Shown in pieces: positions 1-64,000 of a stretch of DNA of 64,000 nt. The DNA is from an uncultured Bacilli bacterium. Lineage in GTDB: Bacteria; Bacillota_I; Bacilli_A; RF39; UBA660. Position numbers and translations under genes: made by a program. The stretch covers positions 14,151 to 78,150 of the forward strand of contig CANRNY010000002.1 of the NCBI GenBank assembly GCA_947632085.1, given 5' to 3'. How positions within the stretch are numbered: position 1 is the first letter of the stretch; each line of letters begins with the position of its first letter. Below the pieces are notes generated by a model that was not told where the DNA came from, did not search any database, and was given only the letters and a program-made list of their open reading frames with translations.

Positions 1-1
1 A

Positions 2-130
2 TTATATTCATTTGTTAATGGTTTAGTTAAGAAGAGATTAAAAGATAAAAATTTACCAATTGATTCTAAAGATTATAATAATTTATTATATGTTGATGAG
101 AAGACAGGTAAATTAGTTTATGAAAAATAA
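2..130 (+). CDS. 3' end of an ORF entering from upstream (product unknown)
   Basis: Frame is open from the window edge and ends ...DEKTGKLVYEK with TAA 128-130. A hairpin plus T-run follows directly. Confidence 0.4.
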   Translation, partial: LYSFVNGLVKKRLKDKNLPIDSKDYNNLLYVDEKTGKLVYEK

Positions 131-153
131 AGATATTTAATATATCTTTTTTT
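130..153 (+). terminator. Rho-independent terminator
   Basis: Stem AAGATAT (130-136) / ATATCTT (142-148), 5-nt loop, T-run to 153. Confidence 0.6.
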
Positions 154-181
154 CTTGGTATAATTTTATTAGGTGATAATT

Positions 182-1309
182 ATGGATTATGAAAAAGTAA
201 GAAAAAATATGACAATTAGAAATAATTATCTATGTAAGATGGCAACTAAAGATAGTGAAGCATTTCGCTTTAAGGAAGTTAAAGATAATGATTTTAGAAC
301 ACCTTTTTTTAGAGATATAGATCGTATTGTTTATTCTTTATCATATACGAGATATATGGATAAGACACAGGTATTTAGTTTTAATGATAATGATAATATA
401 AGTAAACGTATGACCCATGTGCAGATGGTTAGTAAAATAGCAAGAACGATAGGGCGTGCATTAGGGTTAAATGAAGATTTAATAGAAGCAGCAGCTTTAG
501 GACATGATTTAGGTCATGTACCTTTTGGACATGCGGGAGAAAGAATTTTAAATGAAATAAGTTTAAATAATGGGGAAGGTTATTTTAATCACAATGTTCA
601 AAGTGTTAGAACTTTAATGACTTTAGAGAATAATGGTAAGGGTAGTAATATAACATTACAAGTATTAGATGCAATAATGTGCCATAATGGAGAATTAGAG
701 TTAGAAGAGTATCGTCCACGTAAGAAAGATAAAGACACATTTTTAAAAGAATATGAAGAAACATATAAAGATAAAGATATGATTAAAAAGTTAGTTCCAA
801 TGACTTTAGAAGGTTGTGTCGTAAGAGTAAGTGATATTATTGCTTATATTGGAAGAGATATTGAAGATGCAATAAGAATGAAGATTATTAATCCTGATGA
901 AATACCTAAAGAAATATCTGATGTTTTAGGATTAACTAATCGTGAAATAATTAATACAATTATAAATGATTTAGTAAGTAATAGTTTAGATAAAGATTAT
1001 TTAAAACTAAGTAATAATATTTTTCAAGCGATAAAGAGTTTAAAACAATTTAATTATGAACATATTTATGCTAAAGCTAATAGTAAGGAAATGTTAGATT
1101 TATATGAGGATATGTTTAATAAAGTATTTACTAATTGTTTAAATGATATAAAGACCAATAATAAAGAAGGCCATATATTTACTATTTTCTTAAATGATAT
1201 GACTGATGATTATTTAAATAATACTAGTGATGAGCGAAAAGTTATTGATTATATTGCTGGAATGACTGATGATTTTATAGTTTCTGAATATAATAGTATT
1301 ACAGATTAA
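182..1309 (+). CDS. HD-domain dGTP triphosphohydrolase-like phosphohydrolase
   Basis: HD signature 'AAALGHDLGHVPFGHAGE' and C-terminal 'VIDYIAGMTDDF', typical of the Dgt-like family. AGGTGA at 171-176 favours ATG 182 over the track's GTG 173. Confidence 0.8.
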   Translation: MDYEKVRKNMTIRNNYLCKMATKDSEAFRFKEVKDNDFRTPFFRDIDRIVYSLSYTRYMDKTQVFSFNDNDNISKRMTHVQMVSKIARTIGRALGLNEDLIEAAALGHDLGHVPFGHAGERILNEISLNNGEGYFNHNVQSVRTLMTLENNGKGSNITLQVLDAIMCHNGELELEEYRPRKKDKDTFLKEYEETYKDKDMIKKLVPMTLEGCVVRVSDIIAYIGRDIEDAIRMKIINPDEIPKEISDVLGLTNREIINTIINDLVSNSLDKDYLKLSNNIFQAIKSLKQFNYEHIYAKANSKEMLDLYEDMFNKVFTNCLNDIKTNNKEGHIFTIFLNDMTDDYLNNTSDERKVIDYIAGMTDDFIVSEYNSITD

Positions 1310-1399
1310 TAAAATTATATAAATTATAATTGATTTTAATTAATTAAAATATTATAATTTAAGTAGCGAAAAGATAGTTCGCGTAGTGAGGAGTTATTT

Positions 1400-2989
1400 A
1401 TGGAAGAACAGACAAAAGCTACTACTCCATCTCCAAAGAAAACTGATAAGGTGAAAGATAGTGGCAAGAAAGTATTAGATTCAGCAAAAGAAGGTGGCAA
1501 AACTGTAGTAGATAAAGCTACAGAGTTCTCAAAGAGGGATTTTGGTAAATTTAAAGGATTACATATAATGATAGCTTGTGGCGTTGTTGTTGTATTAATT
1601 CTATTATTAGTAGTAGGAACACTTGTTAGTGGTGGAAGTGGAGTTAAGTACCCTATTGTTTATTCAGATGATGATGGAAACTTATACTTAATGAAACCTA
1701 ATGCTAAGGATGAAGATGATGCTATTAAATTAGCAGGAGATTCTTCAAATGATGTTCATTATGCTAATACAACTGATAGATATGTTCTATTTACTAAAGA
1801 TAGCGATTTATATTTATATGATTCTAAAGCTAAAGAAGAAACTAAGAAAATTATTTCTGACGTTGATGAAGCTTACTTCACAGAAGATGATAAATATATA
1901 ATAGCAACTGATAGTGATAACAATCTATATTCTTATAACTTTAAGAAAGATAAAGAAAGATTAGATACTGATGTATCAAGTATTTATGATTTCGATAATA
2001 ATCGTGTTGTATATGAAAAAGATGGTAGTGTTTATGTAAGAAGTATAAATGCTAAAAAAGATGATAGAAATAAAGTAACTGATGAATATAATAGTGCTTT
2101 ACAATTAAGTGAAGATGGTAAGACGATTACTTATATTGATGATGATTATACATTAATGGTTTATAATATTAGTAAAAAAGAAAATAATAAAATTGCTAGT
2201 GATGTTTCTTCATATTCATGTGAAGGATCTGAATCTTGTAAAAACTTATATTATATAGTTACTGATGATGAAAAAGACCTATATTACTATAATGGTAAAG
2301 AAGGTACAAAAGTTGCATCTGATATTGCTTCTCTTTATGCTACTGATGCTAAAGAACAAAAAGCTGTTTATACCGTTGCTGATGGTGATGAATATACTTT
2401 ATATTATCAAAAAGGAACAAAAGACGCTGCTAAAGTTGAAGATGGATTAGAAAGTGTTAGAGGAGTATTATTCTTTGAATCTAAAGAAATATATTATCTA
2501 ACTGGTGATAATGAAATTAAATATGCTAAAGTTAGCGGAAATAAAGTTGGCGATGTTAAATCTGTAGTTGACGATGTTGAAACAGTAGAAGAAACTAAAA
2601 ATGGATATGTATTTATTGCTGATGTTGATGATGATGAAAACGGAACACTTTATATAGCTCAAGGTGGAAAAGCTAAAGAAATAGCTGATGATGTTTATAG
2701 TTATAAATTAAATGTAGGTAAAGATGGTAAGAAAGTTTATTACTTACAAGACTTTAAAACTACTGGTGATTTATATGTAACATCTGGTGGTAAAGGTAAA
2801 AAAATTGAATCTGATGTTCGTTCTTATGTAGTAGTAAATCCTAACTTGATTTATTTATTAAAAGATTATAGTAGCTCTAAATCTAGAGGAGACTTATATA
2901 GATCTAATGGAAGTAAATCAGTTAAATTAACAGAAAATGTTAGTGGAATTTATACTAATATGAATGTTGGTTATGACCCAGAAAAATAA
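1400..2989 (+). CDS. Membrane-anchored protein with repeated beta-propeller-like blades (TolB/DUF5050-like), function unknown
   Basis: Lys-rich N-terminus, one TM 'LHIMIACGVVVVLILLLVVGTLV', then at least 10 recurrences of a 'D..LY.Y....K' blade-like motif (DGNLYLMKPN, DSDLYLYDSK, DNNLYSYNFK, EKDLYYYNGK, GTLYIAQGGK, GDLYVTSGGK...). GAGGAG RBS present. Confidence 0.6.
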   Translation: MEEQTKATTPSPKKTDKVKDSGKKVLDSAKEGGKTVVDKATEFSKRDFGKFKGLHIMIACGVVVVLILLLVVGTLVSGGSGVKYPIVYSDDDGNLYLMKPNAKDEDDAIKLAGDSSNDVHYANTTDRYVLFTKDSDLYLYDSKAKEETKKIISDVDEAYFTEDDKYIIATDSDNNLYSYNFKKDKERLDTDVSSIYDFDNNRVVYEKDGSVYVRSINAKKDDRNKVTDEYNSALQLSEDGKTITYIDDDYTLMVYNISKKENNKIASDVSSYSCEGSESCKNLYYIVTDDEKDLYYYNGKEGTKVASDIASLYATDAKEQKAVYTVADGDEYTLYYQKGTKDAAKVEDGLESVRGVLFFESKEIYYLTGDNEIKYAKVSGNKVGDVKSVVDDVETVEETKNGYVFIADVDDDENGTLYIAQGGKAKEIADDVYSYKLNVGKDGKKVYYLQDFKTTGDLYVTSGGKGKKIESDVRSYVVVNPNLIYLLKDYSSSKSRGDLYRSNGSKSVKLTENVSGIYTNMNVGYDPEK

Positions 2990-3012
2990 GGTTCTCTTTG
3001 AACCTTTTTTTT
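2988..3012 (+). terminator. Rho-independent terminator
   Basis: AAGGTTC / GAACCTT stem, loop TCTTT, followed by T8. Confidence 0.7.
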
Positions 3013-3090
3013 GTAATAATAATTGTCAGAAAAAGTAGACCTAGTTTAAGGTTTACTTTTTTCATGTTATAATATAAATGGTGATGAAAA

Positions 3091-3936
3091 GTGAAATTTA
3101 CAAAAATGCATGGTTTAGGAAATGATTATATTTATATATATGAAGAGGATATAAATAAAGAAAAGAGAAATGATGAATTTTATAGTAAAATAGCTATTAA
3201 ACTATCAGATAGACATTTTGGAATTGGAGCAGATGGAATAATATTAATCAAAGAAAGTGATAAAGCAGATTTCTTTATGCAGATATATAATGCTGATGGC
3301 TCTAAGGGTGAAATGTGTGGTAATGGTATACGTTGTGTTGGTAAATATGTTTATGAAAGAGGATTAACTAATAAAAATAAATTAGCTATTGATACTTTAG
3401 CGGGAATTAAATATTTAGATTTATTAGTAGATGATAATAATAAAGTAAATGAAGTAATTGTTGATATGGGTGAACCGATGTTACATAATGGAAGTCCAGT
3501 AAGTCTTAATTGTGAACATACTTTAAAAGTAGATGATGAAGAATATCAAGTAATGGATATTTCAATGGGTAATCCACATACAATAATATATGTTCCAGAA
3601 ATAACAGATTACTTAGTATTAGAAGTAGGACCAAAGATAGAAAATAATAGTTTTTATCCGAATAGAACAAATGTAGAATTTGTTAAAGTAATAGATGATA
3701 GTACTTTAGAAATGAGAGTTTGGGAAAGAGGTAGTGGAGAGACGATGGCTTGTGGTACAGGTGCTTGCGCAGTAGCTACTTCTTATATGCTTAAACATCC
3801 AGAGGTAAAAGAAATACAAGTAAAGTTAAGGGGTGGAACTTTAAATATTAAGTGGAATAGTGATAAACATATTTTAATGCGTGGTGAAGCAACAAAAGTA
3901 TTTGACGGAGAAATAGAAGATAGTATTATAAAATAG
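3091..3936 (+). CDS. dapF: Diaminopimelate epimerase
   Basis: N-terminal 'MHGLGNDYIYI' and both catalytic-Cys motifs ('MCGNGIRC', 'MACGTGACA'). Length 281 aa; GTG start. Confidence 0.9.
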   Translation: MKFTKMHGLGNDYIYIYEEDINKEKRNDEFYSKIAIKLSDRHFGIGADGIILIKESDKADFFMQIYNADGSKGEMCGNGIRCVGKYVYERGLTNKNKLAIDTLAGIKYLDLLVDDNNKVNEVIVDMGEPMLHNGSPVSLNCEHTLKVDDEEYQVMDISMGNPHTIIYVPEITDYLVLEVGPKIENNSFYPNRTNVEFVKVIDDSTLEMRVWERGSGETMACGTGACAVATSYMLKHPEVKEIQVKLRGGTLNIKWNSDKHILMRGEATKVFDGEIEDSIIK

Positions 3937-3971
3937 TTAAATTAAGACATAATATTAGTTAGAGGTGGCAT

Positions 3972-5249
3972 ATGGAATATAAAATGTATGATTGTAAAAC
4001 TTATCGTATACATACAATAAAAACAGATAAATTTAAAAATTGTTCAATGGAAATAATGTTTAGGAATGAATTAGTTAAAGAAGAGATTACAGAAAATAAT
4101 ATGTTAGTAGATATCTTAATGCATTCTAGTAAAAAATATCCTAAAAGAAGAGATGTTTCTATTGCTTTAGAAAATCTTTATAGTACACAAATTAGAGGTG
4201 TAGCAACAAGACTTGGTAATAGTACGATGTTATCTTTTATTACTGATTTTTTAAATCCTAAATATTGCTTTGATGGATATTTAGATGAAGTAATTAATTT
4301 TTCTTTTGAAATGCTATTAAATCCTAATGTTACGGATAAAAAGTTTGACCAAAGAAGTTTTAATATAATAAAAAATAGAATTAAAAGTGATATTGAATCA
4401 TTAAAAGAAAATGCTACTAGATATGCATTTAGAAGAACATTAGATAATATGGATAGTAATAGTCCAACTAGTTATTATATGGTAGGTTATTTAGATGACT
4501 TAGAAAATATTACACCATCTACTTTATATGATACTTATAATAATGTATTAAATAATTATATATGTGATATATTTGTTATTGGTAATTTAGAGATGGATGA
4601 AGTTGTTAAGATTATTAAAAAGAAATTTACGATTAGAACTTTAAAAGAAAAAGAAATAGATTTATATGTTAATAATAAAGTAAGAAAAAAACCATTAGAT
4701 GTTTTAGAAACTGGTAAGTATGAACAAGATTCTTTTGTTATGTTATATAATCTAGTTAATTTAACTAAAAGGGAGAGAGATTTAGTTATTCATTTATATA
4801 ATATAATATTAGGTAGTGGTAGTTTAACAAGTAAATTGTATCGTTATTTAAGAGAAGAGAATTCTTTATGTTATGTAGTTTCTAGTATGTATCAAAAATA
4901 TGATGGTTTATTAATGATTTATGCAGGAATAGATAAGAAAGATAAAAATAAATGTATAAAATTAGTAGAAAAAGCACTTTTAGAAATGGAAAATGGCGAT
5001 TTTACTGATGAAGAATTTGAAAATTCGAAAAAGATGGTTATTTCTTCAATTAAAATGAGTGAAGATACTTTAGGGGGAATTATAAATAATTATTTATTTA
5101 ATTATTTAGATAATTTACCTTTATATGAAAAACGTATTGAAGAATTTAAAAAAGTAACGAAAGAAGAAGTAGTTGAATTAGCCAAGAAAGTTAAATTAAA
5201 TATTATTTACTTGTTAGGAGGAGAAGCAGATGAAAGAGATAACGCTTAA
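3972..5249 (+). CDS. M16 (pitrilysin/insulinase) family peptidase-like subunit lacking the HxxEH motif
   Basis: Length and layout match M16 partners, with no HxxEH. It overlaps the next M16 gene by 20 nt, a YmfF/YmfH-like pairing. Confidence 0.7.
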   Translation: MEYKMYDCKTYRIHTIKTDKFKNCSMEIMFRNELVKEEITENNMLVDILMHSSKKYPKRRDVSIALENLYSTQIRGVATRLGNSTMLSFITDFLNPKYCFDGYLDEVINFSFEMLLNPNVTDKKFDQRSFNIIKNRIKSDIESLKENATRYAFRRTLDNMDSNSPTSYYMVGYLDDLENITPSTLYDTYNNVLNNYICDIFVIGNLEMDEVVKIIKKKFTIRTLKEKEIDLYVNNKVRKKPLDVLETGKYEQDSFVMLYNLVNLTKRERDLVIHLYNIILGSGSLTSKLYRYLREENSLCYVVSSMYQKYDGLLMIYAGIDKKDKNKCIKLVEKALLEMENGDFTDEEFENSKKMVISSIKMSEDTLGGIINNYLFNYLDNLPLYEKRIEEFKKVTKEEVVELAKKVKLNIIYLLGGEADERDNA

Positions 5250-6513
5250 GGGAATAGATGAAAAAATCTATTATGATAAATGTGATAATGGTCTTCCTAT
5301 ATATATGGTTGTTAATGATAAAGTAAATAATTTTTATTTAACATTAAATGTTAAGTATGGATCTATTGATACAGAGTTTAAAGTTAAGGGAAGTAAAGAA
5401 TATAAAAAGGTGCATAATGGAGTAGCACATTTTTTAGAACACGTTAATTTTAATGAAGGTGATGGTGTAACAGCTCATGATTTTTATAATAATTTAGGTT
5501 CATCAATTAATGCTTTTACAACATTTGATTTTACTTCATATGAAGTATTTGCTTATGATAATTTTGAACTTAATTTAAATCATTTACTTGATTATGTGCA
5601 AAAACCTTATTTTACGAAAGAATTAATTCAAAAAGAAAAAGGTATTATTTGTGAAGAAGTAAAAATGGGAAAAAATAATCCGGGTCATAAATTATATTAT
5701 GGAATGTATAAAGCTTTATATAAGAATGATAAAAGAAAAAATTATGTAACGGGTGATATTGAAGATGTGGAAGCAACAACAGTTAAAGAATTAGAAACTG
5801 TTTATAATACTTTTTATCATCCCGCTAATATGTTTTTAGTTATTACGGGCAATTTTAATCCTAGTGAAGCAGTAGGTATTGTTAAAGAAAATCAAGCGAG
5901 AAAGAAATTCCCACAATATTTAAAACCAGTAAGAAAGAAAGTTAAAGAACCTACATCAGTTAATGTTAAGTATCAAGAAATTGAAGCTAATGTAGAAGTA
6001 CCTAAAGTTAAAATTTGTTATAAAATGCCTAAAAAGTTATTTAAGAAATACGATGAACGTTTAATAAATATTTATTTAAGTATTATTTTACGTAATAATT
6101 TTGGTTCTACTTCTTATTTACGTGAAGAATTATTAGAAAATGAATTAGTGGTTGCTATAGGTGCTAGTCGTGAAATATTTGGTGATATTGTAACATTAGA
6201 AGTTAATATGGAAACTAAGTATCCTAGTGAAGTTATTCCTAAGATAGAAGAGAAAATGCATAATTTAACTTTAGATGAAGATGATTTACAAAGAAGAATT
6301 AGATGTAATATTGCAGCTTTAATTAATGATTATGATGATATAGAGTATGTTAATTCAGATATAGCTGATCAATTGATTACTTATGGAGAAGTAGCTGATA
6401 ATATGTATGAAATATATAATAATTTGAAATTAGATGAAGCTTTAGATATTATAAAGTTACTTGATTTAAATAATTCTAGTACGATAGTTATGGTGCCATT
6501 TAAAGAAAATTAG
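5230..6513 (+). CDS. M16 family zinc peptidase (catalytic subunit)
   Basis: Inverted zincin motif 'GVAHFLEHVNF' (HxxEH) with downstream 'EEVKMGKNNP'. Translationally coupled to the preceding gene. Confidence 0.8.
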   Translation: MKEITLKGIDEKIYYDKCDNGLPIYMVVNDKVNNFYLTLNVKYGSIDTEFKVKGSKEYKKVHNGVAHFLEHVNFNEGDGVTAHDFYNNLGSSINAFTTFDFTSYEVFAYDNFELNLNHLLDYVQKPYFTKELIQKEKGIICEEVKMGKNNPGHKLYYGMYKALYKNDKRKNYVTGDIEDVEATTVKELETVYNTFYHPANMFLVITGNFNPSEAVGIVKENQARKKFPQYLKPVRKKVKEPTSVNVKYQEIEANVEVPKVKICYKMPKKLFKKYDERLINIYLSIILRNNFGSTSYLREELLENELVVAIGASREIFGDIVTLEVNMETKYPSEVIPKIEEKMHNLTLDEDDLQRRIRCNIAALINDYDDIEYVNSDIADQLITYGEVADNMYEIYNNLKLDEALDIIKLLDLNNSSTIVMVPFKEN

Positions 6514-6531
6514 AGTTTAAGAGGTAGTTAA

Positions 6532-7590
6532 ATGAAGAATAGTTATGAATTTTATTTAAAAGAATTAGGTTTAGATGAGAGCCAAGTAAAGAAAAAATAT
6601 GAACTAATATGTAAAATACAAAATGATTTAAATAATAATAGTTATGATGAAGAGGAAATAAGAAAGTTAGATTATGATAGTTTTATTATTATAATATTAG
6701 AAGATAAGATAGATTTATTTAAGAGATTAGTTTCTTTATTTCCTTATGATGATAATGGAGTAGTTAGGTATCGTTATTTAGTTGATGTTATATCACTTGG
6801 AGTTGTAGATAAAATAAAGTATAGTGATAATTTAATTGATTCAAAAGTAGTGAATGAATTATTAACAATTATTTATTATATTGATTATGATAAAGCTAAA
6901 ACAATGAGGATTCGTGATGTTTTGCCTAGACAAATATCAGGAATGGGGCATCCTGTTATATCAAAAAATGATGTTATATATTATAGTGAATTACCATTAT
7001 TACAAAGTGCTTTAGATTGTTTTGATAAAAATATTATTACAACATCTAATGATACAGAAGGTTGTTATTATGATAATCCTTCTGATGTATCTAGTAATTA
7101 TGTTGTTAATTTAATGATTAATTATGATACATTGGATGAAAATAATAAAGTTGTTGCTGATAGTTTAATTGAAAGTGGCAATGCTAGATTAACTAAATCA
7201 TTTACTGAAAATGGAGAATATGATTTAATTGTTTATGTTAAGGTAAGTCCTTTAGATACTGTTGAAGAAGTAAGTGATAGATTAATAGCTTTATTTACAA
7301 AGTTTAGTAAACAAGATATGTTATTTGGACATTTAACTCTTGATGATATAGAAAATTATATGAATAATCAAGTTGCTAATTTATCTAATGAACAGTACAA
7401 TCAAGTTTTAGATATTTTAGATAATGGTTGGAGTGATGAAAATGTTTTAAAGGCTTTAGAATATTTTCCGTTTATTTTTTATTATTATGATCCAGAAGAA
7501 AAAATTTTTTGGCAAGATGAATTTTACTGTCAATGTCATAAAAAATATTTAGCTGAGCAGCTTAATCAAGTTAATTCATTTAAGCAATAA
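6532..7590 (+). CDS. Hypothetical cytoplasmic protein
   Basis: Long ORF with RBS GAGGTAG and no TM or recognisable motif. Ends at a bidirectional terminator. Confidence 0.55.
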   Translation: MKNSYEFYLKELGLDESQVKKKYELICKIQNDLNNNSYDEEEIRKLDYDSFIIIILEDKIDLFKRLVSLFPYDDNGVVRYRYLVDVISLGVVDKIKYSDNLIDSKVVNELLTIIYYIDYDKAKTMRIRDVLPRQISGMGHPVISKNDVIYYSELPLLQSALDCFDKNIITTSNDTEGCYYDNPSDVSSNYVVNLMINYDTLDENNKVVADSLIESGNARLTKSFTENGEYDLIVYVKVSPLDTVEEVSDRLIALFTKFSKQDMLFGHLTLDDIENYMNNQVANLSNEQYNQVLDILDNGWSDENVLKALEYFPFIFYYYDPEEKIFWQDEFYCQCHKKYLAEQLNQVNSFKQ

Positions 7591-7615
7591 AAAACTCACT
7601 TTATAGTGAGTTTTT
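7590..7615. terminator. Bidirectional terminator shared by convergent genes
   Basis: AAAAACTCAC / GTGAGTTTTT stem with A-run and T-run flanks, lying between the 6532-7590 ORF and rpsD. Confidence 0.75.
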
Positions 7616-7621
7616 ATGTGA

Positions 7622-8224
7622 CTATCTGTTATAGTATTCAACGATAAGTGTTTCGTTAACATCTTGGTTAAGTTCACTTCTATCAGGTAATCTTAAATAT
7701 TTACCAGATAATTTATTTTGATCAAATTCAACATAAGCAGGACGATGAGTACAAGTTTCAACAGCTTCTTTAATTGCTGGATGTTCTAAAGAGTTTTCTT
7801 TAACAGCAATAACATCGCCAACTTTAACTTGATATGAAGGAATATTAACCTTAATACCATTTACAGTAATATGTCCATGATTAACAACTTGTCTAGCGGC
7901 TCTTCTTGTTTTAGCTAAACCTAAACGATAAACCATATTATCTAGTCTAGATTCTAGTAAGCAAAGTAAGTTGAAACCAGCTTTACCAGTCATTTTAGAA
8001 GCTTTATCAAATAGTTTATGGAATTGTTTTTCATTTAAACCATACATTAATCTGATTTTTTGTTTTTCAGCTAATTGGATACCATATTCACTTGATTTTC
8101 TTCTTTTATCATTTCCATGTGCTCCAGGAGCATAAGGACGTTTAGCTAATTCTTTACCATTTTCAAGGATTGAGAAACCTAAACGACGAGATTTTTTGTA
8201 AACAGGACCAGTATATCTTGCCAT
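7622..8224 (-). CDS. rpsD: 30S ribosomal protein S4
   Basis: '[16 protein letters not shown]...' and S4 domain '[31 protein letters not shown]'. Confidence 0.97.
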
Positions 8225-8419
8225 TATATTTTCTCCTTTCTATATATTTTTGATATATAGGATTGTTATAAAACTAAGATAGGGAGTTTATTTAGATATT
8301 TTCTCTAAGGCAGCCTTAGATACTCATATACCAATTTGGTAATAAACACATTATATAATTTTATAACGCTGCCAAATACATCGCATATTTAATTATACAT
8401 TAAATATGTAAAAAGTCAA
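8225..8419 (-). promoter_or_regulatory. rpsD promoter plus long 5' leader (candidate S4 autoregulatory leader)
   Basis: On the minus strand: TTGACT (8414-8419), 16-nt spacer, TATAAT (8392-8397). This leaves a leader of about 160 nt before the start codon. Long S4-binding leaders upstream of rpsD are known in Bacillus. Confidence 0.5.
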
Positions 8420-8426
8420 TAAATTC

Positions 8427-9359
8427 CTAGTGTAAATGCTTCTTCACTAGTTCAGAATCTTGACTGTTTTCATATGTGACATTATATATAGCTAAAAAGT
8501 CTTCAACAGTTATTTGATTATCAAATACTCTTTGGATATTGAATACCATTTCGTTTTTAACTTTTTCAGATTCATTTTTATAAATATCAAATAGTCTTAA
8601 AGCTTGTAAAGTACCTGGAATGTATATGGCTTGATCAAAGGCGACCATATTAGATGGTGTTATTGTTTTATTAGGTAGATGTTGCATGTAAAATATAATA
8701 TCTAACAAATATTTAAAACGAGCTAGTTGTGATTTTACTAAAACATCTTTATTAGAAGTTGCTTCTAAAGCAAATATCTTTTCTATTAGAATTGGTAAGA
8801 CTTCTTTATTAGTATATTCTTGAGTGATACCTTTTTGACTTTCAATTTGAGTATGAACAATTTCGTGACAATAAGTTCCACTTGAAAGAATGGAAATATT
8901 TCGACCAAGAGTAATTTTATTAAAAATGATTGGTTCTTTTTTTAAAAATTCGTCGCTATCTGTTAATAAAATACTTTTTTTAGTATCACCAATCATTGAA
9001 TGACCTTCAACAAAAGAAACTGGTAAGGCGAATGGGCTGACAGTCGAAGTTTTCTTTTTAGCTTTAGCAAGAAAATCTTCAATAGAATAAATACCTTTAT
9101 TAACAATTTTAGCGATGTCTTGTTCATCACCAGCAATCACTTTATGAAGTTTGAAACGTTGATTCATAAAACTTTGAGCCATAGTGAATACTTCTTTTCT
9201 TGGACATGAAAAAGCAGAAAAATCACCAATTTCTGGAATATCTTTTAAGGTATCAGCAATTTGGTAAATTGCTTGATTCGCAGTAATTGTAGCTCCAGCT
9301 TTTTCGTAGCCATATAATTGTAATTTCAATTTAAATTGAATATCTTTTAAATTTGTCAT
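8427..9359 (-). CDS. Hypothetical protein with HExxH zincin-like motif
   Basis: 'GTYCHEIVHTQIE' is the only recognisable motif. No signal peptide or TM. Confidence 0.55.
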   Translation of the reverse strand: MTNLKDIQFKLKLQLYGYEKAGATITANQAIYQIADTLKDIPEIGDFSAFSCPRKEVFTMAQSFMNQRFKLHKVIAGDEQDIAKIVNKGIYSIEDFLAKAKKKTSTVSPFALPVSFVEGHSMIGDTKKSILLTDSDEFLKKEPIIFNKITLGRNISILSSGTYCHEIVHTQIESQKGITQEYTNKEVLPILIEKIFALEATSNKDVLVKSQLARFKYLLDIIFYMQHLPNKTITPSNMVAFDQAIYIPGTLQALRLFDIYKNESEKVKNEMVFNIQRVFDNQITVEDFLAIYNVTYENSQDSELVKKHLH

Positions 9360-9561
9360 AAAAAATTTTTTCCTCTTTTTCTTAAATGGATATTCTATTG
9401 AAAGAATCTAATAATGTCAAATTTTAACTGATTATTAATATTAAAATGTTAATTTACAAATTAGTTAACAATTCAAATATAGTAAAATGGCGATAAAATG
9501 TATATTTTACTTTTGGTTTGTGTTATGATAATGGTGTAGTATTAGAATAGGAGGTATAGCA

Positions 9562-11280
9562 ATGAGTCAAGCAATGTACATATTAGCTGGAGTTACCTAT
9601 TATATAATTAGTATAATTGTGATTGTTATAGTTCTTAATCTAATTAATAATAAAGAAAAGAAAAAGTATCAAAATGAAATAACTTCTTTGGAGAGAGATA
9701 AAAATTTAATTATATCTTCTTCAATATTAAGTGAACTTAATAAAGTAGAAGCTTTAATAAATAATGATAAATTACAAGAAGCTTATGAAGAATGGCAGAA
9801 AAGATTTAAGGAGATTAAAGATGTAGAAGTCCCTAAATTAACTGATGCCTTAATTGAAATTGAAGAGTGTTTTAATGAGAAAGATTATAAAACTTTAAAT
9901 GATAAAATAGCTAAAGCTGAATTAGAGATTTTTTATGTAAAAAGTAAAGCTAATGTCTTATTAGAGGAGATTAAAGAGATTACTTTGTCAGAAGAAAGAA
10001 ATAGGGATACAATTACTAAATTAAAAGCTAAGTATCGAGAAATTATTGCTAAATATAATAATAGTAAGAATGATTATAAGGAAGTTTGTGCTCCTTTAGA
10101 ATTACAATTTGAAAATGTTGATAAGTTATTTGCGGCTTTTGAGGTAGCAATGGAAGCTAACCGATATGAAGAAGTTGGTAAAATAGTTAAAGGAATTGAT
10201 GACTTAGTAGGTAATTTAGGTATTGTTATTGATGAAGCGCCAACAATTATTATAATGGGACGTAATTTAATACCTAATAAGATGAAAGATGTTAAAAATA
10301 TTGCTGAAAGAATGACAGCTGAAGGATATAATTTAGATTATTTAAATTTAAATTATAATATTGAAGAAACGGAAAAAAAATTACAAGATATTTTTGCTAA
10401 ATTAAATGTGTTAAATGTTGAAGATTCTATTTTGGAATTAAAGATATTATTAGAATATTTTGATAATGTTTATAATGATTTTGATAAAGAAAAACAAGCA
10501 CGAAAGATCTTTGAAGAATACGTAAGAAAGATATTAGTTAAAGCTAATAAACTAGAAAAAGTTAATAATGGTTTATATAGAAAATTAGATGTTATTAAAT
10601 ATAGTTTTGATTTAACTGATGATGATGTTAAAGTAATAGAAGTTATTAAAAATGAATTAGTGGCAGTAAAAAAAGATTATAATGAGATTGTTGATGCTCA
10701 TCGTAATAAATCATTTTCTTATACAAGATTAGGTAAGGAAATGGAAAATCTTAATATGCGTCTTTCAAAGACTGAAGAGAAATTAGATGTAGCGCTGAAG
10801 AATTTAGGTAATTTAGAAGAGGATGAACAAAGAGCGCATGAACAGTTAGATGAAATTAAAGAGATTTTAACGAAAGCTAAGAAAAGAATTAATAGCTATA
10901 AATTACCAATTATACCTAATGATTATTATGTTCAATTAAGTGAAGCCAATGTTGCAATTAAAGAAATGGTTAAAGAACTTAATATGAAACCTGTTTCAAT
11001 TAAAACACTTAATATAAGAGTTGATACAGCTCGTGATTTAGTACTTAAACTTTATAATACATCATCAGAAGTTGTAAAGACAGCAGCGATGGTAGAAACA
11101 GCAATTGTTTATGGTAATAGATATCGTCCGGTTAATAAAAATTTAGATGTCGAAATGACTAAAGCTGAAGATTTATTCTATCAAGGGGAATTTAAAAAAG
11201 CTTTAGAAAAAACAATTAGAGCAATTGATGCAATTGAACCAGGAATAAAAAATAAGTTATTAGAATCAATAAAAAGATAG
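9562..11280 (+). CDS. ezrA: Septation ring formation regulator EzrA
   Basis: N-terminal TM 'ILAGVTYYIISIIVIVIVLNLI' followed by about 540 aa of coiled-coil repeats. Its position upstream of the cysteine desulfurase/thiI pair matches Bacillus. Confidence 0.85.
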   Translation: MSQAMYILAGVTYYIISIIVIVIVLNLINNKEKKKYQNEITSLERDKNLIISSSILSELNKVEALINNDKLQEAYEEWQKRFKEIKDVEVPKLTDALIEIEECFNEKDYKTLNDKIAKAELEIFYVKSKANVLLEEIKEITLSEERNRDTITKLKAKYREIIAKYNNSKNDYKEVCAPLELQFENVDKLFAAFEVAMEANRYEEVGKIVKGIDDLVGNLGIVIDEAPTIIIMGRNLIPNKMKDVKNIAERMTAEGYNLDYLNLNYNIEETEKKLQDIFAKLNVLNVEDSILELKILLEYFDNVYNDFDKEKQARKIFEEYVRKILVKANKLEKVNNGLYRKLDVIKYSFDLTDDDVKVIEVIKNELVAVKKDYNEIVDAHRNKSFSYTRLGKEMENLNMRLSKTEEKLDVALKNLGNLEEDEQRAHEQLDEIKEILTKAKKRINSYKLPIIPNDYYVQLSEANVAIKEMVKELNMKPVSIKTLNIRVDTARDLVLKLYNTSSEVVKTAAMVETAIVYGNRYRPVNKNLDVEMTKAEDLFYQGEFKKALEKTIRAIDAIEPGIKNKLLESIKR

Positions 11281-11349
11281 ATTGTCTATCTTTTTTCTTC
11301 TCTTGATTTAAAATAGTGATTACTCTATAATGATGATAGGTGATTAGAA

Positions 11350-12486
11350 ATGATTTATTTAGATTACTCAGCAACGACACCAGTTTTAGCAGATGTTCTA
11401 GAAAGTTATAATAAAGCAACAAAAGATTATATGGGCAATGTTAATTCGATTCATGCCTTAGGAGTAAAATCAAAAGTATTATATAATAGTGCAACTAAAC
11501 AAATATGTGATTTGTTTCAAATAAACCAAGATGAGTTAATTTATACTAGTGGAGCGACAGAAAGTAATAATATGGCATTAAAAGGAGTAGCATTAGCTTA
11601 TCAAAATAGAGGAAAACATATAATAGTTTCAAAATTAGAACATCCTTCGATTTATAAGATATGTGAATTTTTAGAAACACAAGGATTTGAAATTGATTAT
11701 GTAGAAAATGATAGTGAAGGTTTAATTGATTTTGATGATTTAAAAAAGAAAATTAGACCAGATACTATTTTAGTTAGTGTATGTGCGGTTAATAGTGAAG
11801 TAGGAATAAGACAACCACTTAAGACGATTAGGATGATTATTAAGAAAGAAAATTCGGAGACATTATTTCATAGTGATATAACACAAGCGGTTGGAAAGGT
11901 GGCAGTTAATTTACATGATGTAGATTTAGCATCAATGAGTGGTCATAAAATATTTGGTCCTAAAGGAATAGGGTTACTATATAAAAATAGTAAAGTAAGA
12001 ATTGTTCCATTAATTCATGGTTCTAGTAAAGTTAGTGATTTAAGAGCGGGAACACCTGTTCTTCCTTTAGTAGTAGCTTTATCAAAAGCGATAAGAATAG
12101 CTTTAAAAGATTTAGAGAAAAAAGAAGAAAAGATTGTTAAGTTAAATGAACGTATATGTGAAAATTTAGGTAAGTATGAGGGAGTTATAATTAATAAAAC
12201 TAAATATTCTATTCCGCATATATTAAATATTAGTTTGACGAATATTAAACCGGAAACATTTATTCATGCTTTAGAAGATGAAGAAATATATGTTAGTACT
12301 AATACAGCTTGTTCATCAGGAGATTTGAGTACTTCAGTTATGGCAATATATAATGATAAGAATAGAGCTACATCAACGATTAGAATTAGTTTAAGTTATG
12401 TAACTACAAATGAAGAAATAAGTAAATTTTTAAATATCTTTAAAAGTAAATACCAAGAACTTAATACTTTAGTTAAATTAAAATAA
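11350..12486 (+). CDS. iscS: Cysteine desulfurase (class V aminotransferase, NifS/IscS-like)
   Basis: PLP-lysine motif 'SGHKIFGPKGIG' and catalytic Cys 'NTACSSG'. Lies next to thiI. Confidence 0.85.
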   Translation: MIYLDYSATTPVLADVLESYNKATKDYMGNVNSIHALGVKSKVLYNSATKQICDLFQINQDELIYTSGATESNNMALKGVALAYQNRGKHIIVSKLEHPSIYKICEFLETQGFEIDYVENDSEGLIDFDDLKKKIRPDTILVSVCAVNSEVGIRQPLKTIRMIIKKENSETLFHSDITQAVGKVAVNLHDVDLASMSGHKIFGPKGIGLLYKNSKVRIVPLIHGSSKVSDLRAGTPVLPLVVALSKAIRIALKDLEKKEEKIVKLNERICENLGKYEGVIINKTKYSIPHILNISLTNIKPETFIHALEDEEIYVSTNTACSSGDLSTSVMAIYNDKNRATSTIRISLSYVTTNEEISKFLNIFKSKYQELNTLVKLK

Positions 12487-12518
12487 AGAATCTAGTCTAG
12501 CGATTCTTTATTTTTTTT
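12485..12518. terminator. Terminator between convergent genes
   Basis: AAAGAATC / GATTCTTT stem, 9-nt loop, T8 run. Overlaps the stop of the minus-strand ORF. Confidence 0.65.
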
Positions 12519-13287
12519 CTAATCTAGATGAAATATCTAATAATGGACTAATTAATGTATCGACAAAATAATCATCTTTATCAGGTACAAATCTATTAAT
12601 TATAATATCTTCTAAGTAAGAAACGATATCTTTGGTTAAATGATATTTCATTTGTAATTCAATAACTTCATCAGCTAATATATTAGGATTAGGATACATA
12701 AAATATTTATTTAGTAATGTACCAATAAGCATAGCTAATAAAAGATATTTATCATTTAACATTAGATTAGTATCACTTACTTCTTTAGGATTACGATTAA
12801 AATATGAAAGATCAAAGAAAGTTTTAGCTTCACCATTACATGTGTATTTGCCTTGATAAAAGGAATGATCGAAATCGATGAAAGTTGGATTACCATTTTC
12901 ATCAATTAAGTAATTACTAAATTTAATATCAAATGGATATAGTTCTTGAGTATGAGCTTTTTGTAAATCAGTTAATAAAATTTTAAACATTTGTAATACT
13001 TCTTGAGGATTCATTTTAGATAAAGCTTCATGTAATGGAGTACTATTTTTGATAAATGGTGAAATTAAGAAATAATAAGTATAGAACTCATCAACACATA
13101 AACGACGATGGGTATTAAAATGTTCTAAATTAAAATCTTTTAACTTTAGTAATGGTTCAACATTGACATCAGTTATATGAACCTTTTTGATAAATATACG
13201 ATCGTTAAGAACGATTAAGTCTTCCATATTTTGAAAATGATAAGCATAATCCCAAGGAATATCTGGCATTATTGGAATATTAGACAT
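12508..13287 (-). CDS. Protein-kinase-like fold protein (APH/CotS-like), function unknown
   Basis: 'LYPFDIKFSNYLIDENGNPTFIDFDHS' reproduces a D-x-K-x-x-N catalytic loop followed by an (I)DFD metal-binding motif. Confidence 0.55.
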   Translation of the reverse strand: MSNIPIMPDIPWDYAYHFQNMEDLIVLNDRIFIKKVHITDVNVEPLLKLKDFNLEHFNTHRRLCVDEFYTYYFLISPFIKNSTPLHEALSKMNPQEVLQMFKILLTDLQKAHTQELYPFDIKFSNYLIDENGNPTFIDFDHSFYQGKYTCNGEAKTFFDLSYFNRNPKEVSDTNLMLNDKYLLLAMLIGTLLNKYFMYPNPNILADEVIELQMKYHLTKDIVSYLEDIIINRFVPDKDDYFVDTLISPLLDISSRLEKK

Positions 13288-13410
13288 ATAAAAACCCCCT
13301 TAATGAGATAGATAATAACATAAAATGTGGTAAAATACTAGATATAAAATATTATTTTATTATTTTAGGAGTTATGTTATACTTTATTTTAGTTTTAGGG
13401 GTGATACTAT

Positions 13411-14604
13411 ATGGAAAAACTAATTATGATTAAATATGGAGAGTTATCAACGAAAAAAGCTAATATTAATTTGTTTTTAAATCAATTAAAAAAGAATGTT
13501 TTATTCGCTTTAAAGGATTTGGATGTTGGAATTAAATTTGATAAAGGAAGAATGTTTATAACTTTAAATCAAGATAATTTTGATGAAGTTAGTGATAAAT
13601 TAAAAAATGTTTTTGGAATTCATGAATATGATGTTGCTTATAAGTTAAAAGAAAAGGATTTTGAAGCAATAGCTAAGGTTATTTTAGATTTAGTTAAGGA
13701 TAAGGAATTTAAAACTTTTAAAGTATTAACTAAAAGAAGTGATAAGAAATATCCAATATCTAGTATGGAATTTAGTCGTAAGATTGGTGGTGTTTTACTT
13801 AAGAATATTGATGATATTAAAGTAGATGTTCATAATCCAGAGTTACTTGTTAATATTGAAATAAGAATTGATGGTGTTTATATATATTTTAATAGTGAAA
13901 GAGGAATTGGTGGTTATCCAGTAGGTGTTTTAGGTAAAGGGTTATTAATGCTTAGTGGAGGAATAGATTCACCAGTAGCAGGTTATTTAGCAATTAAAAG
14001 GGGTGTTAAGTTAGAAGCTTTATATTTTGAAAGTCCACCTCATACTAGTTTAGAAGCCAAAAATAAAGTTTTAGAGTTAGCACGTAAATTAGCTATATAT
14101 AATAATGATATTAAAGTACATATAATTAATTTTACCGAAATACAACAAGCAATATTACAAAATTGTCCTCATGAGTATTTAATTACGATAATGCGTAGAA
14201 TGATGTATCGAATAAGTGAGATTGTAGCAAGAAATAATCGTTGTAAAGTTATAGTTAATGGAGAAAGTATTGGGCAGGTAGCTAGTCAAACATTAACAAG
14301 TATGAATGTTATAAATGAAGTAGTTAAAATACCAGTAATAAGACCAGTAGCTTGTTTTGATAAATTAGAAATAATTGATTTAGCAAAACAGATTGATACT
14401 TATGAAACTAGTATTTTACCATATGAAGATTGTTGTACGATATTTGTTCCTGATCATCCGGTTATTAATCCAGAATTTGATAAAGCTAGAGAGTATGAAA
14501 AACTAATACCTTATGAAGAAATGATATATAAAGCAATTAAGAATCATGAAGTAATTAGAGTAACAGTTAATGAAGAAAAGGAAGAATTTGCTGATTTATT
14601 ATAA
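13411..14604 (+). CDS. thiI: tRNA 4-thiouridine synthase ThiI (no rhodanese domain)
   Basis: N-terminal 'IKYGELSTK' and PP-loop 'LSGGIDSPVAG'. Length of about 400 aa is typical of the Firmicute form. Confidence 0.9.
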   Translation: MEKLIMIKYGELSTKKANINLFLNQLKKNVLFALKDLDVGIKFDKGRMFITLNQDNFDEVSDKLKNVFGIHEYDVAYKLKEKDFEAIAKVILDLVKDKEFKTFKVLTKRSDKKYPISSMEFSRKIGGVLLKNIDDIKVDVHNPELLVNIEIRIDGVYIYFNSERGIGGYPVGVLGKGLLMLSGGIDSPVAGYLAIKRGVKLEALYFESPPHTSLEAKNKVLELARKLAIYNNDIKVHIINFTEIQQAILQNCPHEYLITIMRRMMYRISEIVARNNRCKVIVNGESIGQVASQTLTSMNVINEVVKIPVIRPVACFDKLEIIDLAKQIDTYETSILPYEDCCTIFVPDHPVINPEFDKAREYEKLIPYEEMIYKAIKNHEVIRVTVNEEKEEFADLL

Positions 14605-14658
14605 TGATTTAATGTATAGAACTTAATAAGTAGTTAATAATAGTAATAGGTGATATAA

Positions 14659-14838
14659 ATGCGTAGAAGAAGTTTTGATTACTATTATAAAGCTTGTGAT
14701 TTAGAAAAGATGAGTTCATTAGATAAAAAAAGATATGAATTATTAAATGAATTTGGTTATAATATGGATTCTAATAAAAAAAGAATATGTGATGAAGAAA
14801 TAAAAATTAAAAGACATAAAAATTCGGAAAGTAGATAA
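14659..14838 (+). CDS. Small basic hypothetical protein (59 aa), not in the ORF track
   Basis: ATG 14659 is preceded by TAGGTGA. Translation: MRRRSFDYYYKACDLEKMSSLDKKRYELLNEFGYNMDSNKKRICDEEIKIKRHKNSESR. TAA at 14836-14838, followed by a weak hairpin and T9. Confidence 0.35.
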   Translation: MRRRSFDYYYKACDLEKMSSLDKKRYELLNEFGYNMDSNKKRICDEEIKIKRHKNSESR

Positions 14839-14906
14839 TTTATATTTATAAAAAGATAGATATTCTGTCTTTTTTTTTGTATAATAACTTTGAGGTGGAA
14901 AAAAAT

Positions 14907-16106
14907 ATGAAGTATTTATGTGTAAATGCTGGTAGTTCTTCATTAAAATTTCAATTAATGGAAATGCCAGAAGAAAAAGTTATTATAAGTGGTTATATTG
15001 AAAAAATTGGTTCTCCTGATAGTTTTTGGAATACTAAAGTTAATGGAGAAAAAATTAGAGGCGAAAGATTTGTTCCAGATCATACAGAAGCTGTTAAAGT
15101 TTTAGTAGAAGAATTATTAAAATATAAAGTAGTAGAAAGTATGGATGAAATAAAAGGTATTGGTCATCGTGTATTACATGGTGGAGAAATGTACGATGAT
15201 TCAGTACTAATTACTGATGAAGTAATTAAGAATATTGAGTCTTTAACTAAGTTAGGACCTTTACATATTCCTGGTAATTTAGCTGGTATTAATGCGATGA
15301 AAGAAGCATTACCAGATACACCAATGGTTGCCGTATTTGATACAGCATTTCATCAAACAATGCCTGAATTAAGTTATATCTATCCAGTACCTTATGAATG
15401 GTATGAAAAATATGGAGTTCGTAAATATGGATTCCATGGTACTAGTCATAAATATATTACTGGTCAAATGCAAGAAATGTTAGGTAAAGAAGACGTTAAC
15501 TTAATTATTTGTCATATAGGTAGTGGTAGTAGTATTTGTTGTGTTAAAGATGGTAAGTCTTATGATACAACAATGGGTCTTACTCCACTTGATGGGTTAA
15601 TGATGGGTACAAGAAGTGGTGCTATTGATCCATCTATTATTGAATATGTATGTAAAGAATCAGGTATGGATGTTTCTGAAGTAACTAATATCTTAAATAA
15701 GAAGAGTGGTTTACTTGGTGTAAGTCAAAAATATGCTGATCATCGTGATGTTGAAAAAGGTATGGAAAATGGTGAACATTTATCTGTATTAGCTAATGAC
15801 TTATATATTGAAAGAGTTGTTAATTATATTGCTGAGTATTATGTTAAATTAGATGGTAAAGTAGATGCAATAGTATTTACTGCTGGTTTAGGTGAAAATG
15901 CTCGTGAATTTAGAGAAAATATTTTAAATAAACTAGGTTCTTTAGGAATTAAAGTAGATAAAGAAGCTAATATGGAAATTGCTTCATATTGTGATAAACA
16001 TGAAGGTAAGATTAGTACTGATGATTCTAGTGTAGATGTATATGTTATACCTACTAATGAAGAATTAATGATTATTAAAGATACTTATAATATAGTAAAT
16101 AAATAG
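14907..16106 (+). CDS. ackA: Acetate kinase
   Basis: 'MKYLCVNAGSSSLKF', 'GHRVLHGG', 'FDTAFHQTMP', 'YGFHGTSH'. GAGGTGG RBS at 14892-14898 supports ATG 14907 rather than the track start 14877. Confidence 0.95.
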   Translation: MKYLCVNAGSSSLKFQLMEMPEEKVIISGYIEKIGSPDSFWNTKVNGEKIRGERFVPDHTEAVKVLVEELLKYKVVESMDEIKGIGHRVLHGGEMYDDSVLITDEVIKNIESLTKLGPLHIPGNLAGINAMKEALPDTPMVAVFDTAFHQTMPELSYIYPVPYEWYEKYGVRKYGFHGTSHKYITGQMQEMLGKEDVNLIICHIGSGSSICCVKDGKSYDTTMGLTPLDGLMMGTRSGAIDPSIIEYVCKESGMDVSEVTNILNKKSGLLGVSQKYADHRDVEKGMENGEHLSVLANDLYIERVVNYIAEYYVKLDGKVDAIVFTAGLGENAREFRENILNKLGSLGIKVDKEANMEIASYCDKHEGKISTDDSSVDVYVIPTNEELMIIKDTYNIVNK

Positions 16107-16127
16107 TAGAAAGTGGGATATGGACTA

Positions 16128-17108
16128 ATGATGATGAAAGTAGAGATAAAAAGAATCTTAAAAAAAATAAAACAATATAATACAATCGTTGTTGCTAGGC
16201 ATATTAGTCCAGATCCTGATGCAATAGCTAGTCAAATTGCATTGAGAGATACAATTAAATTAACTTATCCCAAAAAGAATGTCTATGCAGTTGGAACAAT
16301 GGTATCAAAATTTAAGTATTATGGTTATCTAGATAAAATAGATGAAACTACTTTTAAAGATGATGCTTTGCTAATTGCTTTAGATGTACCTAATAAATCA
16401 AGAATAGATGGGGTAGATCAATCGGCATTTAAAGAAATGCTTAAAATAGATCATCATCCTTCAGAAGAAGATTTTGGGGAATGTGATTGGGTAGATGAAA
16501 CATCTTCTAGTACTTGTCAAATGATTATAGAATTTATTTTAGAATCAGGATTAAAATTAGATCGTAAAATAGCGGAGAATTTGTATTTAGGGGTTGTTTC
16601 AGATAGTGATCGTTTTTTAATAAGTTATACGACAGATAAGACTTTTGATTTAGTAGCTAAATTAATTAAAAAAACTCAAATAGATTTTACGAAGTTATAT
16701 CCTTATTTATATGAAAGACCTTATGATGAAATTAAATTTCATGGATATATATCTGAAAATTTAGAAATAACCGAAAATGGTTTTGCGCATTTATATATAA
16801 CGCCAGCAATATTAAAGAAATATAATGTTGATCCAGCAACTCCTTCTAATATGATTAATGATTTTAGTAATATTAAAGATGTTTATGTATGGACTTTTGT
16901 TACATATGATGAAAAGAATGATATATATAAAGTTAATATTAGAAGTAAAGGACCAGTTATTAATGAAACAGCGGCTTTATATGGTGGTGGAGGACATAAA
17001 TATGCTTCTGGAGTTAGAACAAATAAAAAAGAAAATATTGATAAGTTATTAAAGGCATTAGATGAGGATTGTAGGAAATATAAAGAAAGTCTTAAAGATA
17101 ATGTTTAA
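16128..17108 (+). CDS. nrnA: DHH/DHHA1 phosphoesterase, NrnA-like oligoribonuclease/pAp phosphatase
   Basis: Motifs 'ARHISPDPDAIAS', 'KIDHHPS', 'GGGGHKYASG'. Start is ambiguous between GTG 16113 (track) and ATG 16128-16134. Confidence 0.8.
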   Translation: MMMKVEIKRILKKIKQYNTIVVARHISPDPDAIASQIALRDTIKLTYPKKNVYAVGTMVSKFKYYGYLDKIDETTFKDDALLIALDVPNKSRIDGVDQSAFKEMLKIDHHPSEEDFGECDWVDETSSSTCQMIIEFILESGLKLDRKIAENLYLGVVSDSDRFLISYTTDKTFDLVAKLIKKTQIDFTKLYPYLYERPYDEIKFHGYISENLEITENGFAHLYITPAILKKYNVDPATPSNMINDFSNIKDVYVWTFVTYDEKNDIYKVNIRSKGPVINETAALYGGGGHKYASGVRTNKKENIDKLLKALDEDCRKYKESLKDNV

Positions 17109-17110
17109 TA

Positions 17111-17140
17111 AAAGGTACTTAGATACTAAGTGCTTTTTTT
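17111..17140 (+). terminator. Rho-independent terminator
   Basis: AAAGGTACTTAG / CTAAGTGCTTT stem (two G-U pairs), 3-nt loop, T7. Confidence 0.7.
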
Positions 17141-17223
17141 GATTTAAAAGAGTTGAATTCAAGAAATAAATGTGATAAGTTATTGAACGTGGACAAAAAA
17201 ATTTAAAAATATGGGGGTTAATT

Positions 17224-18657
17224 ATGGCTAGAAAAAGTTTTAAGAAGATACTATTAATTATGATGGTATTTATAAGTATTATTTCTTTAAAAGGTTTTAT
17301 ATTTTCTAAAACTATTGTAAAAGAAAATACGATTTATCAAAAGGAATATAAAGATAAGAAGATAGTTAGTGATGAAATAGTTTCTTTATACATATGGGAT
17401 GTGGATGATGTTAATTTATCTAAGTTAAAGGATGAAGTAGAATATTTGAAGATTAATACTTTATATGTTTCTTTACCTGAAGGAAAAGAGCAGGTAGAAA
17501 GATTTAAACTAATAGATAAATTTGCTGAGTTGTATCAATTAGATGTTTTTATTTTAGGTGGTTCTAGTAGTACAAGAGATGCTTTAACAAAGCCAAATAG
17601 TAAGTTTGTTACGGAGTTTATTGATAAAGCTAATAAACTAAATAAAGAATTAGATTATAAAATTAAAGGAATTAGTTTAGATATTGAGTTTTATTTAACT
17701 GATGAGTATAAAAATGGTACGACTGAAAGGCAAAAAGAGCTATTTAAAACATATACAGTAAATAGTAAGAAAGCTTGTGATTATGCTAATAAATTAGGTT
17801 TAGAGTTTAGTATGGCATTACCAGTATTGTTAAATAAATTAGATATAGAAGTATTAGAAGAATTAATGAATTATAATTATGATCATATTGCTTTTATGAA
17901 TTATTATAAAGAAACAATAATGGAAAATATTGATGAGGAAGTGGAAATAGCTAAGAAGCATAATATTAAAATTGTTTCAATTAGTGAATTACAAGATCCA
18001 AGTAAAGGTAGTGTTGGTGAAGATGATACTTTCTTTAATGATGGATTATCTAAGTGTATGGAAACATTAAAAGCTTTAAAAGATAAATATGCTTATGATA
18101 AACTAGGAATTTCTTATCATTATTATGTTCCTTTATTAGATGTTTTAAAAAGAGATACTAATGTGGGAATTCAAAATAAATATGAATTAGAAATAAATAT
18201 ATTTCATGATAAAACAAAAACTAATGTAGATGATATTACTATTAGTGATAAGAATGTTAAGTATATTAAAGATGGCTCTAAGATTATACTTTTTGGATTA
18301 GAGTATGGTAAAGAATATACAGTAACAGTAAAGAAAGATAAATTAATTAGTATTAAAAAGTTTAAGTATGAAAAGGTTTCTAATTTGGGTAAATTAGAAA
18401 AAACTAGTGTCGATATGAAGTTGGTAAAAGATACAAGTAAACCATCAAAAGAAGAAAAGTCAAAGGTAGATAAAACTTCTAATAAAGTTAATAAAGAAAA
18501 GGATAAAGTAGATGTGGAAGAACAGGCACCAAATACGAAAACAGAATTTAATTTCTTAAAAGTTATTGGCATTGGAATTATTGTTTTAGCACTTGCTATT
18601 TTATCAGAGATTGATGATGTAATTATTGCTAAAGATGAATTTATGAAAGGAATGTAA
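17224..18657 (+). CDS. Doubly anchored envelope protein with possible TIM-barrel glycosidase-like domain
   Basis: N-terminal hydrophobic 'ILLIMMVFISIISLKGFIF' and C-terminal TM 'VIGIGIIVLALAILSEI', preceded by a K/E/S-rich stalk. 'IKGISLDIEFY' resembles the GH18-type 'G.D.D.E' strand. Confidence 0.5.
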   Translation: MARKSFKKILLIMMVFISIISLKGFIFSKTIVKENTIYQKEYKDKKIVSDEIVSLYIWDVDDVNLSKLKDEVEYLKINTLYVSLPEGKEQVERFKLIDKFAELYQLDVFILGGSSSTRDALTKPNSKFVTEFIDKANKLNKELDYKIKGISLDIEFYLTDEYKNGTTERQKELFKTYTVNSKKACDYANKLGLEFSMALPVLLNKLDIEVLEELMNYNYDHIAFMNYYKETIMENIDEEVEIAKKHNIKIVSISELQDPSKGSVGEDDTFFNDGLSKCMETLKALKDKYAYDKLGISYHYYVPLLDVLKRDTNVGIQNKYELEINIFHDKTKTNVDDITISDKNVKYIKDGSKIILFGLEYGKEYTVTVKKDKLISIKKFKYEKVSNLGKLEKTSVDMKLVKDTSKPSKEEKSKVDKTSNKVNKEKDKVDVEEQAPNTKTEFNFLKVIGIGIIVLALAILSEIDDVIIAKDEFMKGM

Positions 18658-18737
18658 ATTCATTCTTTTTTTTGTAAAACATTTGTTCTTGTTATACTCA
18701 AATAGATTTGGTATAATAAAGCTTACAAGGTGATACA

Positions 18738-19499
18738 ATGAAAATAGAAAAGTATACGAAATTAAGAGATAATCGTTATGAAGTATTAATAGATGGAATA
18801 AAAGTAAAATTATATGATGATGTAATTATTAAATATGAATTATTAAGAATGAAAGAGATAGATGATGATTTGTTTAACGAAATTACGAAGTATAATGATA
18901 AATTAGATGCTTATTATCGATCTTTAAAGTATATTACAAAGAAGTTACGTACAGAAAAAGAGATAGAGGAATATTTAAAAAAGGATTTTACTAAAAAGAC
19001 GATTGATGAAACGATTAAAAAATTAAAAGAAAATGGTTATTTAAATAAAGAATTATACTTAAAAAGTTATTTGGCAGATCAAGTTAATTTAGGCAATTAT
19101 GGACCTAATAAGATAAAAAATAATTTAATTAAATTAGGATTTAAGGAAGAGGAAATAAAAGATACAATAGAAACAATAGATGAAGATGTTTGGTTAGAAA
19201 AGATAAGAAAAAATGTTAAAAAAATGATTGCTAATAATAAGAGTTTGAGTAGTAATAAATTAAAAGAAAAAATACTATATAATTTAAGTATGATGGGATT
19301 TTATAAATGGATGATAGAAGATATTATTAATGAAAGTGAATTTAAAAAGACTGATGATATCTTAAAGAAAGAATATGAAAAAGCTAAGAGTAAGTTTAGT
19401 AAAAAGTATGATGGATATGAACTAGAAAATAAAATTTTAGGAAGTTTAGTTACTAAAGGATTTTATTATGATGATGTAAAAAAAATAATGAGTAAATAA
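18738..19499 (+). CDS. recX: Recombination regulator RecX
   Basis: Three-repeat helical RecX pattern ('YYRSLKYITKKLRTEKEIEEYLKK', 'NGYLNKELYLKSYL', 'GPNKIKNNLIKLGFKEEEI'). Length 253 aa. Confidence 0.75.
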   Translation: MKIEKYTKLRDNRYEVLIDGIKVKLYDDVIIKYELLRMKEIDDDLFNEITKYNDKLDAYYRSLKYITKKLRTEKEIEEYLKKDFTKKTIDETIKKLKENGYLNKELYLKSYLADQVNLGNYGPNKIKNNLIKLGFKEEEIKDTIETIDEDVWLEKIRKNVKKMIANNKSLSSNKLKEKILYNLSMMGFYKWMIEDIINESEFKKTDDILKKEYEKAKSKFSKKYDGYELENKILGSLVTKGFYYDDVKKIMSK

Positions 19500-19502
19500 A
19501 AA

Positions 19503-19534
19503 GATCTACATAAGGAATAATGTAGGTCATTTTA
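19503..19534 (+). terminator. recX terminator
   Basis: GATCTACA / TGTAGGTC stem (one G-U pair) followed by ATTTTA. Confidence 0.5.
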
Positions 19535-19543
19535 TATTGAAAT

Positions 19544-19578
19544 AAAAAACTACATCAATTTTTATCGATGCAGTTTTA
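19544..19578 (-). terminator. prsA terminator
   Basis: Minus-strand transcript reads AAAACTGCATCGAT...ATTGATGTAGTTTTTT, a stem followed by a T-run. Confidence 0.65.
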
Positions 19579-19590
19579 ATTAATGATATA

Positions 19591-20643
19591 TTATTCTTCG
19601 TCAGTTTCGTCAGTAGTTCCTTCAGCTGCTTCTTTATCTTGATTTTGATAATAAGTTAATTCATTTTGAATATATGTAGCATATTTACTTTGAATTTCAT
19701 CATCAATAATTTCCATTTTATATTCTTTTCTTAACTCTTGTAAAGCTTCAACTTGAACAACTGAATGTGTACTTGCATACTCACTAGCTAAATCAGTTAA
19801 TATTGTATCTTTAACTTCGTCTAAAGAAGCTTTTTCTTTAGTTTCAGTTCTTAAAACAATATGGTAACCAATTTCAGTCTTAATTAAAGATTTAGAATAT
19901 TCACCATCTTTTAATTTATAAGCAGCACTTACTAATTCATCATATTCTTCAGATAATGTATCAGTATTGATTGTTCCTAAAGAACCACCTTTATCTTTAC
20001 TTGTATCATCCATTGAATATTGTTTAGCAAGTTCAGCAAATTTTGTTGCAACATCTTTGCTATCAACTTTCTTTAATTCAGCAAGAATAGAATTAATTTT
20101 ATCTTCAGCTTCTTTTTGGGCTTTCTCTTTTTCTTCATCTGTCATATCATCAGTTACATTTGGCGTAATTAAAATATGACTTACAACGATATCTGGTTTA
20201 ATTTCATCTTCATAATATTTTTTAATATCTTTATCTTTGATTTGTTTCTTACTATAGTCTTCAACAGCTAGGTTTCTTAAATAAGATAGACGTAGATATG
20301 ATTTAACATCATCCATTGAACTAAATCCTTGTTGTTGAATATAACTTTCTAAGTCATCACCATAATATTGTTCTAATGTATTTATTGTAGATTCAGCTGA
20401 TGAGTCAGCTTCATCAATACGATCACTATATATTCCTTCTAATATTTTTGAATCAACCAAATCTAGTAAAGATTGTAGTGCATAATCACTTTTCATACTT
20501 TCGTAAAGATCATTTACACTAATGTCTTGACCATCTTTCATTGTAACAACTGCTTCATCGCCGTTAGAAAGCTTAGGTATTTTACTTCCACACCCTGAAA
20601 TTAATAATAGACAAAGAGCTAGCACAATAATTTTCTTTTTCAT
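19591..20643 (-). CDS. prsA: Foldase lipoprotein PrsA (parvulin-type PPIase)
   Basis: Lipobox 'LLISGCG' and parvulin core 'VVSHILI...GGSLG...GYHIV'. Confidence 0.85.
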   Translation of the reverse strand: MKKKIIVLALCLLLISGCGSKIPKLSNGDEAVVTMKDGQDISVNDLYESMKSDYALQSLLDLVDSKILEGIYSDRIDEADSSAESTINTLEQYYGDDLESYIQQQGFSSMDDVKSYLRLSYLRNLAVEDYSKKQIKDKDIKKYYEDEIKPDIVVSHILITPNVTDDMTDEEKEKAQKEAEDKINSILAELKKVDSKDVATKFAELAKQYSMDDTSKDKGGSLGTINTDTLSEEYDELVSAAYKLKDGEYSKSLIKTEIGYHIVLRTETKEKASLDEVKDTILTDLASEYASTHSVVQVEALQELRKEYKMEIIDDEIQSKYATYIQNELTYYQNQDKEAAEGTTDETDEE

Positions 20644-20767
20644 GTTTTCCTCCTTAATACAACTTATATTATAACAACCTATATTCTAAAAAACAAGATT
20701 AACATTCACATAAATTCATTATTAACCATAGAATATTAGTGAAAAAACAAATAAAGGAGGATGGTTT

Positions 20768-20857
20768 ATGAACAATTGTGGAAATAACGCTTTGGGTCCT
20801 GCAATTATTTTAGTATTATTTATTTTATTAATTATTATAGTAGGAGCTTATATTTAG
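20768..20857 (+). CDS. Tiny hydrophobic peptide (29 aa), YjcZ/TIGR01732-like
   Basis: AAAGGAGGA RBS, then ATG 20768. Translation MNNCGNNALGPAIILVLFILLIIIVGAYI resembles the '..ALIVVLFILLIIVG' tiny TM peptides of Bacilli. Confidence 0.45.
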   Translation: MNNCGNNALGPAIILVLFILLIIIVGAYI

Positions 20858-21018
20858 TTTTTTTAAGAAAAAGAGTAAAGTTGTAAATAGTTCGTTACTG
20901 ATTATTATTCTATATATTCTAGTAGGTATTATACTATGTAACTTTATTTTTTGTTAATAAAGGAGGAAATACCTCTTTTTCTTTTTATTTTGTGATATAA
21001 TGGTTATGGTGATAGAGT

Positions 21019-23280
21019 ATGGCTAAGAAGAAAAAAACATCTAAGAAAGATGAAAAAAAAGAATTTAATTACAGTGTAGAACTAATTGGCTTACTTTTAA
21101 TTGTCATTGGAATCGTTGGGGTCGGTTTTGGTATTGTTGGGGCAATGGTTAAGCAATTTGCAATGTTTTTAGTTGGAGAATTTTGGTGGGCTATCTTAGC
21201 TTTACTTTTATTTATGGGCTTTTATATGCTTATTAAAAGAAAATTACCAAGTTTTTTCAGTTCTAAATTAGTAGGTTTATATATATTTATTTTAGTAGTA
21301 TTAGTTATGGCTCATGCTGGTTTTATTAAAAATTATGCGCCAAAAGATATTATTAATCAAACAATAACTAATTATAATTCACGTATTGATTCGTTTAAGA
21401 GTGGTTCTAGTGTATTTACGAGTGGACAAAGTAGTATTAATGTTGGAGGAGGAATTATAGGTGCAGGTTGTGCTTATGCATTAACTAGTTTGTTTGGTAA
21501 AATAGGAACAATAGTTGTCTTATTTGCTTTAGTTTTATTTGCGATAGTTATGTTATTCGATGTTGATTTAGGTGAAGCAATAGTTAACTTTAAACATAAA
21601 CTTGATGAACGTCGAGCCTTAAGAGAAAGTGAAGAAGACGAAGAAGAGGATGAAGACGAAGAAAATAATGATGAAGAAGATGTCGCTGTTTCAATTAGTG
21701 ATGATGAAATACCAATGCTTAAGAATAAGCCTGAAGTAAATCCGGCTAGCTTGGCTGCAGAACTTGATAATAAAAATATGGATTTAACAATGACGATGAA
21801 GATTCCAGAGATGACTTCAGCTTCAACTAAAGGTTTCTATACTTTACCTAGTATTAATCTTTTAGATGAAGTACCTAAGAGTAAAGTTAATAGCTCTGAA
21901 TTTACCAAAAGTAATAAGATTATCTTAGAAAGAGTTTTAAATGATTTCCAAATAAATGGTACAGTTGTAGAAATACATGTTGGACCGGCTGTTACACAAT
22001 ATGAAGTAGCTATTCCTAATGGAACAAAAGTTAGTCGTATATTAAGTATTAATAAAGAAATTGCTTTAGCATTAGCAGCTAAAGATATTCGTATTGAAGC
22101 GCCAATACCAGGTAAAAGTACAATTGGTATTGAAATACCTAATCCATCAATTAGTGCAGTTAAAATAAGAGAAGTATTAGGTAATATTCCAAAAGGACAA
22201 GAAAATTCTAAAGTATTGGTTGCTTTAGGTAAAGACTTAATGGGACGTGTTCAAACTGCGGATATTTCAAAAATGCCACACTTATTAGTAGCTGGTTCTA
22301 CTGGTTCAGGTAAATCAGTATGTATTAATAGTTTTATTGCATCAATATTAATGTTTAGAAGACCTGATGAAGTTAAATTAGTTTTAGTTGATCCAAAGAA
22401 AGTTGAACTTTCAAATTATAATGGTATTCCACATTTATTATGGCCAGTTGTTACTGATCCAAAGAAAGCTAATACAGCTTTACAAAGAGTTGTAGCTATG
22501 ATGGAAGAACGTTATGAAATGTTTAGTGATACAGGAGTTAAAAATATTGGTTCATACAATGAATGGGTTGCTGCAGAAAAAGCTAAGGATCCAACATTTG
22601 ATAAAGAACCAATGTATTACTTAGTTGTTATTATTGATGAGTTAGCTGATTTAATGTTAGTAGCTTCTAAAGAAGTTGAAGATTCAATTATGCGTATTAC
22701 TCAAATGGCTCGTGCAGCTGGTATTCACCTAATTGTTGCGACACAAAGACCAAGTACAGATGTTATTACAGGTGTTGTTAAAGCTAATATACCATCACGT
22801 ATTTCATTTGCTGTCGCATCACAAGTTGATTCAAGAACAATCTTAGATCATGCAGGAGCAGAAAAATTATTAGGTAAAGGTGATATGCTGTATCTACCTA
22901 TGGGAGAAAATAATCCGATAAGAATCCAAGGTTGTTTTATTACTGATGAAGAAATAACTAAAGTTATAGAATATGTTAGTGGTCAGCAATCAGCAACTTA
23001 TGATGATTCATTAGAAAAAGCTGCAATGGAAGAACATAATCCAGTATCGGGAGATAAAGAATCATTTGACGATCCATTATATAACGAAATATATGAGTTT
23101 GCTTTAGAAACGGGTAAAATTAGTGCTTCATTAATTCAAAGAAGATTTAGACTAGGATATAATAGAGCAGCGAGAATAGTTGACTTGTTAGAAGAAAGAG
23201 GAATTATTGGACCAGCTAATGGTTCTAAACCTCGTGAAGTATTAGTTGGTAAACAACAAACAGAAAACGTAGAAGAATAA
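21019..23280 (+). CDS. ftsK: DNA translocase FtsK/SpoIIIE
   Basis: N-terminal TM helices, acidic linker, 'LLVAGSTGSGKSVCIN', 'VVIIDELADLM', 'GIHLIVATQRPS', and winged-helix gamma domain 'LIQRRFRLGYNRAARIVDLLEERGIIGP'. Confidence 0.95.
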   Translation: MAKKKKTSKKDEKKEFNYSVELIGLLLIVIGIVGVGFGIVGAMVKQFAMFLVGEFWWAILALLLFMGFYMLIKRKLPSFFSSKLVGLYIFILVVLVMAHAGFIKNYAPKDIINQTITNYNSRIDSFKSGSSVFTSGQSSINVGGGIIGAGCAYALTSLFGKIGTIVVLFALVLFAIVMLFDVDLGEAIVNFKHKLDERRALRESEEDEEEDEDEENNDEEDVAVSISDDEIPMLKNKPEVNPASLAAELDNKNMDLTMTMKIPEMTSASTKGFYTLPSINLLDEVPKSKVNSSEFTKSNKIILERVLNDFQINGTVVEIHVGPAVTQYEVAIPNGTKVSRILSINKEIALALAAKDIRIEAPIPGKSTIGIEIPNPSISAVKIREVLGNIPKGQENSKVLVALGKDLMGRVQTADISKMPHLLVAGSTGSGKSVCINSFIASILMFRRPDEVKLVLVDPKKVELSNYNGIPHLLWPVVTDPKKANTALQRVVAMMEERYEMFSDTGVKNIGSYNEWVAAEKAKDPTFDKEPMYYLVVIIDELADLMLVASKEVEDSIMRITQMARAAGIHLIVATQRPSTDVITGVVKANIPSRISFAVASQVDSRTILDHAGAEKLLGKGDMLYLPMGENNPIRIQGCFITDEEITKVIEYVSGQQSATYDDSLEKAAMEEHNPVSGDKESFDDPLYNEIYEFALETGKISASLIQRRFRLGYNRAARIVDLLEERGIIGPANGSKPREVLVGKQQTENVEE

Positions 23281-23348
23281 ATTCTACGTTTTAAATTTGG
23301 CAAAAGAGATATTCATTGCTATAATACAAATGATTTTGAGGTGAGATA

Positions 23349-24173
23349 ATGAAAAGTTTAGTAGATTATCCGATTATAGTAAATGAAACATTCTATAAAT
23401 GTTGGCATATTTTAGAATATTTAGAAAAACATAAAGATATTAGCAAATTAGATATAGAAGCTATTCAAGCAACGATTATGGATGCTTTAGTTTATCATAA
23501 CGATATTAATCCTCAAGAAGAATTTTTATCTTTAGATAATTTAGCGATTACGAATAATCCTAATGATTATCATTATACTATGACGCCTAATGTCTGTGGA
23601 ATTCCAATGGCAATTAAAGAAGAATTAAGAAAGAAATGTCTTTATATATCAGCAGGAGTTCCAGTTACTTTATTTTTAGCTAAACCACCTAGTAAAATAA
23701 TGAGGTATTGTGTATATGATCCTAATACAGCTTTTAGTTCTATTTTTGATGATTTTACTTTTTATGAAGCAATTTATACATCACCTACAAGAGAAGTAAG
23801 ACTTACTGAATCAAGACCATTTGTCGAAGTAAAAATAAATAATGAACTATATTTAGTTGACACAATTACTAATCGAATATTTAAATCTGCTTATTTTAAA
23901 GAAAAATATGATTTAGTAGTGGTGGATATGGTTAGAAAAAGTGAATTTAATTATAGACAACAAAAATTATATGCCGAACAGACACAGGAAAGATGTAGTT
24001 TAGCAGATGTATTAATGGTTTATGAAATGAATAAAGCGATTGTAGCACCTGAATTAGCTGAACAAAATTATGAAGTAGAAAGAAGTAAAGAATTATATCC
24101 TGAGGCTTGGGAAGAATATAAACGTATACAAGAAGATATGAAATTGTTTTTTAGAAGAGATAAAAATAAATAA
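23349..24173 (+). CDS. Hypothetical cytoplasmic protein
   Basis: ORF with GAGGTGA RBS. No recognisable motif. Confidence 0.5.
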   Translation: MKSLVDYPIIVNETFYKCWHILEYLEKHKDISKLDIEAIQATIMDALVYHNDINPQEEFLSLDNLAITNNPNDYHYTMTPNVCGIPMAIKEELRKKCLYISAGVPVTLFLAKPPSKIMRYCVYDPNTAFSSIFDDFTFYEAIYTSPTREVRLTESRPFVEVKINNELYLVDTITNRIFKSAYFKEKYDLVVVDMVRKSEFNYRQQKLYAEQTQERCSLADVLMVYEMNKAIVAPELAEQNYEVERSKELYPEAWEEYKRIQEDMKLFFRRDKNK

Positions 24174-24231
24174 AGTGCTTTAATGCACTTTTTTTATGTG
24201 GTATAATTTTTATAGTATGGAGGTGTAGCAC

Positions 24232-25938
24232 ATGATATGCAGTAAATGTAAAAGCAAAGTTAAAGACAATTTATCAATATGTCCAATGTGTGGTGCACCT
24301 TTAAAAAAGAGGACTTCTAAAATATTAAAGAATAAGTATATAAAGAATAATAGTTTAAATGAAGTTGGGGGAGTTGTATCTAATAATAGTTCATTTGTTA
24401 ATTTAAAAAAGAAAAAGGTTCAACAACAAGTTAAAAGATCTGATTATTATAACTATTTAGATTATAAAGAAGCTAAAGAAAAGTTAGAAGATCAACAGTT
24501 GGCGAAATCAACAAAGTACAAAAGTAAAATCTTTACAGATGATGCACAAGAAGGTAAAGGTTTCTTTAGTGTTTTAAGAATTGAAAAAACACCAAAAAAG
24601 GTTGATTTAAACGATTATAAAAAGAGTTTAGTAGATGATAATAATCCAAAAACAGGAGCTAATAATGCAAAAATTAAGTTTGCGAAAGATAGTGCTGAAG
24701 CTTCAATTAAATCTAAAAGAATTCGTGATTATAATCAAGTTGGTAATGCGATAAAGGCAAAAAATTATGATAGTAAATTAAAAAATGAGGAACAAAGACC
24801 TGTTAATAACCAAAGAAGTTATCAACAAACTAACATAAACTTTAAACCAGAATATGAATTTAATACTAATGTTAAAAGACCACAAAAAAAGAAAGGTCAT
24901 TTAGGAGATTTTCTATCTTATATGGCAGTAATGGCAATATGGATTATTGTAGTTTTTGTTGTAATATCTGCCAATAATAAAGATTATTATTTTAGTACGG
25001 ATGAAGAACAAAATTTACAATCATATAATGGAGTTTCTAAGTCAAAACAAGAAGGTAATGTTTCAGGTCTTGGAGTTACTTCAGTAATATATGATAATCA
25101 ATATCTTAAACAAATGGTGTTTAGTAGTGTTGATGATGTTAATGAATTAATTGTTAGTGATAGTGTAAAACAAAAAGATGTATGTCCAAATGATGTTAAA
25201 GCAATTGAAAATGAAATCATAAATAATTATGAGATTGTTGCTGTTAATTTCTGTGAAATAGATAAAGAATTAGCTACAGAATTAAGAAATGTTATTGCTT
25301 ATATATATAATGAATTCCCTAATGCAAGAAACTATTTAACTAATGTTACAATTGCTAATGTAGGAGATAATGAAAATTTTATTGCTGCTTTTATGCCGGT
25401 CTTTACTTTTGCAACAAGTAATACGACTTCTGGTTATCCAGTAGCTATAAAAACGCAAATTATTTTAAATGCTAAGTATTTCTTAAATCCAACTAAACTT
25501 AAAAATTCAGTTAGTAGTGGAGATGCTAGTGGGTATTTTCCACATAATGCTAATAGTAGTAGTACAGTAGCTCATGAATTTGGTCATTATCTATCATATG
25601 TAGCAATGTTAAATTATTATAATACAAGAAAGTTAAATTATGTAACAGCAGATGAAGCTAAAACATTATATGATGTTTATGCTGATTTTAATAAAGGCAA
25701 TTTTAGTTATAAATTATTACAAGAAGCTTATGGAGAATATCAAAAAGATTATTTATCAGTTGGAACTTTTGATGATTTTAGAAAAAGTATTTCTGGATAT
25801 GCAATGGCAAAAGATAAAAATGGTAAATATATATATGATGAAACTATTGCTGAAGCATTCCATGATTATTATTTAAATGGGGAGAATGCTAAAGCAGCAA
25901 GTAAAACGATTGTTGAAGTTTTAAGAAGTAAATTATAG
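24232..25938 (+). CDS. Zinc-ribbon / single-TM / extracytoplasmic HExxH metalloprotease-like protein
   Basis: N-terminal 'CSKCKSKVKDNLSICPMCGAP', basic linker, TM 'FLSYMAVMAIWIIVVFVVISA', zincin motif 'TVAHEFGHYLSY'. Confidence 0.6.
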   Translation: MICSKCKSKVKDNLSICPMCGAPLKKRTSKILKNKYIKNNSLNEVGGVVSNNSSFVNLKKKKVQQQVKRSDYYNYLDYKEAKEKLEDQQLAKSTKYKSKIFTDDAQEGKGFFSVLRIEKTPKKVDLNDYKKSLVDDNNPKTGANNAKIKFAKDSAEASIKSKRIRDYNQVGNAIKAKNYDSKLKNEEQRPVNNQRSYQQTNINFKPEYEFNTNVKRPQKKKGHLGDFLSYMAVMAIWIIVVFVVISANNKDYYFSTDEEQNLQSYNGVSKSKQEGNVSGLGVTSVIYDNQYLKQMVFSSVDDVNELIVSDSVKQKDVCPNDVKAIENEIINNYEIVAVNFCEIDKELATELRNVIAYIYNEFPNARNYLTNVTIANVGDNENFIAAFMPVFTFATSNTTSGYPVAIKTQIILNAKYFLNPTKLKNSVSSGDASGYFPHNANSSSTVAHEFGHYLSYVAMLNYYNTRKLNYVTADEAKTLYDVYADFNKGNFSYKLLQEAYGEYQKDYLSVGTFDDFRKSISGYAMAKDKNGKYIYDETIAEAFHDYYLNGENAKAASKTIVEVLRSKL

Positions 25939-25948
25939 GAGGGATAAG

Positions 25949-27550
25949 ATGAAGAAGATACTTTATTTATTGATTATAAGTTTATGCTTTATGACAACAT
26001 CTTATGCCTTTGACATTGATATTAATAAAATAGATATTAATTCTAAAAGTAATGAATTAATTAATGGCTTAAATAAAACTTATAATATTGAAATTAATGA
26101 TTTTGATAAAAGAATTATTAATGATGATAAAATAAATAATCTAGCTAAAGAATTAGTAAAAGAAACTTTAAGTGATAAAAGTTTTGATGAATTATATGAA
26201 TTATTTAGTAAGAAATATTTATATACTAGTGAAGATAATGGGGCTGATACTTTATCGGGAGCATTATTTATTAAAATGTATTTAGAAATGGTTAAAGAAA
26301 AAGATATTCAAGCTGATTATATTAAAGAAATTAGAACGATTACATTTAAAGAAAATGATGCTTTATCTTTTGTCTTTTTAGAAGATGCAAAAGTAGATGG
26401 TCAAACGGAAGATTTAATTTTAGCTTTTTGGTTAAAAGAAAGTAAAGGCGAATATAAATTATTTTTTCCTTGGTTAACTTATGATAAAGATTTACAAAAT
26501 TATTACAATGAAGTAGCTTTAAAAGAAGAAAAAGGCGAAGTAATTGGGGGAACTTTTAATAAGTTATCATTAGATGATCAAACTGAAGTTAGAACAATAG
26601 ATGAAAATAAGTTAAATGAATTTTATAATAATAATAAACTAAGTAATGTTAGTATAACGGGAATGAATGAAAATGGAATTAATTTAACTGGTAGTGGATT
26701 TGTTATTAGAGAAGGAATAGTTGCTACTACTTGGTCTAATTTTTTAAAATTCTTAAATGATAGTAATTATGTATATGTTACGGATGCTTTAGGTAATACT
26801 TATCAAATTAAAGGTGTAGTAGCTGCAGAAGCTAATTATGATATTGTTTTATTAAAATTAGAAAAAGAAGTATTAACAAAAGTTAAAATAGGTAATAGTA
26901 GTGAACTTAAAACGAATGATGATATTTTAATGATAAATAGTAAATCAAATAAGAATTTTAGTGTTAGTTATGGGACTTTAATTAACGAAGAAAATGGCAG
27001 AATGGAAAATTTACTAAGTTTAAGTGATAGTGATGTTGGTAGTGCTTTATATAATATTAATGGTCAAGTTATAGGATTTGCTGTTGCTGATAGTTTAAAT
27101 GCTGATTTTTCTTATGCTAATAGTACAGATTATCTAAAGAATATTCAAAGTATTTTAACATTACAAAACTTTAATGATATAACAGCGACTTCACTAGAGA
27201 ATTTTAAAATGAGTTATTATCGTAATGTAAATGAAGAAGAAGTAAAATATAATAATACAGGTAAGAAATCTGGTGAATATAAACAAGTTGGTAATGTTTT
27301 AAAAAATATTGATCTACCGTTAATTAAAGCTTCATTTAAAGATAATATTTTAAGTTTAAGATATAAAAACGAAGCAACAGGAATGATAGATGCTATGTAT
27401 TTAGTTTCAAATTATACTAAAGTCTTAGAAGATGACGGCTATGAAAAAACATATGATAGAAATAATAAACAAGTATATATTGGTGATAAATATAAAGTAG
27501 TAATTAAAAATAATTTAGATTATTTAATTATATTAATTATGGAGAAATAG
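25949..27550 (+). CDS. Secreted protein with trypsin/HtrA-like (S1) fold domain, probably non-catalytic
   Basis: Signal-like 'MKKILYLLIISLCFMTTSYA'. 'GSGFVIREGIVATTWSNF', 'YDIVLLKLEK' and 'SDSDVGSALYNINGQVIGF' align to HtrA blocks, but the His position and probably the Ser position are substituted. Confidence 0.5.
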   Translation: MKKILYLLIISLCFMTTSYAFDIDINKIDINSKSNELINGLNKTYNIEINDFDKRIINDDKINNLAKELVKETLSDKSFDELYELFSKKYLYTSEDNGADTLSGALFIKMYLEMVKEKDIQADYIKEIRTITFKENDALSFVFLEDAKVDGQTEDLILAFWLKESKGEYKLFFPWLTYDKDLQNYYNEVALKEEKGEVIGGTFNKLSLDDQTEVRTIDENKLNEFYNNNKLSNVSITGMNENGINLTGSGFVIREGIVATTWSNFLKFLNDSNYVYVTDALGNTYQIKGVVAAEANYDIVLLKLEKEVLTKVKIGNSSELKTNDDILMINSKSNKNFSVSYGTLINEENGRMENLLSLSDSDVGSALYNINGQVIGFAVADSLNADFSYANSTDYLKNIQSILTLQNFNDITATSLENFKMSYYRNVNEEEVKYNNTGKKSGEYKQVGNVLKNIDLPLIKASFKDNILSLRYKNEATGMIDAMYLVSNYTKVLEDDGYEKTYDRNNKQVYIGDKYKVVIKNNLDYLIILIMEK

Positions 27551-27552
27551 CT

Positions 27553-28068
27553 ATGAAGAAAAAATGGTTATTGATATTATTATTTGTTTTAGGAGTAGCT
27601 GCATTAGGAGGACTTTATCATTCTTATAGTATGAAAATAAAAGCTTATGATAATGATAATTTTAAGATAAGTTATGATAGTACATGGAAGATAAAAGATG
27701 AAGATAATGGGTTAACATTAGAACATAAAAAATCACATAGTATAGTAAGAATTCAATGTAAAATATTAGATACTAATTATATCGATACACCTTTAAGTGA
27801 TTTAATTAGTGATATAATTGATAGTATTGAAAAACAAAATAAGGATTATGAATTAATTAGTTCAGCTAATATAACTGATAAATATGAAAGTTATTCTTTT
27901 CTGTATGAAAAGAATATGAAGCAAGCTTTAGTTAATGTTTATAAAAAGGATACGAAATTAATAATAGCTTTTTATGAAGCTGATAGTGAATATTATGATA
28001 TTGTTTTAGATAGTGTTGATACAATGTTAGATTCTTTAGAAATTATTGTGGGAGAAAAAGTAAATTAA
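27553..28068 (+). CDS. Small membrane-anchored hypothetical protein
   Basis: N-terminal 'KKWLLILLFVLGVAALGGLY'. Starts 2 nt after the preceding stop, so it is coupled. Confidence 0.5.
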   Translation: MKKKWLLILLFVLGVAALGGLYHSYSMKIKAYDNDNFKISYDSTWKIKDEDNGLTLEHKKSHSIVRIQCKILDTNYIDTPLSDLISDIIDSIEKQNKDYELISSANITDKYESYSFLYEKNMKQALVNVYKKDTKLIIAFYEADSEYYDIVLDSVDTMLDSLEIIVGEKVN

Positions 28069-28088
28069 CGTCAAGTTAATTTATTTTT

Positions 28089-28118
28089 TTGACTTTTTAA
28101 ATAAGTTACGCATATAAT
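28089..28118 (+). promoter_or_regulatory. Sigma-A-type promoter of the glmS leader
   Basis: TTGACT (28089-28094), 18-nt spacer, TATAAT (28113-28118). Confidence 0.55.
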
Positions 28119-28157
28119 GAAGTATAAAACTTAAATTAGAAAGGTAGTAAATTTAAG

Positions 28158-28290
28158 TTAGCGCCAGGTCCTTTTATGGATGACGAGGTTAGTAAGATTC
28201 GAAAGATTCGGCGGGTATTACTACGTAAGATTGGAAACGTTAGAATTATTCAAAAAGCAAAATCAAGATTGTAACAAATAATAATTCTCC
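28158..28290 (+). promoter_or_regulatory. glmS ribozyme (GlcN6P-responsive self-cleaving leader)
   Basis: 'AGCGCCAGG' cleavage-site core at 28160, 'GACGAGG' and 'TTCGAAAGATTCGGCGGG' match conserved glmS ribozyme segments. It lies directly upstream of glmS. The 3' boundary is approximate. Confidence 0.85.
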
Positions 28291-28316
28291 ATATTTTTTA
28301 GTATGGAGGAATTTTT

Positions 28317-30101
28317 ATGTGCGGAATAGTAGGTTATGTTGGGAAAGATAGATGTATTCCTAAAATTATAAAGGGCTTAGAAGCTTTAGAATATAGAGGT
28401 TATGATAGTGCAGGGATTGCTTATAAAGTAGGTGACCAGATAAATATTTTAAAAGAAAAAGGAAGAATTAAGTCTTTAAAAGAAATAGTTAATGAAGATA
28501 TTAATTCTTATATAGGAATTGGACATACAAGATGGGCTACACATGGTAAACCTTGTAAAGTTAATAGTCATCCTCATAAAGTAGGTAAAATAACATTAGT
28601 TCATAATGGAATTATAGAAAATTATGAAGAATTGAAACTTTCTTTAAAAGAATATAAATTTAAAAGTGAAACTGATAGTGAAGTTGTAACGGCATTAATT
28701 GATAAACTTTACAAAGAAGAAAAAGATATGTTAAAAGTTTTAGCTAAGTTAAAAGAATATTTAGTTGGGAGTTATGCTTTAGGTATTTTAGTTGATGGAC
28801 AAGATGAGATATACGCGATAAGAAAAGATAGTCCTTTAGTTATAGGGATAAGTGAAGAGGGAAACTTTATTGCTAGTGATGTTCCAGCTATTTTAGAATA
28901 TACAAATATGTATTATTTACTTTTAAATAATGAATATGCAGTGCTTACTTTTGATGATGTAACTATTTATGATCAAGAAGGAAATATTAGTACAAAGTCT
29001 TTAGAAATGTTTGAAGGTAGTAAGGAGTCAGCTATGAAAAATGGCTATGAACATTATATGCTTAAAGAAATATTTGAACAACCTAAAGTAGTAATGGCAA
29101 CAATTAAAGAATATATTAGTAGTTATGATGATTTAAAAGAAAAAATGAATGTTTTAGAAAAGTGTGAAGCAATAGATATAGTAGGTTGTGGTAGTGCTTA
29201 TCATGTAGGTTTAGTAGGTAAGATGTTAATTACTAAATATGCGAAGATACCAGTAAATGTAGAGATTGCTTCAGAGTATCGATATACAGATCATATATAT
29301 AATAAACATCATTTAATTATATTAATAAGTCAATCAGGAGAAACAGCTGATACTTTAGCAGTTTTAAGAAAAGTAAAACAAGAGGGATTAGATACTTTAG
29401 CAATTGTTAATGTAGTTGGTTCTTCAATTGCTCGTGAAGCAGATAAAGTATTATATATAAAAGCTGGACCAGAAATAGCTGTAGCTACTACTAAAGCTTA
29501 TTTATGTCAGATGGTATTATTATCTTTAATTGCTTTATATTTAGGAATTAATAAAAATACTTTGGATAAAAAATTATTGAATGAATATAAACAATTAGAT
29601 AAATTAATTGAACAAGAATTAGTTAGAAAAGATGAATTAGAAGAAATAGCTAATTTAATTTATAAAAATAAAGATATCTTTTATTTAGGAAGAAAAATAG
29701 ATTATGCGTTATGTATGGAAGCTTCATTAAAATTAAAGGAAGTAAGTTATTTACATAGTGAAGCTTATGCAGCAGGAGAATTAAAGCACGGAACAATAAG
29801 TTTGATTGAAAGTAAAACACCAGTGATAAGTATTATTACAGATGATGATATAAGATATAAAACGCTTAGTAATGTAAAGGAAGTTTGTGCTAGAAAGGCT
29901 TTAAGTATAATTATTAGCAATGAAGAAGTAAAAGATAAAACTTTATATAGTAGGTTAATCTTAATACCAAAGGTTCATGAATTATTTAGTGGTATTTTAG
30001 TAATGGTTAATTGTCAATTAATTGCTTATTATGTAGCTAAGTTAAATAATTGTGATATTGATAAACCACGTAATTTAGCTAAAAGTGTGACAGTAGAATA
30101 A
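28317..30101 (+). CDS. glmS: Glutamine--fructose-6-phosphate aminotransferase
   Basis: 'MCGIVGY' Ntn-Cys start, two SIS domains ('SQSGETADTL'), C-terminal 'KPRNLAKSVTVE'. Confidence 0.97.
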   Translation: MCGIVGYVGKDRCIPKIIKGLEALEYRGYDSAGIAYKVGDQINILKEKGRIKSLKEIVNEDINSYIGIGHTRWATHGKPCKVNSHPHKVGKITLVHNGIIENYEELKLSLKEYKFKSETDSEVVTALIDKLYKEEKDMLKVLAKLKEYLVGSYALGILVDGQDEIYAIRKDSPLVIGISEEGNFIASDVPAILEYTNMYYLLLNNEYAVLTFDDVTIYDQEGNISTKSLEMFEGSKESAMKNGYEHYMLKEIFEQPKVVMATIKEYISSYDDLKEKMNVLEKCEAIDIVGCGSAYHVGLVGKMLITKYAKIPVNVEIASEYRYTDHIYNKHHLIILISQSGETADTLAVLRKVKQEGLDTLAIVNVVGSSIAREADKVLYIKAGPEIAVATTKAYLCQMVLLSLIALYLGINKNTLDKKLLNEYKQLDKLIEQELVRKDELEEIANLIYKNKDIFYLGRKIDYALCMEASLKLKEVSYLHSEAYAAGELKHGTISLIESKTPVISIITDDDIRYKTLSNVKEVCARKALSIIISNEEVKDKTLYSRLILIPKVHELFSGILVMVNCQLIAYYVAKLNNCDIDKPRNLAKSVTVE

Positions 30102-30128
30102 AAAGTTACTATCAAGTAACTTTTTTTT
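30101..30128 (+). terminator. glmS terminator
   Basis: AAAAGTTACT / AGTAACTTTT perfect stem, loop ATCA, T-run. Confidence 0.8.
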
Positions 30129-30186
30129 AGAGCTAAAATATGTTATTATTTTAATAGATAAAATAGAAAAAAGTAGGCGATGTATA

Positions 30187-33100
30187 ATGAATCCATTTTT
30201 TCGTAATATATTAAGAATAAATCCTCAAGCATTAAACGGAATACCTGAAAGATTTATTACTGAAGATGATGTTAAAACAGCAGTAAAAAGAGGCTACAAG
30301 GTTGATAGTCAAACACCTATTTACTTATTAAAATATATAGATATAGCTAGATTATATATGACATTACTTGAAAATGGAAAAACAGTAACTGGAGAGGAAA
30401 TAGTTTTATTAATTCAACATGATGAATTAATTGATGAATTAGTTTACTTTATAAATGTCGATGATTATAATGAAGAACAAAAAAAGATTATTTTTGATGT
30501 TCTTAGAAAAAACTTAGATTCATTATTTTATGGAAGGAATGACCTATTATATAGAGAAGAATTAATATATGATTATTTAGAACAAAACCCTTTCTTTTTA
30601 AATAATCCTTATCTTCTTGATAGAATTAAAGATTATGATAGATTCTATGAAATTATTAAAAAGACTTCTAGTTCATATAACTTAAATAATATGAATTTAG
30701 GATTATTTAAAGTTTGGTATAAAAATGATCCTTCGATTTTATTTTCTAGGGATTTACCTTATAAAATAAGAACTAATCCTGAAGTTATTGAAATGTTAAA
30801 AGAATCATATGAAGCACATACTTTAGATTTAATACAATTAAAAAATTCAGAAATGATAAAATTAAAAGAAGTATATACTTATCTTTTAAAAAAAGATATA
30901 GCAAATATTCAGTATTTACCTTATTTTGGATACAATCAAGATTGTTTTGATTTTTTCTTAGATTTGATACTTAATAATTTTGAAGAAAATATTAAATATT
31001 TAGCAGATATTAGTAAAATAGTAACAGGAGATCCTAGTGTAGATAAAAAAAATAGACTTATAAAAGCTATATTAGATAATAATATTGTAGTTAAGGATTG
31101 TTCGTGGTCTTTTTTGGCAGATAATGCTGATATTGTTTATAATTCATTTATTAATGACCCATCATCTATTAATAATTTGAATTCACATTATTTTGGTGAT
31201 AGAGAATTAACTCAAGAAGAAATTGATAATATAGCAAGGATTATTGTAGAACAGAAGATAGTTGTTAATAAATATAATCCTTTTATTAGTCGTTATCCTG
31301 AAATATTAAAGGCGGCTTTAAGTGTTAATCCATATTTAATTGATGATCGGGAAAAGAATATTACTGGTGTTGATTTACGTGAATTAATTAATTATGGTTA
31401 TGAAATAAATATTTCGTCACCATCATTTGTTTTCTATTCTTCTTTTGATAATTTTGATTTTGTTTTAGATGCTATAAATCGAGATTTAAGTTTGTTGAAT
31501 AATCCTTCTTTTAATATTGTTATGCCGACAGAAGAAAAAATATTAAAAGTATATAACGTATTAAAAGCTCATAATTATAAATTAACTTTAACTTCACCTA
31601 AATGCTTATTTAATAATCCTTTATTAGTATTAGATGGATTAGAAGAAAAAAATATTGATTTAAATGATATTGGTAGTAGTGTTATAAATCAAACAAATAA
31701 ATATAGTGAAGTATTAAAACAATATATATTAAATCATTATAGTTTAGAAGAAATAGAAAATATTCTAGGATATACTTATTATTTTGATGAAAAAGATTAT
31801 AACTATGAAGAGAAGATGCAAGTTAATGATATATTGATGGATTTGAAAAAGGATTTTGTTAATTGTGAAATATATAATAGTAAAATTGATTTGAGTTTGG
31901 AAGTCCAAAAACAAATTAGTGATTTATATTTTGCTAATTATGAAGAAAATAAAAAGTTTTATGGGTCAACACCATTGGTAGATAATAATCCATATATTAA
32001 TACTTATGAATGTTTATATCATCATCGTCCAATGCGTAATGTAGATTGCCTAAAAAATACGGAGTTAGCTTCTTTCTTTAAAGAAAATTATCAAAAAGAA
32101 GGAGTTGAAATTACTGGTAATTTAATAAAACTATTTATTAATGATCCAGCATTAGCTGATTTGATAAGACAATATCCAGAGAGAATTGAATCTTGGGCAT
32201 CTCGTTTAAGTTACAATATTAATCAAAATTTTATCACTGAAGTATGTGAGCAATTAAAAAATGGTACTTATGTTGTTTCAAGGAGTATAAATGATGATTT
32301 GGCAAAGGCTATTTTTGATTTTGCATGGGAAAATAATGTACCTAATATTGGATATATTCTTAGAAGAGTAATGGATGAATATTATGGATATGGACGTGAT
32401 TATACAAATTATGTTTATGAAGCTTTAATTAGTGGTAGAGCAAATATGTATGAAATAGGAGAAGATAATTGTTTGAAGTTAAGTGAAGAACAATTACTTG
32501 CGATATTAAAAGCTCAACCAAATAATATTGTTAATATGCGTCGTTCTTTTAATCCTAAAATGAGGGAATTTATTAGTAGACCTGAAATTCAAGAAATATA
32601 TACGAATGCTATTAATAACTTAGAACTATATGATGGAAAAAGAAATTATTCTTTGGATGAATTATTCACTTTAGCTAAAAGTAATCCTAATATCTTTTTA
32701 AGAGAAAAATATTATAAGACTTATACTTTGCTTCAAGGAGAATTATTTAATAGAATTCATAATGTTATTGTTGACGCTTATAAAAATCATAAAATTACGT
32801 TAAATGTTGATTTGGAAAAATGTATAATTGTTACACATAGTACAGCAGATAAAATTGATGACGAATTTATGAATTATTTATTAGAACATGATTTGGTAGA
32901 TTATATATGTTGTTTAAATGAAGGGATGCCTAATGAGTATCTTGATAAATTATATAAAAAGTTTGCTTCATATGACTCTTTAAATAGAAAATTGGATGTT
33001 ATTAATAATATGCCAAAGAATAAAGCTTTTTATTTACCAATATATAAAGAATTATTAAGACAAAGTTTAGGTAAAAAAGAATTAGTTAATTGTACGAAAA

Positions 33101-36100
33101 ATAATATTTTTACACCTTCAGAAGTATATAATATATGGGTAGAAGCTGGACGTCCTTTAAGTTTTTATGATGGTGAAAATGATATTATTACTAATAAACA
33201 AATAATATTAGATGCTTTAAAAATGGATATTAATAATTATCAGTATTTTTTATATAGTCCTGATTTATCTAATCGAGATTTGGCTTTTGAAGAAGAAGTA
33301 TTTAATTTGTATAAAGTACATAGTTATGATATTTCACCTTATTCTTCTAATATCTTTTATAACAATTCATTTATTATGAAGTATATGGGATTAGAAGATA
33401 AAATTGTTATTACAGAAGATAATATGAATTTATACTATGATAAATATCATTGGGATTTGCCTTTAGAAATAATGATAGAATCAGTAAAGAACTATAAATA
33501 TTCTTTAAATAAAATAGTATTTTTTAGAAATTATTCAGAGTTATTTAATTATTTAAAAAGTACTAATTTTGTTCTAGATGAAAAATATGATGCTTCAGTA
33601 GCAGCAAACTATGAGTTTGTGACTATTTCAGCTGAAAATAATTTAAAACAAACTATAGAAGTTGTTGGTAAATATAAAGTAGAAGCAGATAGTAAAATAG
33701 TAAAATATTTAATAGAGAAAGCTATAAATAATAATTATTTAGTTAATAGTAAAACACCAAAGGTATTCTTAAAAAATAAAGATTTGTTATATCATTCAAT
33801 TAAAACAGATCCAAAATTAATCGTTTATTTTGATAAAAACATTGAATTTGATGAACAAGAAAAACAAGAAATTAGAGAATTACTAATAAAAAATAAAATA
33901 TGTTATTATTATGGAATATTTAAATTCTTAGAAGATGATTATGAGTATGTCAAATTTAGTGTTATGAATAATCCATCTTCAATAGAAGTAATTAATGAAG
34001 CTTGCTTTACGACAGTAGAGAAAAATGAATTAATGAAAATAATTAAAGATAAAATAAGAGATAGTAGTTATAAAATAAATTATAATATGCCAACTTGGTT
34101 ATTTTATGATTATGAATTATTGGCGATGGCTCGTAAAGAGTTACCATTAATAGGAAAAGATATTCCAGGATTTGATTATTTATTAGAAGATTATAAATTA
34201 TTATACGAAAAAGGTATTACAATCGATAATAATCCATATACAATATTAAATAATATTATAAATAATATAGAGTTAGTTGATGTTTTACAAATAAATCCTA
34301 ATATAGTTTATCCTGAAGAATTATTTAATCAATTAGTTGATAAGTTAATAGCAAGTCATTATGAAATAAATGAAAAAACACCAAATATTCTTTTCAATAG
34401 TGGAGAATTTATTATTTATGCTTTAGAAAATAATATGAAGATAGATGATAAATATATTGAAAGATTTTTGAATATAGAAAATTTATATAAATATAAAAAG
34501 TTTGATTTAGCTAAAAAATATTGTCAAATGGGTTATGGAATTAAATATAAAAATATGTTTGATAAATTTGGTTTAGATGAAACTTTAAAATTAGCAATAA
34601 AATATGGTTATTTATTAAATACATTAAATTTAAACGAGAATTATGATATAGATAAATTAGATGAATATTTCTTAAAGACAGCTGGATATGGTGATTTAGT
34701 TGATGTCTTAATTAGAATTAATTATCCATTAAGTGATGAAGAAATTAAAGAAGGCAAAATAAATCTTATTGGAAGACATTTTGTTTTATCTGAGAATGAC
34801 ATGTTGTTTAATTATTTAATTCCGAAGGACCCTAATAAAATTATGTTATATACTGGACGTAATAATAAATTATATATATTGGCAATTAAATGTGGTTTTG
34901 AACTAACTTTAGAAAAATATATAAAATGTGATAATTTTAGAACTAATGATTATTATACTTCATTAATTTTAGATACTGATTGTAATGCAATTAAATATTA
35001 TCGCGGTTCTAATAGTGAATTATATAAAAAAGCAATTGCTAAAGGTTATAAGATAAATGAACAAGATTTTATAGATTTTCCATATCTTTGTGATACATAC
35101 TTATTAGAATATGCAATTAATACTGATGATGTAAGTAAATATATTATGTATTATAAAGGTCATGATGAGGAGTTATTTAAAAAAGCAATTGCAAATGGTT
35201 ATGTACCAACGATTGATATTTTAAATAAGAAAGATAATTTCTGTGCTAGTTCTGCTATTATTCATCGAGTGATGCAAGATGATATAAAAGCAATTAAATA
35301 TTATAAAGGTAGTGCAGAGTATTTTACTGATTTATTTGATATAGAAGATAAAAATGGTAATAAAATTGTTCCTGATAGAGAAATGATGAAGGATTTAGCT
35401 TTTATCTATGGTAATGATGAATTAATGAAAAAAGCTATTTTATATGATTGTAATAATATTGTATTTTATCAAGGGAATGAGGAAGAATTATTTAACTTAG
35501 CAATAAATGGTGGTTATATACCTAAGAAAGAAGATTTTGAACTTACTGATAATTTAAATGATAAAAATATAATATTTAAAAAGATTTTAGAATTAGGTCT
35601 TATTGATTTATTATTATATTATACAGGTAATGATGAAGAAATTATAAAGGGAATATATAGAGATTTGTTAAGTGATCAATATGATTTAGTTATTAGGAAT
35701 AATGATGATTTAACTAATTATATTGCAGTATGGCAATCATTTAATAGTAGTACTAATCATGAAAGATTAATTACTTATATGAATCCAAAAAATATAAAAG
35801 CATTTGAAAAAATGCCAATAGATTATTATCTAGTTTTAAAATATGGTATTGGTAATTCAAAGATGGATTTTCTTATTCAAATAATTAAAGATGGTCAAAT
35901 AGATAATTTTGCTAATATTTATTCTTATTTAATAAAAAATTATTTAGAACTTAATAATAATGCTTTTGGAGTTGATTTATTTTTAAAGATAGCTCGTTTA
36001 TATGTAACATATCCTAATTTATTAGGTAATATTCTTGATAGGAAATTAAATGATATTGAAGTAGCTAATTTAATTAAACTTATTAATAGTGAGGTAAAAA

Positions 36101-38205
36101 TAAGTGAAGTTAATAGCTTAGAAGATTTGGCAAAATTAGATGAAACTTTAATTGCGACTATTAAATATAATTTAGATTTTTGTAAAGATCCAAAAGAAAT
36201 TAAAAATATGATACTACAATATGTTTTTAATATTGATTATGATGAATTTATGCATATTTTAACTAATTATATTAATTTTGATACTTTGGACAAAATTATT
36301 AGTAAAGCAGAAAAATTAAAAAATCAAGAAGAATTAATGTATGAAGCTTCAATATTAAAGATATTATTAAAAATGTTAGAAGAGACAGTTAATGCGACGA
36401 ATGATATAGAATCATTAAAAGCATTATTAAGAAATTATTTAAATAATCAAGAATTAGTAAATAAAGTAAGGCCTTTATATTATGATTTAAAAGAAAGAAT
36501 AAGAAATATATATGAGTTAGATGCTAATGCTACTTTAACAGATTTAAGTGATTATACCCCTAATGAAAATGGTGTTATTGATTTACAAAACTCAGAATAT
36601 ACTATTTATGCACATGTTATGGGTGGGGATAATTTTGCTGATTATGTTAAATATCGTTTTAATGGTAAAGTAACAATATGTGTTTCACCAATAAGTAATT
36701 TAGGTAAGAAATTATATTCTAATTCAGGAGTTATTTTAGGATTTGTAAATATTCCTCGTGGAGGATTTATTGGTTCATCTAATCGTAATATGGGTAGTAA
36801 TGGTTATATTAATAATAATGATTATCAAGTTCATAATGATCACTTTTATCATTTAGAAATTAAAGATAGTAGTTCTTTAACACCTAAAGAACATCCAGAA
36901 ACTTTATTATATCGTGATGGTTTATTACCTGGTTGTATTATTATTAGAGGTGATATACCTAGTCAAGAAGAAAAGGCAGCACAGCAAGCCTTTAGAGATT
37001 TAGGATTAGAAATTCCTTTTGTTCATACGCAAGCGATTGGTAATGTAGCTGAATTAAAAGGCAAAGATATGACAATTGTTGATCCACAAGAAGATGTTGA
37101 TAAACATATTTATGTAGAACAAAATATTGAACTTGGAGAATATGAAGCTAAACTAGATAAAATTAAGAAAGTACGAGAAAAAGTATTAGAATTAAAAGAA
37201 CATGTTGAAGGTTTAGGAATAAAACAAGAAGAAATATATGATTTAATACCAATGAAAATTGGTGGTTCGCATGATATGTTTAAATGTCATATTAAAGGTA
37301 AAGATGGAATATTCTATTTAAAACCTGGTTATCGTAAAGGAAGAGGAGATATTGATCCATATCGTTCTTATGCGATGGAAGCTGGTTATCGTATTCAATC
37401 AATTGTTAATCCAGAAGGAGCAGTATATGTTGATACAGTAATGGTTTCTTCAGAAAGTCTTGGATATAGTAGTACACAAGAAGATATATTGTGTTCAGTA
37501 ATTGAAGTTAAACAAGATACGACGAGTTATGATGGTTGGGCGACTAGTAGAGTTGAGTATTCTGAATTATCAGAAAAAGAAATGTCATCATTTATGCAAG
37601 AATTTATTAGTGATTATTTGTTATTTAGTTATGATACTAAGCCAGAGAATTTCCTAAAGGATAAAAATGGAAATACATTTGGTATTGATAAAGAACAAGC
37701 ACTAAAATTTATTCTTCATCCATTATTTGCCCAAAGAGATAATGATAACAATTTAACATTTAATACTTCTTTTGCCGATTCTACTTCTTCAAAAGCCGAT
37801 TTTAATGGTTGTGGTATAATTTATATTAAGATTTTTGATGCTGTTAAAGAAGGAAAACAAAAAATAACAGAAGAAAATGTTAATAAGGCGATGGCAGCGA
37901 TAAATCGAGTTGAAGCTATGTCTGATGAAGAATATAAACAAATTTTTAAAAACTATGTTGATGATTTTGCTAAAAGCTCAGTTGTTTCTAGTATAGTTAA
38001 TAGTTATAAAAATGCAGGATATTCAGATAAAGATGCCATAGCAGCGGTTAAAAATGAATTATATGAATCACTTTTAGCAAGAAAAAATAATTTACGTACA
38101 GAGTTTACATTATATATTAATAATGTTTTATCAACTTATTATTCTAAGATAGGGGAGGAAGTTCCAGAATGGGTAACGAATTTGAGTCAAGAAAAGAAGA
38201 TTTAA
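30187..38205 (+). CDS. Giant (2672 aa) non-secreted repeat protein with C-terminal atypical protein-kinase-like domain
   Basis: Uninterrupted 8-kb ORF with no signal peptide or TM. About 2100 aa of degenerate helical repeats (DUF4116-like pattern 'h..A+..nP..h..h'), an unassigned globular segment, then 'GGSHDMFKCHIKGKDGIFYLKPG ... SYDTKPENFL ... GIDKEQ', a kinase-like core. Confidence 0.85.
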   Translation: MNPFFRNILRINPQALNGIPERFITEDDVKTAVKRGYKVDSQTPIYLLKYIDIARLYMTLLENGKTVTGEEIVLLIQHDELIDELVYFINVDDYNEEQKKIIFDVLRKNLDSLFYGRNDLLYREELIYDYLEQNPFFLNNPYLLDRIKDYDRFYEIIKKTSSSYNLNNMNLGLFKVWYKNDPSILFSRDLPYKIRTNPEVIEMLKESYEAHTLDLIQLKNSEMIKLKEVYTYLLKKDIANIQYLPYFGYNQDCFDFFLDLILNNFEENIKYLADISKIVTGDPSVDKKNRLIKAILDNNIVVKDCSWSFLADNADIVYNSFINDPSSINNLNSHYFGDRELTQEEIDNIARIIVEQKIVVNKYNPFISRYPEILKAALSVNPYLIDDREKNITGVDLRELINYGYEINISSPSFVFYSSFDNFDFVLDAINRDLSLLNNPSFNIVMPTEEKILKVYNVLKAHNYKLTLTSPKCLFNNPLLVLDGLEEKNIDLNDIGSSVINQTNKYSEVLKQYILNHYSLEEIENILGYTYYFDEKDYNYEEKMQVNDILMDLKKDFVNCEIYNSKIDLSLEVQKQISDLYFANYEENKKFYGSTPLVDNNPYINTYECLYHHRPMRNVDCLKNTELASFFKENYQKEGVEITGNLIKLFINDPALADLIRQYPERIESWASRLSYNINQNFITEVCEQLKNGTYVVSRSINDDLAKAIFDFAWENNVPNIGYILRRVMDEYYGYGRDYTNYVYEALISGRANMYEIGEDNCLKLSEEQLLAILKAQPNNIVNMRRSFNPKMREFISRPEIQEIYTNAINNLELYDGKRNYSLDELFTLAKSNPNIFLREKYYKTYTLLQGELFNRIHNVIVDAYKNHKITLNVDLEKCIIVTHSTADKIDDEFMNYLLEHDLVDYICCLNEGMPNEYLDKLYKKFASYDSLNRKLDVINNMPKNKAFYLPIYKELLRQSLGKKELVNCTKNNIFTPSEVYNIWVEAGRPLSFYDGENDIITNKQIILDALKMDINNYQYFLYSPDLSNRDLAFEEEVFNLYKVHSYDISPYSSNIFYNNSFIMKYMGLEDKIVITEDNMNLYYDKYHWDLPLEIMIESVKNYKYSLNKIVFFRNYSELFNYLKSTNFVLDEKYDASVAANYEFVTISAENNLKQTIEVVGKYKVEADSKIVKYLIEKAINNNYLVNSKTPKVFLKNKDLLYHSIKTDPKLIVYFDKNIEFDEQEKQEIRELLIKNKICYYYGIFKFLEDDYEYVKFSVMNNPSSIEVINEACFTTVEKNELMKIIKDKIRDSSYKINYNMPTWLFYDYELLAMARKELPLIGKDIPGFDYLLEDYKLLYEKGITIDNNPYTILNNIINNIELVDVLQINPNIVYPEELFNQLVDKLIASHYEINEKTPNILFNSGEFIIYALENNMKIDDKYIERFLNIENLYKYKKFDLAKKYCQMGYGIKYKNMFDKFGLDETLKLAIKYGYLLNTLNLNENYDIDKLDEYFLKTAGYGDLVDVLIRINYPLSDEEIKEGKINLIGRHFVLSENDMLFNYLIPKDPNKIMLYTGRNNKLYILAIKCGFELTLEKYIKCDNFRTNDYYTSLILDTDCNAIKYYRGSNSELYKKAIAKGYKINEQDFIDFPYLCDTYLLEYAINTDDVSKYIMYYKGHDEELFKKAIANGYVPTIDILNKKDNFCASSAIIHRVMQDDIKAIKYYKGSAEYFTDLFDIEDKNGNKIVPDREMMKDLAFIYGNDELMKKAILYDCNNIVFYQGNEEELFNLAINGGYIPKKEDFELTDNLNDKNIIFKKILELGLIDLLLYYTGNDEEIIKGIYRDLLSDQYDLVIRNNDDLTNYIAVWQSFNSSTNHERLITYMNPKNIKAFEKMPIDYYLVLKYGIGNSKMDFLIQIIKDGQIDNFANIYSYLIKNYLELNNNAFGVDLFLKIARLYVTYPNLLGNILDRKLNDIEVANLIKLINSEVKISEVNSLEDLAKLDETLIATIKYNLDFCKDPKEIKNMILQYVFNIDYDEFMHILTNYINFDTLDKIISKAEKLKNQEELMYEASILKILLKMLEETVNATNDIESLKALLRNYLNNQELVNKVRPLYYDLKERIRNIYELDANATLTDLSDYTPNENGVIDLQNSEYTIYAHVMGGDNFADYVKYRFNGKVTICVSPISNLGKKLYSNSGVILGFVNIPRGGFIGSSNRNMGSNGYINNNDYQVHNDHFYHLEIKDSSSLTPKEHPETLLYRDGLLPGCIIIRGDIPSQEEKAAQQAFRDLGLEIPFVHTQAIGNVAELKGKDMTIVDPQEDVDKHIYVEQNIELGEYEAKLDKIKKVREKVLELKEHVEGLGIKQEEIYDLIPMKIGGSHDMFKCHIKGKDGIFYLKPGYRKGRGDIDPYRSYAMEAGYRIQSIVNPEGAVYVDTVMVSSESLGYSSTQEDILCSVIEVKQDTTSYDGWATSRVEYSELSEKEMSSFMQEFISDYLLFSYDTKPENFLKDKNGNTFGIDKEQALKFILHPLFAQRDNDNNLTFNTSFADSTSSKADFNGCGIIYIKIFDAVKEGKQKITEENVNKAMAAINRVEAMSDEEYKQIFKNYVDDFAKSSVVSSIVNSYKNAGYSDKDAIAAVKNELYESLLARKNNLRTEFTLYINNVLSTYYSKIGEEVPEWVTNLSQEKKI
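34804..35665 (+). repeat. Six tandem ~49-aa protein repeats inside the giant ORF
   Basis: Recurring '(I/L)xYYxGxxEELFxxAIxxGY' units: IMLYTGRNNKLYILAIKCGF, IKYYRGSNSELYKKAIAKGY, IMYYKGHDEELFKKAIANGY, IKYYKGSAEYF, IVFYQGNEEELFNLAINGGY, LLYYTGNDEEIIKGIY. DNA-level similarity is visible (35021-35056 versus 35171-35206). Confidence 0.8.
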
Positions 38206-38366
38206 ATAAATTAAGTGAATTAATTAATAATGTTGATCCAGAAAATAATTATTATAAAGAATCATTAAATGAAATAAAAGATTTATTAGTAAAAATGGAT
38301 CAGCCAAAAAAAGCTTTAGAAGAAGAGAAAGAAGCTAAAGATAAAGAGAAAAAGAAGGCAATTTGA
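38169..38366 (+). CDS. Small K/E-rich protein (65 aa) overlapping the end of the giant gene
   Basis: GGGGAGGAAG RBS 8 nt before ATG 38169. 37-nt overlap with the giant ORF in another frame. Followed by a terminator. Confidence 0.45.
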   Translation: MGNEFESRKEDLNKLSELINNVDPENNYYKESLNEIKDLLVKMDQPKKALEEEKEAKDKEKKKAI

Positions 38367-38382
38367 CATTGTCTTCTTTTTT
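38351..38382 (+). terminator. Rho-independent terminator
   Basis: AAAGAAGGCAAT / ATTGTCTTCTTT stem (one G-U pair), loop TTGAC, T-run. Confidence 0.7.
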
Positions 38383-38411
38383 CCTTTATAATATGGCTAG
38401 TGGTGATAACT

Positions 38412-39002
38412 ATGAAAATTGATACTGTAGAACTAAAAAGTATTGCAGTAAGAACAAGTCAATATCCAGAAGATCAGAAAAAAGAGTTTTTATTAGTAGG
38501 TAGAAGTAATGTAGGTAAAAGTTCATTTATTAACTCAATTATCGGACGTAAGAATTTTGCACATACTAGTGCAACACCTGGTAAAACGAAAACTTTAAAT
38601 TTTTACTTAATAAATGATGAATTTTATTTAGTAGATGTGCCAGGATATGGGTATGCAGCAGTTTCACAAGATAATCAAAAGAAATTTGGTTTAATGATCG
38701 AAGAATACTTAATTAATCGTAAAAATTTAAAAAGAGTGTTCTTACTAGTTGATTTTAGACATAAACCAACAGAAGATGACTTATTAATGTATAATTTTAT
38801 GAAGTATTATAATTTAGATGTAACAATTGTCGCAACTAAGTATGATAAAGTAGGTCAAAAAGATCGTGTTAAAACGGAAAATGTTTTAAGAAGTTCATTT
38901 GAATTGAAAGGGAATGATAATATTGTATTATATTCTTCAGTTACGAAAAAAGGTCGTGAAGAAATATATTCAATTATTAATGAATGTCTTGGTACTAAAT
39001 AG
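38412..39002 (+). CDS. engB: Ribosome biogenesis GTPase EngB/YsxC
   Basis: 'GRSNVGKSSFINS', 'DVPGYGYA', 'ATKYDK'. ATG 38412 preferred over track GTG 38400. Confidence 0.9.
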   Translation: MKIDTVELKSIAVRTSQYPEDQKKEFLLVGRSNVGKSSFINSIIGRKNFAHTSATPGKTKTLNFYLINDEFYLVDVPGYGYAAVSQDNQKKFGLMIEEYLINRKNLKRVFLLVDFRHKPTEDDLLMYNFMKYYNLDVTIVATKYDKVGQKDRVKTENVLRSSFELKGNDNIVLYSSVTKKGREEIYSIINECLGTK

Positions 39003-39099
39003 TACCTTTTCTTATGAAATGAGATATTTTATAATAAAAAGAGAATTTTACATATTAAGTTAATTATGATAAAATACCACGAGAAATGAGGGGTGGCAT

Positions 39100-40425
39100 A
39101 TGAAAAAGACTGTTTGTTTAATTGGTAGACCTAATGTAGGTAAAAGTACAATCTTTAATCGTTTAATTAAAGAAAACAAAGCTATTATTTTGGATACACC
39201 TGGAGTAACTAGAGATCGTATTTATGGTGATGTTACGTATGATGAAAAAACATTTTTATTAGTTGATACAGGTGGTATAGATTTAGGCGAAGGGGACTTT
39301 AATAAAGATATTAGATTACAAGCTGAGATAGCTATAGAAGAATCTGATGTAATAGTATTTGTTGTTGATGGTCGAGAAGATTTAACAAGTAATGATTTAT
39401 TTATTCGTGATATGTTAATGAAAACTAATAAAAAAGTTATTGTAGCTTTAAATAAATTAGATAATTTTAAATTACAAGAAGAAAGAATATATTACTATTA
39501 TGAATTAGGTTTTCAATATGTAATACCAATATCTGCTTCTCATAATTTAGGTTTTGGCGAATTATTAGATGAAATAACTAAGGATTTTAAAGAAAATAGT
39601 GATGAACCAGAAAATATCTTAAAATTTTGTATTATTGGCAGACCTAATGTTGGCAAAAGTAGTTTGGTTAATGCCATATTAAATGAAGAAAGAGCTATTG
39701 TTTCTGATGTTGCAGGTACAACTAGAGATTCTGTTGATACAAGATTTAAATATAATAATGAAGATTATATCGTCATAGATACAGCAGGAATGCGTAAACA
39801 AGGAAAGATATATGAATCAGTTGAAAAATATAGTTTACTTAGAAGTTTAAAAGCAATTGATCGTGCTGATGTTTGTGTATTAGTAATAGATGCCCAAGAA
39901 GGAATTATTGAACATGATAAACATATAGCTAGTTATGCGATTGAAGCTGGTAAAGGATTAGTTTTAGTTGTTAATAAATGGGATACGATTGAAAATAAAG
40001 ATCAAGCGATAAAAGAATGGAAAGTTCTTTTAAAAAATGAATTTCAATTTATGACATATGCTAAAGTTGTTTTCTTATCAGCATTAACGAAAAAAAGATT
40101 ACATACTTTAATGCCAGAAATATTAAGTGCTTATGAAAATAATCATCGTGAAGTTAAAACATCACTTTTAAATAATGTAATAAATGATGCAACTAAATTA
40201 CATGAAGCACCTGGTTATAAAGGTCGTAAATTAAAAATTTATTTCAGTAGTCAAACAGGTATATGTCCTCCTAAATTTACTTTTAGATGTAATGATAAAG
40301 GATTAGTTCATTTTAGTTATGAAAGATATTTAGAAAACACAATTAGAAATAATTTTGATTTTACGGGAACACCAATTGTTTTACAATTTAAAAATAGAGG
40401 TAGTAAAGATGAAGATGATGAATAA
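39100..40425 (+). CDS. der: Ribosome biogenesis GTPase Der/EngA
   Basis: Two GTPase domains ('GRPNVGKSTIFN', 'GRPNVGKSSLVN', 'DTGG', 'DTAG', 'NKLD', 'NKWD') plus a C-terminal KH-like domain. Confidence 0.95.
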   Translation: MKKTVCLIGRPNVGKSTIFNRLIKENKAIILDTPGVTRDRIYGDVTYDEKTFLLVDTGGIDLGEGDFNKDIRLQAEIAIEESDVIVFVVDGREDLTSNDLFIRDMLMKTNKKVIVALNKLDNFKLQEERIYYYYELGFQYVIPISASHNLGFGELLDEITKDFKENSDEPENILKFCIIGRPNVGKSSLVNAILNEERAIVSDVAGTTRDSVDTRFKYNNEDYIVIDTAGMRKQGKIYESVEKYSLLRSLKAIDRADVCVLVIDAQEGIIEHDKHIASYAIEAGKGLVLVVNKWDTIENKDQAIKEWKVLLKNEFQFMTYAKVVFLSALTKKRLHTLMPEILSAYENNHREVKTSLLNNVINDATKLHEAPGYKGRKLKIYFSSQTGICPPKFTFRCNDKGLVHFSYERYLENTIRNNFDFTGTPIVLQFKNRGSKDEDDE

Positions 40426-40438
40426 TCATCTTTTTTTT
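40412..40438 (+). terminator. der terminator
   Basis: AAGATGA / TCATCTT short stem followed by T8. Confidence 0.55.
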
Positions 40439-40470
40439 GTTATAATAGGTATAGTATGGTAGGTGGTTAG

Positions 40471-42345
40471 ATGGCAAATACAGTATTAGGATATAAATTT
40501 GAAATGTGTAATCCTAAAATATTAACTATTCCTTATATAAAGGAACATATAGATGAACTAGATATAAAAGAGATAACTTTAGATGGTTGTACTTTAATTA
40601 ATGAAAATAAATTTATATATTCAGATTATGAACATCCGATAGTTTTAGTAGATGCGATATTATCAACTAAAACTCTTAGTATAGATTCAAAATATTATAT
40701 GGAACATAAAGAAGAAATAGATGAATTAATTGCCTTTATTTGTCAGCATATAAAAGGGGACTTTTTATCTCTGGCTGATAAACCATTAGTTAATGATAAT
40801 GTTTATGAAGCGATAGGAAGTAATCCTAATATAAAGAAATTAAGAGTTGGAAATATGAATGATCCAGTTTCATTGACATTAAATGGATATAATTCGTTAA
40901 AAAAAGGGAATATAGAAGAAGTAAGAAGTTATGGCATATGTGAAGAACTTAAGGAAAATTTTGATCCTATTATTCTATATAATAGAAGAGAATTAGCTGG
41001 TCGTTATACTTATAATGCCTTACAAAGTAGTGATTCATTTTTGTTTAGTAAATCTTTATCTGAAGATGAATTATATTATTTAAAGTTTATTAATAAAAAA
41101 GCTAGTATTTCAATTCAATCATATGATTATGCTAATTATTTTAAAATGGTTAAAAGATTAAAAGAAGTTAACTATGAAGGACCTATTAGTTTGTATGTTA
41201 ATAATAAAAATGAACTTAATAATTATATATTTACTCATTTAGAGGAATTAACTGGTTTAGATAATATTTTTATTAAATCACAAACTTATATTGGTTTAGA
41301 TTGTGATATTTTAACATATATAAAAAATGAAAAAAGACTTATTGATATGGTAATGCCGGCGATTAATTATAGTCCTTTTGAAAAATATTTATATGCTTAT
41401 AATATTGTTAAACACTTTAAGAAATATAAAGAAAGTGAAGATAAATCTAAGGCCCGAAATTTGTATCAGTTATTAGATAGTGATTATATGGTATGTGTAG
41501 GTTTTGCAAGATTACTGGGAGATTTATTAGAAAAATTAGGAATTCCTAGTATAGATTATTCAGTATCGGTTGATGTAGGATTAGATGATGTTGATTCAAA
41601 GGCTTTAGTAGTACCAGATAAAGTAGTTTCAAGAGTTAATGGTCAAGAACATGAAGTCTTACTAAAAAAAGAAAGTCACGCTCGTTTGATGGTTAATTTA
41701 GTTGATAGTAAGTATGGAATAGATGGTTATTTTATAACTGATCCAACGTGGGATAATAATATGGAACTTGATACTTATAATTATGCGTTAATGACGCAAG
41801 ATGAATATATAGGTATTTATCGTTATGATAGTTTAAATTATTTTAGTGTTGATGAGTTATTTTTTGCTCATAGCTTAGAAGAGTTTTATTTAAAAATTAA
41901 TTTCTTATTAGATAAGAATAAAAGACAAAGTGAAAAAGATATTATAAGAAATTTATTAAATAAATTTAAAAAGATAGATAGTGAATTTTATGAAGAATTA
42001 ATTAGTAAATATGAGGGATTAGATAAGTATAGTTTTACATTTACAAAAGAATTAATTCAAGATATTCTTTTAGATATGGGTGAACATATTTTATTAAAAA
42101 CAAATAAGATGGTTAGTGGTAAAACATTTAAAGAAGGTATAAGGAATTACTATGAAAAAGTAGATGGTTTAAATGGAGAAGAATTAGAACAAAAAGTTAA
42201 TGAAGTAATGAGGGAGAATGAAAGGCTACAAGCAATTAATTTCCCAACAAGATATAAAATAGAGCGTGATAATGAAAAAATGGTTATTTTAAATGAAACT
42301 AATAAATTTACTTTAGATAGTGAAGAAGAGGGCTTAAAAATGTAA
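40471..42345 (+). CDS. Cytoplasmic transglutaminase-like (papain-fold) domain protein
   Basis: Core triad pattern: 'YMVCVGFARLLGDLLEKLGIPS' (Cys342), 'ESHARLMVNL' (His403), 'YFITDPTWD' (Asp424). No TM. The N-terminal 330 aa are unassigned. Confidence 0.65.
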   Translation: MANTVLGYKFEMCNPKILTIPYIKEHIDELDIKEITLDGCTLINENKFIYSDYEHPIVLVDAILSTKTLSIDSKYYMEHKEEIDELIAFICQHIKGDFLSLADKPLVNDNVYEAIGSNPNIKKLRVGNMNDPVSLTLNGYNSLKKGNIEEVRSYGICEELKENFDPIILYNRRELAGRYTYNALQSSDSFLFSKSLSEDELYYLKFINKKASISIQSYDYANYFKMVKRLKEVNYEGPISLYVNNKNELNNYIFTHLEELTGLDNIFIKSQTYIGLDCDILTYIKNEKRLIDMVMPAINYSPFEKYLYAYNIVKHFKKYKESEDKSKARNLYQLLDSDYMVCVGFARLLGDLLEKLGIPSIDYSVSVDVGLDDVDSKALVVPDKVVSRVNGQEHEVLLKKESHARLMVNLVDSKYGIDGYFITDPTWDNNMELDTYNYALMTQDEYIGIYRYDSLNYFSVDELFFAHSLEEFYLKINFLLDKNKRQSEKDIIRNLLNKFKKIDSEFYEELISKYEGLDKYSFTFTKELIQDILLDMGEHILLKTNKMVSGKTFKEGIRNYYEKVDGLNGEELEQKVNEVMRENERLQAINFPTRYKIERDNEKMVILNETNKFTLDSEEEGLKM

Positions 42346-42356
42346 GTCCTTTTTTC

Positions 42357-42385
42357 TTGACAAAAAAATGAAATATTTATATAGT
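42357..42385 (+). promoter_or_regulatory. Candidate sigma-A promoter
   Basis: TTGACA (42357-42362), 17-nt spacer, TATAGT (42380-42385), directly upstream of the 42396 ORF. Confidence 0.45.
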
Positions 42386-42395
42386 AAATTTTACT

Positions 42396-43730
42396 ATGGG
42401 TGATGGTATGCAACTTTATGGAATGGATAGAGAACTTATTGAAATATATAATTTACGTAATATAGAATCAATTAAATTATGGGATTTAGTAAAAAATGGA
42501 ACAGGTAAATTATTAGTAATTCCAACGTTATTAGTTACTTATGATGGTGGTAAATATTTAAATATTAGTGCAAATGAAAAATATTTTAGAGTCTTTGTAC
42601 AAAAGGTTGTAGAAGTTTATCATAATGAGAAAGATAATTTATTAGAAGATGGATTAACTGATCCATTTAAATTACGTCCTAGAATAGATATAGATGAAAA
42701 AACTAAAGTAATTCTTGAAAGCGGTAGATTAGAACAGTTAAATAAAATATATAGTTTTTATGATGGTAAAGATAGTTATGATAGTAGTTTATTATTTCAA
42801 ATTGATGAGTTAAAAGCATTATTACCAATGATTAAATATCATATAAAAAGTTTTTATGGATTTACTGATCATACTATTAATTTTGATGATGGGGTTAATG
42901 GATATAGAGATAACTATAGTATAAGTGGTCAAGTTGATGGGATAGAAGTTACAATAACTTTATTGTTTAATAAAATAGATAATGATGAGTATGAAATATT
43001 TATTGGTGGACTTAATAGTAAGAATGAACCATTAAAAATGAAAATTAAATTTTATAAAGATGCCATTACAGTTGATTTGGCGATTGTAGCTTATGACTTA
43101 GTTAGTAGTCATCTTTATCATATGACTAAAGGAGCACCTAAAGTAACTTATGAAGTTAAAAAGGGTGGATTACCAGTAGTATTTGTTGATAAAGATTTAG
43201 AAAAAGTGGCAAATAACTGGGAAAATATTGCAGATATAGATTATGATAATGATTTAGTTTGGTATAAGTTACCTTGGAATGCTTTATACGGAGTAAGTAA
43301 TGAGATAAAAGAAGTTAGTGAGACTGAAAAGGTAGTAAGTACGCATAATATGTTTATTGATGTTAGTGAAGAACAATTTGTTAGAAGAGAATATTATGCT
43401 AAGACTTATATAAGAAATCGTACAGTAGCAGTTTCGGCACAAGAAATGGTAATGGATGAAGTAAGAAAAACAATTAATGGAGTATGTGTTTCAAAACATG
43501 ATGGAGTTTATGCGATTGAAACCGGTTTTGCTGATAAAGTATTGGGGAAATCTGGATTTTATGAAGAAAAATTAAAAAATCGCTATTTTTATCATTTGTG
43601 TCAAAGTAGAGAAGGAATAAAAGGAATAGTTAGAGATAACTTAAAATCAGTTTGTAAAGACGATGATATTTTACAAGCAAGTGATATGTTAAATAAAGCT
43701 AATATATTAAAGCTAGTTAAGGGTGAGTAA
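42396..43730 (+). CDS. Hypothetical protein (444 aa), no recognisable domain
   Basis: Long ORF whose stop lies 1 nt before the start of the AAA+ gene. The true start may be ATG 42408, because the predicted promoter leaves almost no leader for 42396. Confidence 0.55.
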   Translation: MGDGMQLYGMDRELIEIYNLRNIESIKLWDLVKNGTGKLLVIPTLLVTYDGGKYLNISANEKYFRVFVQKVVEVYHNEKDNLLEDGLTDPFKLRPRIDIDEKTKVILESGRLEQLNKIYSFYDGKDSYDSSLLFQIDELKALLPMIKYHIKSFYGFTDHTINFDDGVNGYRDNYSISGQVDGIEVTITLLFNKIDNDEYEIFIGGLNSKNEPLKMKIKFYKDAITVDLAIVAYDLVSSHLYHMTKGAPKVTYEVKKGGLPVVFVDKDLEKVANNWENIADIDYDNDLVWYKLPWNALYGVSNEIKEVSETEKVVSTHNMFIDVSEEQFVRREYYAKTYIRNRTVAVSAQEMVMDEVRKTINGVCVSKHDGVYAIETGFADKVLGKSGFYEEKLKNRYFYHLCQSREGIKGIVRDNLKSVCKDDDILQASDMLNKANILKLVKGE

Positions 43731-43731
43731 G

Positions 43732-46026
43732 ATGGGAATATTTAGTGAAGAAACACAGGAAGAAAAAGATTATAAAAGATTATTAAAAGTAATAAAAGGA
43801 TCAAATTTAAGTTATGAAATAATAGATAAATTAGTTAAATATGTAACTGATATTAGAGATAAAAAAAGAAATAATGATTTTTTTGATTTTGAATTTTTAG
43901 AGGGAGTTATTTTAGAAATAGCTAATTCACAATTTCAAGATAGTGATGAGTTTATAACTTTGTTTGATGAGTTATTAAAAACTATTAAGTTCTTTTTACC
44001 AGAAGGAATTGAAACACCAGATTATGAAGCAATAAAAAGAATGTATATTCATAATTTTAGTGGTAGTGAAGGTATTTTAGCGAAAGATGTTTTTGATCAA
44101 AAGTTTTTTAGTTTATTTGAATCGAGATTAGATTACTTATATATTATGAATTTAATTAGAGATGATGAAAGTTTAGTAGGTAAATATCGTAATATAGTTA
44201 ATTTTGCTTTAGAAGTGGCACCTTATTGTATTAATCAAACGGTCTTAAAAAATGAAATACTATCTTATATTAATGGTTTAAAAAATGAATTAGGCGATAT
44301 AGATACTTATAGTGATAAAAAACTTACTGAAGCTAAAAAAAGAACAGGTGTTTATCCAGTTGATGAAAAAACGTTGGCGATGATTTCAGCGGAAGCAGAG
44401 AAAGCTCAAGGATTAATTACAAAGTTAAATGTTATGCAAAAGAAAGTAGATACTTATCAAGATCGAGTTAATTCTTTAACTAAAACGGGAGTTAAAGAGA
44501 TAAAAGATTCAATAAGTTTAGGTAAGAAAGATATAAGTGATTATGCTTCGACGGCTGTATTTGATATGAAGAAAGCTATTTTAGAAGCAAAAGAGGAATT
44601 AGTTAGTAAGTTAGATGAATATTTACTAACTTTAGAAAAGTCTTTAAAAGAGAGTAGCGATGAAGTATTTAGACAGTTACTTTTAGATACAGAAGAAAAA
44701 ATTAAAGGCATAAAAGTAATGGCTCAAGGTTTATCTAGTACAACTACATCAGAATTATTACGTATTCAAAAAGCGACACAAGATAGTGTAACTAAGTTAA
44801 AGAGTTATGTTGAAACAGAACCACAATTACAAGAATTTTTAAAGAGTGCTAGTGATAATGAAAAGATAATGGAAGCTTTAAAGAAATTTAGTGAATTACA
44901 AGTGGGAGCTGCAAGTCAAGCGGTAGTAGGAGCGCCAGTAAGTGGAATAGTTATACCTGGTAATGATCGTTTAGTAGTACCTGCTAGTCCACAAGTTGTT
45001 ATTCCTAAAGAACATACTGAATCAATTATCTTACCAGCTTTTGATGAAAATATTCCATTTGATAAACGAATGGATAGAATATTAGAAGAGAAAAAACGTC
45101 GTGAAGCAAATGGCGAGTTCTTTCATGAAATGGTAGAAGAAGTTATCCGTTGTATCTTAGAAGGTGATTGGGTTTACTTATGGGGTCCATCAGGATGTGG
45201 TAAATCATTTGTTATTAAACAAGTTGCTGAATTAATAGGAATTGATTTGGTAGAAAATGGTAAAATAACGGATAAATATAGTATTATGGCTTATAACGAT
45301 CCACATGGACATTTTAGAGCAACGCAAGCTTTTGTCGCTTTAGTATATGGGAAAATGTTATCTTTAGATGAATTTGATAATGGTAATACTGATACGCAAG
45401 TTGTTTTAAATGAATTATATTCTGGTTTGTTAGATGTTTTAGGTAATCCAAATAAAAAACGTTATGTAACCTTTGCTGAAGATATGACAGTACCTATTAA
45501 TCCTAACTTTAGAATGATAAGTGCTGGTAATACGAGAGGTGGCGGAGAAAACCAAATATTCTCTTCACGTGGTAAGATAGATGAAGCTGTACAAGAACGT
45601 ATGACACCAAAAGAATTTAAGTATGATAATTTAGTTGAGCAAAAAATATTTGGACAATATAAAGACTGGTATGAAATATTTATTAAATTTAGAGAAGCTT
45701 GTGATGCTTATGCTAAGCAAAATGGTTTAGATACAGCGCCAGGAATTGGGACAACAAGAGATGCAGCAGCAATTGTTAAATATATTAATCATAATAGTAA
45801 ATCAATTGATCAAATTATGAGGGAAAAATTTACACAGACTAAAGAAAGAGATTACTTAAGTTTTTTAAGAAAGAAATTTAGAGAATTTTATGATTTAAGT
45901 GAAAATTTAGGTGATTTTGCAGTTCCAAGTAAGTTATGTGATGCTGATACAATGATTTTAGCTAAATCATTTGTTAAAGCTTGTAATGATAGTTTAGCTG
46001 GAACAGAAAAGAAAAAGGGAAGATAA
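43732..46026 (+). CDS. AAA_5 (MoxR/McrB-type) AAA+ ATPase with ~450-aa coiled-coil N-terminal region
   Basis: Walker A 'LWGPSGCGKSF', Walker B 'MLSLDEFDNG', sensor-1 'RMISAGN', 'IDEAVQERM' arginine motif. AAGGGTGAG RBS favours ATG 43732 over track GTG 43723. Confidence 0.75.
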   Translation: MGIFSEETQEEKDYKRLLKVIKGSNLSYEIIDKLVKYVTDIRDKKRNNDFFDFEFLEGVILEIANSQFQDSDEFITLFDELLKTIKFFLPEGIETPDYEAIKRMYIHNFSGSEGILAKDVFDQKFFSLFESRLDYLYIMNLIRDDESLVGKYRNIVNFALEVAPYCINQTVLKNEILSYINGLKNELGDIDTYSDKKLTEAKKRTGVYPVDEKTLAMISAEAEKAQGLITKLNVMQKKVDTYQDRVNSLTKTGVKEIKDSISLGKKDISDYASTAVFDMKKAILEAKEELVSKLDEYLLTLEKSLKESSDEVFRQLLLDTEEKIKGIKVMAQGLSSTTTSELLRIQKATQDSVTKLKSYVETEPQLQEFLKSASDNEKIMEALKKFSELQVGAASQAVVGAPVSGIVIPGNDRLVVPASPQVVIPKEHTESIILPAFDENIPFDKRMDRILEEKKRREANGEFFHEMVEEVIRCILEGDWVYLWGPSGCGKSFVIKQVAELIGIDLVENGKITDKYSIMAYNDPHGHFRATQAFVALVYGKMLSLDEFDNGNTDTQVVLNELYSGLLDVLGNPNKKRYVTFAEDMTVPINPNFRMISAGNTRGGGENQIFSSRGKIDEAVQERMTPKEFKYDNLVEQKIFGQYKDWYEIFIKFREACDAYAKQNGLDTAPGIGTTRDAAAIVKYINHNSKSIDQIMREKFTQTKERDYLSFLRKKFREFYDLSENLGDFAVPSKLCDADTMILAKSFVKACNDSLAGTEKKKGR

Positions 46027-46066
46027 GTTTGCTTATTAAAGTAGATTTAAAAAGGAGGAAACTTTA

Positions 46067-47026
46067 ATGGAAAGATATCCCCATAATTATCAAAAATATG
46101 AAGATTATATATTTCCTCCAGATGAAGTTGAAATAGATGATGAAAAATATACGATTTATAAAGCACGTTTTAATAATTTATTTGAACTTTATGATTATTT
46201 AAAAAGTAATCCTAAGACCAATAATCGGGTTTTTACAACTTTACATAGTATTTCTAAAGGTAGTGATTTTGCTGGTAAACCTTATAAAGAAGCAGTAGAA
46301 GATTTAGTTAGTGAAGTTGATCCTGGTTATGAAGAGTTTTTATCTTTACAAAGAGATTTAGATAATGCGGGATTAAAAGAAGTTCATAAATATAAATTAG
46401 TAAGAACAGTTGCAGGGGGACATTTAAATATTCCGGCTTATAGTGCGGGGAATCCTTTATGCTATGAAACGGAAGAAAAGGTAAGAAGTCCAAAGTTTGT
46501 TAGAATTCATGTTACTTTATCATATTATTGGGGGACAACTAAAAAACAAGTTTTAAATCGAGCCATAATAATTACTAATGTGTTAAAAGCGTTAGAGAAA
46601 GCAGGTTATAATGTTTTATTAAATACTTTTGAATTAAGTATGGAATATGATGAAATTGTTTATATTGTTGTTCAAATAAAGAAACATGGTGAAAGAATGA
46701 ATATGGCGGCATTATATAAAACTTTATGTCGGGTTGAGTTTTTAAGAAGAATTCTATTTAGAATACTCGAAACTTTAGATGTTAAAAGAGCTTGGGAAGA
46801 TGGATATGGTTCGACTTGTAGTGCAAACTTTACAAAAAAGGTTTTACACTTTGGATCAAACGACATCTTCTTTGATCAACCACGAGAGATGGGTATTTAT
46901 GGTGATGATTTAGCCGATGACTTTGAAGCAGCGATTAAACATTTAAATTTAGAAGATAAAATAGATGTTGAAAAAGCAAAAAAAGAGTTTAAAAAAGATG
47001 TTCAAAGTTTGAAATTAAAGAGATGA
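46067..47026 (+). CDS. Hypothetical protein (319 aa) partnered with the AAA+ ATPase
   Basis: AAAGGAGGAAAC RBS. No motif recognised with confidence. The strand-helix pattern 'FVRIHVTLSYYWGTTKKQVLNRAIIITNVLKALEKAGYNV' is vWA-like but lacks a DxSxS MIDAS motif. Confidence 0.5.
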   Translation: MERYPHNYQKYEDYIFPPDEVEIDDEKYTIYKARFNNLFELYDYLKSNPKTNNRVFTTLHSISKGSDFAGKPYKEAVEDLVSEVDPGYEEFLSLQRDLDNAGLKEVHKYKLVRTVAGGHLNIPAYSAGNPLCYETEEKVRSPKFVRIHVTLSYYWGTTKKQVLNRAIIITNVLKALEKAGYNVLLNTFELSMEYDEIVYIVVQIKKHGERMNMAALYKTLCRVEFLRRILFRILETLDVKRAWEDGYGSTCSANFTKKVLHFGSNDIFFDQPREMGIYGDDLADDFEAAIKHLNLEDKIDVEKAKKEFKKDVQSLKLKR

Positions 47027-47043
47027 TTTTTTTCATCTTTTTC
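47021..47043 (+). terminator. Rho-independent terminator
   Basis: AGATGA / TCATCT stem with a T-rich loop and trailing T-run. Confidence 0.5.
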
Positions 47044-47108
47044 TATGGAATGAATATTGTATTATATGGGATAGAGTGTTATACTTTAGGAAGATAAAGA
47101 GGTGTGAT

Positions 47109-48725
47109 ATGGAAGAGGAAAAAGTTGAAAAAAAGACGGAGACTATAAAGGAAGAAAAGAAAAGTAAAAAAGGTTTAAAGATTACTTTAACTGTTATAAG
47201 TTTAGTAGTAGTTGTAGGGTTAGTTGTTGGTTTAATAGTATTTAATAATCGTAATCCAAAGGATAAACTTGATGAAGAAAAAGAAACTATTACAGTTGAT
47301 TCTGACTATAAAATGTCAGGTAATAATGTTCAAGAGTTTGATTTATTCTTTTTGAAATCAGAAAATGAAACAAAAAATAAAGTTTATAGTCCTTTATCAA
47401 TTAAATATGCTTTAGGAATGTTAAACGAAGGAACTGATGGAGAAACTAAAGCACAAATAAGTGCAGTTATAGGGGATTATGTTGGGAAGAAATATGTTAA
47501 TAGTAAAAATATGTCTTTAGCTAATGCTTTATATATTAACGAAAGTATGCAAAATAATATTAAGACAGAATACATTAATACTTTAAAAGATAAATATAAT
47601 GCTTCAGTATTTTATGATCCATTTAAAAATCCTAATAATATTAATAAATGGGTTAGTGATAATACATATAATTTAATTCCTGATCTATTAGATGATGTTA
47701 TGGATAAAGATTTTATTTTAATAAATACTTTAGCAATAGATATGGAATGGGTTAATAAAATTCAAAGTGAAAATGAATTCTTCTCAGTAGATTATCCACA
47801 TGAAGAATACTATGTTGGAGTTGATCCTTTGAATTCTGAAGGATATTCAGAATTAAAATTTGATAATTTAAATTATAGTGTTAAATCGGTAAAAATAGCA
47901 GCTTCAGCTAATAGATATGATATAGTATCAGATTTAACAGAAAGTAGTATTAGAAATACTGTAACTAGTGAATATAATAAATTTGTTAAAAATGAGGAAT
48001 GTGGTACTCCTGGAGTAGAATATAATTATGAACCAACTAAAAGTTATGTTGATAAATATATGAAAGAAATAAATTCTAGTTATGGAAAAGTTGAAAGTTC
48101 AACAGATTTCTATTTCTATGTTGATAATGATGTTAAAGTGTTTGCTAAAGATTTAAAAGAATATGATGGTACAACCTTACAATATGTAGGTATAATGCCT
48201 ACTAGTACATCATTAGATAGTTATATAAATAATGTAAGTGCTAAACAAGTTGAAGAACTTATAGGTAAATTAAAAGATCCTAAGAAGATAGAAAGTTATA
48301 CGGATGGTAAGATAACTAAATTAACAGGTCAAATTCCAGTATTTAATTTTGATTATGAATTAAACTTAATTAATGATTTAAAAAAATTAGGTATTACTAA
48401 TGTCTTTGATGGTAGTAAAGCTGATTTATCTAAGTTAACAAGTAATAAAGGAACTTATATTGATACTGCTTTACATAAAGCTAATATAGAATTCTCTAAT
48501 ACAGGTATTAGAGCAACTGCTGCAACAGCTGTTGGTGGTTATGGAGCAGCTGATTGTGGTTTTGATTACTTATATAAAGTACCAGTTGAAGAAATTAATT
48601 TAACTTTTGATAAACCATTTATGTTCTTAATAAGAGATAAAGCAACAGGTGAAATATGGTTTACGGGTACAGTTTATGAACCTACAAAGATAACTGATTT
48701 AGATTTAAATGGACCTGAATATTAA
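47109..48725 (+). CDS. Membrane-anchored serpin (serine protease inhibitor family)
   Basis: TM 'LKITLTVISLVVVVGLVVGLIVF'. Serpin N-terminal block 'YSPLSIKYALGMLNEGTDGETKAQI', hinge-like 'SNTGIRATAATAVGG', C-terminal 'FDKPFMFLIRDKATGEIWFTGTVYEP'. AGAGGTG RBS supports ATG 47109. Confidence 0.8.
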   Translation: MEEEKVEKKTETIKEEKKSKKGLKITLTVISLVVVVGLVVGLIVFNNRNPKDKLDEEKETITVDSDYKMSGNNVQEFDLFFLKSENETKNKVYSPLSIKYALGMLNEGTDGETKAQISAVIGDYVGKKYVNSKNMSLANALYINESMQNNIKTEYINTLKDKYNASVFYDPFKNPNNINKWVSDNTYNLIPDLLDDVMDKDFILINTLAIDMEWVNKIQSENEFFSVDYPHEEYYVGVDPLNSEGYSELKFDNLNYSVKSVKIAASANRYDIVSDLTESSIRNTVTSEYNKFVKNEECGTPGVEYNYEPTKSYVDKYMKEINSSYGKVESSTDFYFYVDNDVKVFAKDLKEYDGTTLQYVGIMPTSTSLDSYINNVSAKQVEELIGKLKDPKKIESYTDGKITKLTGQIPVFNFDYELNLINDLKKLGITNVFDGSKADLSKLTSNKGTYIDTALHKANIEFSNTGIRATAATAVGGYGAADCGFDYLYKVPVEEINLTFDKPFMFLIRDKATGEIWFTGTVYEPTKITDLDLNGPEY

Positions 48726-48735
48726 GCAAAATAAT

Positions 48736-48764
48736 TTGACAAATTAAATTATTGGTAGTAGTAT
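48736..48764 (+). promoter_or_regulatory. Candidate promoter of the thrS leader
   Basis: TTGACA (48736-48741), 17-nt spacer, TAGTAT (48759-48764). Confidence 0.45.
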
Positions 48765-48770
48765 TTAGTT

Positions 48771-48967
48771 AATTCAATGAGGAAGAACACGATTATTAAG
48801 AAACTTCTTTATAGAGAGTTCATGGTTGGTGGAAATGAATAAAAAGACTTAATAGTTACTATCTTCTGAGAGGTTTAATAAAACCCGGTTAAGGCCGTTA
48901 TCGATAATTAAGTTAAATAAAGGATGGTACCGCATTATTTGCTCCTTGCAAATAATGTGGTTTTTTT
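48771..48967 (+). promoter_or_regulatory. T-box leader (threonine specifier ACU) with terminator/antiterminator
   Basis: Stem I elements ('AGAGAG...GGTTGGTGGAA', GA motif 'TGAGGAAGA/TCTTCTGAGAG'). ACT at 48858-48860 is followed by A at the 3' end of the specifier loop. T-box 'AAGGATGGTACCGC' at 48920-48933. Terminator CCGCATTATTTGC/GCAAATAATGTGG plus T7. Confidence 0.85.
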
Positions 48968-48993
48968 ATTTAAGAAGAAAGGAATGAAGGAAT

Positions 48994-50757
48994 ATGGTAA
49001 ATTTTAAAGAAGATGAAAAGTTAAATGTTTTAAATCATAGTTGTGCGCATTTACTTGCTCAAGCAGTAAAACATTTATACCCTCATGCTAAATTTTGGGT
49101 TGGTCCTGTTGTAGAAGAAGGATTTTATTATGATATTGATTTAGGGGACGATAAGATTACCGATGAAGATTTAGAAAAAATTGAAAAAGAAATGAAAAAA
49201 TGTTCTAAGTCAGCTAAAAATATTATCAGAAGAGAAATTTCTAAAGAAGAAGCTTTAGAGATGTTTAAAGATGATGAGTATAAGATTGATTTAATTGAAA
49301 GAATGGAAGACGGAACAACTATTTCTTGCTATACACAAGGTGATTTTACTGATCTTTGTCGTGGACCACATATGTCTAATACTAAAGAAATTAAATACTT
49401 TAAGTTAACTAAATTTAGTGGAGCTTACTACAAGGGAGACGCTAATAATAAAATGCTTCAAAGAATATATGGGGTATGTTTTCCAACAGAAGAAGAGTTA
49501 AATGAACATTTAAAATATTTAGAAGAAATGAAGTTACGTGATCATCGTAAGATAGGTAAAGACTTAGAGATATTTATGGTAAGTGATTTAGTTGGTAAAG
49601 GTTTACCAATGTATTTACCTAATGGATATATTGTATGGGAATTATTAGAAAATTATATTAAAGGTAAAGAAAGAGAATTAGGTTATTTACATGTTTTAAC
49701 ACCACCAATAGGTAATGTTGAACTTTATAAAACTTCTGGACACTGGGATCACTATAAAGATAATATGTTTCCTAAGATGGAAGTTGAAGGTGAAGAATTT
49801 GTTCTAAGACCAATGAATTGCCCTCATCATATGATGATTTATAGTAATAATGTTCATTCATATCGTGATTTACCAATTAGAATTGGGGAGATTGCGCGTG
49901 ATGCAAGATTTGAAACTAGTGGTTCATTAAAAGGTATTGAAAGAGTTAGAACTTTCTGTCAAAATGATGCCCATTTATTTGTAACTCCAGAACAAATCGA
50001 ATCTGAATTCTCTTGTGTTGTTAACTTAATCTTAGATGTATATAAAGAATTAGGAATTAAAGATTTTAGATTCGAATTATCTTTAAGAGACCCTGAAGAT
50101 AAAGTTAAATACTATCCAGATGATGAGATGTGGAATAATGCAGAAACTACTTTACGTAACGTTTTAAATGATTTGGGTTATGACTATGTTGAAAAGATTG
50201 GTGAAGCAGCTTTCTATGGACCTAAATTAGATGTTCAAGTTAAACCAGCTGTGGGACCTGAATATACTTTATCTACTTGTCAATTAGATTTCTGTCTACC
50301 TATGCGTTTTGATTTAGGATATATAGATAGTGATGGCAGTAAGAAAACACCAGTTGTACTTCATAGAGCAATATTTGGTAGTATAGATAGATTTATTGCT
50401 TATTATTTAGAGGAAACTAAAGGCTATTTACCAGTATGGCTTGCACCTGTCCAAGTACAAGTAGTACCAGTTAATATTCAATATCATGAAGCTTATAGTA
50501 AGGAAGTTTATGAAGCTTTAAAAGGAGCTGGATTTAGAGTAGAATTAGATGCTCGTAATGAAAAACTTGGTTATAAATTAAGAGAATCAGTAATTAGAAA
50601 GATACCTTATATGTTAATATTAGGTCAAAAAGAAGTTGATAGTAAAACAGTATCTTATCGAAGAGCTGGTAGTGAAGAAACAGTTACTGTTTCATTAGAT
50701 GAATTTATTAAATTAATTAATGAAGATATAACTTCTAAAAAGAGATATGATAAATAG
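48994..50757 (+). CDS. thrS: Threonine--tRNA ligase (short form lacking the N-terminal TGS domain)
   Basis: Starts within the editing domain ('NHSCAHLLAQAVKHLYP...GPVVEEGFYYD'). Class II core 'FVLRPMNCPHH', 'RVRTFCQNDAHLF', anticodon-binding C-terminus. 587 aa. Confidence 0.95.
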   Translation: MVNFKEDEKLNVLNHSCAHLLAQAVKHLYPHAKFWVGPVVEEGFYYDIDLGDDKITDEDLEKIEKEMKKCSKSAKNIIRREISKEEALEMFKDDEYKIDLIERMEDGTTISCYTQGDFTDLCRGPHMSNTKEIKYFKLTKFSGAYYKGDANNKMLQRIYGVCFPTEEELNEHLKYLEEMKLRDHRKIGKDLEIFMVSDLVGKGLPMYLPNGYIVWELLENYIKGKERELGYLHVLTPPIGNVELYKTSGHWDHYKDNMFPKMEVEGEEFVLRPMNCPHHMMIYSNNVHSYRDLPIRIGEIARDARFETSGSLKGIERVRTFCQNDAHLFVTPEQIESEFSCVVNLILDVYKELGIKDFRFELSLRDPEDKVKYYPDDEMWNNAETTLRNVLNDLGYDYVEKIGEAAFYGPKLDVQVKPAVGPEYTLSTCQLDFCLPMRFDLGYIDSDGSKKTPVVLHRAIFGSIDRFIAYYLEETKGYLPVWLAPVQVQVVPVNIQYHEAYSKEVYEALKGAGFRVELDARNEKLGYKLRESVIRKIPYMLILGQKEVDSKTVSYRRAGSEETVTVSLDEFIKLINEDITSKKRYDK

Positions 50758-50780
50758 ACAAGAGATTGTCTATTTATTTT
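50753..50780 (+). terminator. thrS terminator
   Basis: AATAGACAA / TTGTCTATT perfect stem, loop GAGA, then TATTTT. Confidence 0.7.
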
Positions 50781-50846
50781 GGGATTAATTGACACTATAA
50801 TTTATTTTTTGTATATTTTTATTGATAGAATATGGTGATAGTTATT

Positions 50847-52061
50847 ATGAATGATGAAGAAATTTATTATATAAGTAACTTAGAAGAACTAGATAATTTT
50901 TTACAAGGTAAATATAGTGGTAAAACGGAAGAAAAAATACCATTATTCTTTATTAAAAGTAATAATGGATATTTTTTGTATGATGAGTCGGTACCATATT
51001 TTAAAAAAGCGCCAGAAATATCAAGTGTTAGTTTTTTAGCTAATGTTAAATTATTAATGGCAATTCATAATAGATATATACCTATATTTAGTAAAGAAAC
51101 TAAAAATTTATTATTTACGGAAGATGAGTTTTGGGCGCTTAGAAAAAAGATGAGTGGCTTAAAGAAGTATAATTGTGGAGACTTTATATTTGCTGATGAT
51201 TTATCTTTTCCGGGAATAGATGAATTAATGGTGGAAATAGAACAAAATAATAAAAAAGTAGATAGTTTAAAGACGGTTGTCGAAGACGATATTAGAAGTT
51301 TATTTAAACAGATTGGAATAGATTTAAGTTTTGATCATCATGAGGGGATTGTAAAATTACTTGATACTGGTTCAACATCACGTGGAACTAGTGTTCCATC
51401 ACCTAATGGAGAAGTTGGAGGAGATTTTGATTTTCTACTTAGAGCTCCAGGTGGAGATATAGAAAGAATTAAAGATTTTTTAATAAATAAATTAGGTAGA
51501 CAATGTCCAAATAAGTTAATAAGTCGTCATCGAATTAGATTGTTTGGTGTTCAATTAGAGGGGTTAGATAAACCAATAGATATAGATGTATCATTTGTAA
51601 GAAGTGATAAGGATTACTATGCGACAGAAGAAGCTTTAAGTGATCGTCTTGAACAAATAAAGAAGCAAGATGAAATGAAATATTTATTAGTTCAAGCGAA
51701 TATAGTAATGGCTAAGAAAGTTTTAAAAGAAGCAGGGGTTTATAAACCTAGTCGTAGTGATAAAAGTCAAGCGGGTCTTGGCGGAATTGGCATTGAAAAT
51801 TGGATTTTACAATATGGTGGTTCGTTTAAGGCAGCAGCACTTGATTTTTTAGTTCATGCTAAAGGTAAAGACTTTATTGAATTTGAAAAAGAATATAGTA
51901 TTTTTGATTTTGGAAATAATCATATTAGTATAGCTAGACATAGATTTCCTTATGATAATTTTGTCATAAAAAATATGCGACAAAATGGTTATTTTTTGAT
52001 GCAACAAGCTTTATTAAAATATATTAATTCGTTACCAAAAGAGGAAACATTAAAGTTTTAA
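50847..52061 (+). CDS. Pol-beta-superfamily nucleotidyltransferase with unassigned N-terminal domain
   Basis: 'LLDTGSTSRGTSVPSPNGEVGGDFDFLLRA' (G-S...D-x-D) and third acidic strand 'PIDIDVSFV'. Downstream 'GLGGIGIENWILQYGG' resembles the helix after the NTase core in class I CCA-adding/PAP-like enzymes. GGTGA RBS supports ATG 50847 (track start 50832). Confidence 0.6.
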   Translation: MNDEEIYYISNLEELDNFLQGKYSGKTEEKIPLFFIKSNNGYFLYDESVPYFKKAPEISSVSFLANVKLLMAIHNRYIPIFSKETKNLLFTEDEFWALRKKMSGLKKYNCGDFIFADDLSFPGIDELMVEIEQNNKKVDSLKTVVEDDIRSLFKQIGIDLSFDHHEGIVKLLDTGSTSRGTSVPSPNGEVGGDFDFLLRAPGGDIERIKDFLINKLGRQCPNKLISRHRIRLFGVQLEGLDKPIDIDVSFVRSDKDYYATEEALSDRLEQIKKQDEMKYLLVQANIVMAKKVLKEAGVYKPSRSDKSQAGLGGIGIENWILQYGGSFKAAALDFLVHAKGKDFIEFEKEYSIFDFGNNHISIARHRFPYDNFVIKNMRQNGYFLMQQALLKYINSLPKEETLKF

Positions 52062-52069
52062 AATAGTAG

Positions 52070-52098
52070 AGGAATTCTAAAATAAAAGAATTCCTTTT
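52070..52098 (+). terminator. Rho-independent terminator
   Basis: AGGAATTCT / AGAATTCCT perfect 9-bp stem, 8-nt loop, T-run. Confidence 0.7.
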
Positions 52099-52157
52099 AT
52101 ATTGTAATTCTCTATTATTTAAGTTATAATTACTAGAGAATAGGGAGTGTGGCAAGT

Positions 52158-55100
52158 ATGAAAATTATGTTGATGGATGCTACAAAATTAGTAAATTTAG
52201 TTCTTCCTAATGATGTTTTTGGTAACTATTGGATTGTTAATGCTAACAGAGAAAATTTAGTTAGTGTCCAAGCTTCCGAAGGTAATTGGGTGTTAAAAAG
52301 TAATAGTGATGTTAAAGTATTTAGAAATGGTACTGCTGTAGATGATACTTTACTTGAATATGAAAAATTTTATACTCTTAAAAATGTTTTATTAGGAGAT
52401 AGTTATGTTATTTATACTTGTCCAGTTTATGATGAAAATGCTTTACAATTAAATATTTCGATAAATGGTTTAAATGGTAATAATACGTGGTATATAGGTA
52501 ATAATGGAGCACAAAATGGAGATGGTAGTTCTAGTTATCCTAATATTATTTCATATGAACAACCTGGAGTAGCAAAAAATCAATTAAAATTAGATTATAA
52601 TAATGGTATTTATTCAGTTACAAATATAAATCCACAAATACCAATGTATATTAATGGAGCTCCAGCTGTAAATGCAGATTTAAGATATGGAGATACAATA
52701 TTTATTTTAGGATTAAAATTATCAATTATTAAAGATATATTCTATATTAATAATCCAAATAAATTAGTTAAATTCGATTCACAAATGTTTAATATGAGAA
52801 TGACTCAGGAACTTGATTTTTCAAAGATTCCAACAGAACCTGATCCAGTTATTGAGATGTATAAAAAAGAAGATTATTTCTTAAAACCACCAAGATTTGA
52901 TGAGAGAATCGAAGAGAAAACTTTAGTTATTGATCCACCACCAGCTGCCCAAAAGCAAGAAGAAATGCCAGCTATTTTAACGATGGGTTCAATGATGATG
53001 ATGGGTATGAGTTCAATGATGACAGGAGTTATGACTTTAACGAATGTTATTAATGGAACAACACAGTTATCAGCAGCTTTACCATCATTACTAACGGCAG
53101 CAGCAATGCTTTCATGTATGCTTATCTTACCAGCTGTTAGTAAAATGTATAATAAACATAAAAAAGTAGTATATGAAAGAAAAAGACAAGCAACGTATAG
53201 TAATTATGTTAATAAGAAAAGAGAAGAATTTTTAATTGAAATAAAAAGAGAACAACAACTTTTAATTGAAAAATATATTCCATTAAAAGATGTTGGTGAT
53301 ATTATCTTGTATAAAAAGAGAAATTTATGGGAAAAGAATGCTGATGATTATGACTTTTTATCTTTAAGATTAGGTATTGGTTCAATTCCACCATTCTTTA
53401 AAGTTAATTATCCTGACGAACATTTCTCAATGGAAGATGAAGATAATTTAATGGGCTATTTAAGAGAGTTAGAAAAAGAAACTAATTTACTTGAAAATGT
53501 TCCAGTTACTTATTCATTTGTAGAAAAATATATAACAGCTGTTATTGGACAGAAAAATGTTACTAATCCATTTTTAAGAGGACTTTTATTACAAATAATT
53601 GCTTATCATGGTTATGATTCATTAAAAGTATGTGTATTTACAAATAAAGAGAATGAAAAGTTCTGGGAAGATATTAAAGATTGTCCATATTTTTGGGATG
53701 ATAATAGAACATTAAGATTTTTCGGAACGAATACTGATGAAATAAATCAAATAAGTTCTTATTTTGAAGAATTACTTAATAGTATAAAAGAAGCTAATGA
53801 AGAAAAAGATGCAGTAGGTGGTCAAAAAGGAACAGCTAAATTATCAACTAGATATTTAATTATTACGGATGATATTGATTTAGTTAGAAATGTAAGTGTT
53901 ATTCGTTCTTTAATTGAGTCAGTTGAATATGTTGGTATTAGTTTGTTAATATTTACAGAAAAATTAAATTCTTTACCTAATGAAGTTGAACACTTTATAA
54001 GTGTTGATGAACGTACTGGTGGCGTATTTGAAAGAGTATTATCAGATAGCCGTAGAATTAATTTTGTACCAGATTTTATGTATGGTTCACTTGAAAAATA
54101 TACTTATGTTTTATCTAATATTCCAATTGCTTTAAATGGTGGTAAATTCCAGTTACCTTCTTCATATTCTTTCTTAGAAATGTATAATGTATCTAATGTT
54201 AATCAATTAAATGCTTTAGCAAGGTGGAAAGAAAGTGATCCAATTAATTCATTAGCTGTACCAATTGGTGTTAATGAGTATGGTGAATTATTTAAGTTAG
54301 ATTTACATGAAAAAGCGCATGGACCACATGGCTTGATTGCTGGTATGACTGGTTCAGGTAAATCAGAATTTATTATTACATTTATCTTAAGTACAGCAAT
54401 TAATTTCCATCCATATGAAGTACAGTTTGTTTTAATCGATTATAAAGGTGGAGGTTTAGCTGGAGCTTTCGAAAATAGAGAGACAGGTTTAAGATTACCA
54501 CATCTAGCTGGAACAATTACCAACTTAGATGTTAGTGAAATAAATCGTAGTTTAGCATCATTACAAAGTGAACTTAAAAGACGTCAAGCAGTATTTAATA
54601 AAGCAAGAGATAAAGTTGGTGAATCAACTATTGATATTTATAAGTATCAAAGATTATATCGTAATGGACAAGTTGATGAACCTGTATCACATTTGTTTAT
54701 TATTTCTGATGAGTTTGCAGAGTTAAAAGCGCAACAACCAGATTTTATGAACGAACTTATTTCAACAGCTCGTATTGGACGTTCATTAGGTGTTCACTTA
54801 ATTTTGGCTACACAAAAGCCTAGTGGTGTTGTTAATGACCAAATTTGGTCAAATGCGAAGTTTAAAGTTTGTTTAAAAGTTCAAGATAGATCAGATAGTC
54901 AAGAAATGATTAAAAGACCTGATGCTGCTTCTTTAAAAGAAACTGGTCGTTTCTTCTTACAAGTTGGTTATGATGAATATTTTGCTTTAGGTCAATCAGC
55001 TTGGACTGGAGCTCCTTATTATGAATCTGATGTAAGAAAGAAAAAGATTGATAATTCAATTACCTTTGTTGATAACTTAGGAATGCCTATTAAAGTTGTT

Positions 55101-56825
55101 GAAGATGGCCGTAATAGTTTCTCTGGAGTATTAAAAGGTGAAGAATTACCAAATATTATGAAATACTTAGTAGATGTTTCAAAAAAAGAAAATATTAAAG
55201 TTAAACAATTATGGCTTAATGCTTTAGCACCAGTTATTTATATTGATGCTTTAAAAGAAAAATATAGCTATAAGAAAATTGCTTGTGATATTAATCCAGT
55301 AATTGGTGAATATGATGCGCCTAACTTACAAAAACAAGGTTTACTTACTATGCCAATTACTACGCAAGGTAACTGGATAGTTTATGGTATGGCTGATAGT
55401 GGTAAAGAAGAAATGATTAATTCATTAGTTTATTCTTGTATTACGACTTATTCACCAGCTGAAATAAATTTATATTTACTTGATTTTGGAGCAGAAACTT
55501 TAAAAGTTTATCGTAAAGCACCACAAGTTGGTGATGTAATATTACAAAACGATGTTGATAAAGTTATTAATTTATGGAAAGTAATTAGTGATACGGTTGC
55601 TAAGAGAAAGAAATTATTCGCTGATTTTGGTGGTGATTATATTTCTTATTCTAAAGCTACTGGTAAGGTTATTCCAAATATAGTAATTATTATTAATGGT
55701 TTTGAATTATATAATGAAAATTTTGGGGATGATACATTTGATTTATTAGCAACATTAACTCGTGATTGTCAAAAGTATGGTGTTTACTTTATTATGACAT
55801 CAACTACTTCTAATGGTATTAGAACTAGACTTTCACAATACTTACCAAATCATTTAGTATTCCAAATGAATGATAAGTATGATTATTCTTCATTACTTGC
55901 AAGAACAAAAATTGAACCAGCTAATGTAAGTGGTCGTGGTTTAGTAAAACTAGATTCAGTATTTGAATTCCAAGCTGCTGTACCAACAGAAAAAGAAAAT
56001 TTAAATACTTTTGTTTTAGATAAGATTAATGAATTATGTAAATTATATCCTGATAGTGCACCAAAGGTTCCAGTACTTCCAGATGTAGTAACTGTCGCTT
56101 ATTGTTCTGATCAAAGAAAAGGTGTTAATTCTATTCCAGTTGGGATTGAAAAAGAATCATTACAAGTTAGAACTTTCGATTTAACAAGAAGTACAGTTAA
56201 TATCATAACAGGTATGGAATTTAATGAAATTAAAAACTTTGGGGAACTATTTATTAGAGAAGTTGCTAGTTGTATTGGTAAAAATTGTTATGTATATGAC
56301 TTAGAAAAAGCTTATAAAGATTTAGAGAATTATACAACTTATTATGACAATACAATTTTAGATAACTTTAAAACTTTTGGTAAACAAGTCTTTGATATGT
56401 ATACAAAATATAAAGATTCAGGATTTGATGTCGAATCATTAAAAGAATACGGAGAATATATTTGTTTTATCGTTGGAATTGATAAATTTAAAAATATGTT
56501 AGCGACTGAATTTGATGGGGCTTATAGTGGATTAGTTTCAATGATAAAAGGAATGCCTAAAGTTAGATTCGTAATAATTGATTCAAGTGATAATATTAAG
56601 AAACGTGAGTTTGAACCATGGTACAAAGATACAGTATCAGGTACAAGAGGCGTTTGGGTAGGCAATGGTATGGGTACACAATATACGATTAAATCGACAT
56701 TATCTTCTAGAGTATTATCTGCTAAATTGGAAAAGAATTTTGGTTATTACGTAGATGGAAATACAACTGTTTTAGTTAAGCTTATTTCTGAAATGGGAGA
56801 TGAAGAAGTTTACGAGACTTTATAA
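52158..56825 (+). CDS. essC: Type VII secretion system ATPase EssC/YukB (FtsK/SpoIIIE family)
   Basis: FHA-like N-terminus and two hydrophobic segments. D1 core 'LHEKAHGPHGLIAGMTGSGKSEF...LIDYKGGG...FIISDEFAELK...RIGRSLGVHLILATQKPSGV' closely matches S. aureus EssC from memory. Two further, degenerate P-loop domains ('YGMADSGKEEM'). ATG 52158 is better spaced from GGGAG than track GTG 52149. Confidence 0.95.
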   Translation: MKIMLMDATKLVNLVLPNDVFGNYWIVNANRENLVSVQASEGNWVLKSNSDVKVFRNGTAVDDTLLEYEKFYTLKNVLLGDSYVIYTCPVYDENALQLNISINGLNGNNTWYIGNNGAQNGDGSSSYPNIISYEQPGVAKNQLKLDYNNGIYSVTNINPQIPMYINGAPAVNADLRYGDTIFILGLKLSIIKDIFYINNPNKLVKFDSQMFNMRMTQELDFSKIPTEPDPVIEMYKKEDYFLKPPRFDERIEEKTLVIDPPPAAQKQEEMPAILTMGSMMMMGMSSMMTGVMTLTNVINGTTQLSAALPSLLTAAAMLSCMLILPAVSKMYNKHKKVVYERKRQATYSNYVNKKREEFLIEIKREQQLLIEKYIPLKDVGDIILYKKRNLWEKNADDYDFLSLRLGIGSIPPFFKVNYPDEHFSMEDEDNLMGYLRELEKETNLLENVPVTYSFVEKYITAVIGQKNVTNPFLRGLLLQIIAYHGYDSLKVCVFTNKENEKFWEDIKDCPYFWDDNRTLRFFGTNTDEINQISSYFEELLNSIKEANEEKDAVGGQKGTAKLSTRYLIITDDIDLVRNVSVIRSLIESVEYVGISLLIFTEKLNSLPNEVEHFISVDERTGGVFERVLSDSRRINFVPDFMYGSLEKYTYVLSNIPIALNGGKFQLPSSYSFLEMYNVSNVNQLNALARWKESDPINSLAVPIGVNEYGELFKLDLHEKAHGPHGLIAGMTGSGKSEFIITFILSTAINFHPYEVQFVLIDYKGGGLAGAFENRETGLRLPHLAGTITNLDVSEINRSLASLQSELKRRQAVFNKARDKVGESTIDIYKYQRLYRNGQVDEPVSHLFIISDEFAELKAQQPDFMNELISTARIGRSLGVHLILATQKPSGVVNDQIWSNAKFKVCLKVQDRSDSQEMIKRPDAASLKETGRFFLQVGYDEYFALGQSAWTGAPYYESDVRKKKIDNSITFVDNLGMPIKVVEDGRNSFSGVLKGEELPNIMKYLVDVSKKENIKVKQLWLNALAPVIYIDALKEKYSYKKIACDINPVIGEYDAPNLQKQGLLTMPITTQGNWIVYGMADSGKEEMINSLVYSCITTYSPAEINLYLLDFGAETLKVYRKAPQVGDVILQNDVDKVINLWKVISDTVAKRKKLFADFGGDYISYSKATGKVIPNIVIIINGFELYNENFGDDTFDLLATLTRDCQKYGVYFIMTSTTSNGIRTRLSQYLPNHLVFQMNDKYDYSSLLARTKIEPANVSGRGLVKLDSVFEFQAAVPTEKENLNTFVLDKINELCKLYPDSAPKVPVLPDVVTVAYCSDQRKGVNSIPVGIEKESLQVRTFDLTRSTVNIITGMEFNEIKNFGELFIREVASCIGKNCYVYDLEKAYKDLENYTTYYDNTILDNFKTFGKQVFDMYTKYKDSGFDVESLKEYGEYICFIVGIDKFKNMLATEFDGAYSGLVSMIKGMPKVRFVIIDSSDNIKKREFEPWYKDTVSGTRGVWVGNGMGTQYTIKSTLSSRVLSAKLEKNFGYYVDGNTTVLVKLISEMGDEEVYETL

Positions 56826-56858
56826 GGGGTTAACGAGTGTTAACCTCTTGTTTATTCG

Positions 56859-56887
56859 TTGACTTTAAATTTTTTTAAGTGTATTAT
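56859..56887 (+). promoter_or_regulatory. Candidate promoter of the yukD-esx operon
   Basis: TTGACT (56859-56864), 17-nt spacer, TATTAT (56882-56887). Preceded by hairpin GGGGTTAAC/GTTAACCTC (56826-56848). Confidence 0.5.
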
Positions 56888-56986
56888 GAATATATAAGAG
56901 TATATAATCGATGGTTGTGGGGAATTGGTCAGAAATGGTAAGCTATCATATATTCTTAAGTCTACTGTTTAATAGGAGGTTTTATT

Positions 56987-57244
56987 ATGAATAATAATAA
57001 GGTCTGTGTAGATTTGATTGTGCCTAGTATCGAAGAAAGATACAATGTTTTTATTCCTGTTAATAAGAAGACTATTGAAATTATATTCTTATTAAATAAG
57101 GCGATTAGTGATATGACAGATGGTAGTTTTCCAATGTCTGATAAGTTGTCATTAATTAATGCTGATAACGGGGCTGTTTATGATGTTGATAAAACTTTTT
57201 TAGAGAACAACATTTTAAATGGTGCAAAAATAATTTTGATATAA
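56987..57244 (+). CDS. esaB: YukD/EsaB-like ubiquitin-fold T7SS protein
   Basis: 85 aa. The 'VCVDLIVPSIEERYNVFIPVNKKTIEI...' beta-grasp-like pattern, the size and the position next to essC all fit. Confidence 0.75.
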   Translation: MNNNKVCVDLIVPSIEERYNVFIPVNKKTIEIIFLLNKAISDMTDGSFPMSDKLSLINADNGAVYDVDKTFLENNILNGAKIILI

Positions 57245-57259
57245 GGAGGTGTAAGATTA

Positions 57260-57568
57260 GTGGAAACATTTAGAATTTCAGGAGAAGAAATGGGTCAAAC
57301 TATTTCTATGTTAAAAAGTGCTGCTGAAGCAATGAACGATGTAGCTGACGAGATGAAAGAAACTGTTAAAAACGTATTACTTACAAGTGGGTTAAGTGGT
57401 GATACTGCAAACACTTTAACTGAAATGTATGATCAAGACGTATTAACTTCTATTCGTAATTTTAACGAAGAATTAAATGAATATATAGCTAAAAATGAAA
57501 CAGTTTATAATGCTGCTCAAGAAACAAGTTCAGCAACAAATAGAATTGCTAGTTCTGTTGTAAAATAA
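57260..57568 (+). CDS. Small helical WXG100-superfamily-like protein (LSG in place of WXG)
   Basis: 102 aa, helix-turn-helix length, central 'SGLSGDTANTL'. AAGGAGG RBS, GTG start. Confidence 0.6.
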   Translation: METFRISGEEMGQTISMLKSAAEAMNDVADEMKETVKNVLLTSGLSGDTANTLTEMYDQDVLTSIRNFNEELNEYIAKNETVYNAAQETSSATNRIASSVVK

Positions 57569-57589
57569 TTGATGAAAGGGTGATTATAG

Positions 57590-57907
57590 GTGAAAGAGAC
57601 ATTCGATGTCCAAGCTGCAACTGAAGCTTTAAAAACAGCTTTAGCAAGTAATGATGAATTAATTGCTAAATTTGCTGATGCAAATAAAAAAGTAGAAGAA
57701 GCTTTTACTTCTGCTGGTGGAGCATTAGGTGGTAATTTAGGTACTATTGCTGGTAACTTATGGGTAGAAGGCTCTGGAGAAAGCTTCGAACATAAAGTTA
57801 GAACTCAAACTGAAAATTTCCTTGCTTATAAAGTTAATGAAATCATTAATGAAATGGAATCATTTTCTGAATCAGCAAGTCAAACTTATGGTAATAGTGG
57901 TCAATAA
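57590..57907 (+). CDS. Small helical WXG100-superfamily-like protein
   Basis: 105 aa, central 'LWVEGSGESFEHKV'. Paired with the preceding ORF. Confidence 0.6.
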   Translation: MKETFDVQAATEALKTALASNDELIAKFADANKKVEEAFTSAGGALGGNLGTIAGNLWVEGSGESFEHKVRTQTENFLAYKVNEIINEMESFSESASQTYGNSGQ

Positions 57908-57912
57908 TTTAT

Positions 57913-57977
57913 ATACTGCATAGTTTTTATGCAGTATGTTATAAATAAAAAATTATAATTTTTTATTTATAACATAC
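57913..57977 (+). other. Two overlapping hairpins (9-bp stem plus perfect 44-nt palindrome)
   Basis: ATACTGCAT (57913-57921) / ATGCAGTAT (57929-57937). GTATGTTATAAATAAAAAATTA / TAATTTTTTATTTATAACATAC spans 57934-57977. The two structures share 57934-57937. Confidence 0.8.
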
Positions 57978-58000
57978 TTGGAGTATAAGGAGGTTATGAT

Positions 58001-58297
58001 ATGGCTTATGATTTTGAATTTGACGATGAAAAAGTAACAGAAGTAGTTGAGACGATTTTTGAATCATATGAGAATCTTTGGGATAATTGTGATAATTTAT
58101 ATAATGAACTAGGAAATATGGAAGATTCTTGGTCAGGGGATACGTATGAAAATTATGTATCTGGTATTAAATCATATGAAGGTTCCGTCAGAGGTGTTCC
58201 TTCAATTCTTTGGGCTTTTAGAGAAGCTTTACTTGATGCCAAAGAAAAAGGAAATGATTTAATAACTAATGTAAAATCTTCACTTGATATATTTTAA
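58001..58297 (+). CDS. WXG100 family protein (EsxA-like)
   Basis: 98 aa with central 'EDSWSGDTYENYV' (W-S-G). AAGGAGG RBS. Confidence 0.8.
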   Translation: MAYDFEFDDEKVTEVVETIFESYENLWDNCDNLYNELGNMEDSWSGDTYENYVSGIKSYEGSVRGVPSILWAFREALLDAKEKGNDLITNVKSSLDIF

Positions 58298-58308
58298 GGA
58301 GGTAAATT

Positions 58309-58773
58309 ATGGCAGGGTTGAATGAAAATTTTTCTAATAGTCGTGTTTCTTCAACAATATCAAAAACAGTTTTATCAAACTTTAAAGAAGTTTATGATAT
58401 TGAAGGAATGGCAGGACATATATCTAGTTTTGCTGGTTTACTTCAAGCATATGAAGAAGAGACAGGTAAAATAGATGATTCAGTATCGGAAACGATAGGT
58501 GCTGATGGCTTTAAAGGTGATTATGCCAATAAATTACTTGATACATATGAAAGTTTAGTTGGTAATTTTACTGGCTTTCTTGAGCATTATGATGAATGGA
58601 ATGATATGGTTGCTGTTGAAGACTCAATGTATGGCTCATTTAATGAAAAATCAATAGGTGAGTATAAAAGTGTTGGTAGTGGCGGTAAACTACCTTATAA
58701 GAAAGCTTCTGAAAATCGTAGTCCTAGTGGTAAAAAAGTTACTACTACTAATACTACTCCTGCAGTTAAATAA
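58309..58773 (+). CDS. Helical T7SS-associated protein (FKG variant of the WXG turn) with Ser/Thr-rich tail
   Basis: 154 aa, 'GADGFKGDYANKLLDTYE'. No TM. Confidence 0.55.
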   Translation: MAGLNENFSNSRVSSTISKTVLSNFKEVYDIEGMAGHISSFAGLLQAYEEETGKIDDSVSETIGADGFKGDYANKLLDTYESLVGNFTGFLEHYDEWNDMVAVEDSMYGSFNEKSIGEYKSVGSGGKLPYKKASENRSPSGKKVTTTNTTPAVK

Positions 58774-58808
58774 CATGACAATTAATATTGAATAAGAGGT
58801 GAAATATT

Positions 58809-59048
58809 ATGAAATATAGTACAGTTGGTGGAGCAACTGAAGAGATTGATAAGGCATTATCAGCTGCTGATGCTCTTTTAGCACTTCTTACTGTAGATAC
58901 TTTGGATTCGGATGCTGCACATCTTGATACAATTAATGAAAAAGTAAAAAAATTGAAAGAAGATGTAGAGCAAAATAAGGAAGATTTAATTGAAAAAGCT
59001 GAAAAGATGAAAACGATTGATGATGAAGTGACGGGAGGTTGGTCATAA
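58809..59048 (+). CDS. Small helical protein (79 aa), T7SS locus
   Basis: GAGGTGA RBS and a coiled-coil-like sequence. Its stop overlaps the next start by 1 nt. Confidence 0.5.
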   Translation: MKYSTVGGATEEIDKALSAADALLALLTVDTLDSDAAHLDTINEKVKKLKEDVEQNKEDLIEKAEKMKTIDDEVTGGWS

Positions 59049-61582
59049 TGCCATATTTAAAAATAAATAAAGCTAATCTTACTGATACCGTTGCTAAGTC
59101 TGAAGAAACAAAAGAGAGTTTAAATAGTGCTGAAACAGCTTTAACTAATTTTGTTAGTTCAGCGAAAACACATTGTAGTAATTGGGAAAATAGCTATTGG
59201 CAAAAATTTAAAGATCAAGCTGGAATTAGTGAAAGCTCTTATATGATAACTACTGCAGATGGTTCTGAATTAGATAAAGATCGATATAATGCTGCAGTAG
59301 AGGCTGCTGCAAGACAGATTGTAAAAAATAAAATGGAAGAATATAAAGGCTATACAACTGATATGACTAAAGTAATACATGAAAATTATACGTTGATGCT
59401 TGATGTATATACAGCTTTTAATAATGTACAAAATTATTTAAATGAATTTGAAGGCAATACAGTTGGTTCATTAGAAGAATACTTTAAAGCTAGTTTTGAT
59501 AGACATGATCTTGATTATGAAGATTATAATTACAGTTTTGAATACGAAGTTGATAAAAAAGGAAATGAAATTCAAACTTTAGCTGTTGAAGTTTCAGGTG
59601 CTTATGCAAACTTAGATGAAACTGCAGTAGAATTTATTACTAGTGAAGGAGCTAAAATGATTTTACCATATGTTAAAGTATTTGATTTGGTAGATGATGA
59701 AGAGTTCCAAAATATGACTCCAGAACAACAACGTGCAGTTGTTACAAAGGTAATTCAAGAGGCAGAGGATGCAGTAGATGATCAAACTGAAAGTTATAGA
59801 AAAAGAGGATTATATTCTGTTACTGATGCTGATGAAATTGCTGATAGATATGAACAAGATACTGGCGTAAAATATAATAAAAAACGTGTTGCTAAAGAAG
59901 CTGATTACTTTAGAGAAAAAGCTGGTGTTGATAAAAAGAATGATTTTGGTCTTGGACAAACTGCAGCTGGTATGGTAACAGGAGTTGGGGTTTATAATTT
60001 TGCGAAGAGTAATGGCCCTGCTAAAAGTGAAGACTTAGAAAAAGATGGCCTTGGTTATTTAAAAAGAGGTCGTGATAATGTTGCTGAAGGTAAAAATTTG
60101 GACGAAGATGGTAATGTAGATAAGAAAAAATTAATTAAACCTGAACCTGGTGAAGGTCCAAAAACTAAAGATGATGAAACGGAAGAAATTGCATTAGATA
60201 AAGAAATTGAAATTGGTGATGAAGACACTGAAACTGTGAGTGAAGGTACTAGTGAAGATGCTAGTGGAGCTACTGGTGGTTCCGGCGGAGGTACCGGTGG
60301 CGGTGGCTACTCTGATGATGGAGGTTCATCCGGTGGTGGCGGAGGTGGAAGCAGCTCAAGCTCTAGCTCAAGCTCAACTCCAGAACCAAGTCCTGAACCA
60401 AAACCAGATACAACACCAGAACCAGTAGTTGATAAAATTATTCCAGATAATAGAACAACAGAGTTAATAGATGATCCAATTCCTAAGAGTCCTGAGGTTG
60501 AAACTAAATATGATAATGCTACTATTGATAGATTAGCAGAAGAAGAATACTATAATAGATATACTCCAGAAGAATTAGCTGATTATAGAAATGAACAAAT
60601 GAATGAATTAGAAGAAATGTATGTTCAAGAAGATAAGAGTGAATTAATTGAATTCTTAACTGATTCAGGATATGAATTAAGTGATGCTCAAGTAATTGCT
60701 GAAGATAAAGAACTTAGTCTTGCGGCATTCTTAGCTGCTAAACAAAGTGCTGATATGGCAGATATTTCTAAATCAATTGCTCAAGGGGCAAATGTGGATA
60801 TGTCACATTTTGATACTAGATATGATGATGTTCCATCTTATAAAGATTTAGTTTCTGGTGAAACAAGTGCTTCATTATCAAATCCAAATAACGATCCAAA
60901 TGTAGCTAATGCTAGACAAAATATGAATAATGCTAAAGCTCAATATGATAAAGCTGTTGATAATGCTAATAAGTCAATAGAAAATGCAAATGATAATAAA
61001 GACAAATTAGATAGCATTAGAAAGAGCATAGTTAAAAAATCTGGAAATGATAGTAGTAAATGGTCTGAAGCAGAAATTGAGAAATATAATGATGCTGTTA
61101 AGGATTACAATGATTCAGTAAGAGAAGCTAATGAAGATGTTGCTACAGCCCAAGAAGCTAAAGAAACATATGAAAATACTAAAGAAGCATATGAAAATAG
61201 TAGAGAAGCTTACTATGAACGTGTAAAAGAAGACTTACAAGCTAATAAAGGAACTACTGATAATGTAGGAGAAACACCAGAAGTATCTGATACACCACAA
61301 AATGGTGGTGGAACACCAGATGTTGAAGTTAAAGATGATGGTATTGGTCTTCCTAAAGAACCAGCGGGAACTGAAGTTAAAGACGATGGTATTGGTGTTC
61401 CAGCTGAGTCAGTTGATAACTCACAAGATGGTTATGTTTCAGTAGATGAAAATGGAACAGGTATGGGTATTAGAAATACTGATACAGAAAATGATAATTT
61501 TACAAATGAAAATAATGAAGAATACATATACCATGAATCTGAAGGACAAGTAAATGTTAGCAATAATGGTATTGGTGTATAA
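59048..61582 (+). CDS. Large acidic candidate T7SS substrate (LXG-like N-terminal helical region, Gly/Ser/Pro linker, coiled-coil C-terminal part)
   Basis: GGGAGG is 9 nt before ATG 59048. No signal peptide. Glycine-zipper-like 'GLGQTAAGMVTGVGVYNFA', low-complexity 'GGSGGGTGGGGYSDDGGSSGGGGGGSSSSSSSSSTPEPSPEPKPDTTPEP', and terminal 'VKDDGIG(L/V)P' repeats. Confidence 0.6.
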   Translation: MPYLKINKANLTDTVAKSEETKESLNSAETALTNFVSSAKTHCSNWENSYWQKFKDQAGISESSYMITTADGSELDKDRYNAAVEAAARQIVKNKMEEYKGYTTDMTKVIHENYTLMLDVYTAFNNVQNYLNEFEGNTVGSLEEYFKASFDRHDLDYEDYNYSFEYEVDKKGNEIQTLAVEVSGAYANLDETAVEFITSEGAKMILPYVKVFDLVDDEEFQNMTPEQQRAVVTKVIQEAEDAVDDQTESYRKRGLYSVTDADEIADRYEQDTGVKYNKKRVAKEADYFREKAGVDKKNDFGLGQTAAGMVTGVGVYNFAKSNGPAKSEDLEKDGLGYLKRGRDNVAEGKNLDEDGNVDKKKLIKPEPGEGPKTKDDETEEIALDKEIEIGDEDTETVSEGTSEDASGATGGSGGGTGGGGYSDDGGSSGGGGGGSSSSSSSSSTPEPSPEPKPDTTPEPVVDKIIPDNRTTELIDDPIPKSPEVETKYDNATIDRLAEEEYYNRYTPEELADYRNEQMNELEEMYVQEDKSELIEFLTDSGYELSDAQVIAEDKELSLAAFLAAKQSADMADISKSIAQGANVDMSHFDTRYDDVPSYKDLVSGETSASLSNPNNDPNVANARQNMNNAKAQYDKAVDNANKSIENANDNKDKLDSIRKSIVKKSGNDSSKWSEAEIEKYNDAVKDYNDSVREANEDVATAQEAKETYENTKEAYENSREAYYERVKEDLQANKGTTDNVGETPEVSDTPQNGGGTPDVEVKDDGIGLPKEPAGTEVKDDGIGVPAESVDNSQDGYVSVDENGTGMGIRNTDTENDNFTNENNEEYIYHESEGQVNVSNNGIGV
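61325..61420 (+). repeat. Tandem 48-nt duplication encoding EVKDDGIG(L/V)P units
   Basis: GAAGTTAAAGATGATGGTATTGGTCTTCC (61325) versus GAAGTTAAAGACGATGGTATTGGTGTTCC (61373). A third 'NNGIGV' lies at the C-terminus. Confidence 0.7.
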
Positions 61583-61603
61583 TAGAGGTAAGGAGGAAAG
61601 AAT

Positions 61604-61978
61604 ATGAGAGAAAAGTATTTACCAATTGGAACGGTAGTTTTATTAAAAGGTGGAAAGAAAAGAGCGATGATTACTGGATTTTGTTCTGTAGCTCAAGAAA
61701 ATCAAGAAAAAATATATGATTACAGTGGATGTGTATATCCAGAAGGTTATTTAAGCTCTAATCAAGTTTGTTTATTCGATCATGATCAAATTGAAAAGAT
61801 TTTCTTCCTTGGCTTCGAAGATGATGAAGAAAAAGTCTTCAAAGATAAATTAAATAAAATTGTTTCTTTAATTGAAAATAACAATGGCAATACAAGTGTT
61901 AATGCAGATGGTACAGAAGGTAGTGCAGCTAGTACTGAACAAATAACTCCTTTTGCTCCAGCTGTTGAGGAAAATTAA
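61604..61978 (+). CDS. DUF4176-like protein (T7SS-associated)
   Basis: 'YLPIGTVVLLKGGKKRAMITGF...YDYSGCVYPEGY...LFDHDQIEKIFFLGFEDDEE' matches the DUF4176 pattern common in T7SSb/LXG loci. Confidence 0.7.
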   Translation: MREKYLPIGTVVLLKGGKKRAMITGFCSVAQENQEKIYDYSGCVYPEGYLSSNQVCLFDHDQIEKIFFLGFEDDEEKVFKDKLNKIVSLIENNNGNTSVNADGTEGSAASTEQITPFAPAVEEN

Positions 61979-62005
61979 AAAAAGACTATACATTAGTCTT
62001 TTTTT
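61979..62005 (+). terminator. Rho-independent terminator
   Basis: AAAGACTA / TAGTCTTT stem, loop TACAT, T-run. Confidence 0.75.
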
Positions 62006-62027
62006 ACATTTTATAAAAATCTTTTTA

Positions 62028-62056
62028 TTGATTAATTAGGATAATTTTTATATAAT
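62028..62056 (+). promoter_or_regulatory. Candidate promoter of the esx pair
   Basis: TTGATT (62028-62033), 17-nt spacer, TATAAT (62051-62056). The leader contains hairpin AGTCAAG/CTTGACT. Confidence 0.55.
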
Positions 62057-62168
62057 TAGAAATATAAGGATATGATGAGTAAGCTAGGGGTGTTTGGTAT
62101 ATAAGTCAAGCATTGTATTCTTTATGTTACTTGACTATATTCTTATAAAATTTTATGGAGGTGAAAAT

Positions 62169-62465
62169 ATGTCAAATGGTTTAGCAATTGATACAGAATT
62201 AGTTAACACTTCAGGAAGTGGTATCAATACTAACGGAACTACTTTCCAAGAAGAAGTAGAAAAATTCAAAAATCATAAAGAGGCTATTTTAGGTATCTGG
62301 AATGGAGAAGATGCTACTGAATTTGGAAATGTTGCAAATGAAGTTGCTACTTTACTTAATGAAGCTTCAATTACTGTACAAGAAGTTGGTACTCATTTAG
62401 TTAGTACTGCAAATGCTATGGATGAAACTGTAGCTGCTAATAAATCTAGCATGTCTGGAATCTAA
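62169..62465 (+). CDS. WXG100 family protein
   Basis: GGAGGTGA RBS before ATG 62169 (track start 62094 is upstream in the leader). Central 'LGIWNGEDATEFG' (W-N-G). 98 aa. Confidence 0.85.
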   Translation: MSNGLAIDTELVNTSGSGINTNGTTFQEEVEKFKNHKEAILGIWNGEDATEFGNVANEVATLLNEASITVQEVGTHLVSTANAMDETVAANKSSMSGI

Positions 62466-62494
62466 TAAAATATAAGAGAGGAAAGTGAATTAAT

Positions 62495-62794
62495 ATGGCT
62501 TTAGATAAATTAAATTATGAACAATTTACTCAAGAACAAACTGCTATTAATTCTTGCATTAGTAACATTGAACAAGAATTAAATGCTGCTAATAGTAAAT
62601 TAAATGAAGCAACAAGTGATGCTTCAGGTAAATGGGCTAATACTGATATTGAAGATTGGAATAGAATTTATGGCGATATTAACGCTAAATTCACAAGACT
62701 TCAAGAACTTATGAGAGCTGCTGCTGCTGCTGTTCAAAAAACAGAAAGTACAGAAAGTGCTTATAGTGGTTTTAGCAATACTACACAAGCTTAA
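62495..62794 (+). CDS. WXG100-like partner protein (EsxB-like, no strict WXG)
   Basis: 99 aa, helical, adjacent to and co-oriented with the WXG100 gene. GAGAGGAAAG RBS. Confidence 0.7.
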   Translation: MALDKLNYEQFTQEQTAINSCISNIEQELNAANSKLNEATSDASGKWANTDIEDWNRIYGDINAKFTRLQELMRAAAAAVQKTESTESAYSGFSNTTQA

Positions 62795-62804
62795 TAATGA
62801 ATAT

Positions 62805-62866
62805 ATGTACTACGAAAGTAGTACATTGTAAGTCGCTAATCTTTTTGGTTTAGCGATTTACAATGT
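62805..62866 (+). other. Two overlapping hairpins (9-bp GAAA-loop stem plus 17-bp stem)
   Basis: ATGTACTAC (62805-62813) / GTAGTACAT (62818-62826). ACATTGTAAGTCGCTAA (62823-62839) / TTAGCGATTTACAATGT (62850-62866) with one G-U pair. The two structures share 62823-62826. Confidence 0.8.
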
Positions 62867-62894
62867 ATTATTTATACAGAAAGATGGTGTGATT

Positions 62895-64000
62895 ATGGCA
62901 TATGATTTTACCGCTGATAGTGATATTCAAACTACTTTATCTGGTGAATTAACTGCACAAGCTAGTGAGTTTGAAACACAAGTAAGTCAATTGTATAGCG
63001 AAATTGATGGTTTAGCTTCATCATGGAAAGGTGAGGACTATACAGCTTTTAATGAGGGAGCTCATGGTTATGAAAAAGCATTAGCTGATTTAAAAGAAAG
63101 TATAGATCTTTTTGCTAAACATTTTGAAAGACTTTCTGCGGGAACAGAGGAGTTGGCTGTCAGTCTTGCAACGATAATTGAAAATGCTTTAGAAGGCGGT
63201 GAAGCTGGAGGATCTAGTGGTTCAGGAGGAACTGGTGGTTCTGGTGATAGCGCTGATCAAGATGCTGCAAGAGGTCAAACAAAGAGTGATGGTTCAGTTA
63301 ATCCATATGGTGGAGGAAGACCTGATAGAGTAGAAAATCCAGATGGCTCTTATTCTTATGTCTATAGAGATAAAGATGGTAATATAAGACAAAAAGATAC
63401 TTGGGATAAAGATGGTAATTTAATTGGACAAGAGACTTATGATGAGGACGGTAAAACCAAAAATTATTCTATGCAAGTTGATCAGACCGATGGTTCTTAT
63501 GTCGTTGAAAAATTTGATGGCGATAATATATTATCTCATGAAGAAAGAGATGCTGATGATAAATTAATTAAGTCAATTGAATATGGATACGATGCTGATG
63601 GAAATAATAATTTAAAAACTACTACTAATGCTGATGGTACTCGCTTTGAAGAAGATATTTCAAATGACGAAACAGTAGGTATTAGAGTTTATGACGAAAA
63701 TAATGAACTACAATTTGAAAATAAAACAGAAAATGCTTCTGAAATAGCTGCAGCTTTAGCTGCTGGGGCTTCATATACTTTGGGACCTAATGGTATGTAT
63801 CGAATCGATTCTAAAGATGCTGATGGAACAGTTGAAACTGTATATGATAAAGATGGTTCTAAACGTAAATGTAAGTATCAAAATAGCGATGGTACTTCTA
63901 AACTGGAATATTATAATAATGGTGAGATTGAAGAAACATTTGAATATGATTCAGATGGAAATCCTACTGCCCATTACAAAGTTAATGAAGATGGTGAATT
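62895..64000 (+). CDS. WXG100-domain / Rhs (YD-repeat) polymorphic toxin, 5' part (runs off the window)
   Basis: Not in the ORF track because it has no stop. Translation MAYDFTADSDIQ...'ASSWKGEDYTAFN' (W-K-G), Gly/Ser linker, then YD repeats 'YRDKDGNIRQKDTWDKDGNLIGQETYDEDGKT', 'YGYDADGNN', 'YDKDGSKR', 'EYDSDGNPT'. Confidence 0.8.
   Translation, partial: MAYDFTADSDIQTTLSGELTAQASEFETQVSQLYSEIDGLASSWKGEDYTAFNEGAHGYEKALADLKESIDLFAKHFERLSAGTEELAVSLATIIENALEGGEAGGSSGSGGTGGSGDSADQDAARGQTKSDGSVNPYGGGRPDRVENPDGSYSYVYRDKDGNIRQKDTWDKDGNLIGQETYDEDGKTKNYSMQVDQTDGSYVVEKFDGDNILSHEERDADDKLIKSIEYGYDADGNNNLKTTTNADGTRFEEDISNDETVGIRVYDENNELQFENKTENASEIAAALAAGASYTLGPNGMYRIDSKDADGTVETVYDKDGSKRKCKYQNSDGTSKLEYYNNGEIEETFEYDSDGNPTAHYKVNEDGE

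Follow-up and report, generated by a model that had tools for sequence, protein, structure and literature searches.

What kind of protein is encoded by the uninterrupted 8-kb gene on the 64,000-nucleotide stretch of bacterial DNA analysed here (the window), and what might it do? A reading of the sequence alone had pictured a giant intracellular scaffold, in which about 2100 aa of repeats resembling the DUF4116 type are followed by a short unassigned segment and a kinase-like core serving as one enzymatic head. Using a combination of profile and structure searches, AlphaFold models, selection analysis and comparison of related loci, our work here keeps much of this picture and corrects the rest. 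What had been noticed of the frame, the flanks, the absence of an anchor and the kinase core was borne out, while the ribosome-binding site, the extent of the repeats, the strength of their likeness to DUF4116 and the description of the segment were not. Likewise, the protein remains intact, repeat-rich, kinase-ended, selected and devoid of a Sec signal or anchor, but the single head proved wrong, and a scaffold in a housekeeping sense found no support. Instead of one long DUF4116 array bearing a single head, we find two separable conserved modules, termed domains A and B, together with an apparently coupled small gene (Table 1).

Table 1. Features of the giant gene, its product and its boundaries (positions in the window)
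Feature	Position	Strand	Basis
Terminator-like hairpin and U-run after glmS, upstream unit boundary	30100..30129	+	-9.3 kcal/mol, z -3.5
Giant ORF, 2672 aa, ATG start	30187..38205	+	uninterrupted frame; full-length relatives; dN/dS
N-terminal region aa 1-1825, low conservation, repeat-containing	30187..35661	+	column identity to orthologues 0.18-0.48; internal similarities
Type-1 repeat block aa 291-490	31057..31656	+	iterated HMM matches
Type-1 repeat block aa 1175-1417	33709..34437	+	HMM matches
Type-2 repeat block aa 1540-1824, 5-7 units of ~50 aa	34804..35658	+	HMM E 1e-15 to 1e-7
Conserved non-repetitive region aa 1830-2120	35674..36546	+	column identity 0.34-0.56; dN/dS 0.13
Domain A, alpha/beta, aa 2129-2289	36571..37053	+	top conservation in giant protein; AlphaFold model
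Helical linker A-B, aa 2290-2343	37054..37215	+	low conservation, column identity 0.31
Domain B, aa 2344-2672, putative protein-kinase-like fold and helical C-terminal extension	37216..38202	+	Foldseek, motifs, hhalign
Strong Shine-Dalgarno sequence (SD; GGGGAGGA) of small ORF, within giant-gene 3' end	38152..38159	+	sequence
Small partner ORF, 65 aa, overlaps giant gene by 37 nt	38169..38366	+	conserved downstream
Terminator hairpin and U-run ending two-gene unit	38344..38392	+	-16.3 kcal/mol, z -4.6

An intact giant gene under purifying selection

The gene is real and intact, and its product is a rare giant bacterial protein without annotation. The single unbroken ATG frame seen in the sequence-only reading is present at its full length, and since few long stop-free frames arise by chance in AT-rich sequence, an assembly artefact, a fusion of genes or a decaying pseudogene was worth excluding. 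We regard any of these as having a negligible chance of being true: numerous independent assemblies, produced by different projects, share the same end-to-end architecture, with full-length intact giant genes in at least nine, the DNA of one relative (P0003) is identical in three samples, and dN/dS stays below 0.45 in each 300-codon block. Orthologues span 2680-2776 aa, the giant ORFs of related loci 2701-2877 aa and further relatives from an exhaustive profile search about 2330-2890 aa, so that the survey of orthologues and length variation suggested earlier yields full-length relatives of 2.3-2.9 kaa in independent assemblies. Selection, which had been surmised from the cost of so large a gene, is purifying, with a dN/dS of 0.27 overall that falls to 0.13-0.14 across aa 1803-2402 and lies at 0.29-0.43 where the repeats are. 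The family is nonetheless sparse, comprising 5 clusters among 5.8 billion proteins in a word-index search and, for the giant architecture, about 20 clusters in an exhaustive search. The Pfam search proposed earlier was run on the whole chain and returned zero matches, as did NCBIfam and PADLOC.

The ribosome-binding site, described as good, turns out to be weak, with a TAGG/AGG core 9 nt upstream of the start (AGG at 30175-30177). The absence of a signal peptide, a transmembrane segment and an LPxTG motif holds: the N-terminus is not signal-peptide-like, and the highest Kyte-Doolittle mean over 19 residues is 1.32, without any TM-like segment. The terminators noted on both sides are likewise present as terminator-like hairpins with U-runs, the folded stretches being 30100-30125 and 38344-38386. 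As stable a structure as the upstream hairpin arose in 0 of 200 shuffles; a consensus terminator scan missed this hairpin because its stem is AT-rich. It follows glmS, recognised before and now supported by SIS and GATase domains and by a glmS ribozyme ahead of the gene. Overlapping the downstream terminator is a consensus sigma-70-type promoter, TTGACA-18-TATAAT at 38363-38392, which serves the next, engB/ysxC-like gene.

Between these boundaries lies a second gene, the small overlapping ORF of the sequence-only reading, which encodes 65 aa with the conserved motif L-I-N-x-V-D-P-x-N-x-x-Y and a Lys-rich tail. The giant gene is overlapped or adjoined at its 3' end by a small ORF at 7/7 loci examined (the window, L002, L004, L006, L005, L007 and L009), and profile-profile comparison relates its two clades with modest significance (P=0.0027). 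Its strong SD within the giant gene has counterparts at L002, L004 and L006, where SD-like purine-rich stretches precede the small ORF at a similar distance, and we take the small partner gene, on this sequence arrangement, to be translationally coupled to the giant gene. Pfam identified no HTH in the small ORF and PADLOC gave no match. A further small ORF, at L012, looked alike by eye, and the comparison was not significant.

Detectable repeats in three blocks of a presumed solenoid

The repeats are real, but far less extensive than the roughly 2100 aa claimed for them: some 15-20 units are detectable, in three blocks at aa ~290-490, ~1175-1420 and 1540-1824 only, with ~0 units in shuffled sequences. 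Two types can be told apart and are kept separate: a single HMM family for both was tried and given up, because either HMM converges on the block it came from. The type-1 motif (for example '..GY.h...TP..h....hh..ah..NP' in the block at aa 291-490) was matched at 291-325 and 456-490 with E-values of 1e-11 and 2e-9 by an iterated HMM, which also gave weaker matches at 349-382 and 399-430 and ~0 in shuffled controls; in the second type-1 block, matches at 1175-1209, 1229-1263 and 1383-1417 reached 2e-12 to 7e-9. Type-2 units follow the pattern 'I.YY.G...ELF..AI..GY'; their HMM has no match in shuffles, and their copy number differs between relatives, rising to ~12 in one of them (P0059).

DUF4116 (PF13475) consists of tandem helical units of ~49 aa. 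The resemblance to this family that had been pointed out stands as far as the pattern goes, the units being ~50 aa long with a similar succession of hydrophobic residues and Asn/Asp-Pro. It does not stand as a family assignment, since every match in the giant protein and its orthologues lies under the gathering score: the giant protein scores 8.1 bits (E=2.7) against a threshold of 24.9 bits, through one DUF4116-like stretch at aa 1175-1218 within the second type-1 block, and among 5 orthologues 3/5 have sub-threshold matches, the best at E=2.3e-4. The type-2 repeats have no Pfam DUF4116 match, even in the relative with ~12 copies. DUF4116 has been predicted to form an alpha-solenoid (PMC8078820), and the N-terminal region aa 1-1825 is presumed to be alpha-solenoid-like.

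Two conserved C-terminal modules

C-terminal to the repeats, the protein changes character. Roughly 25 representative proteins, among them short ones such as P0040 and P0043, have a conserved non-repetitive region directly ahead of domain A; the region is missing from the ~1290-aa proteins that join A to a metallophosphatase domain. What had been set aside as a '~160-aa unassigned segment' is the best-conserved part of the whole protein and an autonomous domain, domain A, with the near-invariant residues H2143, S2167, E2238 and R2243. Of the segment models recommended earlier, that of domain A is confident (pLDDT 89.4, pTM 0.87 from 37 sequences); in a combined A+B model built from a 5-sequence MSA, domain A reaches a pLDDT of only 20-60. 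This low-confidence model also predicts a long helix in the linker between A and B, at residues 199-222 of the sub-sequence.

Neither fold searches of the PDB and BFVD with the domain A model nor searches of Pfam and of PDB sequences, the latter with profiles of A alone and of A+B, returned anything significant, and by these models and profiles A appears to be a previously undescribed domain. Its top Foldseek match is yeast Tpt1 (7yw4), over 153 columns and not significant (E=0.34, probability 0.38, TM 0.35-0.45). This match, together with the motifs, raised the idea that A is an ADP-ribosyltransferase (ART): its invariant His, Ser and Glu lie at or beside one predicted strand after another, an order that would suit an H-Y/S-E ART. 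In one lineage the module is also followed by a NADAR gene. We keep this as a weak lead only, because hhalign comparisons with E. coli KptA and with an ADPrib_exo_Tox-bearing phage protein were both negative; the Pfam search detected no ART match in the family except in one member, at E=0.087. A Ser-His-Asp protease was also considered and dropped, because the residue spacing appears to fit no known triad family.

The C-terminal kinase-like core noticed earlier is supported by motifs and, more tentatively, by fold. Domain B carries K2379, a catalytic loop S-Y-D2483-T-K-P-E-N2488 and a G-I-D2501-K-E-Q motif, conserved over 99 domains at 85% (K2379), 89% (D2483), 88% (N2488) and 89% (D2501). With them B retains the ATP-anchoring Lys of strand 3, the Asp and Asn of the catalytic centre and the Asp that binds metal. 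All four residues are kept in 29/29 A-B proteins without a metallophosphatase and are gone in 11/11 proteins with one. Foldseek relates B to ERK2, CDK4, PknB, PAN3 and PI3K-gamma (E 2.5e-4 to 2e-3, probability up to 0.99), on a low-confidence model (pLDDT 56.6 from a 5-sequence MSA) with TM values of 0.2-0.4.

The catalytic loop, N/S-x-D-x-[K/H]-x-x-N, appears to be of the HipA/PI3-4K type. In an hhalign comparison with E. coli HipA, the alignment covers 28 columns at the catalytic loop only (P=0.043), corresponding to HipA 290-317 with D309 and N314. No curated kinase profile in Pfam or NCBIfam (Pkinase, HipA_C, PI3_PI4_kinase, APH and others) matched the giant protein; among family members, sub-threshold Pfam matches were found to PI3_PI4_kinase (E=0.006 in 3/21) and HipA_C (E=0.021 in 2/21). 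Against PDB sequences the domain B profile found nothing significant, with HipA_C and HipT at E~0.4. The parallel with HipA would make B a candidate Ser/Thr kinase of the toxin type, accompanied by a small partner gene; in contrast to HipA, the giant protein is six times as long and reaches no curated threshold, and its partner is encoded downstream and is unrelated to HipB.

Relatives in phages and injection-system loci

An exhaustive profile search for A and B retrieved 481 representatives in which the two match independently, as A-B, A alone, A with a metallophosphatase, B alone or B-B, so that both are, by their distribution, mobile modules, each also occurring separately. B aligns with gp15 of Mycobacterium phage Aikoy by hhalign (probability 99.1%, E 1.3e-18, 229 columns); the aligned part takes in the Lys, the loop N-x-D-x-[KH]-x-x-N-F and the motif G-I-D-K-E/G-Q and extends to the helical tail. 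Aikoy gp15 also bears a Pfam ADPrib_exo_Tox domain. Another relative of B, prophiFVLQ01-1 gp56, is encoded between portal and scaffold genes, and the gene of a third (P0101) stands immediately behind Phage_Mu_F within a head module. MuF-B fusions account for five metagenomic representatives, and one B-B protein (P0046) is encoded at the very end of an eCIS (contractile injection system) locus, the cargo position. The ORFs that follow phage genes with a B domain bear no relation to the small partner.

The concept of effector domains in MuF and polyvalent proteins has been described (PMC5512222, PMC5576092); the MuF-toxin paper makes no mention of a kinase. The polyvalent proteins include a kinase clade without a C-terminal subdomain (PMC5512222), so that it may not be the same as B. 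MuF- and polyvalent-type phage proteins such as Aikoy gp15 and prophiFVLQ01-1 gp56 thus have a homologous domain B in common with the giant protein, but they lack its domain A and the ~2100 aa of repeat and helical sequence ahead of it, and the giant protein lies outside phage.

These similarities allow the giant gene to be read as a domesticated or relic 'polyvalent' protein of a phage or mobile element that has become unlinked from its virion or conjugation apparatus. Besides the homology of B to mycobacteriophage polyvalent-type proteins and to MuF fusions, the very large multidomain chain would fit such an origin, as would a GC content slightly below that of the flanks (0.21-0.23 vs 0.25-0.27). 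We nevertheless hold it to be very improbable: selection is maintained, neither the window nor the other loci contain phage or conjugation genes, an IMG/VR pattern scan and a plasmid search gave no match, and the Pfam search of the giant protein revealed no MuF, VG15, portal or relaxase domain and no canonical ART.

Genomic context and possible deployment

In the window the module is flanked by glmS, engB and der, and elsewhere its neighbours include ftsW, ftsA, RNase J and rsmF. This company is what would be expected of an intracellular scaffold that has a housekeeping role and bears a signalling kinase. Its solenoid would organise a cellular complex, for instance of the envelope, of division or of ribosome assembly, under the control of the kinase, and the small ORF would encode a subunit or substrate. 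The giant protein's lack of a secretion signal or anchor, purifying selection over its full length and the retention of length and architecture across Bacilli and Clostridia MAGs all agree with such a role. Yet the family is extremely sparse, its flanking genes differ at every locus with no conserved synteny beyond the small ORF, its dN/dS of 0.27 seems higher than we would expect of a core gene, and A and B are shuffled among unrelated architectures, with B in phage MuF and eCIS contexts. We therefore consider this role unlikely, while still giving it appreciable weight; the scaffold of the sequence-only reading, taken in a housekeeping sense, finds no support in a rare family, a shifting genomic position and relatives of B that are effector domains of phage MuF or polyvalent-type proteins and sit in an eCIS locus. 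The rarity, the flanks that vary from locus to locus and the terminators that bound the unit suggest instead, as features of sequence, an accessory module.

A second possibility, in view of which the cytoplasmic location of the sequence-only reading is only provisional, is that the protein is exported as an antibacterial toxin, with the downstream ORF providing immunity and the repeats forming a delivery stalk. T7SS substrates lack Sec signals, and an EssC/YukB homologue (52149-56825, E 1e-123 to B. subtilis YukB) marks a T7SSb locus 14 kb downstream of the giant gene, where ORFs the size of WXG100 proteins adjoin the homologue; export by this or another Sec-independent route would also suit a toxin-like C-terminus with a small ORF right behind it and B relatives that are cargo of MuF and eCIS delivery. 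Housekeeping and unrelated genes, however, lie between the T7SS locus and the giant gene, gene calls within +/-10 kb of the orthologues include none for a T7SS, Pfam found no LXG, WXG100 or other trafficking domain in the giant protein even at E<=10, and the C-terminus is not polymorphic among orthologues. Export therefore strikes us as doubtful, and somewhat more so than a housekeeping role.

The comparison with polymorphic toxins is instructive in both directions. As in those systems, the enzymatic modules of the C-terminus turn up again in other settings of delivery and a small conserved ORF lies right after the giant gene, in a putative immunity position; an immunity gene is usually a small ORF directly after the toxin gene (PMC5576092). 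In contrast to them, the giant protein has no N-terminal trafficking domain (no LXG, MuF, RHS or VgrG by Pfam) and its C-terminus is conserved, at 0.55-0.71 vs 0.18-0.45 for the N-terminal region.

A candidate conflict module

The combination of an undescribed domain, an intact kinase of a kind shared with phages and injection systems and a partner gene points towards a module of toxin-like or defence character and away from a scaffold for housekeeping. We tentatively favour, at somewhat short of even chances, a bicistronic accessory module in which a giant conflict-type effector is paired with a small neutraliser or regulator, these being candidate functions. The A-B pair would be a toxin-like or effector enzyme pair, in which B may phosphorylate a protein target and A may use its His, Ser, Glu and Arg residues for a second catalytic step. 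The repeats may serve as a sensing or docking scaffold, and the small basic partner would be a cognate inhibitor or regulator, immunity- or antitoxin-like, that silences the effector in the producer. Deployment is most likely intracellular, of an abortive-infection or defence type.

Several observations pull against this effector reading. PADLOC-DB v2 had no match for the giant protein, the small ORF, three relatives or the neighbours, FtsK-like ATPases excepted, and the 64 kb of the window place no defence-island, prophage, phage or conjugation genes around the module. The C-terminal domains are the best conserved and are not swapped among orthologues, unlike those of classical polymorphic toxins. 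Domain A has no recognisable catalytic fold, the kinase model is of low confidence and the homology of the partner across clades is only modestly significant. One relative (P0033) has a weak cyclase/SMODS-like PADLOC match.

A more specific form of the proposal, which we put forward as improbable though worth stating, is a giant immune or conflict system in a single chain, of a type not recognised before and composed of a ~2000-aa solenoid sensor, a two-enzyme effector and a 65-aa inhibitor. On detecting an invader or a disturbance in the cell, the solenoid would free the effector from inhibition by the 65-aa partner. One enzyme would be an active HipA/PI3-4K-like kinase and the other domain A, with a fold for which neither solved structures nor viral predictions appear to offer a counterpart. 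In sister lineages, a pseudokinase and a metallophosphatase would have taken the place of the kinase chemistry, which would make phosphorylation state the manipulated signal.

If the favoured reading of a conflict-type effector with its small neutraliser is true, it would link three things previously unconnected: a kinase family of phage heads (MuF) and contractile-injection loci, the new domain A, and giant chromosomal proteins of gut Firmicutes. It offers testable targets in K2379, D2483 and D2501 of B, in H2143, E2238 and R2243 of A and in the 65-aa candidate inhibitor. The lineages with an active kinase and those with a pseudokinase and phosphatase furthermore constitute a natural experiment, in which a comparison of the two could show what the target of the system is. 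Should the function prove mundane, two unannotated domain families, with ~480 representative clusters, are still defined here.

Reading frame, relatives and the small partner

The giant gene is a single uninterrupted ORF with an ATG start, as the sequence-only reading had it, and the flanking terminators claimed there are present as hairpins with U-runs on either side of the pair that it forms with the overlapping 65-aa ORF (see table). Upstream lies glmS, identified from its SIS and GATase domains. The supposedly good ribosome-binding site proved weak, consisting of an AGG core 9 nt before the start. Nothing in the protein resembles a TM segment (the highest Kyte-Doolittle value for a 19-mer is 1.32), the N-terminus does not look like a signal peptide, and LPxTG is absent, in line with the earlier description.

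Of 5.8 billion clusters searched, only five matched, namely that of the window protein and those of four full-length relatives (2680-2776 aa; 55, 37, 36 and 24% identity); the clusters hold several members from different assemblies. Further giant relatives, of ~2330-2890 aa, emerged when we searched exhaustively with an HMM and scanned genomes; their sources are uncultured Bacillales and Clostridia MAGs. For the one orthologue pair on which dN/dS was computed (loci L004 and L006, 78% protein identity), the ratio is 0.27 over the whole gene, below 0.45 in each 300-codon block and lowest, at 0.13-0.14, over aa 1803-2402, the N-terminal part evolving faster than the C-terminal end. The gene is thus under selection, as had been supposed. 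An artefact or pseudogene is ruled out for practical purposes by these ratios and by the relatives in different assemblies.

Because hairpins with U-runs flank the pair, the giant gene and the small ORF look like one bicistronic unit. The Shine-Dalgarno sequence of the small ORF is strong (GGGGAGGA, 9 nt upstream) and lies within the giant gene. All seven loci examined, from both clades, have a small ORF (52-119 aa) that either overlaps the end of the giant gene or lies right next to it; a basic tail and the motif L-I-N-x-[VA]-D-(P)-x-x-x-x-Y are common to these ORFs, and the profiles of the two clades align (P=0.0027). Loci of the Clostridia clade carry after it a third conserved gene, which has no Pfam family and is absent from the window. 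Flanking genes otherwise differ at every locus compared.

Repeats and the conserved middle region

Neither Pfam, NCBIfam nor PADLOC gave a match anywhere in the giant protein. Sliding-window HMMs detected significant internal similarity, which iterated HMMs resolved into two repeat-unit types, with essentially zero matches in a shuffled-sequence control. The repeats proposed earlier are therefore real, but their likeness to DUF4116, a predicted alpha-solenoid (PMC8078820), holds only weakly: the window protein scores 8.1 bits (E=2.7) against a cutoff of 24.9 bits, every orthologue match also falls below that cutoff (best E=2.3e-4), and a relative carrying ~12 type-2 units is not matched. Across five orthologues, column conservation runs at 0.18-0.45 through most of aa 1-1800, 0.55-0.71 at aa 2000-2300 and 0.48-0.62 at aa 2350-2550. 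The segment at aa 1830-2120 is conserved and non-repetitive, and directly precedes domain A in many relatives with both C-terminal domains, short ones included.

Two C-terminal modules

When 1.84 billion cluster representatives were searched with a profile built on aa 2120-2672, 481 of them matched; the matches form two sharply separate sets, one over domain A (aa 2129-2289) and the other over domain B (aa 2344-2672), so that the single enzymatic head of the sequence-only reading gives way to two modules. These occur as A-B, A alone, A with a metallophosphatase, A-B with a metallophosphatase, B alone and B-B. That the giant protein is a housekeeping scaffold-kinase is unlikely given this shuffling, the rarity of the family and the lack of synteny.

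Over 99 B domains, K2379, Q2404, E2472, D2476, N/S2481, D2483 and N2488 are conserved, as are D2501-K-E, Y2546, Y2583 and R2632. With its YLK2379PG, SYD2483TKPEN2488F and GID2501KEQ motifs, the window protein carries a complete set of kinase catalytic residues. A low-confidence model of B matches ERK2, CDK4, PknB, PAN3 and PI3K-gamma (E 2.5e-4 to 2e-3), and Pfam PI3_PI4_kinase and HipA_C give sub-threshold matches in family members. Taken together, these place B, as predicted from sequence and model, in the protein-kinase-like superfamily, its loop being of the HipA/PI3-4K type, which bears out the kinase-like core noted before. B fits no curated kinase family, and the hhalign comparison with E. 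coli HipA covers the catalytic loop only (P=0.043). The K, D, N and D are retained in 29 of 29 A-B proteins without a metallophosphatase, and the catalytic Asp, Asn and Asp are lost in 11 of 11 A-B relatives with a C-terminal calcineurin-like metallophosphatase. This suggests that A-B relatives alternate between a kinase and a pseudokinase with a phosphatase; the window protein falls in the active-looking group.

Domain A is modelled from a 37-sequence alignment as a compact alpha/beta domain (pLDDT 89.4, pTM 0.87), with E2238 invariant, R2243 (99%), H2143 (96%) and S2167 (90%) conserved, and an S-S-x-x-N-x-G-S-N loop. The model has no significant match in PDB or BFVD (best yeast Tpt1, E=0.34, then an iridovirus ORF, E=0.22), Pfam and PDB-sequence profile searches were negative, and so were hhalign comparisons with E. 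coli KptA and a phage ADP-ribosyltransferase (ART) protein. In one Bacilli lineage a NADAR-domain gene (E=5e-23) lies directly 3' of the partner ORF, which could relate to NAD/ADP-ribose chemistry in domain A or be coincidence. On these grounds ART-like activity is a lead, not a finding.

In the relative P0033, the region after A-B bears a weak resemblance to a SMODS/oligonucleotide cyclase (Pfam E=7e-4, PADLOC E=0.003); a 64-aa ORF downstream of it looks partner-motif-like by eye, the similarity not being significant.

Domain B in phages and injection systems

Nine mycobacteriophages match B by tblastn against phage genomes. Aikoy gp15 (1340 aa) has B at aa 201-455 (hhalign probability 99.1%, E 1.3e-18) and a C-terminal Pfam ADPrib_exo_Tox domain; prophiFVLQ01-1 gp56, encoded between portal and scaffold genes, carries VG15 at its N-terminus and an ART at its C-terminus. 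Phage_Mu_F is directly followed by the gene for a B protein on one phage contig from a metagenome, in a head module that also has Acb2/Tad1-like and ART genes, and five representatives fuse B to the phage head protein MuF (P0160, P0146, P0120, P0092, P0147). A contractile injection system (eCIS) locus ends with the gene for a tandem B-B protein, and one A-metallophosphatase protein has SMODS and DUF6602 genes in its vicinity. B-type kinase domains recur as a cargo-like module, as MuF neighbour or fusion and at an eCIS end. Contexts of this sort are typical for effectors in inter-genomic conflict (PMC5512222, PMC5576092); kinases go unmentioned in the MuF-toxin paper. That the giant protein is a domesticated phage polyvalent protein is very improbable, as no phage context was found.

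Proposed role and genomic neighbourhood

We propose an accessory two-gene module, in which the giant protein would join a repeat scaffold to a toxin-like C-terminus with two enzymes and the small protein would be its cognate inhibitor or regulator. We favour deployment inside the cell, of a defence or abortive-infection type, because the effector end changes more slowly than the sensor-like N-terminus and there is no trafficking domain; we do so tentatively, at somewhat below even chances, because neither PADLOC nor the window context lends support. The components belong to known kinds (solenoid repeat protein, PKL-fold kinase effector, small downstream partner). Both C-terminal domain families, however, lack annotation, and domain A lacks recognisable relatives; the literature searched held no description of the architecture.

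Part of the window resembles a type VII secretion (T7SSb) locus, in which EssC alone is confirmed (E=1e-123 to B. subtilis YukB/EssC); the adjacent 102-aa and 409-aa ORFs have no match among PDB sequences. This homologue speaks for a toxin exported by T7SSb, a reading that we consider quite improbable since the giant protein has no LXG or WXG domain, its linkage to T7SS is not conserved and its C-terminus is not polymorphic.

Between der and this region, the first two of three consecutive ORFs have no Pfam family, the sole domain in the third is an AAA_5/AAA ATPase, and PADLOC matches none. Of the three ORFs 5' of the glmS ribozyme, the 568-aa one has no Pfam family, the 533-aa one has a trypsin-like peptidase domain and the 171-aa one has a hydrophobic N-terminus. 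The PADLOC matches of an FtsK/SpoIIIE-like ATPase (SspH, mad8, HerA) most likely reflect the shared FtsK-HerA ATPase fold, not a defence gene. A perfect sigma-70-type consensus promoter overlaps the two-gene unit's terminator, just 5' of the engB/ysxC-like GTPase gene and der.

Table. Features of the window, the giant protein and related loci (window positions unless a locus or aa is given)
Feature	Position	Strand	Details
FtsK/SpoIIIE-like ATPase	21019-23280		753 aa
Three ORFs 5' of glmS ribozyme	24232-28068		568, 533, 171 aa
glmS ribozyme	28149-28296		upstream of giant ORF
Hairpin + U-run, upstream of pair	30100-30125		-9.3 kcal/mol, z -3.5
Giant ORF	30187..38205	+	ATG start, 2672 aa, unbroken
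Type 1 repeats	aa 291-490 and 1175-1417		5 strong units; at most 12 when the score is relaxed
Type 2 repeats	aa 1540-1824		5-7 units
Partner ORF	38169..38366		65 aa; overlaps giant gene 3' end by 37 nt
Hairpin + U-run, downstream of pair	38344-38386		-16.3 kcal/mol, z -4.6
Consensus promoter	38363-38392		TTGACA-18-TATAAT
engB/ysxC-like GTPase gene	38400-39002		
der	39100-40425		
Three consecutive ORFs	40471-46026		624, 444, 767 aa
T7SSb-like region	48994-62465		
EssC homologue	52149-56825		1558 aa
ORFs beside EssC homologue	57260-57568 and 57590-57907		~100 aa each, WXG100-sized
Other ORFs beside EssC homologue			409, 154, 847 aa
Third conserved gene, Clostridia clade	L005 10947-11405, L007 12580-13026, L009 12632-13090		148-152 aa
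NADAR-domain gene	L004 18300-18791, L006 8473-8961		
P0033	L012 302-4625		1363 aa
B protein gene after Phage_Mu_F	L021 4709-8091		
B-B protein, eCIS locus	L020 10001-13105		
A-B+metallophosphatase pseudokinase relatives			P0005, P0022, P0023, P0025, P0026, P0031, P0036, P0038-P0041

Follow-up and report, generated by a model that had tools for sequence, protein, structure and literature searches.

The window, a stretch of 64,000 nucleotides from an uncultured Bacilli bacterium (GCA_947632085.1 CANRNY010000002.1:14151-78150), carries between positions 40471 and 47026 four co-oriented open reading frames on the forward strand, encoding proteins of 624, 444, 764 and 319 aa. Gene 1 (40471..42345) encodes a cytoplasmic transglutaminase/papain-like protein and is a neighbour outside the conserved operon formed by the other three. 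Gene 2 (42396..43730) encodes the 444-aa, lineage-specific third component of that operon, its likely start being Met5 at 42408, behind GGTGATGG. Gene 3 (43732-46026, 764 aa counted from the ATG, with a GTG at 43723 also open) joins an N-terminal extension (residues 1-440, 43732..45051) to an AAA+ module (residues 441-764, 45052..46026). Gene 4 (46067..47026) encodes a 319-aa DUF7192 protein, modelled as a von Willebrand A (vWA)-like adaptor fold devoid of the MIDAS motif. The stop codon of gene 2 (TAA, 43728-43730) and the ATG of gene 3 at 43732 are separated by 1 nt, while gene 4 starts 40 nt past gene 3 and is preceded by an AGGAGG ribosome-binding site. Hydropathy in 19-residue windows peaked at 1.46 across the four proteins, none of which was transmembrane-like, compared with 3.07 for a neighbouring serpin.

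Predicted transcription signals delimit two units. A hairpin with a T-run lies downstream of der (z -3.5 against shuffles), and a 10-bp hairpin followed by a T-run, terminator-like and overlapping the end of gene 4, occupies 47017..47041 (+ strand; -9.6 kcal/mol, z -2.64 against shuffles); a generic terminator scan did not list either, because their stems are A+T-rich. Between genes 1 and 2, a promoter-like site (TTGACA-17-TATAGT, 42357..42385, + strand) matches 11 of 12 consensus positions directly upstream of gene 2; since the promoter scan as a whole showed no enrichment over shuffles, this call is based on position and quality of match. The first-pass annotation had described the reading frames, both intergenic distances, the lack of transmembrane segments, the terminators after der and at 47021-47043, and the internal promoter-like site, and on all of these it was borne out. 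It had missed a further terminator-like element, a 9-bp hairpin followed by T6 (42328..42356, + strand), which overlaps the stop codon of gene 1, directly precedes the promoter and divides gene 1 from genes 2-4. Its predicted folding energy was -9.5 kcal/mol (z -3.28), and none of 200 shuffled sequences folded equally well.

Distribution of the genes across loci

Genes 2-4 are strictly collinear in approximately 33 independent loci of uncultured gut Bacilli, set in at least 10 different neighbourhoods, mostly housekeeping; sampled neighbours included PRPP synthetase, Sua5, ThiI, GatB, a GH3 glycosidase, a GGDEF protein and similar genes. In 13 of 14 loci, a single nucleotide separates the gene 2 stop from the gene 3 start. 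Gene 1, on the other hand, adjoins the trio in nine loci only, all of which keep der upstream and belong to one clade with a common der...thrS synteny, so that the adjacency is explained by common descent. In more than 20 loci gene 1 does not accompany the trio, and gene 1 homologues occur without the trio either between der and thrS (locus L049) or in unrelated places (L048, L050, L053 and L054). The conserved functional unit thus comprises genes 2-4 only (42396-47026), an uncharacterised three-gene operon of uncultured gut Bacilli; the transglutaminase-like gene 1 stands apart from it, with a distribution of its own.

The locus had initially been read as an uncharacterised multi-component ATPase system of four genes inserted among housekeeping genes. 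The system and its setting stand, whereas the four-gene unit does not: three of the genes co-occur tightly well beyond this genome, and the fourth accompanies them within a single clade. The suggestion that such loci might sit in defence islands found no support, as PADLOC returned nothing significant and the sampled neighbours were housekeeping or metabolic genes.

Some loci depart from the common arrangement. At L049, der, gene 1 and thrS are present and the trio is absent from the site; at L012, a second, phage-like (paralogous) ATPase-DUF7192 pair lies beside the trio; and a sister variant at L044 and L046 consists of an HExxH protein, a short ATPase and a DUF7192 protein. The empty site at L049 and the second pair at L012 are as compatible with an accessory or conflict element as with a housekeeping one.

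Gene 1, a transglutaminase-like neighbour

The transglutaminase-like core attributed to gene 1 was upheld by its triad residues. Cys342 (41494-41496, in VCVGFA), His403 and Asp424 (in DPTWD) do not vary across an alignment of 36 sequences, and their order and motif context are canonical for the transglutaminase-like/papain-fold cysteine peptidase superfamily. The profile evidence is less favourable, the match of gene 1 to Pfam Transglut_core being sub-threshold (E 0.25, 12.1 bits against a cut-off of 23). Matches at E<=0.1 were obtained for 6 of the 36 family members (best 8.9e-4), and a search of the PDB with the family profile found no transglutaminase-like structure.

Gene 3, the ATPase and its N-terminal arm

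The C-terminal module of gene 3 matched Pfam AAA_5 at residues 482-609 (E 2.4e-6, 28 bits, cut-off 22) and the phage family phrog_249 (E 4.7e-24). When the ATPase profile was searched against the PDB, it matched midasin (3.6e-37), CobS (1.2e-11), CbbQ (6.4e-8) and NorQ (2.4e-4), with no McrB among the best 60 sequences listed. On the forward strand, Walker A (GPSGCGKS) lies at 45184-45207, Walker B within LSLDEFD at 45358-45378 and the sensor-1 Asn in ISAGNT at 45517-45534. The residues of Walker A, Walker B (LDEFD) and sensor-1 (AGNT), together with R173, R183 and R214 (alignment numbering), are invariant in 23 ATPase sequences, phage ones included. Motifs and profile matches together show that the AAA+ ATPase of gene 3 is complete and conserved and belongs to the midasin/CobS/CbbQ/NorQ class, not to the McrB type, which had also been proposed; by analogy with its class, it would form a hexameric ring.

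The N-terminal extension appears to consist of an aromatic-rich helical region (1-200), a coiled-coil-like region (approximately 200-380) and a Pro/Val-rich linker (385-440), as delineated by composition and a crude in-house heptad heuristic, which is not a validated coiled-coil predictor. The earlier description of an AAA_5 module following about 450 aa of coiled coil therefore holds for the module, but the coiled-coil-like character is confined to the central part of the extension. No homologue of the extension was detected at E<=0.1 among 50,697 phage genomes. In the loci surveyed, an extension of approximately 440 residues is present wherever gene 2 is, and is otherwise absent or shorter.

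Gene 4, a putative adaptor of the DUF7192 family

Gene 4 matched Pfam DUF7192 (PF23822; E 1e-19; 71.5 bits, cut-off 27; model positions 8-259 of 281) and phrog_1909 (E 5.5e-22), and had no Pfam VWA match. Foldseek searches with its AF2 model (pLDDT 80) gave as best solved match the VWA domain of NorD (9qh6_G, from the NorQ-NorD complexes; E 2.4e-5, probability 1.0, TM ~0.25), followed by Ku, vWF-A1, TRAP and integrin I domains at TM of only 0.2-0.3. Among phage proteins, DUF7192 members superposed at TM 0.5-0.6 and CobT-like/vWA proteins matched at E 4e-6 to 1e-3. As TM scores to solved structures are low (0.24-0.26), the vWA assignment is founded on the Foldseek probability and the consistency of the matches rather than on close superposition.

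In CbbO and related adaptors, the MIDAS site mediates client binding. The position of this motif (DxSxS) is occupied in gene 4 by T150-L-S-Y-Y (46514-46528), and the motif was not found in the protein or in an alignment of 36 homologues, where x-L-S-Y-x follows the first core strand and the Asp position varies (T, A, S, M, N, G, L, I). Gene 4 is modelled as a compact vWA-like domain that has lost the MIDAS metal site, and such an adaptor would have to work differently. The homologues are 295-370 aa long and consist of DUF7192 alone, with no fused effector domains. In all bacterial loci the gene lies directly downstream of the ATPase gene, and the pair is adjacent in phages too. The previously proposed pairing of a MoxR-related ATPase with a vWA-like partner is consistent with these results, except that the partner is the DUF7192 protein and not DUF58.

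Gene 2, a lineage-specific component

Gene 2 had no match in Pfam, NCBIfam, PADLOC or PDB, and only 263 relatives were retrieved from 1.84 billion representative proteins, all of 360-450 aa or fragments. Its AF2 model (pLDDT 84) is beta-rich, composed mostly of long beta-strands, and no PDB fold matched it with E<1e-3; no homologue was present in 50,697 phage genomes. Of the two proteins first reported as having no recognisable domain, gene 2 remains so, but gene 4 belongs to a defined family.

In the surveyed loci gene 2 always lies directly upstream of a long-ATPase gene. Shorter ATPases occur without it, and every complete trio locus has both gene 2 and the N-terminal arm, neither of which has detectable relatives outside this lineage. 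The two also diverge in concert, with r 0.97 and a partial r of 0.88 when the ATPase module and gene 4 are controlled for, in a correlation measured against a single reference with a statistic that ignores phylogeny. Mean identity is 44% for gene 2 and the arm versus 58-61% for the ATPase module and gene 4. Because a recognisable fold is absent, the proposal that gene 2 encodes the client of the motor is drawn from gene order and co-variation.

Relationship to phage modules and known motor-adaptor systems

The ATPase-DUF7192 pair is adjacent in Staphylococcus Kayvirus, mycobacterial, Enterococcus and Clostridium phages. Kayviruses order the two genes as genes 3 and 4 are ordered here, and the arrangement is reversed in the Enterococcus and Clostridium phages examined, with the DUF7192-like gene ahead of the ATPase gene. 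In Kayvirus phiIPLA-RODI (AJA41995/AJA41994) and the ORF15 region of phage K, for example, the same two families (phrog_249 and phrog_1909) are adjacent, the ATPase motifs are shared and the predicted DUF7192 fold is the same. However, sequence identity is low (23-30%), the phage ATPases span 370-470 aa without the ~440-residue arm, and a gene 2 homologue is missing. An IMG/VR scan with the gene 4 alignment yielded only one distant match. The ATPase-DUF7192 pair is read as an ancient module, present in tailed phages as well. In PHROGs, the phrog_249 ATPase family is labelled 'porphyrin biosynthesis' (CobS-like).

A motor-adaptor-effector logic is established for CobSTN, NorQ-NorD-NorB and CbbQ-CbbO-Rubisco. 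The trio resembles CobS-CobT-CobN in its CobS profile match and in having three components with a vWA-type adaptor, and the HExxH protein of the L044/L046 sister variant recalls the M48-like N-terminal domain carried by CobT (bioRxiv 10.64898/2026.07.21.739949). It differs in that gene 4 lacks MIDAS, no CobN-like protein is encoded, no CobN or cobalamin genes lie near the trio, and the 50-kDa beta-rich gene 2 product is dissimilar to CobN. With NorQ-NorD and CbbQ-CbbO, it shares the structural match of gene 4 to NorD and the profile matches of the ATPase to CbbQ and NorQ; gene 4 is nevertheless much smaller than NorD or CbbO, and neither nitric oxide reductase nor Rubisco is found in the context of the trio.

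A further comparison is offered by the MoxR-vWA ternary conflict systems, in which the third component is a VMAP (with VMAP-C), an iSTAND, an FtsH-type AAA+ or a vWA-fused beta-propeller, and variable effector domains are C-terminal on the vWA protein (Kaur et al., 2020; PMC7159879). The trio likewise co-encodes an AAA+ chaperone, a vWA-like co-chaperone and a distinctive, fast-evolving third protein, as do these systems and the Esr pathway (PMC7159879; PMC13622651). Yet gene 2 is none of the defined third components, its long beta-strands setting it apart from the 7-strand/6-7-helix VMAP-C and from a P-loop fold (PMC7159879), and gene 4 carries no fused effector domain, gene 3 has a long N-terminal arm, the taxa differ and a defence context is missing.

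Discussion

The reading that best accounts for these observations is that the trio is a motor-adaptor-client machine of the MoxR/CobS type, with gene 1 separate and the gene 2 product held by the arm and remodelled, to which we assign a probability of roughly 0.55. The operon would run from the promoter at 42357-42385 through genes 2, 3 and 4 to the terminator near 47017-47041. The gene 3 ATPase, presumably hexameric like others of its class, would act as the motor, and gene 4 would dock on the ring as its adaptor, by analogy with CobS-CobT, NorQ-NorD and CbbQ-CbbO. In this group of gut Bacilli, the module has gained two lineage-specific parts, the beta-rich, 50-kDa gene 2 protein and the helical/coiled-coil arm of the ATPase. 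We infer that the arm holds the gene 2 product, and that ATP hydrolysis, acting via the adaptor, may remodel, assemble or release this protein or a bound partner. A lineage-specific cellular function is more likely than phage defence, this being the weakest step of the proposal; a role in defence is possible but unsupported.

The most serious competitor, which we nonetheless regard as unlikely, is that the trio serves in conflict, against phages or otherwise. A MoxR-type motor and vWA-like adaptor of phage origin would have been domesticated, and gene 2 and/or the arm would act as sensor or (possibly membrane-active, beta-rich) effector, analogous to the Esr pathway (PMC13622651) and the MoxR-vWA ternary systems (Kaur et al., 2020; PMC7159879). 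MoxR-vWA pairs do recur as cores of predicted, now tested, threat-sensing systems (PMC7159879; PMC13622651), and the trio is self-contained, a cassette equipped with promoter and terminator that turns up in many contexts, is missing from the syntenic L049 site and is adjoined by a paralogous pair in L012; its core pair is shared with phages, and the pace of evolution is much higher in gene 2 and the arm than in the rest of the trio. The domain content and setting point the other way. PADLOC gave no significant match for any of the four proteins, McrBC type included, domain searches found no nuclease, TIR, protease, kinase or other effector domain, and VMAP-C, iSTAND, FtsH and beta-propeller third components are all absent. 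The flanks are housekeeping or metabolic rather than defensive, gene 4 and the ATPase are well conserved in an invariant architecture that lacks typical effector shuffling, and the hosts are reduced-genome gut Bacilli as opposed to the multicellular taxa reported (PMC7159879). A more specific and more doubtful version would make the trio a previously unrecognised three-component anti-phage class, in which a host-captured, CobS-like phage motor and MIDAS-less vWA adaptor restrain a new-fold, beta-rich gene 2 protein on the coiled-coil arm until infection triggers its release or activation.

It is very improbable that the trio is a prophage remnant, comprising a phage virion-assembly or host-takeover chaperone pair and a phage structural protein (gene 2). 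This possibility draws on the ATPase-DUF7192 pairs of many phages, on the proposal that MoxR-vWA pairs are virion-assembly chaperones in jumbo phages and Acidianus two-tailed virus (PMC7824862), and on the beta-rich nature of gene 2. Phage structural, integrase or lysis genes, however, flank the trio in none of the ~33 loci, gene 2 and the arm were unmatched among the phage genomes searched, and IMG/VR yielded its single distant match; moreover, reading frames intact and motifs conserved across deep divergence argue for selection in the bacterial host.

The first-pass annotation had viewed all four genes as one cytoplasmic system akin to MoxR/DUF58/TgpA triads, with gene 1 as effector. This reading, which we consider scarcely tenable, is consistent with a MoxR-related AAA_5 ATPase near a transglutaminase-like protein, with the adjacency and co-orientation of the genes in the window and nine related loci, and with the invariant Cys-His-Asp triad of gene 1. 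It is largely refuted by distribution, gene 1 and the trio being separable both ways and adjacent in a single clade by common descent; a hairpin and a promoter also lie between genes 1 and 2. The triad analogy itself fails, as TgpA is a membrane-bound transglutaminase-like protein, whereas gene 1 is soluble, has no membrane segments and is unlinked to the trio across genomes outside that clade, and no DUF58 match was obtained.

Least probable of all is that genes 3 and 4 form an McrBC-like or CoCoNuT-like restriction module or a genuine CobS-CobT cobaltochelatase motor: AAA_5 also includes McrB, the gene 3 extension resembles the coiled coil of CoCoNuT CnuB (PMC10542128), CobS is the best-matching bacterial enzyme and PHROGs uses its porphyrin label, but McrB structures are absent from the best 60 PDB sequences listed, gene 4 models as vWA-like and not as a PD-(D/E)xK McrC, MIDAS and nearby CobN/cobalamin genes are lacking, and the CobS similarity is confined to the generic AAA+ core.

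MoxR-type motors and vWA adaptors are widespread, and to our knowledge clients are known for a handful, namely cobalt chelatase, nitric oxide reductase and Rubisco. As a motor-adaptor-client machine, the trio would offer a compact, tightly defined case in which motor, adaptor and candidate client share one operon, the adaptor dispenses with the MIDAS site thought to grip clients, and the motor bears an unusual long arm. It would also give a first functional handle on DUF7192, and likewise on the unexplained 'porphyrin biosynthesis' ATPase genes of therapeutic Staphylococcus Kayviruses and many other phages. For the uncultured gut Bacilli that host it, which are common in animal and human microbiomes, the trio represents a conserved and entirely uncharacterised module.

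Gene organisation and transcription signals

Four co-oriented open reading frames occupy the forward strand of the A+T-rich window (G+C ~25%) between der (39100-40425) and the gene for a membrane-anchored serpin: gene 1 (40471-42345, 624 aa), gene 2 (42396-43730, 444 aa), gene 3 (43732-46026, 764 aa) and gene 4 (46067-47026, 319 aa). The observations made in the first-pass annotation proved largely right. A+T-rich hairpins followed by T-runs lie after der (z -3.5 against shuffles) and after gene 4 (z -2.6), a promoter-like TTGACA-17-TATAGT is present at 42357-42385 (+), 1 nt separates the gene 2 stop codon from the gene 3 ATG, gene 4 follows after a 40-nt gap and is preceded by AGGAGG, and none of the four proteins carries a transmembrane-like segment. 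A further 9-bp hairpin with T6 at 42328-42356 (+; z -3.3 against shuffles) had been missed; it overlaps the stop codon of gene 1 and directly precedes the promoter-like site, so that, judged by these signals, gene 1 and genes 2-4 look like two separate transcription units. As the annotated gene 2 ATG lies 10 nt past the end of the -10 element and the family alignment starts near Met5, the true start of this gene is probably 42408, after GGTGATGG.

The serpin gene (47076-48725, +) encodes a protein of 549 aa (Pfam Serpin, 3.3e-48) whose N-terminal membrane anchor spans residues 38-56; of the related loci, only the window and one other (L010) have it between gene 4 and thrS, so that it is a variable insertion at this site. 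Elsewhere in the window, a 2672-aa ORF between glmS and engB (30187-38205, +) matches no Pfam family at E<=0.001; judged by eye, the C-terminal third looks enzyme-like.

A conserved three-gene block

Comparison loci were gathered by exact homologue look-ups and by a scan with the gene 4 alignment in one genome per GTDB species, the latter yielding 38 loci, and their gene content was compared by tblastn and ORF clustering. The source genomes are uncultured gut MAGs labelled 'Bacilli', 'Tenericutes' or Erysipelotrichaceae, one being Candidatus Coprovivens. The order gene 2, long ATPase (717-802 aa), DUF7192 protein recurs in about 33 independent loci and is kept down to 23-30% identity for gene 2, within at least ten different flanking arrangements; the conserved unit is therefore the three-gene block of genes 2-4 (42396-47026), hereafter the trio. 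In 13 of the 14 measurable loci, the last codon of gene 2 is separated from the first of gene 3 by exactly the stop codon and 1 nt. Neighbours include PRPP synthetase, Sua5, ThiI, GatB, a GH3 glycosidase, a GGDEF protein, a DnaJ-domain protein and a zinc phospholipase C; none of these sampled neighbours is defence- or phage-related, and a defence-island context is absent.

The most distant trios have a conserved helical/coiled-coil gene of 392-429 aa ahead of gene 2 (L041 3549-4838, L042 5431-6609, L043 2268-3458); a TelA-like identity, guessed from its sequence, was set aside, there being no Pfam match. At another locus (L006 1239-4455), three tandem paralogous genes of 352-359 aa lie directly upstream of the trio, with central hydrophobic segments, coiled-coil tails and no significant Pfam match.

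Gene 1 matches Pfam Transglut_core only below threshold (E 0.25). The Cys342-His403-Asp424 core previously noted in it is nevertheless invariant across 36 homologues, in canonical contexts (VCxGFA / H / DPT), and Transglut_core is the sole recurrent Pfam family among these relatives (6/36, best E 8.9e-4), so that a transglutaminase/papain-like enzyme is a fair reading of the sequence. Gene 1 adjoins the trio in only nine loci (L010, L011, L013, L014, L017, L019, L020, L023 and L052), each with der immediately upstream. Its homologues lie between der and thrS with the trio absent in L049, alone at unrelated sites in L048, L053 and L054, and at a further unrelated site in L050 accompanied by two paralogue-like genes, and more than 20 loci hold the trio without gene 1. 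Since the two are separable in both directions and adjacent only beside der, the four-gene block is inherited synteny in one clade; the earlier reading of the four genes as one TgpA/DUF58-related system did not survive. In L050 (5596-10953), the two genes upstream of the gene 1 homologue encode 459 aa, with a faint Transglut_core match, and 643 aa, the group lying between nusG and rplK. It seems that, in these genomes, the transglutaminase-like family is multi-copy and fast-evolving.

An ATPase and a putative vWA-type adaptor

The AAA_5 module reported in gene 3 was recovered at residues 482-609, together with a match to phrog_249 (4.7e-24). Across an alignment of 23 ATPase modules (residues 441-764 in gene 3), phage sequences included, Walker A, Walker B, the sensor-1 Asn and three arginines are invariant. 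Searched against the PDB, the ATPase profile retrieved midasin AAA domains (3.6e-37), CobS (1.2e-11), CbbQ (6.4e-8) and NorQ (2.4e-4); McrB was not among the best 60 sequences listed, which argues against the McrBC-like reading proposed earlier. NCBIfam returned only generic P-loop matches, far under cut-offs, and single-sequence PDB searches gave no useful match for genes 3 and 4.

Gene 4, initially described as lacking a recognisable domain, belongs to Pfam DUF7192 (E 1e-19) and phrog_1909 (5.5e-22); a full-text literature search found no mention of DUF7192. Its AlphaFold model (pLDDT 80, pTM 0.75) has as best solved match the NorD VWA domain of NorQ-NorD complexes (E 2.4e-5, probability 1.0), followed by Ku, vWF-A1, TRAP and integrin I domains. 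As TM-scores to these structures are only ~0.25, a vWA fold is considered likely, not proven. Among predicted viral structures, the model matches phage DUF7192 proteins well (TM 0.5-0.6), with CobT-like and vWA proteins of phages coming next (E 4e-6 to 1e-3). From residue 143, the predicted succession of strand, helix, hairpin, two helices and further elements fits the first two-thirds of a vWA domain. The position of the metal-binding MIDAS motif (DxSxS) reads x-L-S-Y-x with a variable first residue, and by this motif the metal site is lost.

Phage relatives and short-ATPase variants

A tblastn search of 50,697 phage genomes identified 261 records with relatives of gene 4 and 344 with the ATPase module, both sets being dominated by 236 Staphylococcus Kayvirus genomes, where the two genes are adjacent in the order of genes 3 and 4. 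Phages of mycobacteria, Enterococcus (one phage) and Clostridium likewise encode the two; in the Enterococcus and Clostridium members the order is reversed, with the DUF7192-like gene ahead of the ATPase. No match at E<=0.1 was found in these genomes for gene 2 or for residues 1-440 of gene 3 (hereafter the arm). A search of IMG/VR for the trio, run with the gene 4 alignment, returned a single distant DUF7192 match, and a literature search combining Kayvirus with 'AAA family ATPase' gave nothing informative.

Shorter ATPases also occur in bacterial loci. In L012 (3514-6143), a phage-like pair comprising a 577-aa ATPase (AAA_5 E 2.7e-11) and a 297-aa DUF7192 protein directly precedes the trio, placing two paralogous systems in tandem. 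In L044 (7708-10888) and L046 (7741-10888), a 304-315-aa HExxH protein (HELGHG/HEIGHG) precedes a 438-441-aa ATPase, itself followed by a DUF7192 protein, with no gene 2. This operon is reminiscent of a split CobT, the intact protein having an M48-peptidase-like N-terminal domain and a C-terminal vWA domain (bioRxiv 10.64898/2026.07.21.739949), and also recalls fusions of peptidase and vWA domains described from jumbo phages (PMC7824862).

Gene 2 and the ATPase arm

For gene 2 the earlier description as domainless stands: Pfam, NCBIfam, PADLOC and PDB sequences gave no match, whether searched with the single sequence or a 39-sequence profile. Among 1.84 billion representative proteins, a search with the profile retrieved only 263 relatives, all of 360-450 aa or fragments, with no fusions. 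In the confident AlphaFold model (pLDDT 84, pTM 0.79), a small N-terminal portion of alpha/beta type is accompanied by some helices and by long antiparallel strands that take up ~220 residues; a PDB fold search with this model returned nothing with E <1e-3 or TM >0.16, and JlpA, porins, FABP-like barrels, BinB and OrfX2 were discarded as weak, inconsistent candidates (TM <=0.16).

Gene 2 occurs only with ATPases bearing the long arm and never accompanies the shorter ones of phages, the extra L012 pair, L044 or L046. Over 32 loci, mean identity to the window is 44% for gene 2 and the arm and 58-61% for gene 4 and the ATPase module. Measured from a single reference and ignoring kinship, divergence of gene 2 correlates with that of the arm at r 0.97, with partial correlations of 0.88 for the arm, -0.27 for the ATPase module and 0.19 for gene 4.

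Proposed mechanism and role

ATPases of this class follow a motor-adaptor-effector pattern, as in CobS-CobT-CobN, NorQ-NorD-NorB and CbbQ-CbbO-Rubisco. By analogy, gene 3 would form a ring motor on which gene 4 would dock as adaptor. As third partner, gene 2 is the foremost candidate because it is translationally coupled to gene 3, is found only with long-armed ATPases, is always missing beside shorter ones, and diverges in step with the arm rather than with the ATPase module or gene 4. From these four points it is proposed that the arm may bind the gene 2 product, as a putative client, and that ATP-driven action through the MIDAS-less adaptor could remodel it.

Such remodelling in a cellular, lineage-specific role is the favoured reading, with a probability of roughly 0.55. 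The cellular role is supported by an invariant architecture, good conservation of both gene 4 and the ATPase, housekeeping neighbours, and the lack of effector domains and of significant PADLOC matches. These same features speak against a conflict or defence system, which is considered unlikely even though the phage kinship of the ATPase-DUF7192 core pair, the fast evolution of gene 2 and the arm, the cassette-like organisation, the missing trio at the syntenic site in L049 and the paralogous pair in L012 would all suit it. PADLOC gave only insignificant matches for the four proteins (PbeC E 0.008, Csm2 E 0.009). MoxR-vWA pairs do serve threat-sensing systems (PMC7159879; PMC13622651), but the trio falls outside those described, having no VMAP-C, iSTAND, FtsH or beta-propeller, and its vWA-type protein no fused effectors.

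A type VII secretion-like locus ~5 kb downstream (52149-56825, 61604-61978 and 62094-62465, +) encodes a 1558-aa FtsK/SpoIIIE-family (EssC-like) ATPase, a DUF4176 protein and a WXG100-like protein; a functional link, considered because the Esr MoxR-vWA pathway is Esx-associated, is improbable, since this neighbourhood is kept only in the closest relatives (the window, L010 and L020) and is taken as coincidental.

The trio is of a known kind, in which a MoxR/CobS-type motor is paired with an adaptor of vWA type. This variant, combining a MIDAS-less DUF7192 adaptor, a long helical/coiled-coil arm and a third protein of predicted new fold, appears undescribed and is restricted to uncultured gut Bacilli. 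It is a clean and uncharacterised system, open to experimental test, and would also help to make sense of a phage gene pair that is common but so far unexplained.

What the first reader, a model, noticed from the sequence alone, without database searches (positions are those of the whole stretch)
52158..64000. Type VIIb secretion locus in which essC is detached from the usual membrane-component genes
Seen: the locus starts with a 1555-aa EssC/YukB-type ATPase. After it come a YukD/EsaB-like ubiquitin-fold ORF, at least six small or fused WXG100-superfamily ORFs, a DUF4176-like ORF and a WXG-Rhs toxin. Established: Firmicute T7SSb loci (S. aureus ess, B. subtilis yuk/yue) place essC immediately after esaA/essA/esaB/essB (yueB/yukD/yukC). 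Here the genes upstream of essC are thrS and a nucleotidyltransferase. essC is bracketed by a terminator (52070-52098) on one side and a hairpin plus promoter (56826-56887) on the other. None of the 11 downstream ORFs has the pseudokinase plus single-TM architecture of EssB/YukC, the polytopic architecture of EsaA/YueB, or a small TM protein like EssA. By eye, EssC is the only product in 52-64 kb with convincing TM helices. Inference: either the partners lie beyond the window, or this lineage uses a reduced or rewired T7SSb core.
Basis: partly seen in the sequence, partly recalled or inferred. Interest (0 to 1): 0.7.

Follow-up and report, generated by a model that had tools for sequence, protein, structure and literature searches.

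The report
Stripped-down type VII secretion locus
An uncultured gut bacterium, and at least 30 related species, carry a type VII protein-export locus whose only conserved machine genes are the EssC motor and a small ubiquitin-like helper, so it looks like a new stripped-down variant of a secretion system already known to vary.

Summary
The core observation holds. The gene at 52158-56825 is a genuine EssC with FHA domains, two membrane helices and an intact first ATPase site. An 85-aa YukD/EsaB-like gene follows it, then small WXG100-like genes, an uncharacterised 844-aa protein ("BIG") and a DUF4176 gene.

No EssB/YukC, EsaA/YueB or EssA was found in the parts of the window that were scanned. 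None was found in the 8.8 kb beyond its end either, recovered from an identical metagenome contig. There the locus ends at a UvrD-type helicase.

The layout is lineage-wide. Among 36 related loci (Candidatus Coprovivens and other uncultured Bacilli; EssC 36-94% identical), the 85-aa gene follows essC in 32-34. No canonical membrane partner appears within 10 kb of any. essC and the 85-aa gene are as constrained as thrS (dN/dS about 0.04), so the system is not decaying.

T7SS variants lacking EssB/EsaA/EssA are already published (T7SSc-j, Garrett et al. 2024). This is therefore a new variant of a known kind, not a new principle.

Whether the partners are encoded elsewhere in the genome could not be tested. 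The "Rhs" label is not supported, and the "nucleotidyltransferase" label rests on motifs only.

The parts
52068..52097 (+). Terminator-like hairpin after the 409-aa ORF and upstream of essC. A promoter-like site follows at 52102-52130.
   Evidence: Consensus scan and sequence. These are consensus matches only.
52158..56825 (+). essC: a 1555-aa FtsK/SpoIIIE-type T7SS ATPase with two N-terminal FHA-like domains, two membrane helices (about residues 272-330) and three P-loop domains.
   Evidence: TIGR03928 968 bits, cutoff 778. PF01580. B. subtilis YukB (9qks) E 1e-123. N-terminal profile hits FHA domains at E 5.5e-8 and Geobacillus EssC FHA (5fwh) at 1.5e-4. D1 Walker A and B conserved in 36 of 36 sequences. 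dN/dS 0.04-0.06.
56822..56887 (+). 13-bp-stem hairpin (56822-56851) followed by a promoter-like TTGACT-17-TATTAT (56859-56887), between essC and the 85-aa gene.
   Evidence: Consensus matches only.
56987..57244 (+). B85: an 85-aa YukD/EsaB-like (TsxB-like) small protein, probably ubiquitin-fold.
   Evidence: Follows essC in 32-34 of 36 loci. dN/dS 0.03. AF2 topology is beta-beta-alpha-beta-beta at pLDDT 61. Foldseek hits are ubiquitin-like folds including YukD 2bps (TM 0.42-0.44) and the EccD5 ubiquitin-like domain, all non-significant. Pfam YukD hits 3 of 18 members, best E 0.008.
57260..57568 (+). 102-aa WXG100-like protein (family w8), a candidate EsxA/TsxA.
   Evidence: PF06013 E 1.2e-4 and TIGR03930 E 1.6e-4, both below cutoff. 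Holds a fixed position after B85 in 13 loci.
57590..57907 (+). 105-aa helical protein (family w7), a candidate partner of the 102-aa protein.
   Evidence: No HMM hit. Holds a fixed position next to w8 in 14 loci.
58001..58297 (+). 98-aa WXG100-like protein with a W-S-G motif, probably a Lap-like helper of the downstream effector.
   Evidence: PF06013 E 0.038 and TIGR03930 E 0.0028. Sequence.
58309..58773 (+). 154-aa helical protein of the WXG-related cluster. Its length varies from 137 to 819 aa among relatives.
   Evidence: Clustering. No HMM hit.
58809..59048 (+). 79-aa helical protein. Its TAA stop overlaps the ATG of the next gene (TAATG), which suggests translational coupling.
   Evidence: A gene of about 79 aa holds this position in most Coprovivens-clade loci.
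59048..61582 (+). BIG: an 844-aa protein of an uncharacterised family. It has a variable helical N-terminus, a Gly/Ser/Pro-rich linker, a conserved C-terminal domain of about 290 aa ending in a long helical hairpin, and a tail of D-D-x-G-I-G repeats.
   Evidence: Present in 21 of 40 loci. No Pfam or PDB hit. Only 128 cluster representatives among 1.84 billion proteins. Two locus copies share only the C-terminal domain. Fast-evolving: 40-51% identical where EssC is 94%. AF2 pLDDT 80-91 for helices 617-734 only.
61604..61978 (+). 124-aa DUF4176 protein, a family reported to stabilise an LXG toxin in T7SSb.
   Evidence: PF13780 E 8.8e-28. dN/dS 0.13-0.15. Paper title and abstract for PMC12482557 as listed.
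62169..62465 (+). 98-aa WXG100-like protein with a W-N-G motif. The 123-aa TTG-start version with a hydrophobic N-terminus is probably not the real start.
   Evidence: PF06013 E 2.4e-5 and TIGR03930 E 6.6e-6. Called as 98 aa on public contigs.
62495..62794 (+). 99-aa WXG100-like helical protein.
   Evidence: TIGR03930 E 0.0038. Exact copies on 6 public contigs.
62895..64000 (+). 5' part of a 686-aa protein with a WXG100-like N-terminus, an Asp/Gly-rich repeat region and an unknown C-terminal domain. It ends at window-equivalent 64955 on L001.
   Evidence: PF06013 E 3.3e-5 and TIGR03930 E 8e-6, with no RHS or YD hit. Full sequence.

Best explanation
This is a working, streamlined type VII secretion locus of a lineage-wide variant found in uncultured gut Bacilli (Candidatus Coprovivens and relatives).

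The only conserved, genetically linked machine parts are the membrane ATPase EssC, which carries FHA domains like T7SSb EssC, and an 85-aa YukD/EsaB-like protein.

Inferred mechanism:
- EssC hexamers form the membrane channel.
- The 85-aa protein docks on the EssC FHA and DUF domains and stabilises assembly, as YukD does on YukB in B. subtilis.
- A WXG100-like pair (102 and 105 aa) serves as the core secreted substrate.
- Two downstream modules supply cargo: small WXG/Lap-like helpers, a large helical-N-terminus protein (BIG, or the 686-aa protein) and DUF4176 chaperones.

The peripheral T7SSb proteins EssB, EsaA and EssA are not part of the locus. They are either dispensable here or replaced by unrelated proteins.

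Shown: gene identities, the absence of partners from the locus and its flanks, conservation across species, and purifying selection. Inferred: channel formation by EssC alone, the docking role of the 85-aa protein, and the substrate roles.
For: - **EssC identity and intact catalytic site:**
- **No partner in the locus:** no EssB/EsaA/EssA HMM hit and no membrane protein other than EssC from 52 kb to window-equivalent 72.8 kb. The locus ends at a UvrD-type helicase.
- **No partner upstream:** none among the upstream ORFs scanned.
- **Conserved layout:** 32-34 of 36 loci with downstream sequence keep essC followed by the 85-aa gene.
- **Membrane neighbours identified as other things:** those scanned with Pfam are an MMPL transporter, a P-type ATPase, a thioester adhesin or unknowns. 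None has EssB or EsaA architecture.
- **Selection:** dN/dS is 0.04-0.06 for essC, 0.03 for the 85-aa gene and 0.04 for thrS, while downstream genes diverge fast, as effectors do.
- **Literature:** the YukB hexamer forms the central channel, and YukD binds the YukB FHA, DUF and ATPase-1 hairpin (10.1101/2025.01.24.634720). T7SS subtypes c-j share only the ATPase, WXG100 and YukD-like components (PMC11217815).
Against: - The rest of the genome could not be searched, so unlinked essB, esaA or essA genes are not excluded.
- In one relative (L007) essC sits alone between der and rpsO. T7 genes can therefore be dispersed in this lineage.
- In canonical T7SSb the EssC FHA2 domain binds EssB, and FHA domains are retained here. 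YukD binding could explain that on its own.
- The YukD-like assignment of the 85-aa protein rests on weak statistics.
- All WXG100 hits are below the curated cutoffs.
- No positive-control scan of a canonical T7SSb locus was run.
Confidence: 0.55

Rival explanations
1. This is an ordinary T7SSb whose essB, esaA and essA genes are simply encoded elsewhere on the chromosome, as a split operon.
For: Whole genomes could not be scanned. L007 shows essC separated from every other T7 gene. L009 and L032 have only essC, the 85-aa gene and two tiny ORFs, so the WXG genes must be elsewhere. EssC passes the T7SSb-type equivalog model and keeps FHA domains.
Against: No canonical partner lies within 10 kb in any of 36-40 loci spanning EssC identities of 36-94%. 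The characterised T7SSb systems keep these genes with essC. Eight published subtypes show that EssC systems without them are common.
Confidence: 0.22
2. The core is rewired. Lineage-specific proteins replace EssB and EsaA, in particular the BIG family. BIG would itself be exported and then insert in the membrane or span the wall through its Gly-zipper segment, long linker and conserved helical domain.
For: BIG is found in 21 of 40 loci, always within the T7 cluster. The family is tiny and restricted, with 128 representatives. Its C-terminal domain is conserved while its N-terminus varies, the reverse of a polymorphic toxin. Half of 40 diverse members have a Gly-zipper-like hydrophobic segment.
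Against: BIG evolves fast, at 40-51% identity where EssC is 94% (dN/dS 0.5-0.8), like a substrate or surface protein. It is absent from the more distant loci that still keep essC plus the 85-aa gene. The window copy has no convincing hydrophobic segment; its maximum 19-residue hydropathy is 0.85. It is flanked by Lap-like genes and DUF4176, as LXG effectors are. The structure model is uninformative.
Confidence: 0.15
3. The locus is a decaying remnant of a T7SSb that lost its membrane partners and no longer secretes.
For: The canonical partners are missing from the locus. The D2 and D3 nucleotide-binding motifs are degenerate.
Against: essC and the 85-aa gene are intact in all species. Their dN/dS equals that of thrS. 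D1 Walker A and B are invariant in 36 of 36 sequences. Degenerate D2 and D3 motifs are, from my own knowledge, usual for EssC. The effector modules are intact and diversifying.
Confidence: 0.03

Closest known systems
T7SSb (S. aureus Ess; B. subtilis Yuk/Yue)
   Same: [quoted passage not shown] A small YukD/EsaB-like gene next to essC. WXG100-like proteins, DUF4176 and Lap-like helper genes around large helical-N-terminus cargo.
   Different: No EssB/YukC pseudokinase, EsaA/YueB or EssA/YueC in the locus or within 10 kb in any relative. essC lies at the head of the cluster directly after thrS. There is a pair of WXG-like genes rather than one esxA.
T7SSg (Garrett, Higginson and Palmer 2024, PMC11217815)
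   Same: A very simple predicted core of two WXG100 proteins, a YukD-like protein and the ATPase.
   Different: TsgC lacks FHA domains and a DUF5050 beta-propeller (TsgL) is part of the core, with Tad pilus genes adjacent. Here the FHA domains are present and no DUF5050 family was reported in the Pfam scans of the locus ORFs. T7SSg hosts are Acetivibrio and Paenibacillus.
T7SSf (same paper)
   Same: An FHA-bearing ATPase reported to cluster near T7SSb EssC, plus WXG100 and YukD-like proteins, with partial loss of the phosphothreonine-binding residues.
   Different: T7SSf also has a PPM phosphatase (TsfF), a DUF6382-FHA membrane protein (TsfJ) and an AAA+ ATPase with a TadZ-like domain (TsfV). 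None of these is in this locus. The AAA protein 6 kb upstream (43723-46026) belongs to a variable island absent from many relatives.
LXG toxin modules with Lap helpers and DUF4176
   Same: Gene order: small helical helpers, then a large protein with a helical N-terminus, then DUF4176. The modules diverge rapidly between close genomes.
   Different: No LXG (PF04740) hit. The C-terminal domain of the large BIG protein is the conserved part, not a swappable toxin domain. No obvious immunity genes.

Membership tests
T7SSb (Ess/Yuk) | [quoted passage not shown] | tested here: met
   TIGR03928 968 bits, above the 778 cutoff. FHA profile hits. YukB 9qks E 1e-123. Membrane segment. D1 motifs.
T7SSb (Ess/Yuk) | EssB/YukC: a membrane pseudokinase with about 220 cytoplasmic residues, one membrane helix and an extracellular domain | tested here: not met
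   No YukC or EssB hit and no such topology in the locus, in the 8.8 kb beyond the window, or within 10 kb in 36-40 relatives. Genome-wide presence could not be tested.
T7SSb (Ess/Yuk) | EsaA/YueB: a large polytopic protein with a long extracellular domain | tested here: not met
   No hit and no such topology. The only large polytopic neighbours scanned are an MMPL transporter (L011) and a P-type ATPase (L019).
T7SSb (Ess/Yuk) | EssA/YueC: a small single-pass membrane protein | tested here: not met
   No membrane-bearing small ORF in 56.8-72.8 kb. Intergenic gaps are at most about 160 nt.
T7SSb (Ess/Yuk) | EsaB/YukD: a small ubiquitin-fold protein | tested here: inconclusive
   Position, size and beta-grasp-like topology fit. 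Pfam YukD hits 3 of 18 members (best E 0.008). Foldseek gives YukD TM 0.42-0.44 at E 3.7. hhalign is not significant.
T7SSb (Ess/Yuk) | EsxA: a WXG100 substrate | tested here: inconclusive
   Five ORFs hit the WXG100 models at E 8e-6 to 0.04, all below the curated cutoffs. True W-x-G motifs occur in three.
Generic T7SS core (TsxA, TsxB, TsxC; Garrett et al. 2024) | A membrane FtsK-like ATPase, a WXG100 protein and a YukD-like protein encoded together | tested here: met
   essC, the 85-aa gene and WXG-like genes are contiguous and conserved. The caveats on the two small proteins given above apply.
T7SSg | ATPase without FHA domains, plus a DUF5050 beta-propeller (TsgL) | tested here: not met
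   FHA domains are present. No DUF5050 family was reported in the Pfam scans of the locus ORFs.
T7SSf | PPM phosphatase TsfF, DUF6382-FHA protein TsfJ and AAA+ protein TsfV in the cluster | tested here: not met
   None of these domains appears in the locus ORFs or in the listed Pfam annotations of L006-L010.
   The protein is 686 aa, with no RHS or YD hit in Pfam or NCBIfam at E up to 0.05. Asp/Gly-rich repeats are seen only by eye.

The most novel reading that the evidence does not exclude
This clade has no EssB, EsaA or EssA homologue anywhere in its genomes. EssC plus an 85-aa ubiquitin-like protein would then be a sufficient T7SS machine in a walled Gram-positive bacterium. That would make it the simplest FHA-bearing T7SS described, with the lineage-restricted BIG family as its signature exported envelope protein.
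Probability: 0.35. Interest if true: 0.65.

Novelty: new variant of a known kind. Interest (0 to 1): 0.5.

Why it matters
Which parts of the Gram-positive T7SS are truly required is still debated. A recent B. subtilis cryo-EM structure places YukB (EssC) at the centre as the channel, YukD as the assembly factor and YukC as a peripheral crown.

A widespread natural lineage that keeps only the EssC and YukD-like pair under strong selection would be a natural experiment supporting that view. It would also offer a minimal system for reconstitution.

The finding adds uncultured gut Bacilli from rabbit, mouse, human and ruminant MAGs to the hosts of variant T7SSs. The published survey, which used RefSeq only, could not see these. 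It also defines a small new protein family (BIG) tied to this system.

Tried and rejected
- **BIG homologue search.** The search for homologous proteins on the 847-aa protein returned only 2 hits, apparently because low-complexity words swamped the candidate list. I replaced it with an exhaustive HMMER search using the conserved C-terminal domain.
- **Structure of the 85-aa protein.** The permitted alignment was shallow, at 76% identity or more, and the model had pLDDT 61. Foldseek hits were ubiquitin-like but not significant.
- **Sequence comparison of the 85-aa family.** A PDB sequence profile search gave nothing.
- **Structure of BIG.** The full-length model had pLDDT 47, and Foldseek returned only generic long-helix hits.
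- **Source record.** Look-ups did not return the NCBI record name of the 98,452-bp source contig.
- **EssB-like candidates considered and rejected:**
  - the zinc-ribbon protein with one membrane helix at 24232-25938 (no YukC or PDB hit);
  - L009 c94, 332 aa with a helix at residue 208 (not conserved with essC);
  - L011 c114 (MMPL) and L019 c121 (P-type ATPase).
- **Upstream island.** The four-gene island at 40.5-47.0 kb with an AAA ATPase is not a T7 component. It is present or absent among close relatives and has no convincing PADLOC hit.
- **Literature.** No paper links Coprovivens or RFN20 with T7SS.
Full report
**What is in the window**

The window has about 26% G+C and nearly all genes are on the + strand. 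The ORF at 52149/52158-56825 scores 968 bits against NCBIfam TIGR03928, "type VII secretion protein EssC". That model is an equivalog with a cutoff of 778 bits. The ORF also scores 154 bits against Pfam FtsK_SpoIIIE. Its best solved relative is B. subtilis YukB (9qks, E 1e-123).

A profile of the first 250 residues from 14 clade members hits FHA domains (OdhI and GarA, E 5e-8). It also hits the FHA region of Geobacillus EssC (5fwh, E 1.5e-4). This is therefore an FHA-bearing, T7SSb-like EssC. The 1555-aa form starting at ATG 52158 is the one recorded in public collections.

Upstream lie thrS (48994-50757) and a 409-aa ORF with no Pfam, NCBIfam or PDB hit. That ORF shows only GS...DFDF and IDIDVSF motifs by eye. 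A consensus scan finds the terminator-like hairpin at 52068-97, the hairpin at 56822-51 and the promoter-like site at 56859-87. These are pattern matches, not evidence of function.

**Genes downstream of essC**

In order, the genes are:
- an 85-aa ORF ("B85");
- 102-, 105-, 98-, 154- and 79-aa helical ORFs;
- an 844-aa ORF ("BIG", 59048-61582), whose ATG overlaps the preceding stop as TAATG;
- a DUF4176 gene (E 8.8e-28);
- two ORFs of about 98 aa;
- a WXG-fused ORF that runs off the window.

Five ORFs hit the WXG100 models, all below the curated cutoffs. A 19-residue hydropathy scan finds a membrane segment only in EssC.

**Beyond the window**

The 99-aa protein at 62495-62794 is encoded on public metagenome contigs. 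One of them, L001, is 100% identical to window 60194-64000 and runs 8.8 kb further. It shows that the last ORF is only 686 aa. That ORF has a WXG100-like N-terminus and no RHS or YD HMM hit, so the "Rhs" label is not supported.

After it come 263-aa and 140-aa helical ORFs, a second BIG paralogue (750 aa), two DUF4176 genes and then a UvrD-type helicase. The T7 locus therefore ends at about window-equivalent 69.2 kb. It contains no EssB, EsaA or EssA and no membrane protein other than EssC.

None of the upstream ORFs that were scanned is such a partner either. They include dapF, ezrA, ackA, recX, ftsK, glmS, engB and der, a serpin, an unannotated 2672-aa ORF and a variable four-gene island.

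**Relatives**

The closest EssC homologues are 94% to 43% identical. Where named, they come from "Candidatus Coprovivens sp." or "Bacilli bacterium" MAGs. Candidatus Coprovivens is classed under Bacilli incertae sedis.

Five neighbourhoods with precomputed Pfam annotation (L006-L010) and 34 GTDB species-representative loci (L011-L044) were collected. The latter are rabbit, mouse, human and ruminant gut MAGs. I called ORFs on these and clustered them.

Of 36 loci with a full-length essC and downstream sequence, 32 have the B85 gene as the next or next-but-one gene and 33 have it within the locus. L010 has an 82-aa gene in that position that my ORF caller missed.

In the Coprovivens clade the order is thrS, essC, B85, w8, w7, WXG-like, WXG-like of variable length, a gene of about 79 aa, BIG, DUF4176.

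No gene with YukC, EssA or EsaA annotation appears near essC in any locus. No gene with EssB-like topology (central single helix) or EsaA-like topology (N-terminal helix plus a C-terminal helix bundle) is conserved with essC. The membrane-bearing neighbours I scanned with Pfam are an MMPL transporter, a P-type ATPase, a thioester-domain adhesin or proteins without hits. In L007, essC stands alone between der and rpsO/pnp.

**Is the system alive?**

Against the two closest genomes, where EssC is 94% identical, dN/dS is 0.04-0.06 for essC, 0.03 for B85 and 0.04 for thrS. The WXG-like genes, BIG (40-51% identical) and the 686-aa protein diverge far faster. dS is partly saturated, so these values are approximate. 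D1 Walker A (G-x-T-G-S-G-K-S) and Walker B (D-E) are conserved in 36 of 36 EssC sequences, whereas D2 and D3 are degenerate. The remnant hypothesis is rejected.

**The 85-aa protein**

It has no Pfam hit above noise on its own. Among 18 diverse family members, 3 hit Pfam YukD (best E 0.008) and 5 hit other ubiquitin-like models. The AF2 model has pLDDT 61 and a beta-beta-alpha-beta-beta topology.

Its Foldseek hits are nearly all ubiquitin-like folds. They include PI3K Ras-binding domains, doublecortin, the EccD5 ubiquitin-like domain and YukD 2bps (TM 0.42-0.44). None is significant. Together with its fixed place after essC, I read it as the TsxB/YukD equivalent, at moderate confidence.

**The BIG family**

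BIG has no Pfam or PDB sequence hit, singly or as a family. The two locus copies share only a C-terminal region of about 380 aa, at 28% identity.

An exhaustive search with the conserved C-terminal domain (296 residues) finds only 128 cluster representatives among 1.84 billion proteins. Nearly all are 650-1050 aa long, with the domain at the same relative place. Half of 40 diverse members carry a Gly-zipper-like hydrophobic segment. The window copy does not.

The AF2 model is confident only for a long helical hairpin at residues 617-734, and fold search is uninformative. The gene context, with small helical helpers before it and DUF4176 after it, and the fast divergence both argue that BIG is exported cargo or a surface protein rather than a core machine part.

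**Comparison with what is known**

Garrett, Higginson and Palmer (2024, PMC11217815) surveyed RefSeq and defined T7SSc-j. These are eight subtypes that lack EssB, EsaA and EssA. They share only the ATPase (TsxC), a WXG100 protein (TsxA) and, in all but one subtype, a YukD-like protein (TsxB).

None of the described sets matches this locus. T7SSg is similarly simple, but its ATPase lacks FHA domains and it has a DUF5050 propeller. T7SSf has an FHA-bearing ATPase but adds a phosphatase, a DUF6382-FHA protein and an AAA+ protein. No paper in the searched library links Coprovivens or RFN20 with T7SS.

Oka et al. (10.1101/2025.01.24.634720) report that YukB forms the central channel. YukD binds the YukB FHA domains, the DUF domain and a hairpin of the first ATPase domain. 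YukC forms a peripheral crown. This makes an EssC-plus-YukD-like minimal core mechanistically plausible. It also explains why the FHA domains could be retained without EssB.

**Verdict**

The adjacent-DNA escape route is closed, but unlinked partner genes elsewhere in the genome remain possible.

The finding is best described as a new, streamlined variant within the already recognised diversity of T7SSs, together with a new associated protein family. It is of moderate interest. It becomes high interest only if whole-genome searches confirm that EssB, EsaA and EssA are truly absent.

Noticed in passing
window 30187-38205 (+): A 2672-aa ORF with no Pfam hit at E below 1e-4 and no predicted membrane segment, lying between glmS and engB.
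   Followed up: partly
window 40471-47026 (+): A four-gene island of 624 aa, 444 aa, 767 aa (with an AAA_5/AAA P-loop at residues 485-612) and 319 aa (DUF7192). It is present in some close relatives (L013, L015, L031) and absent in others (L006, L012, L016). This suggests a mobile or defence-like island, but there is no convincing PADLOC hit.
   Followed up: partly
window 47076-48725 (+): A 549-aa serpin with an N-terminal hydrophobic segment, an uncommon gene in bacteria. It is also present in L011 and L015.
   Followed up: no
window 50832-52061 (+): A 409-aa ORF between thrS and essC with Pol-beta nucleotidyltransferase-like motifs (GS...DFDF, IDIDVSF) but no HMM or PDB hit. It is found in only 3 of 40 loci and is 56% identical where EssC is 94% identical.
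   Followed up: partly
L009:10001-10780 and L032:7629-8408 (EssC N-termini): The more distant EssC relatives keep SRQH and GTYVN residues, which resemble the phosphothreonine-binding FHA consensus. The Coprovivens clade has AKNQ at the same place, so phospho-regulation may differ within the clade.
   Followed up: no
L007:10001-14650: In this relative (EssC 63% identical, 506-kb contig) essC stands alone between der and rpsO/pnp. There is no 85-aa gene and no WXG gene nearby.
   Followed up: partly
L029:4226-5818, L031:8306-9895, L019:8668-9870: A thioester-domain (TED_2) surface protein with N- and C-terminal hydrophobic segments is inserted between thrS and essC in some relatives. L008 encodes a sortase. 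Together with dapF, ezrA and glmS in the window, this argues that these so-called Tenericutes-like MAGs have a cell wall.
   Followed up: partly
L017:7496-9904, L025:7566-9920, L027:6856-9894: A module of a WXG-like gene, two small ORFs and a 785-1013-aa protein with one or two C-terminal hydrophobic segments is inserted between thrS and essC. It may be a membrane-active effector. The L027 copy, the only one scanned, has no Pfam hit.
   Followed up: no
L006:5792-6265 and L006:21861-24443: Pilin-like N_methyl (PF07963) proteins of 157 aa and 860 aa flank the T7 locus in L006, L020 and L028. This recalls the unexplained co-location of T7SSg and T7SSh with Tad pilus genes.
   Followed up: no
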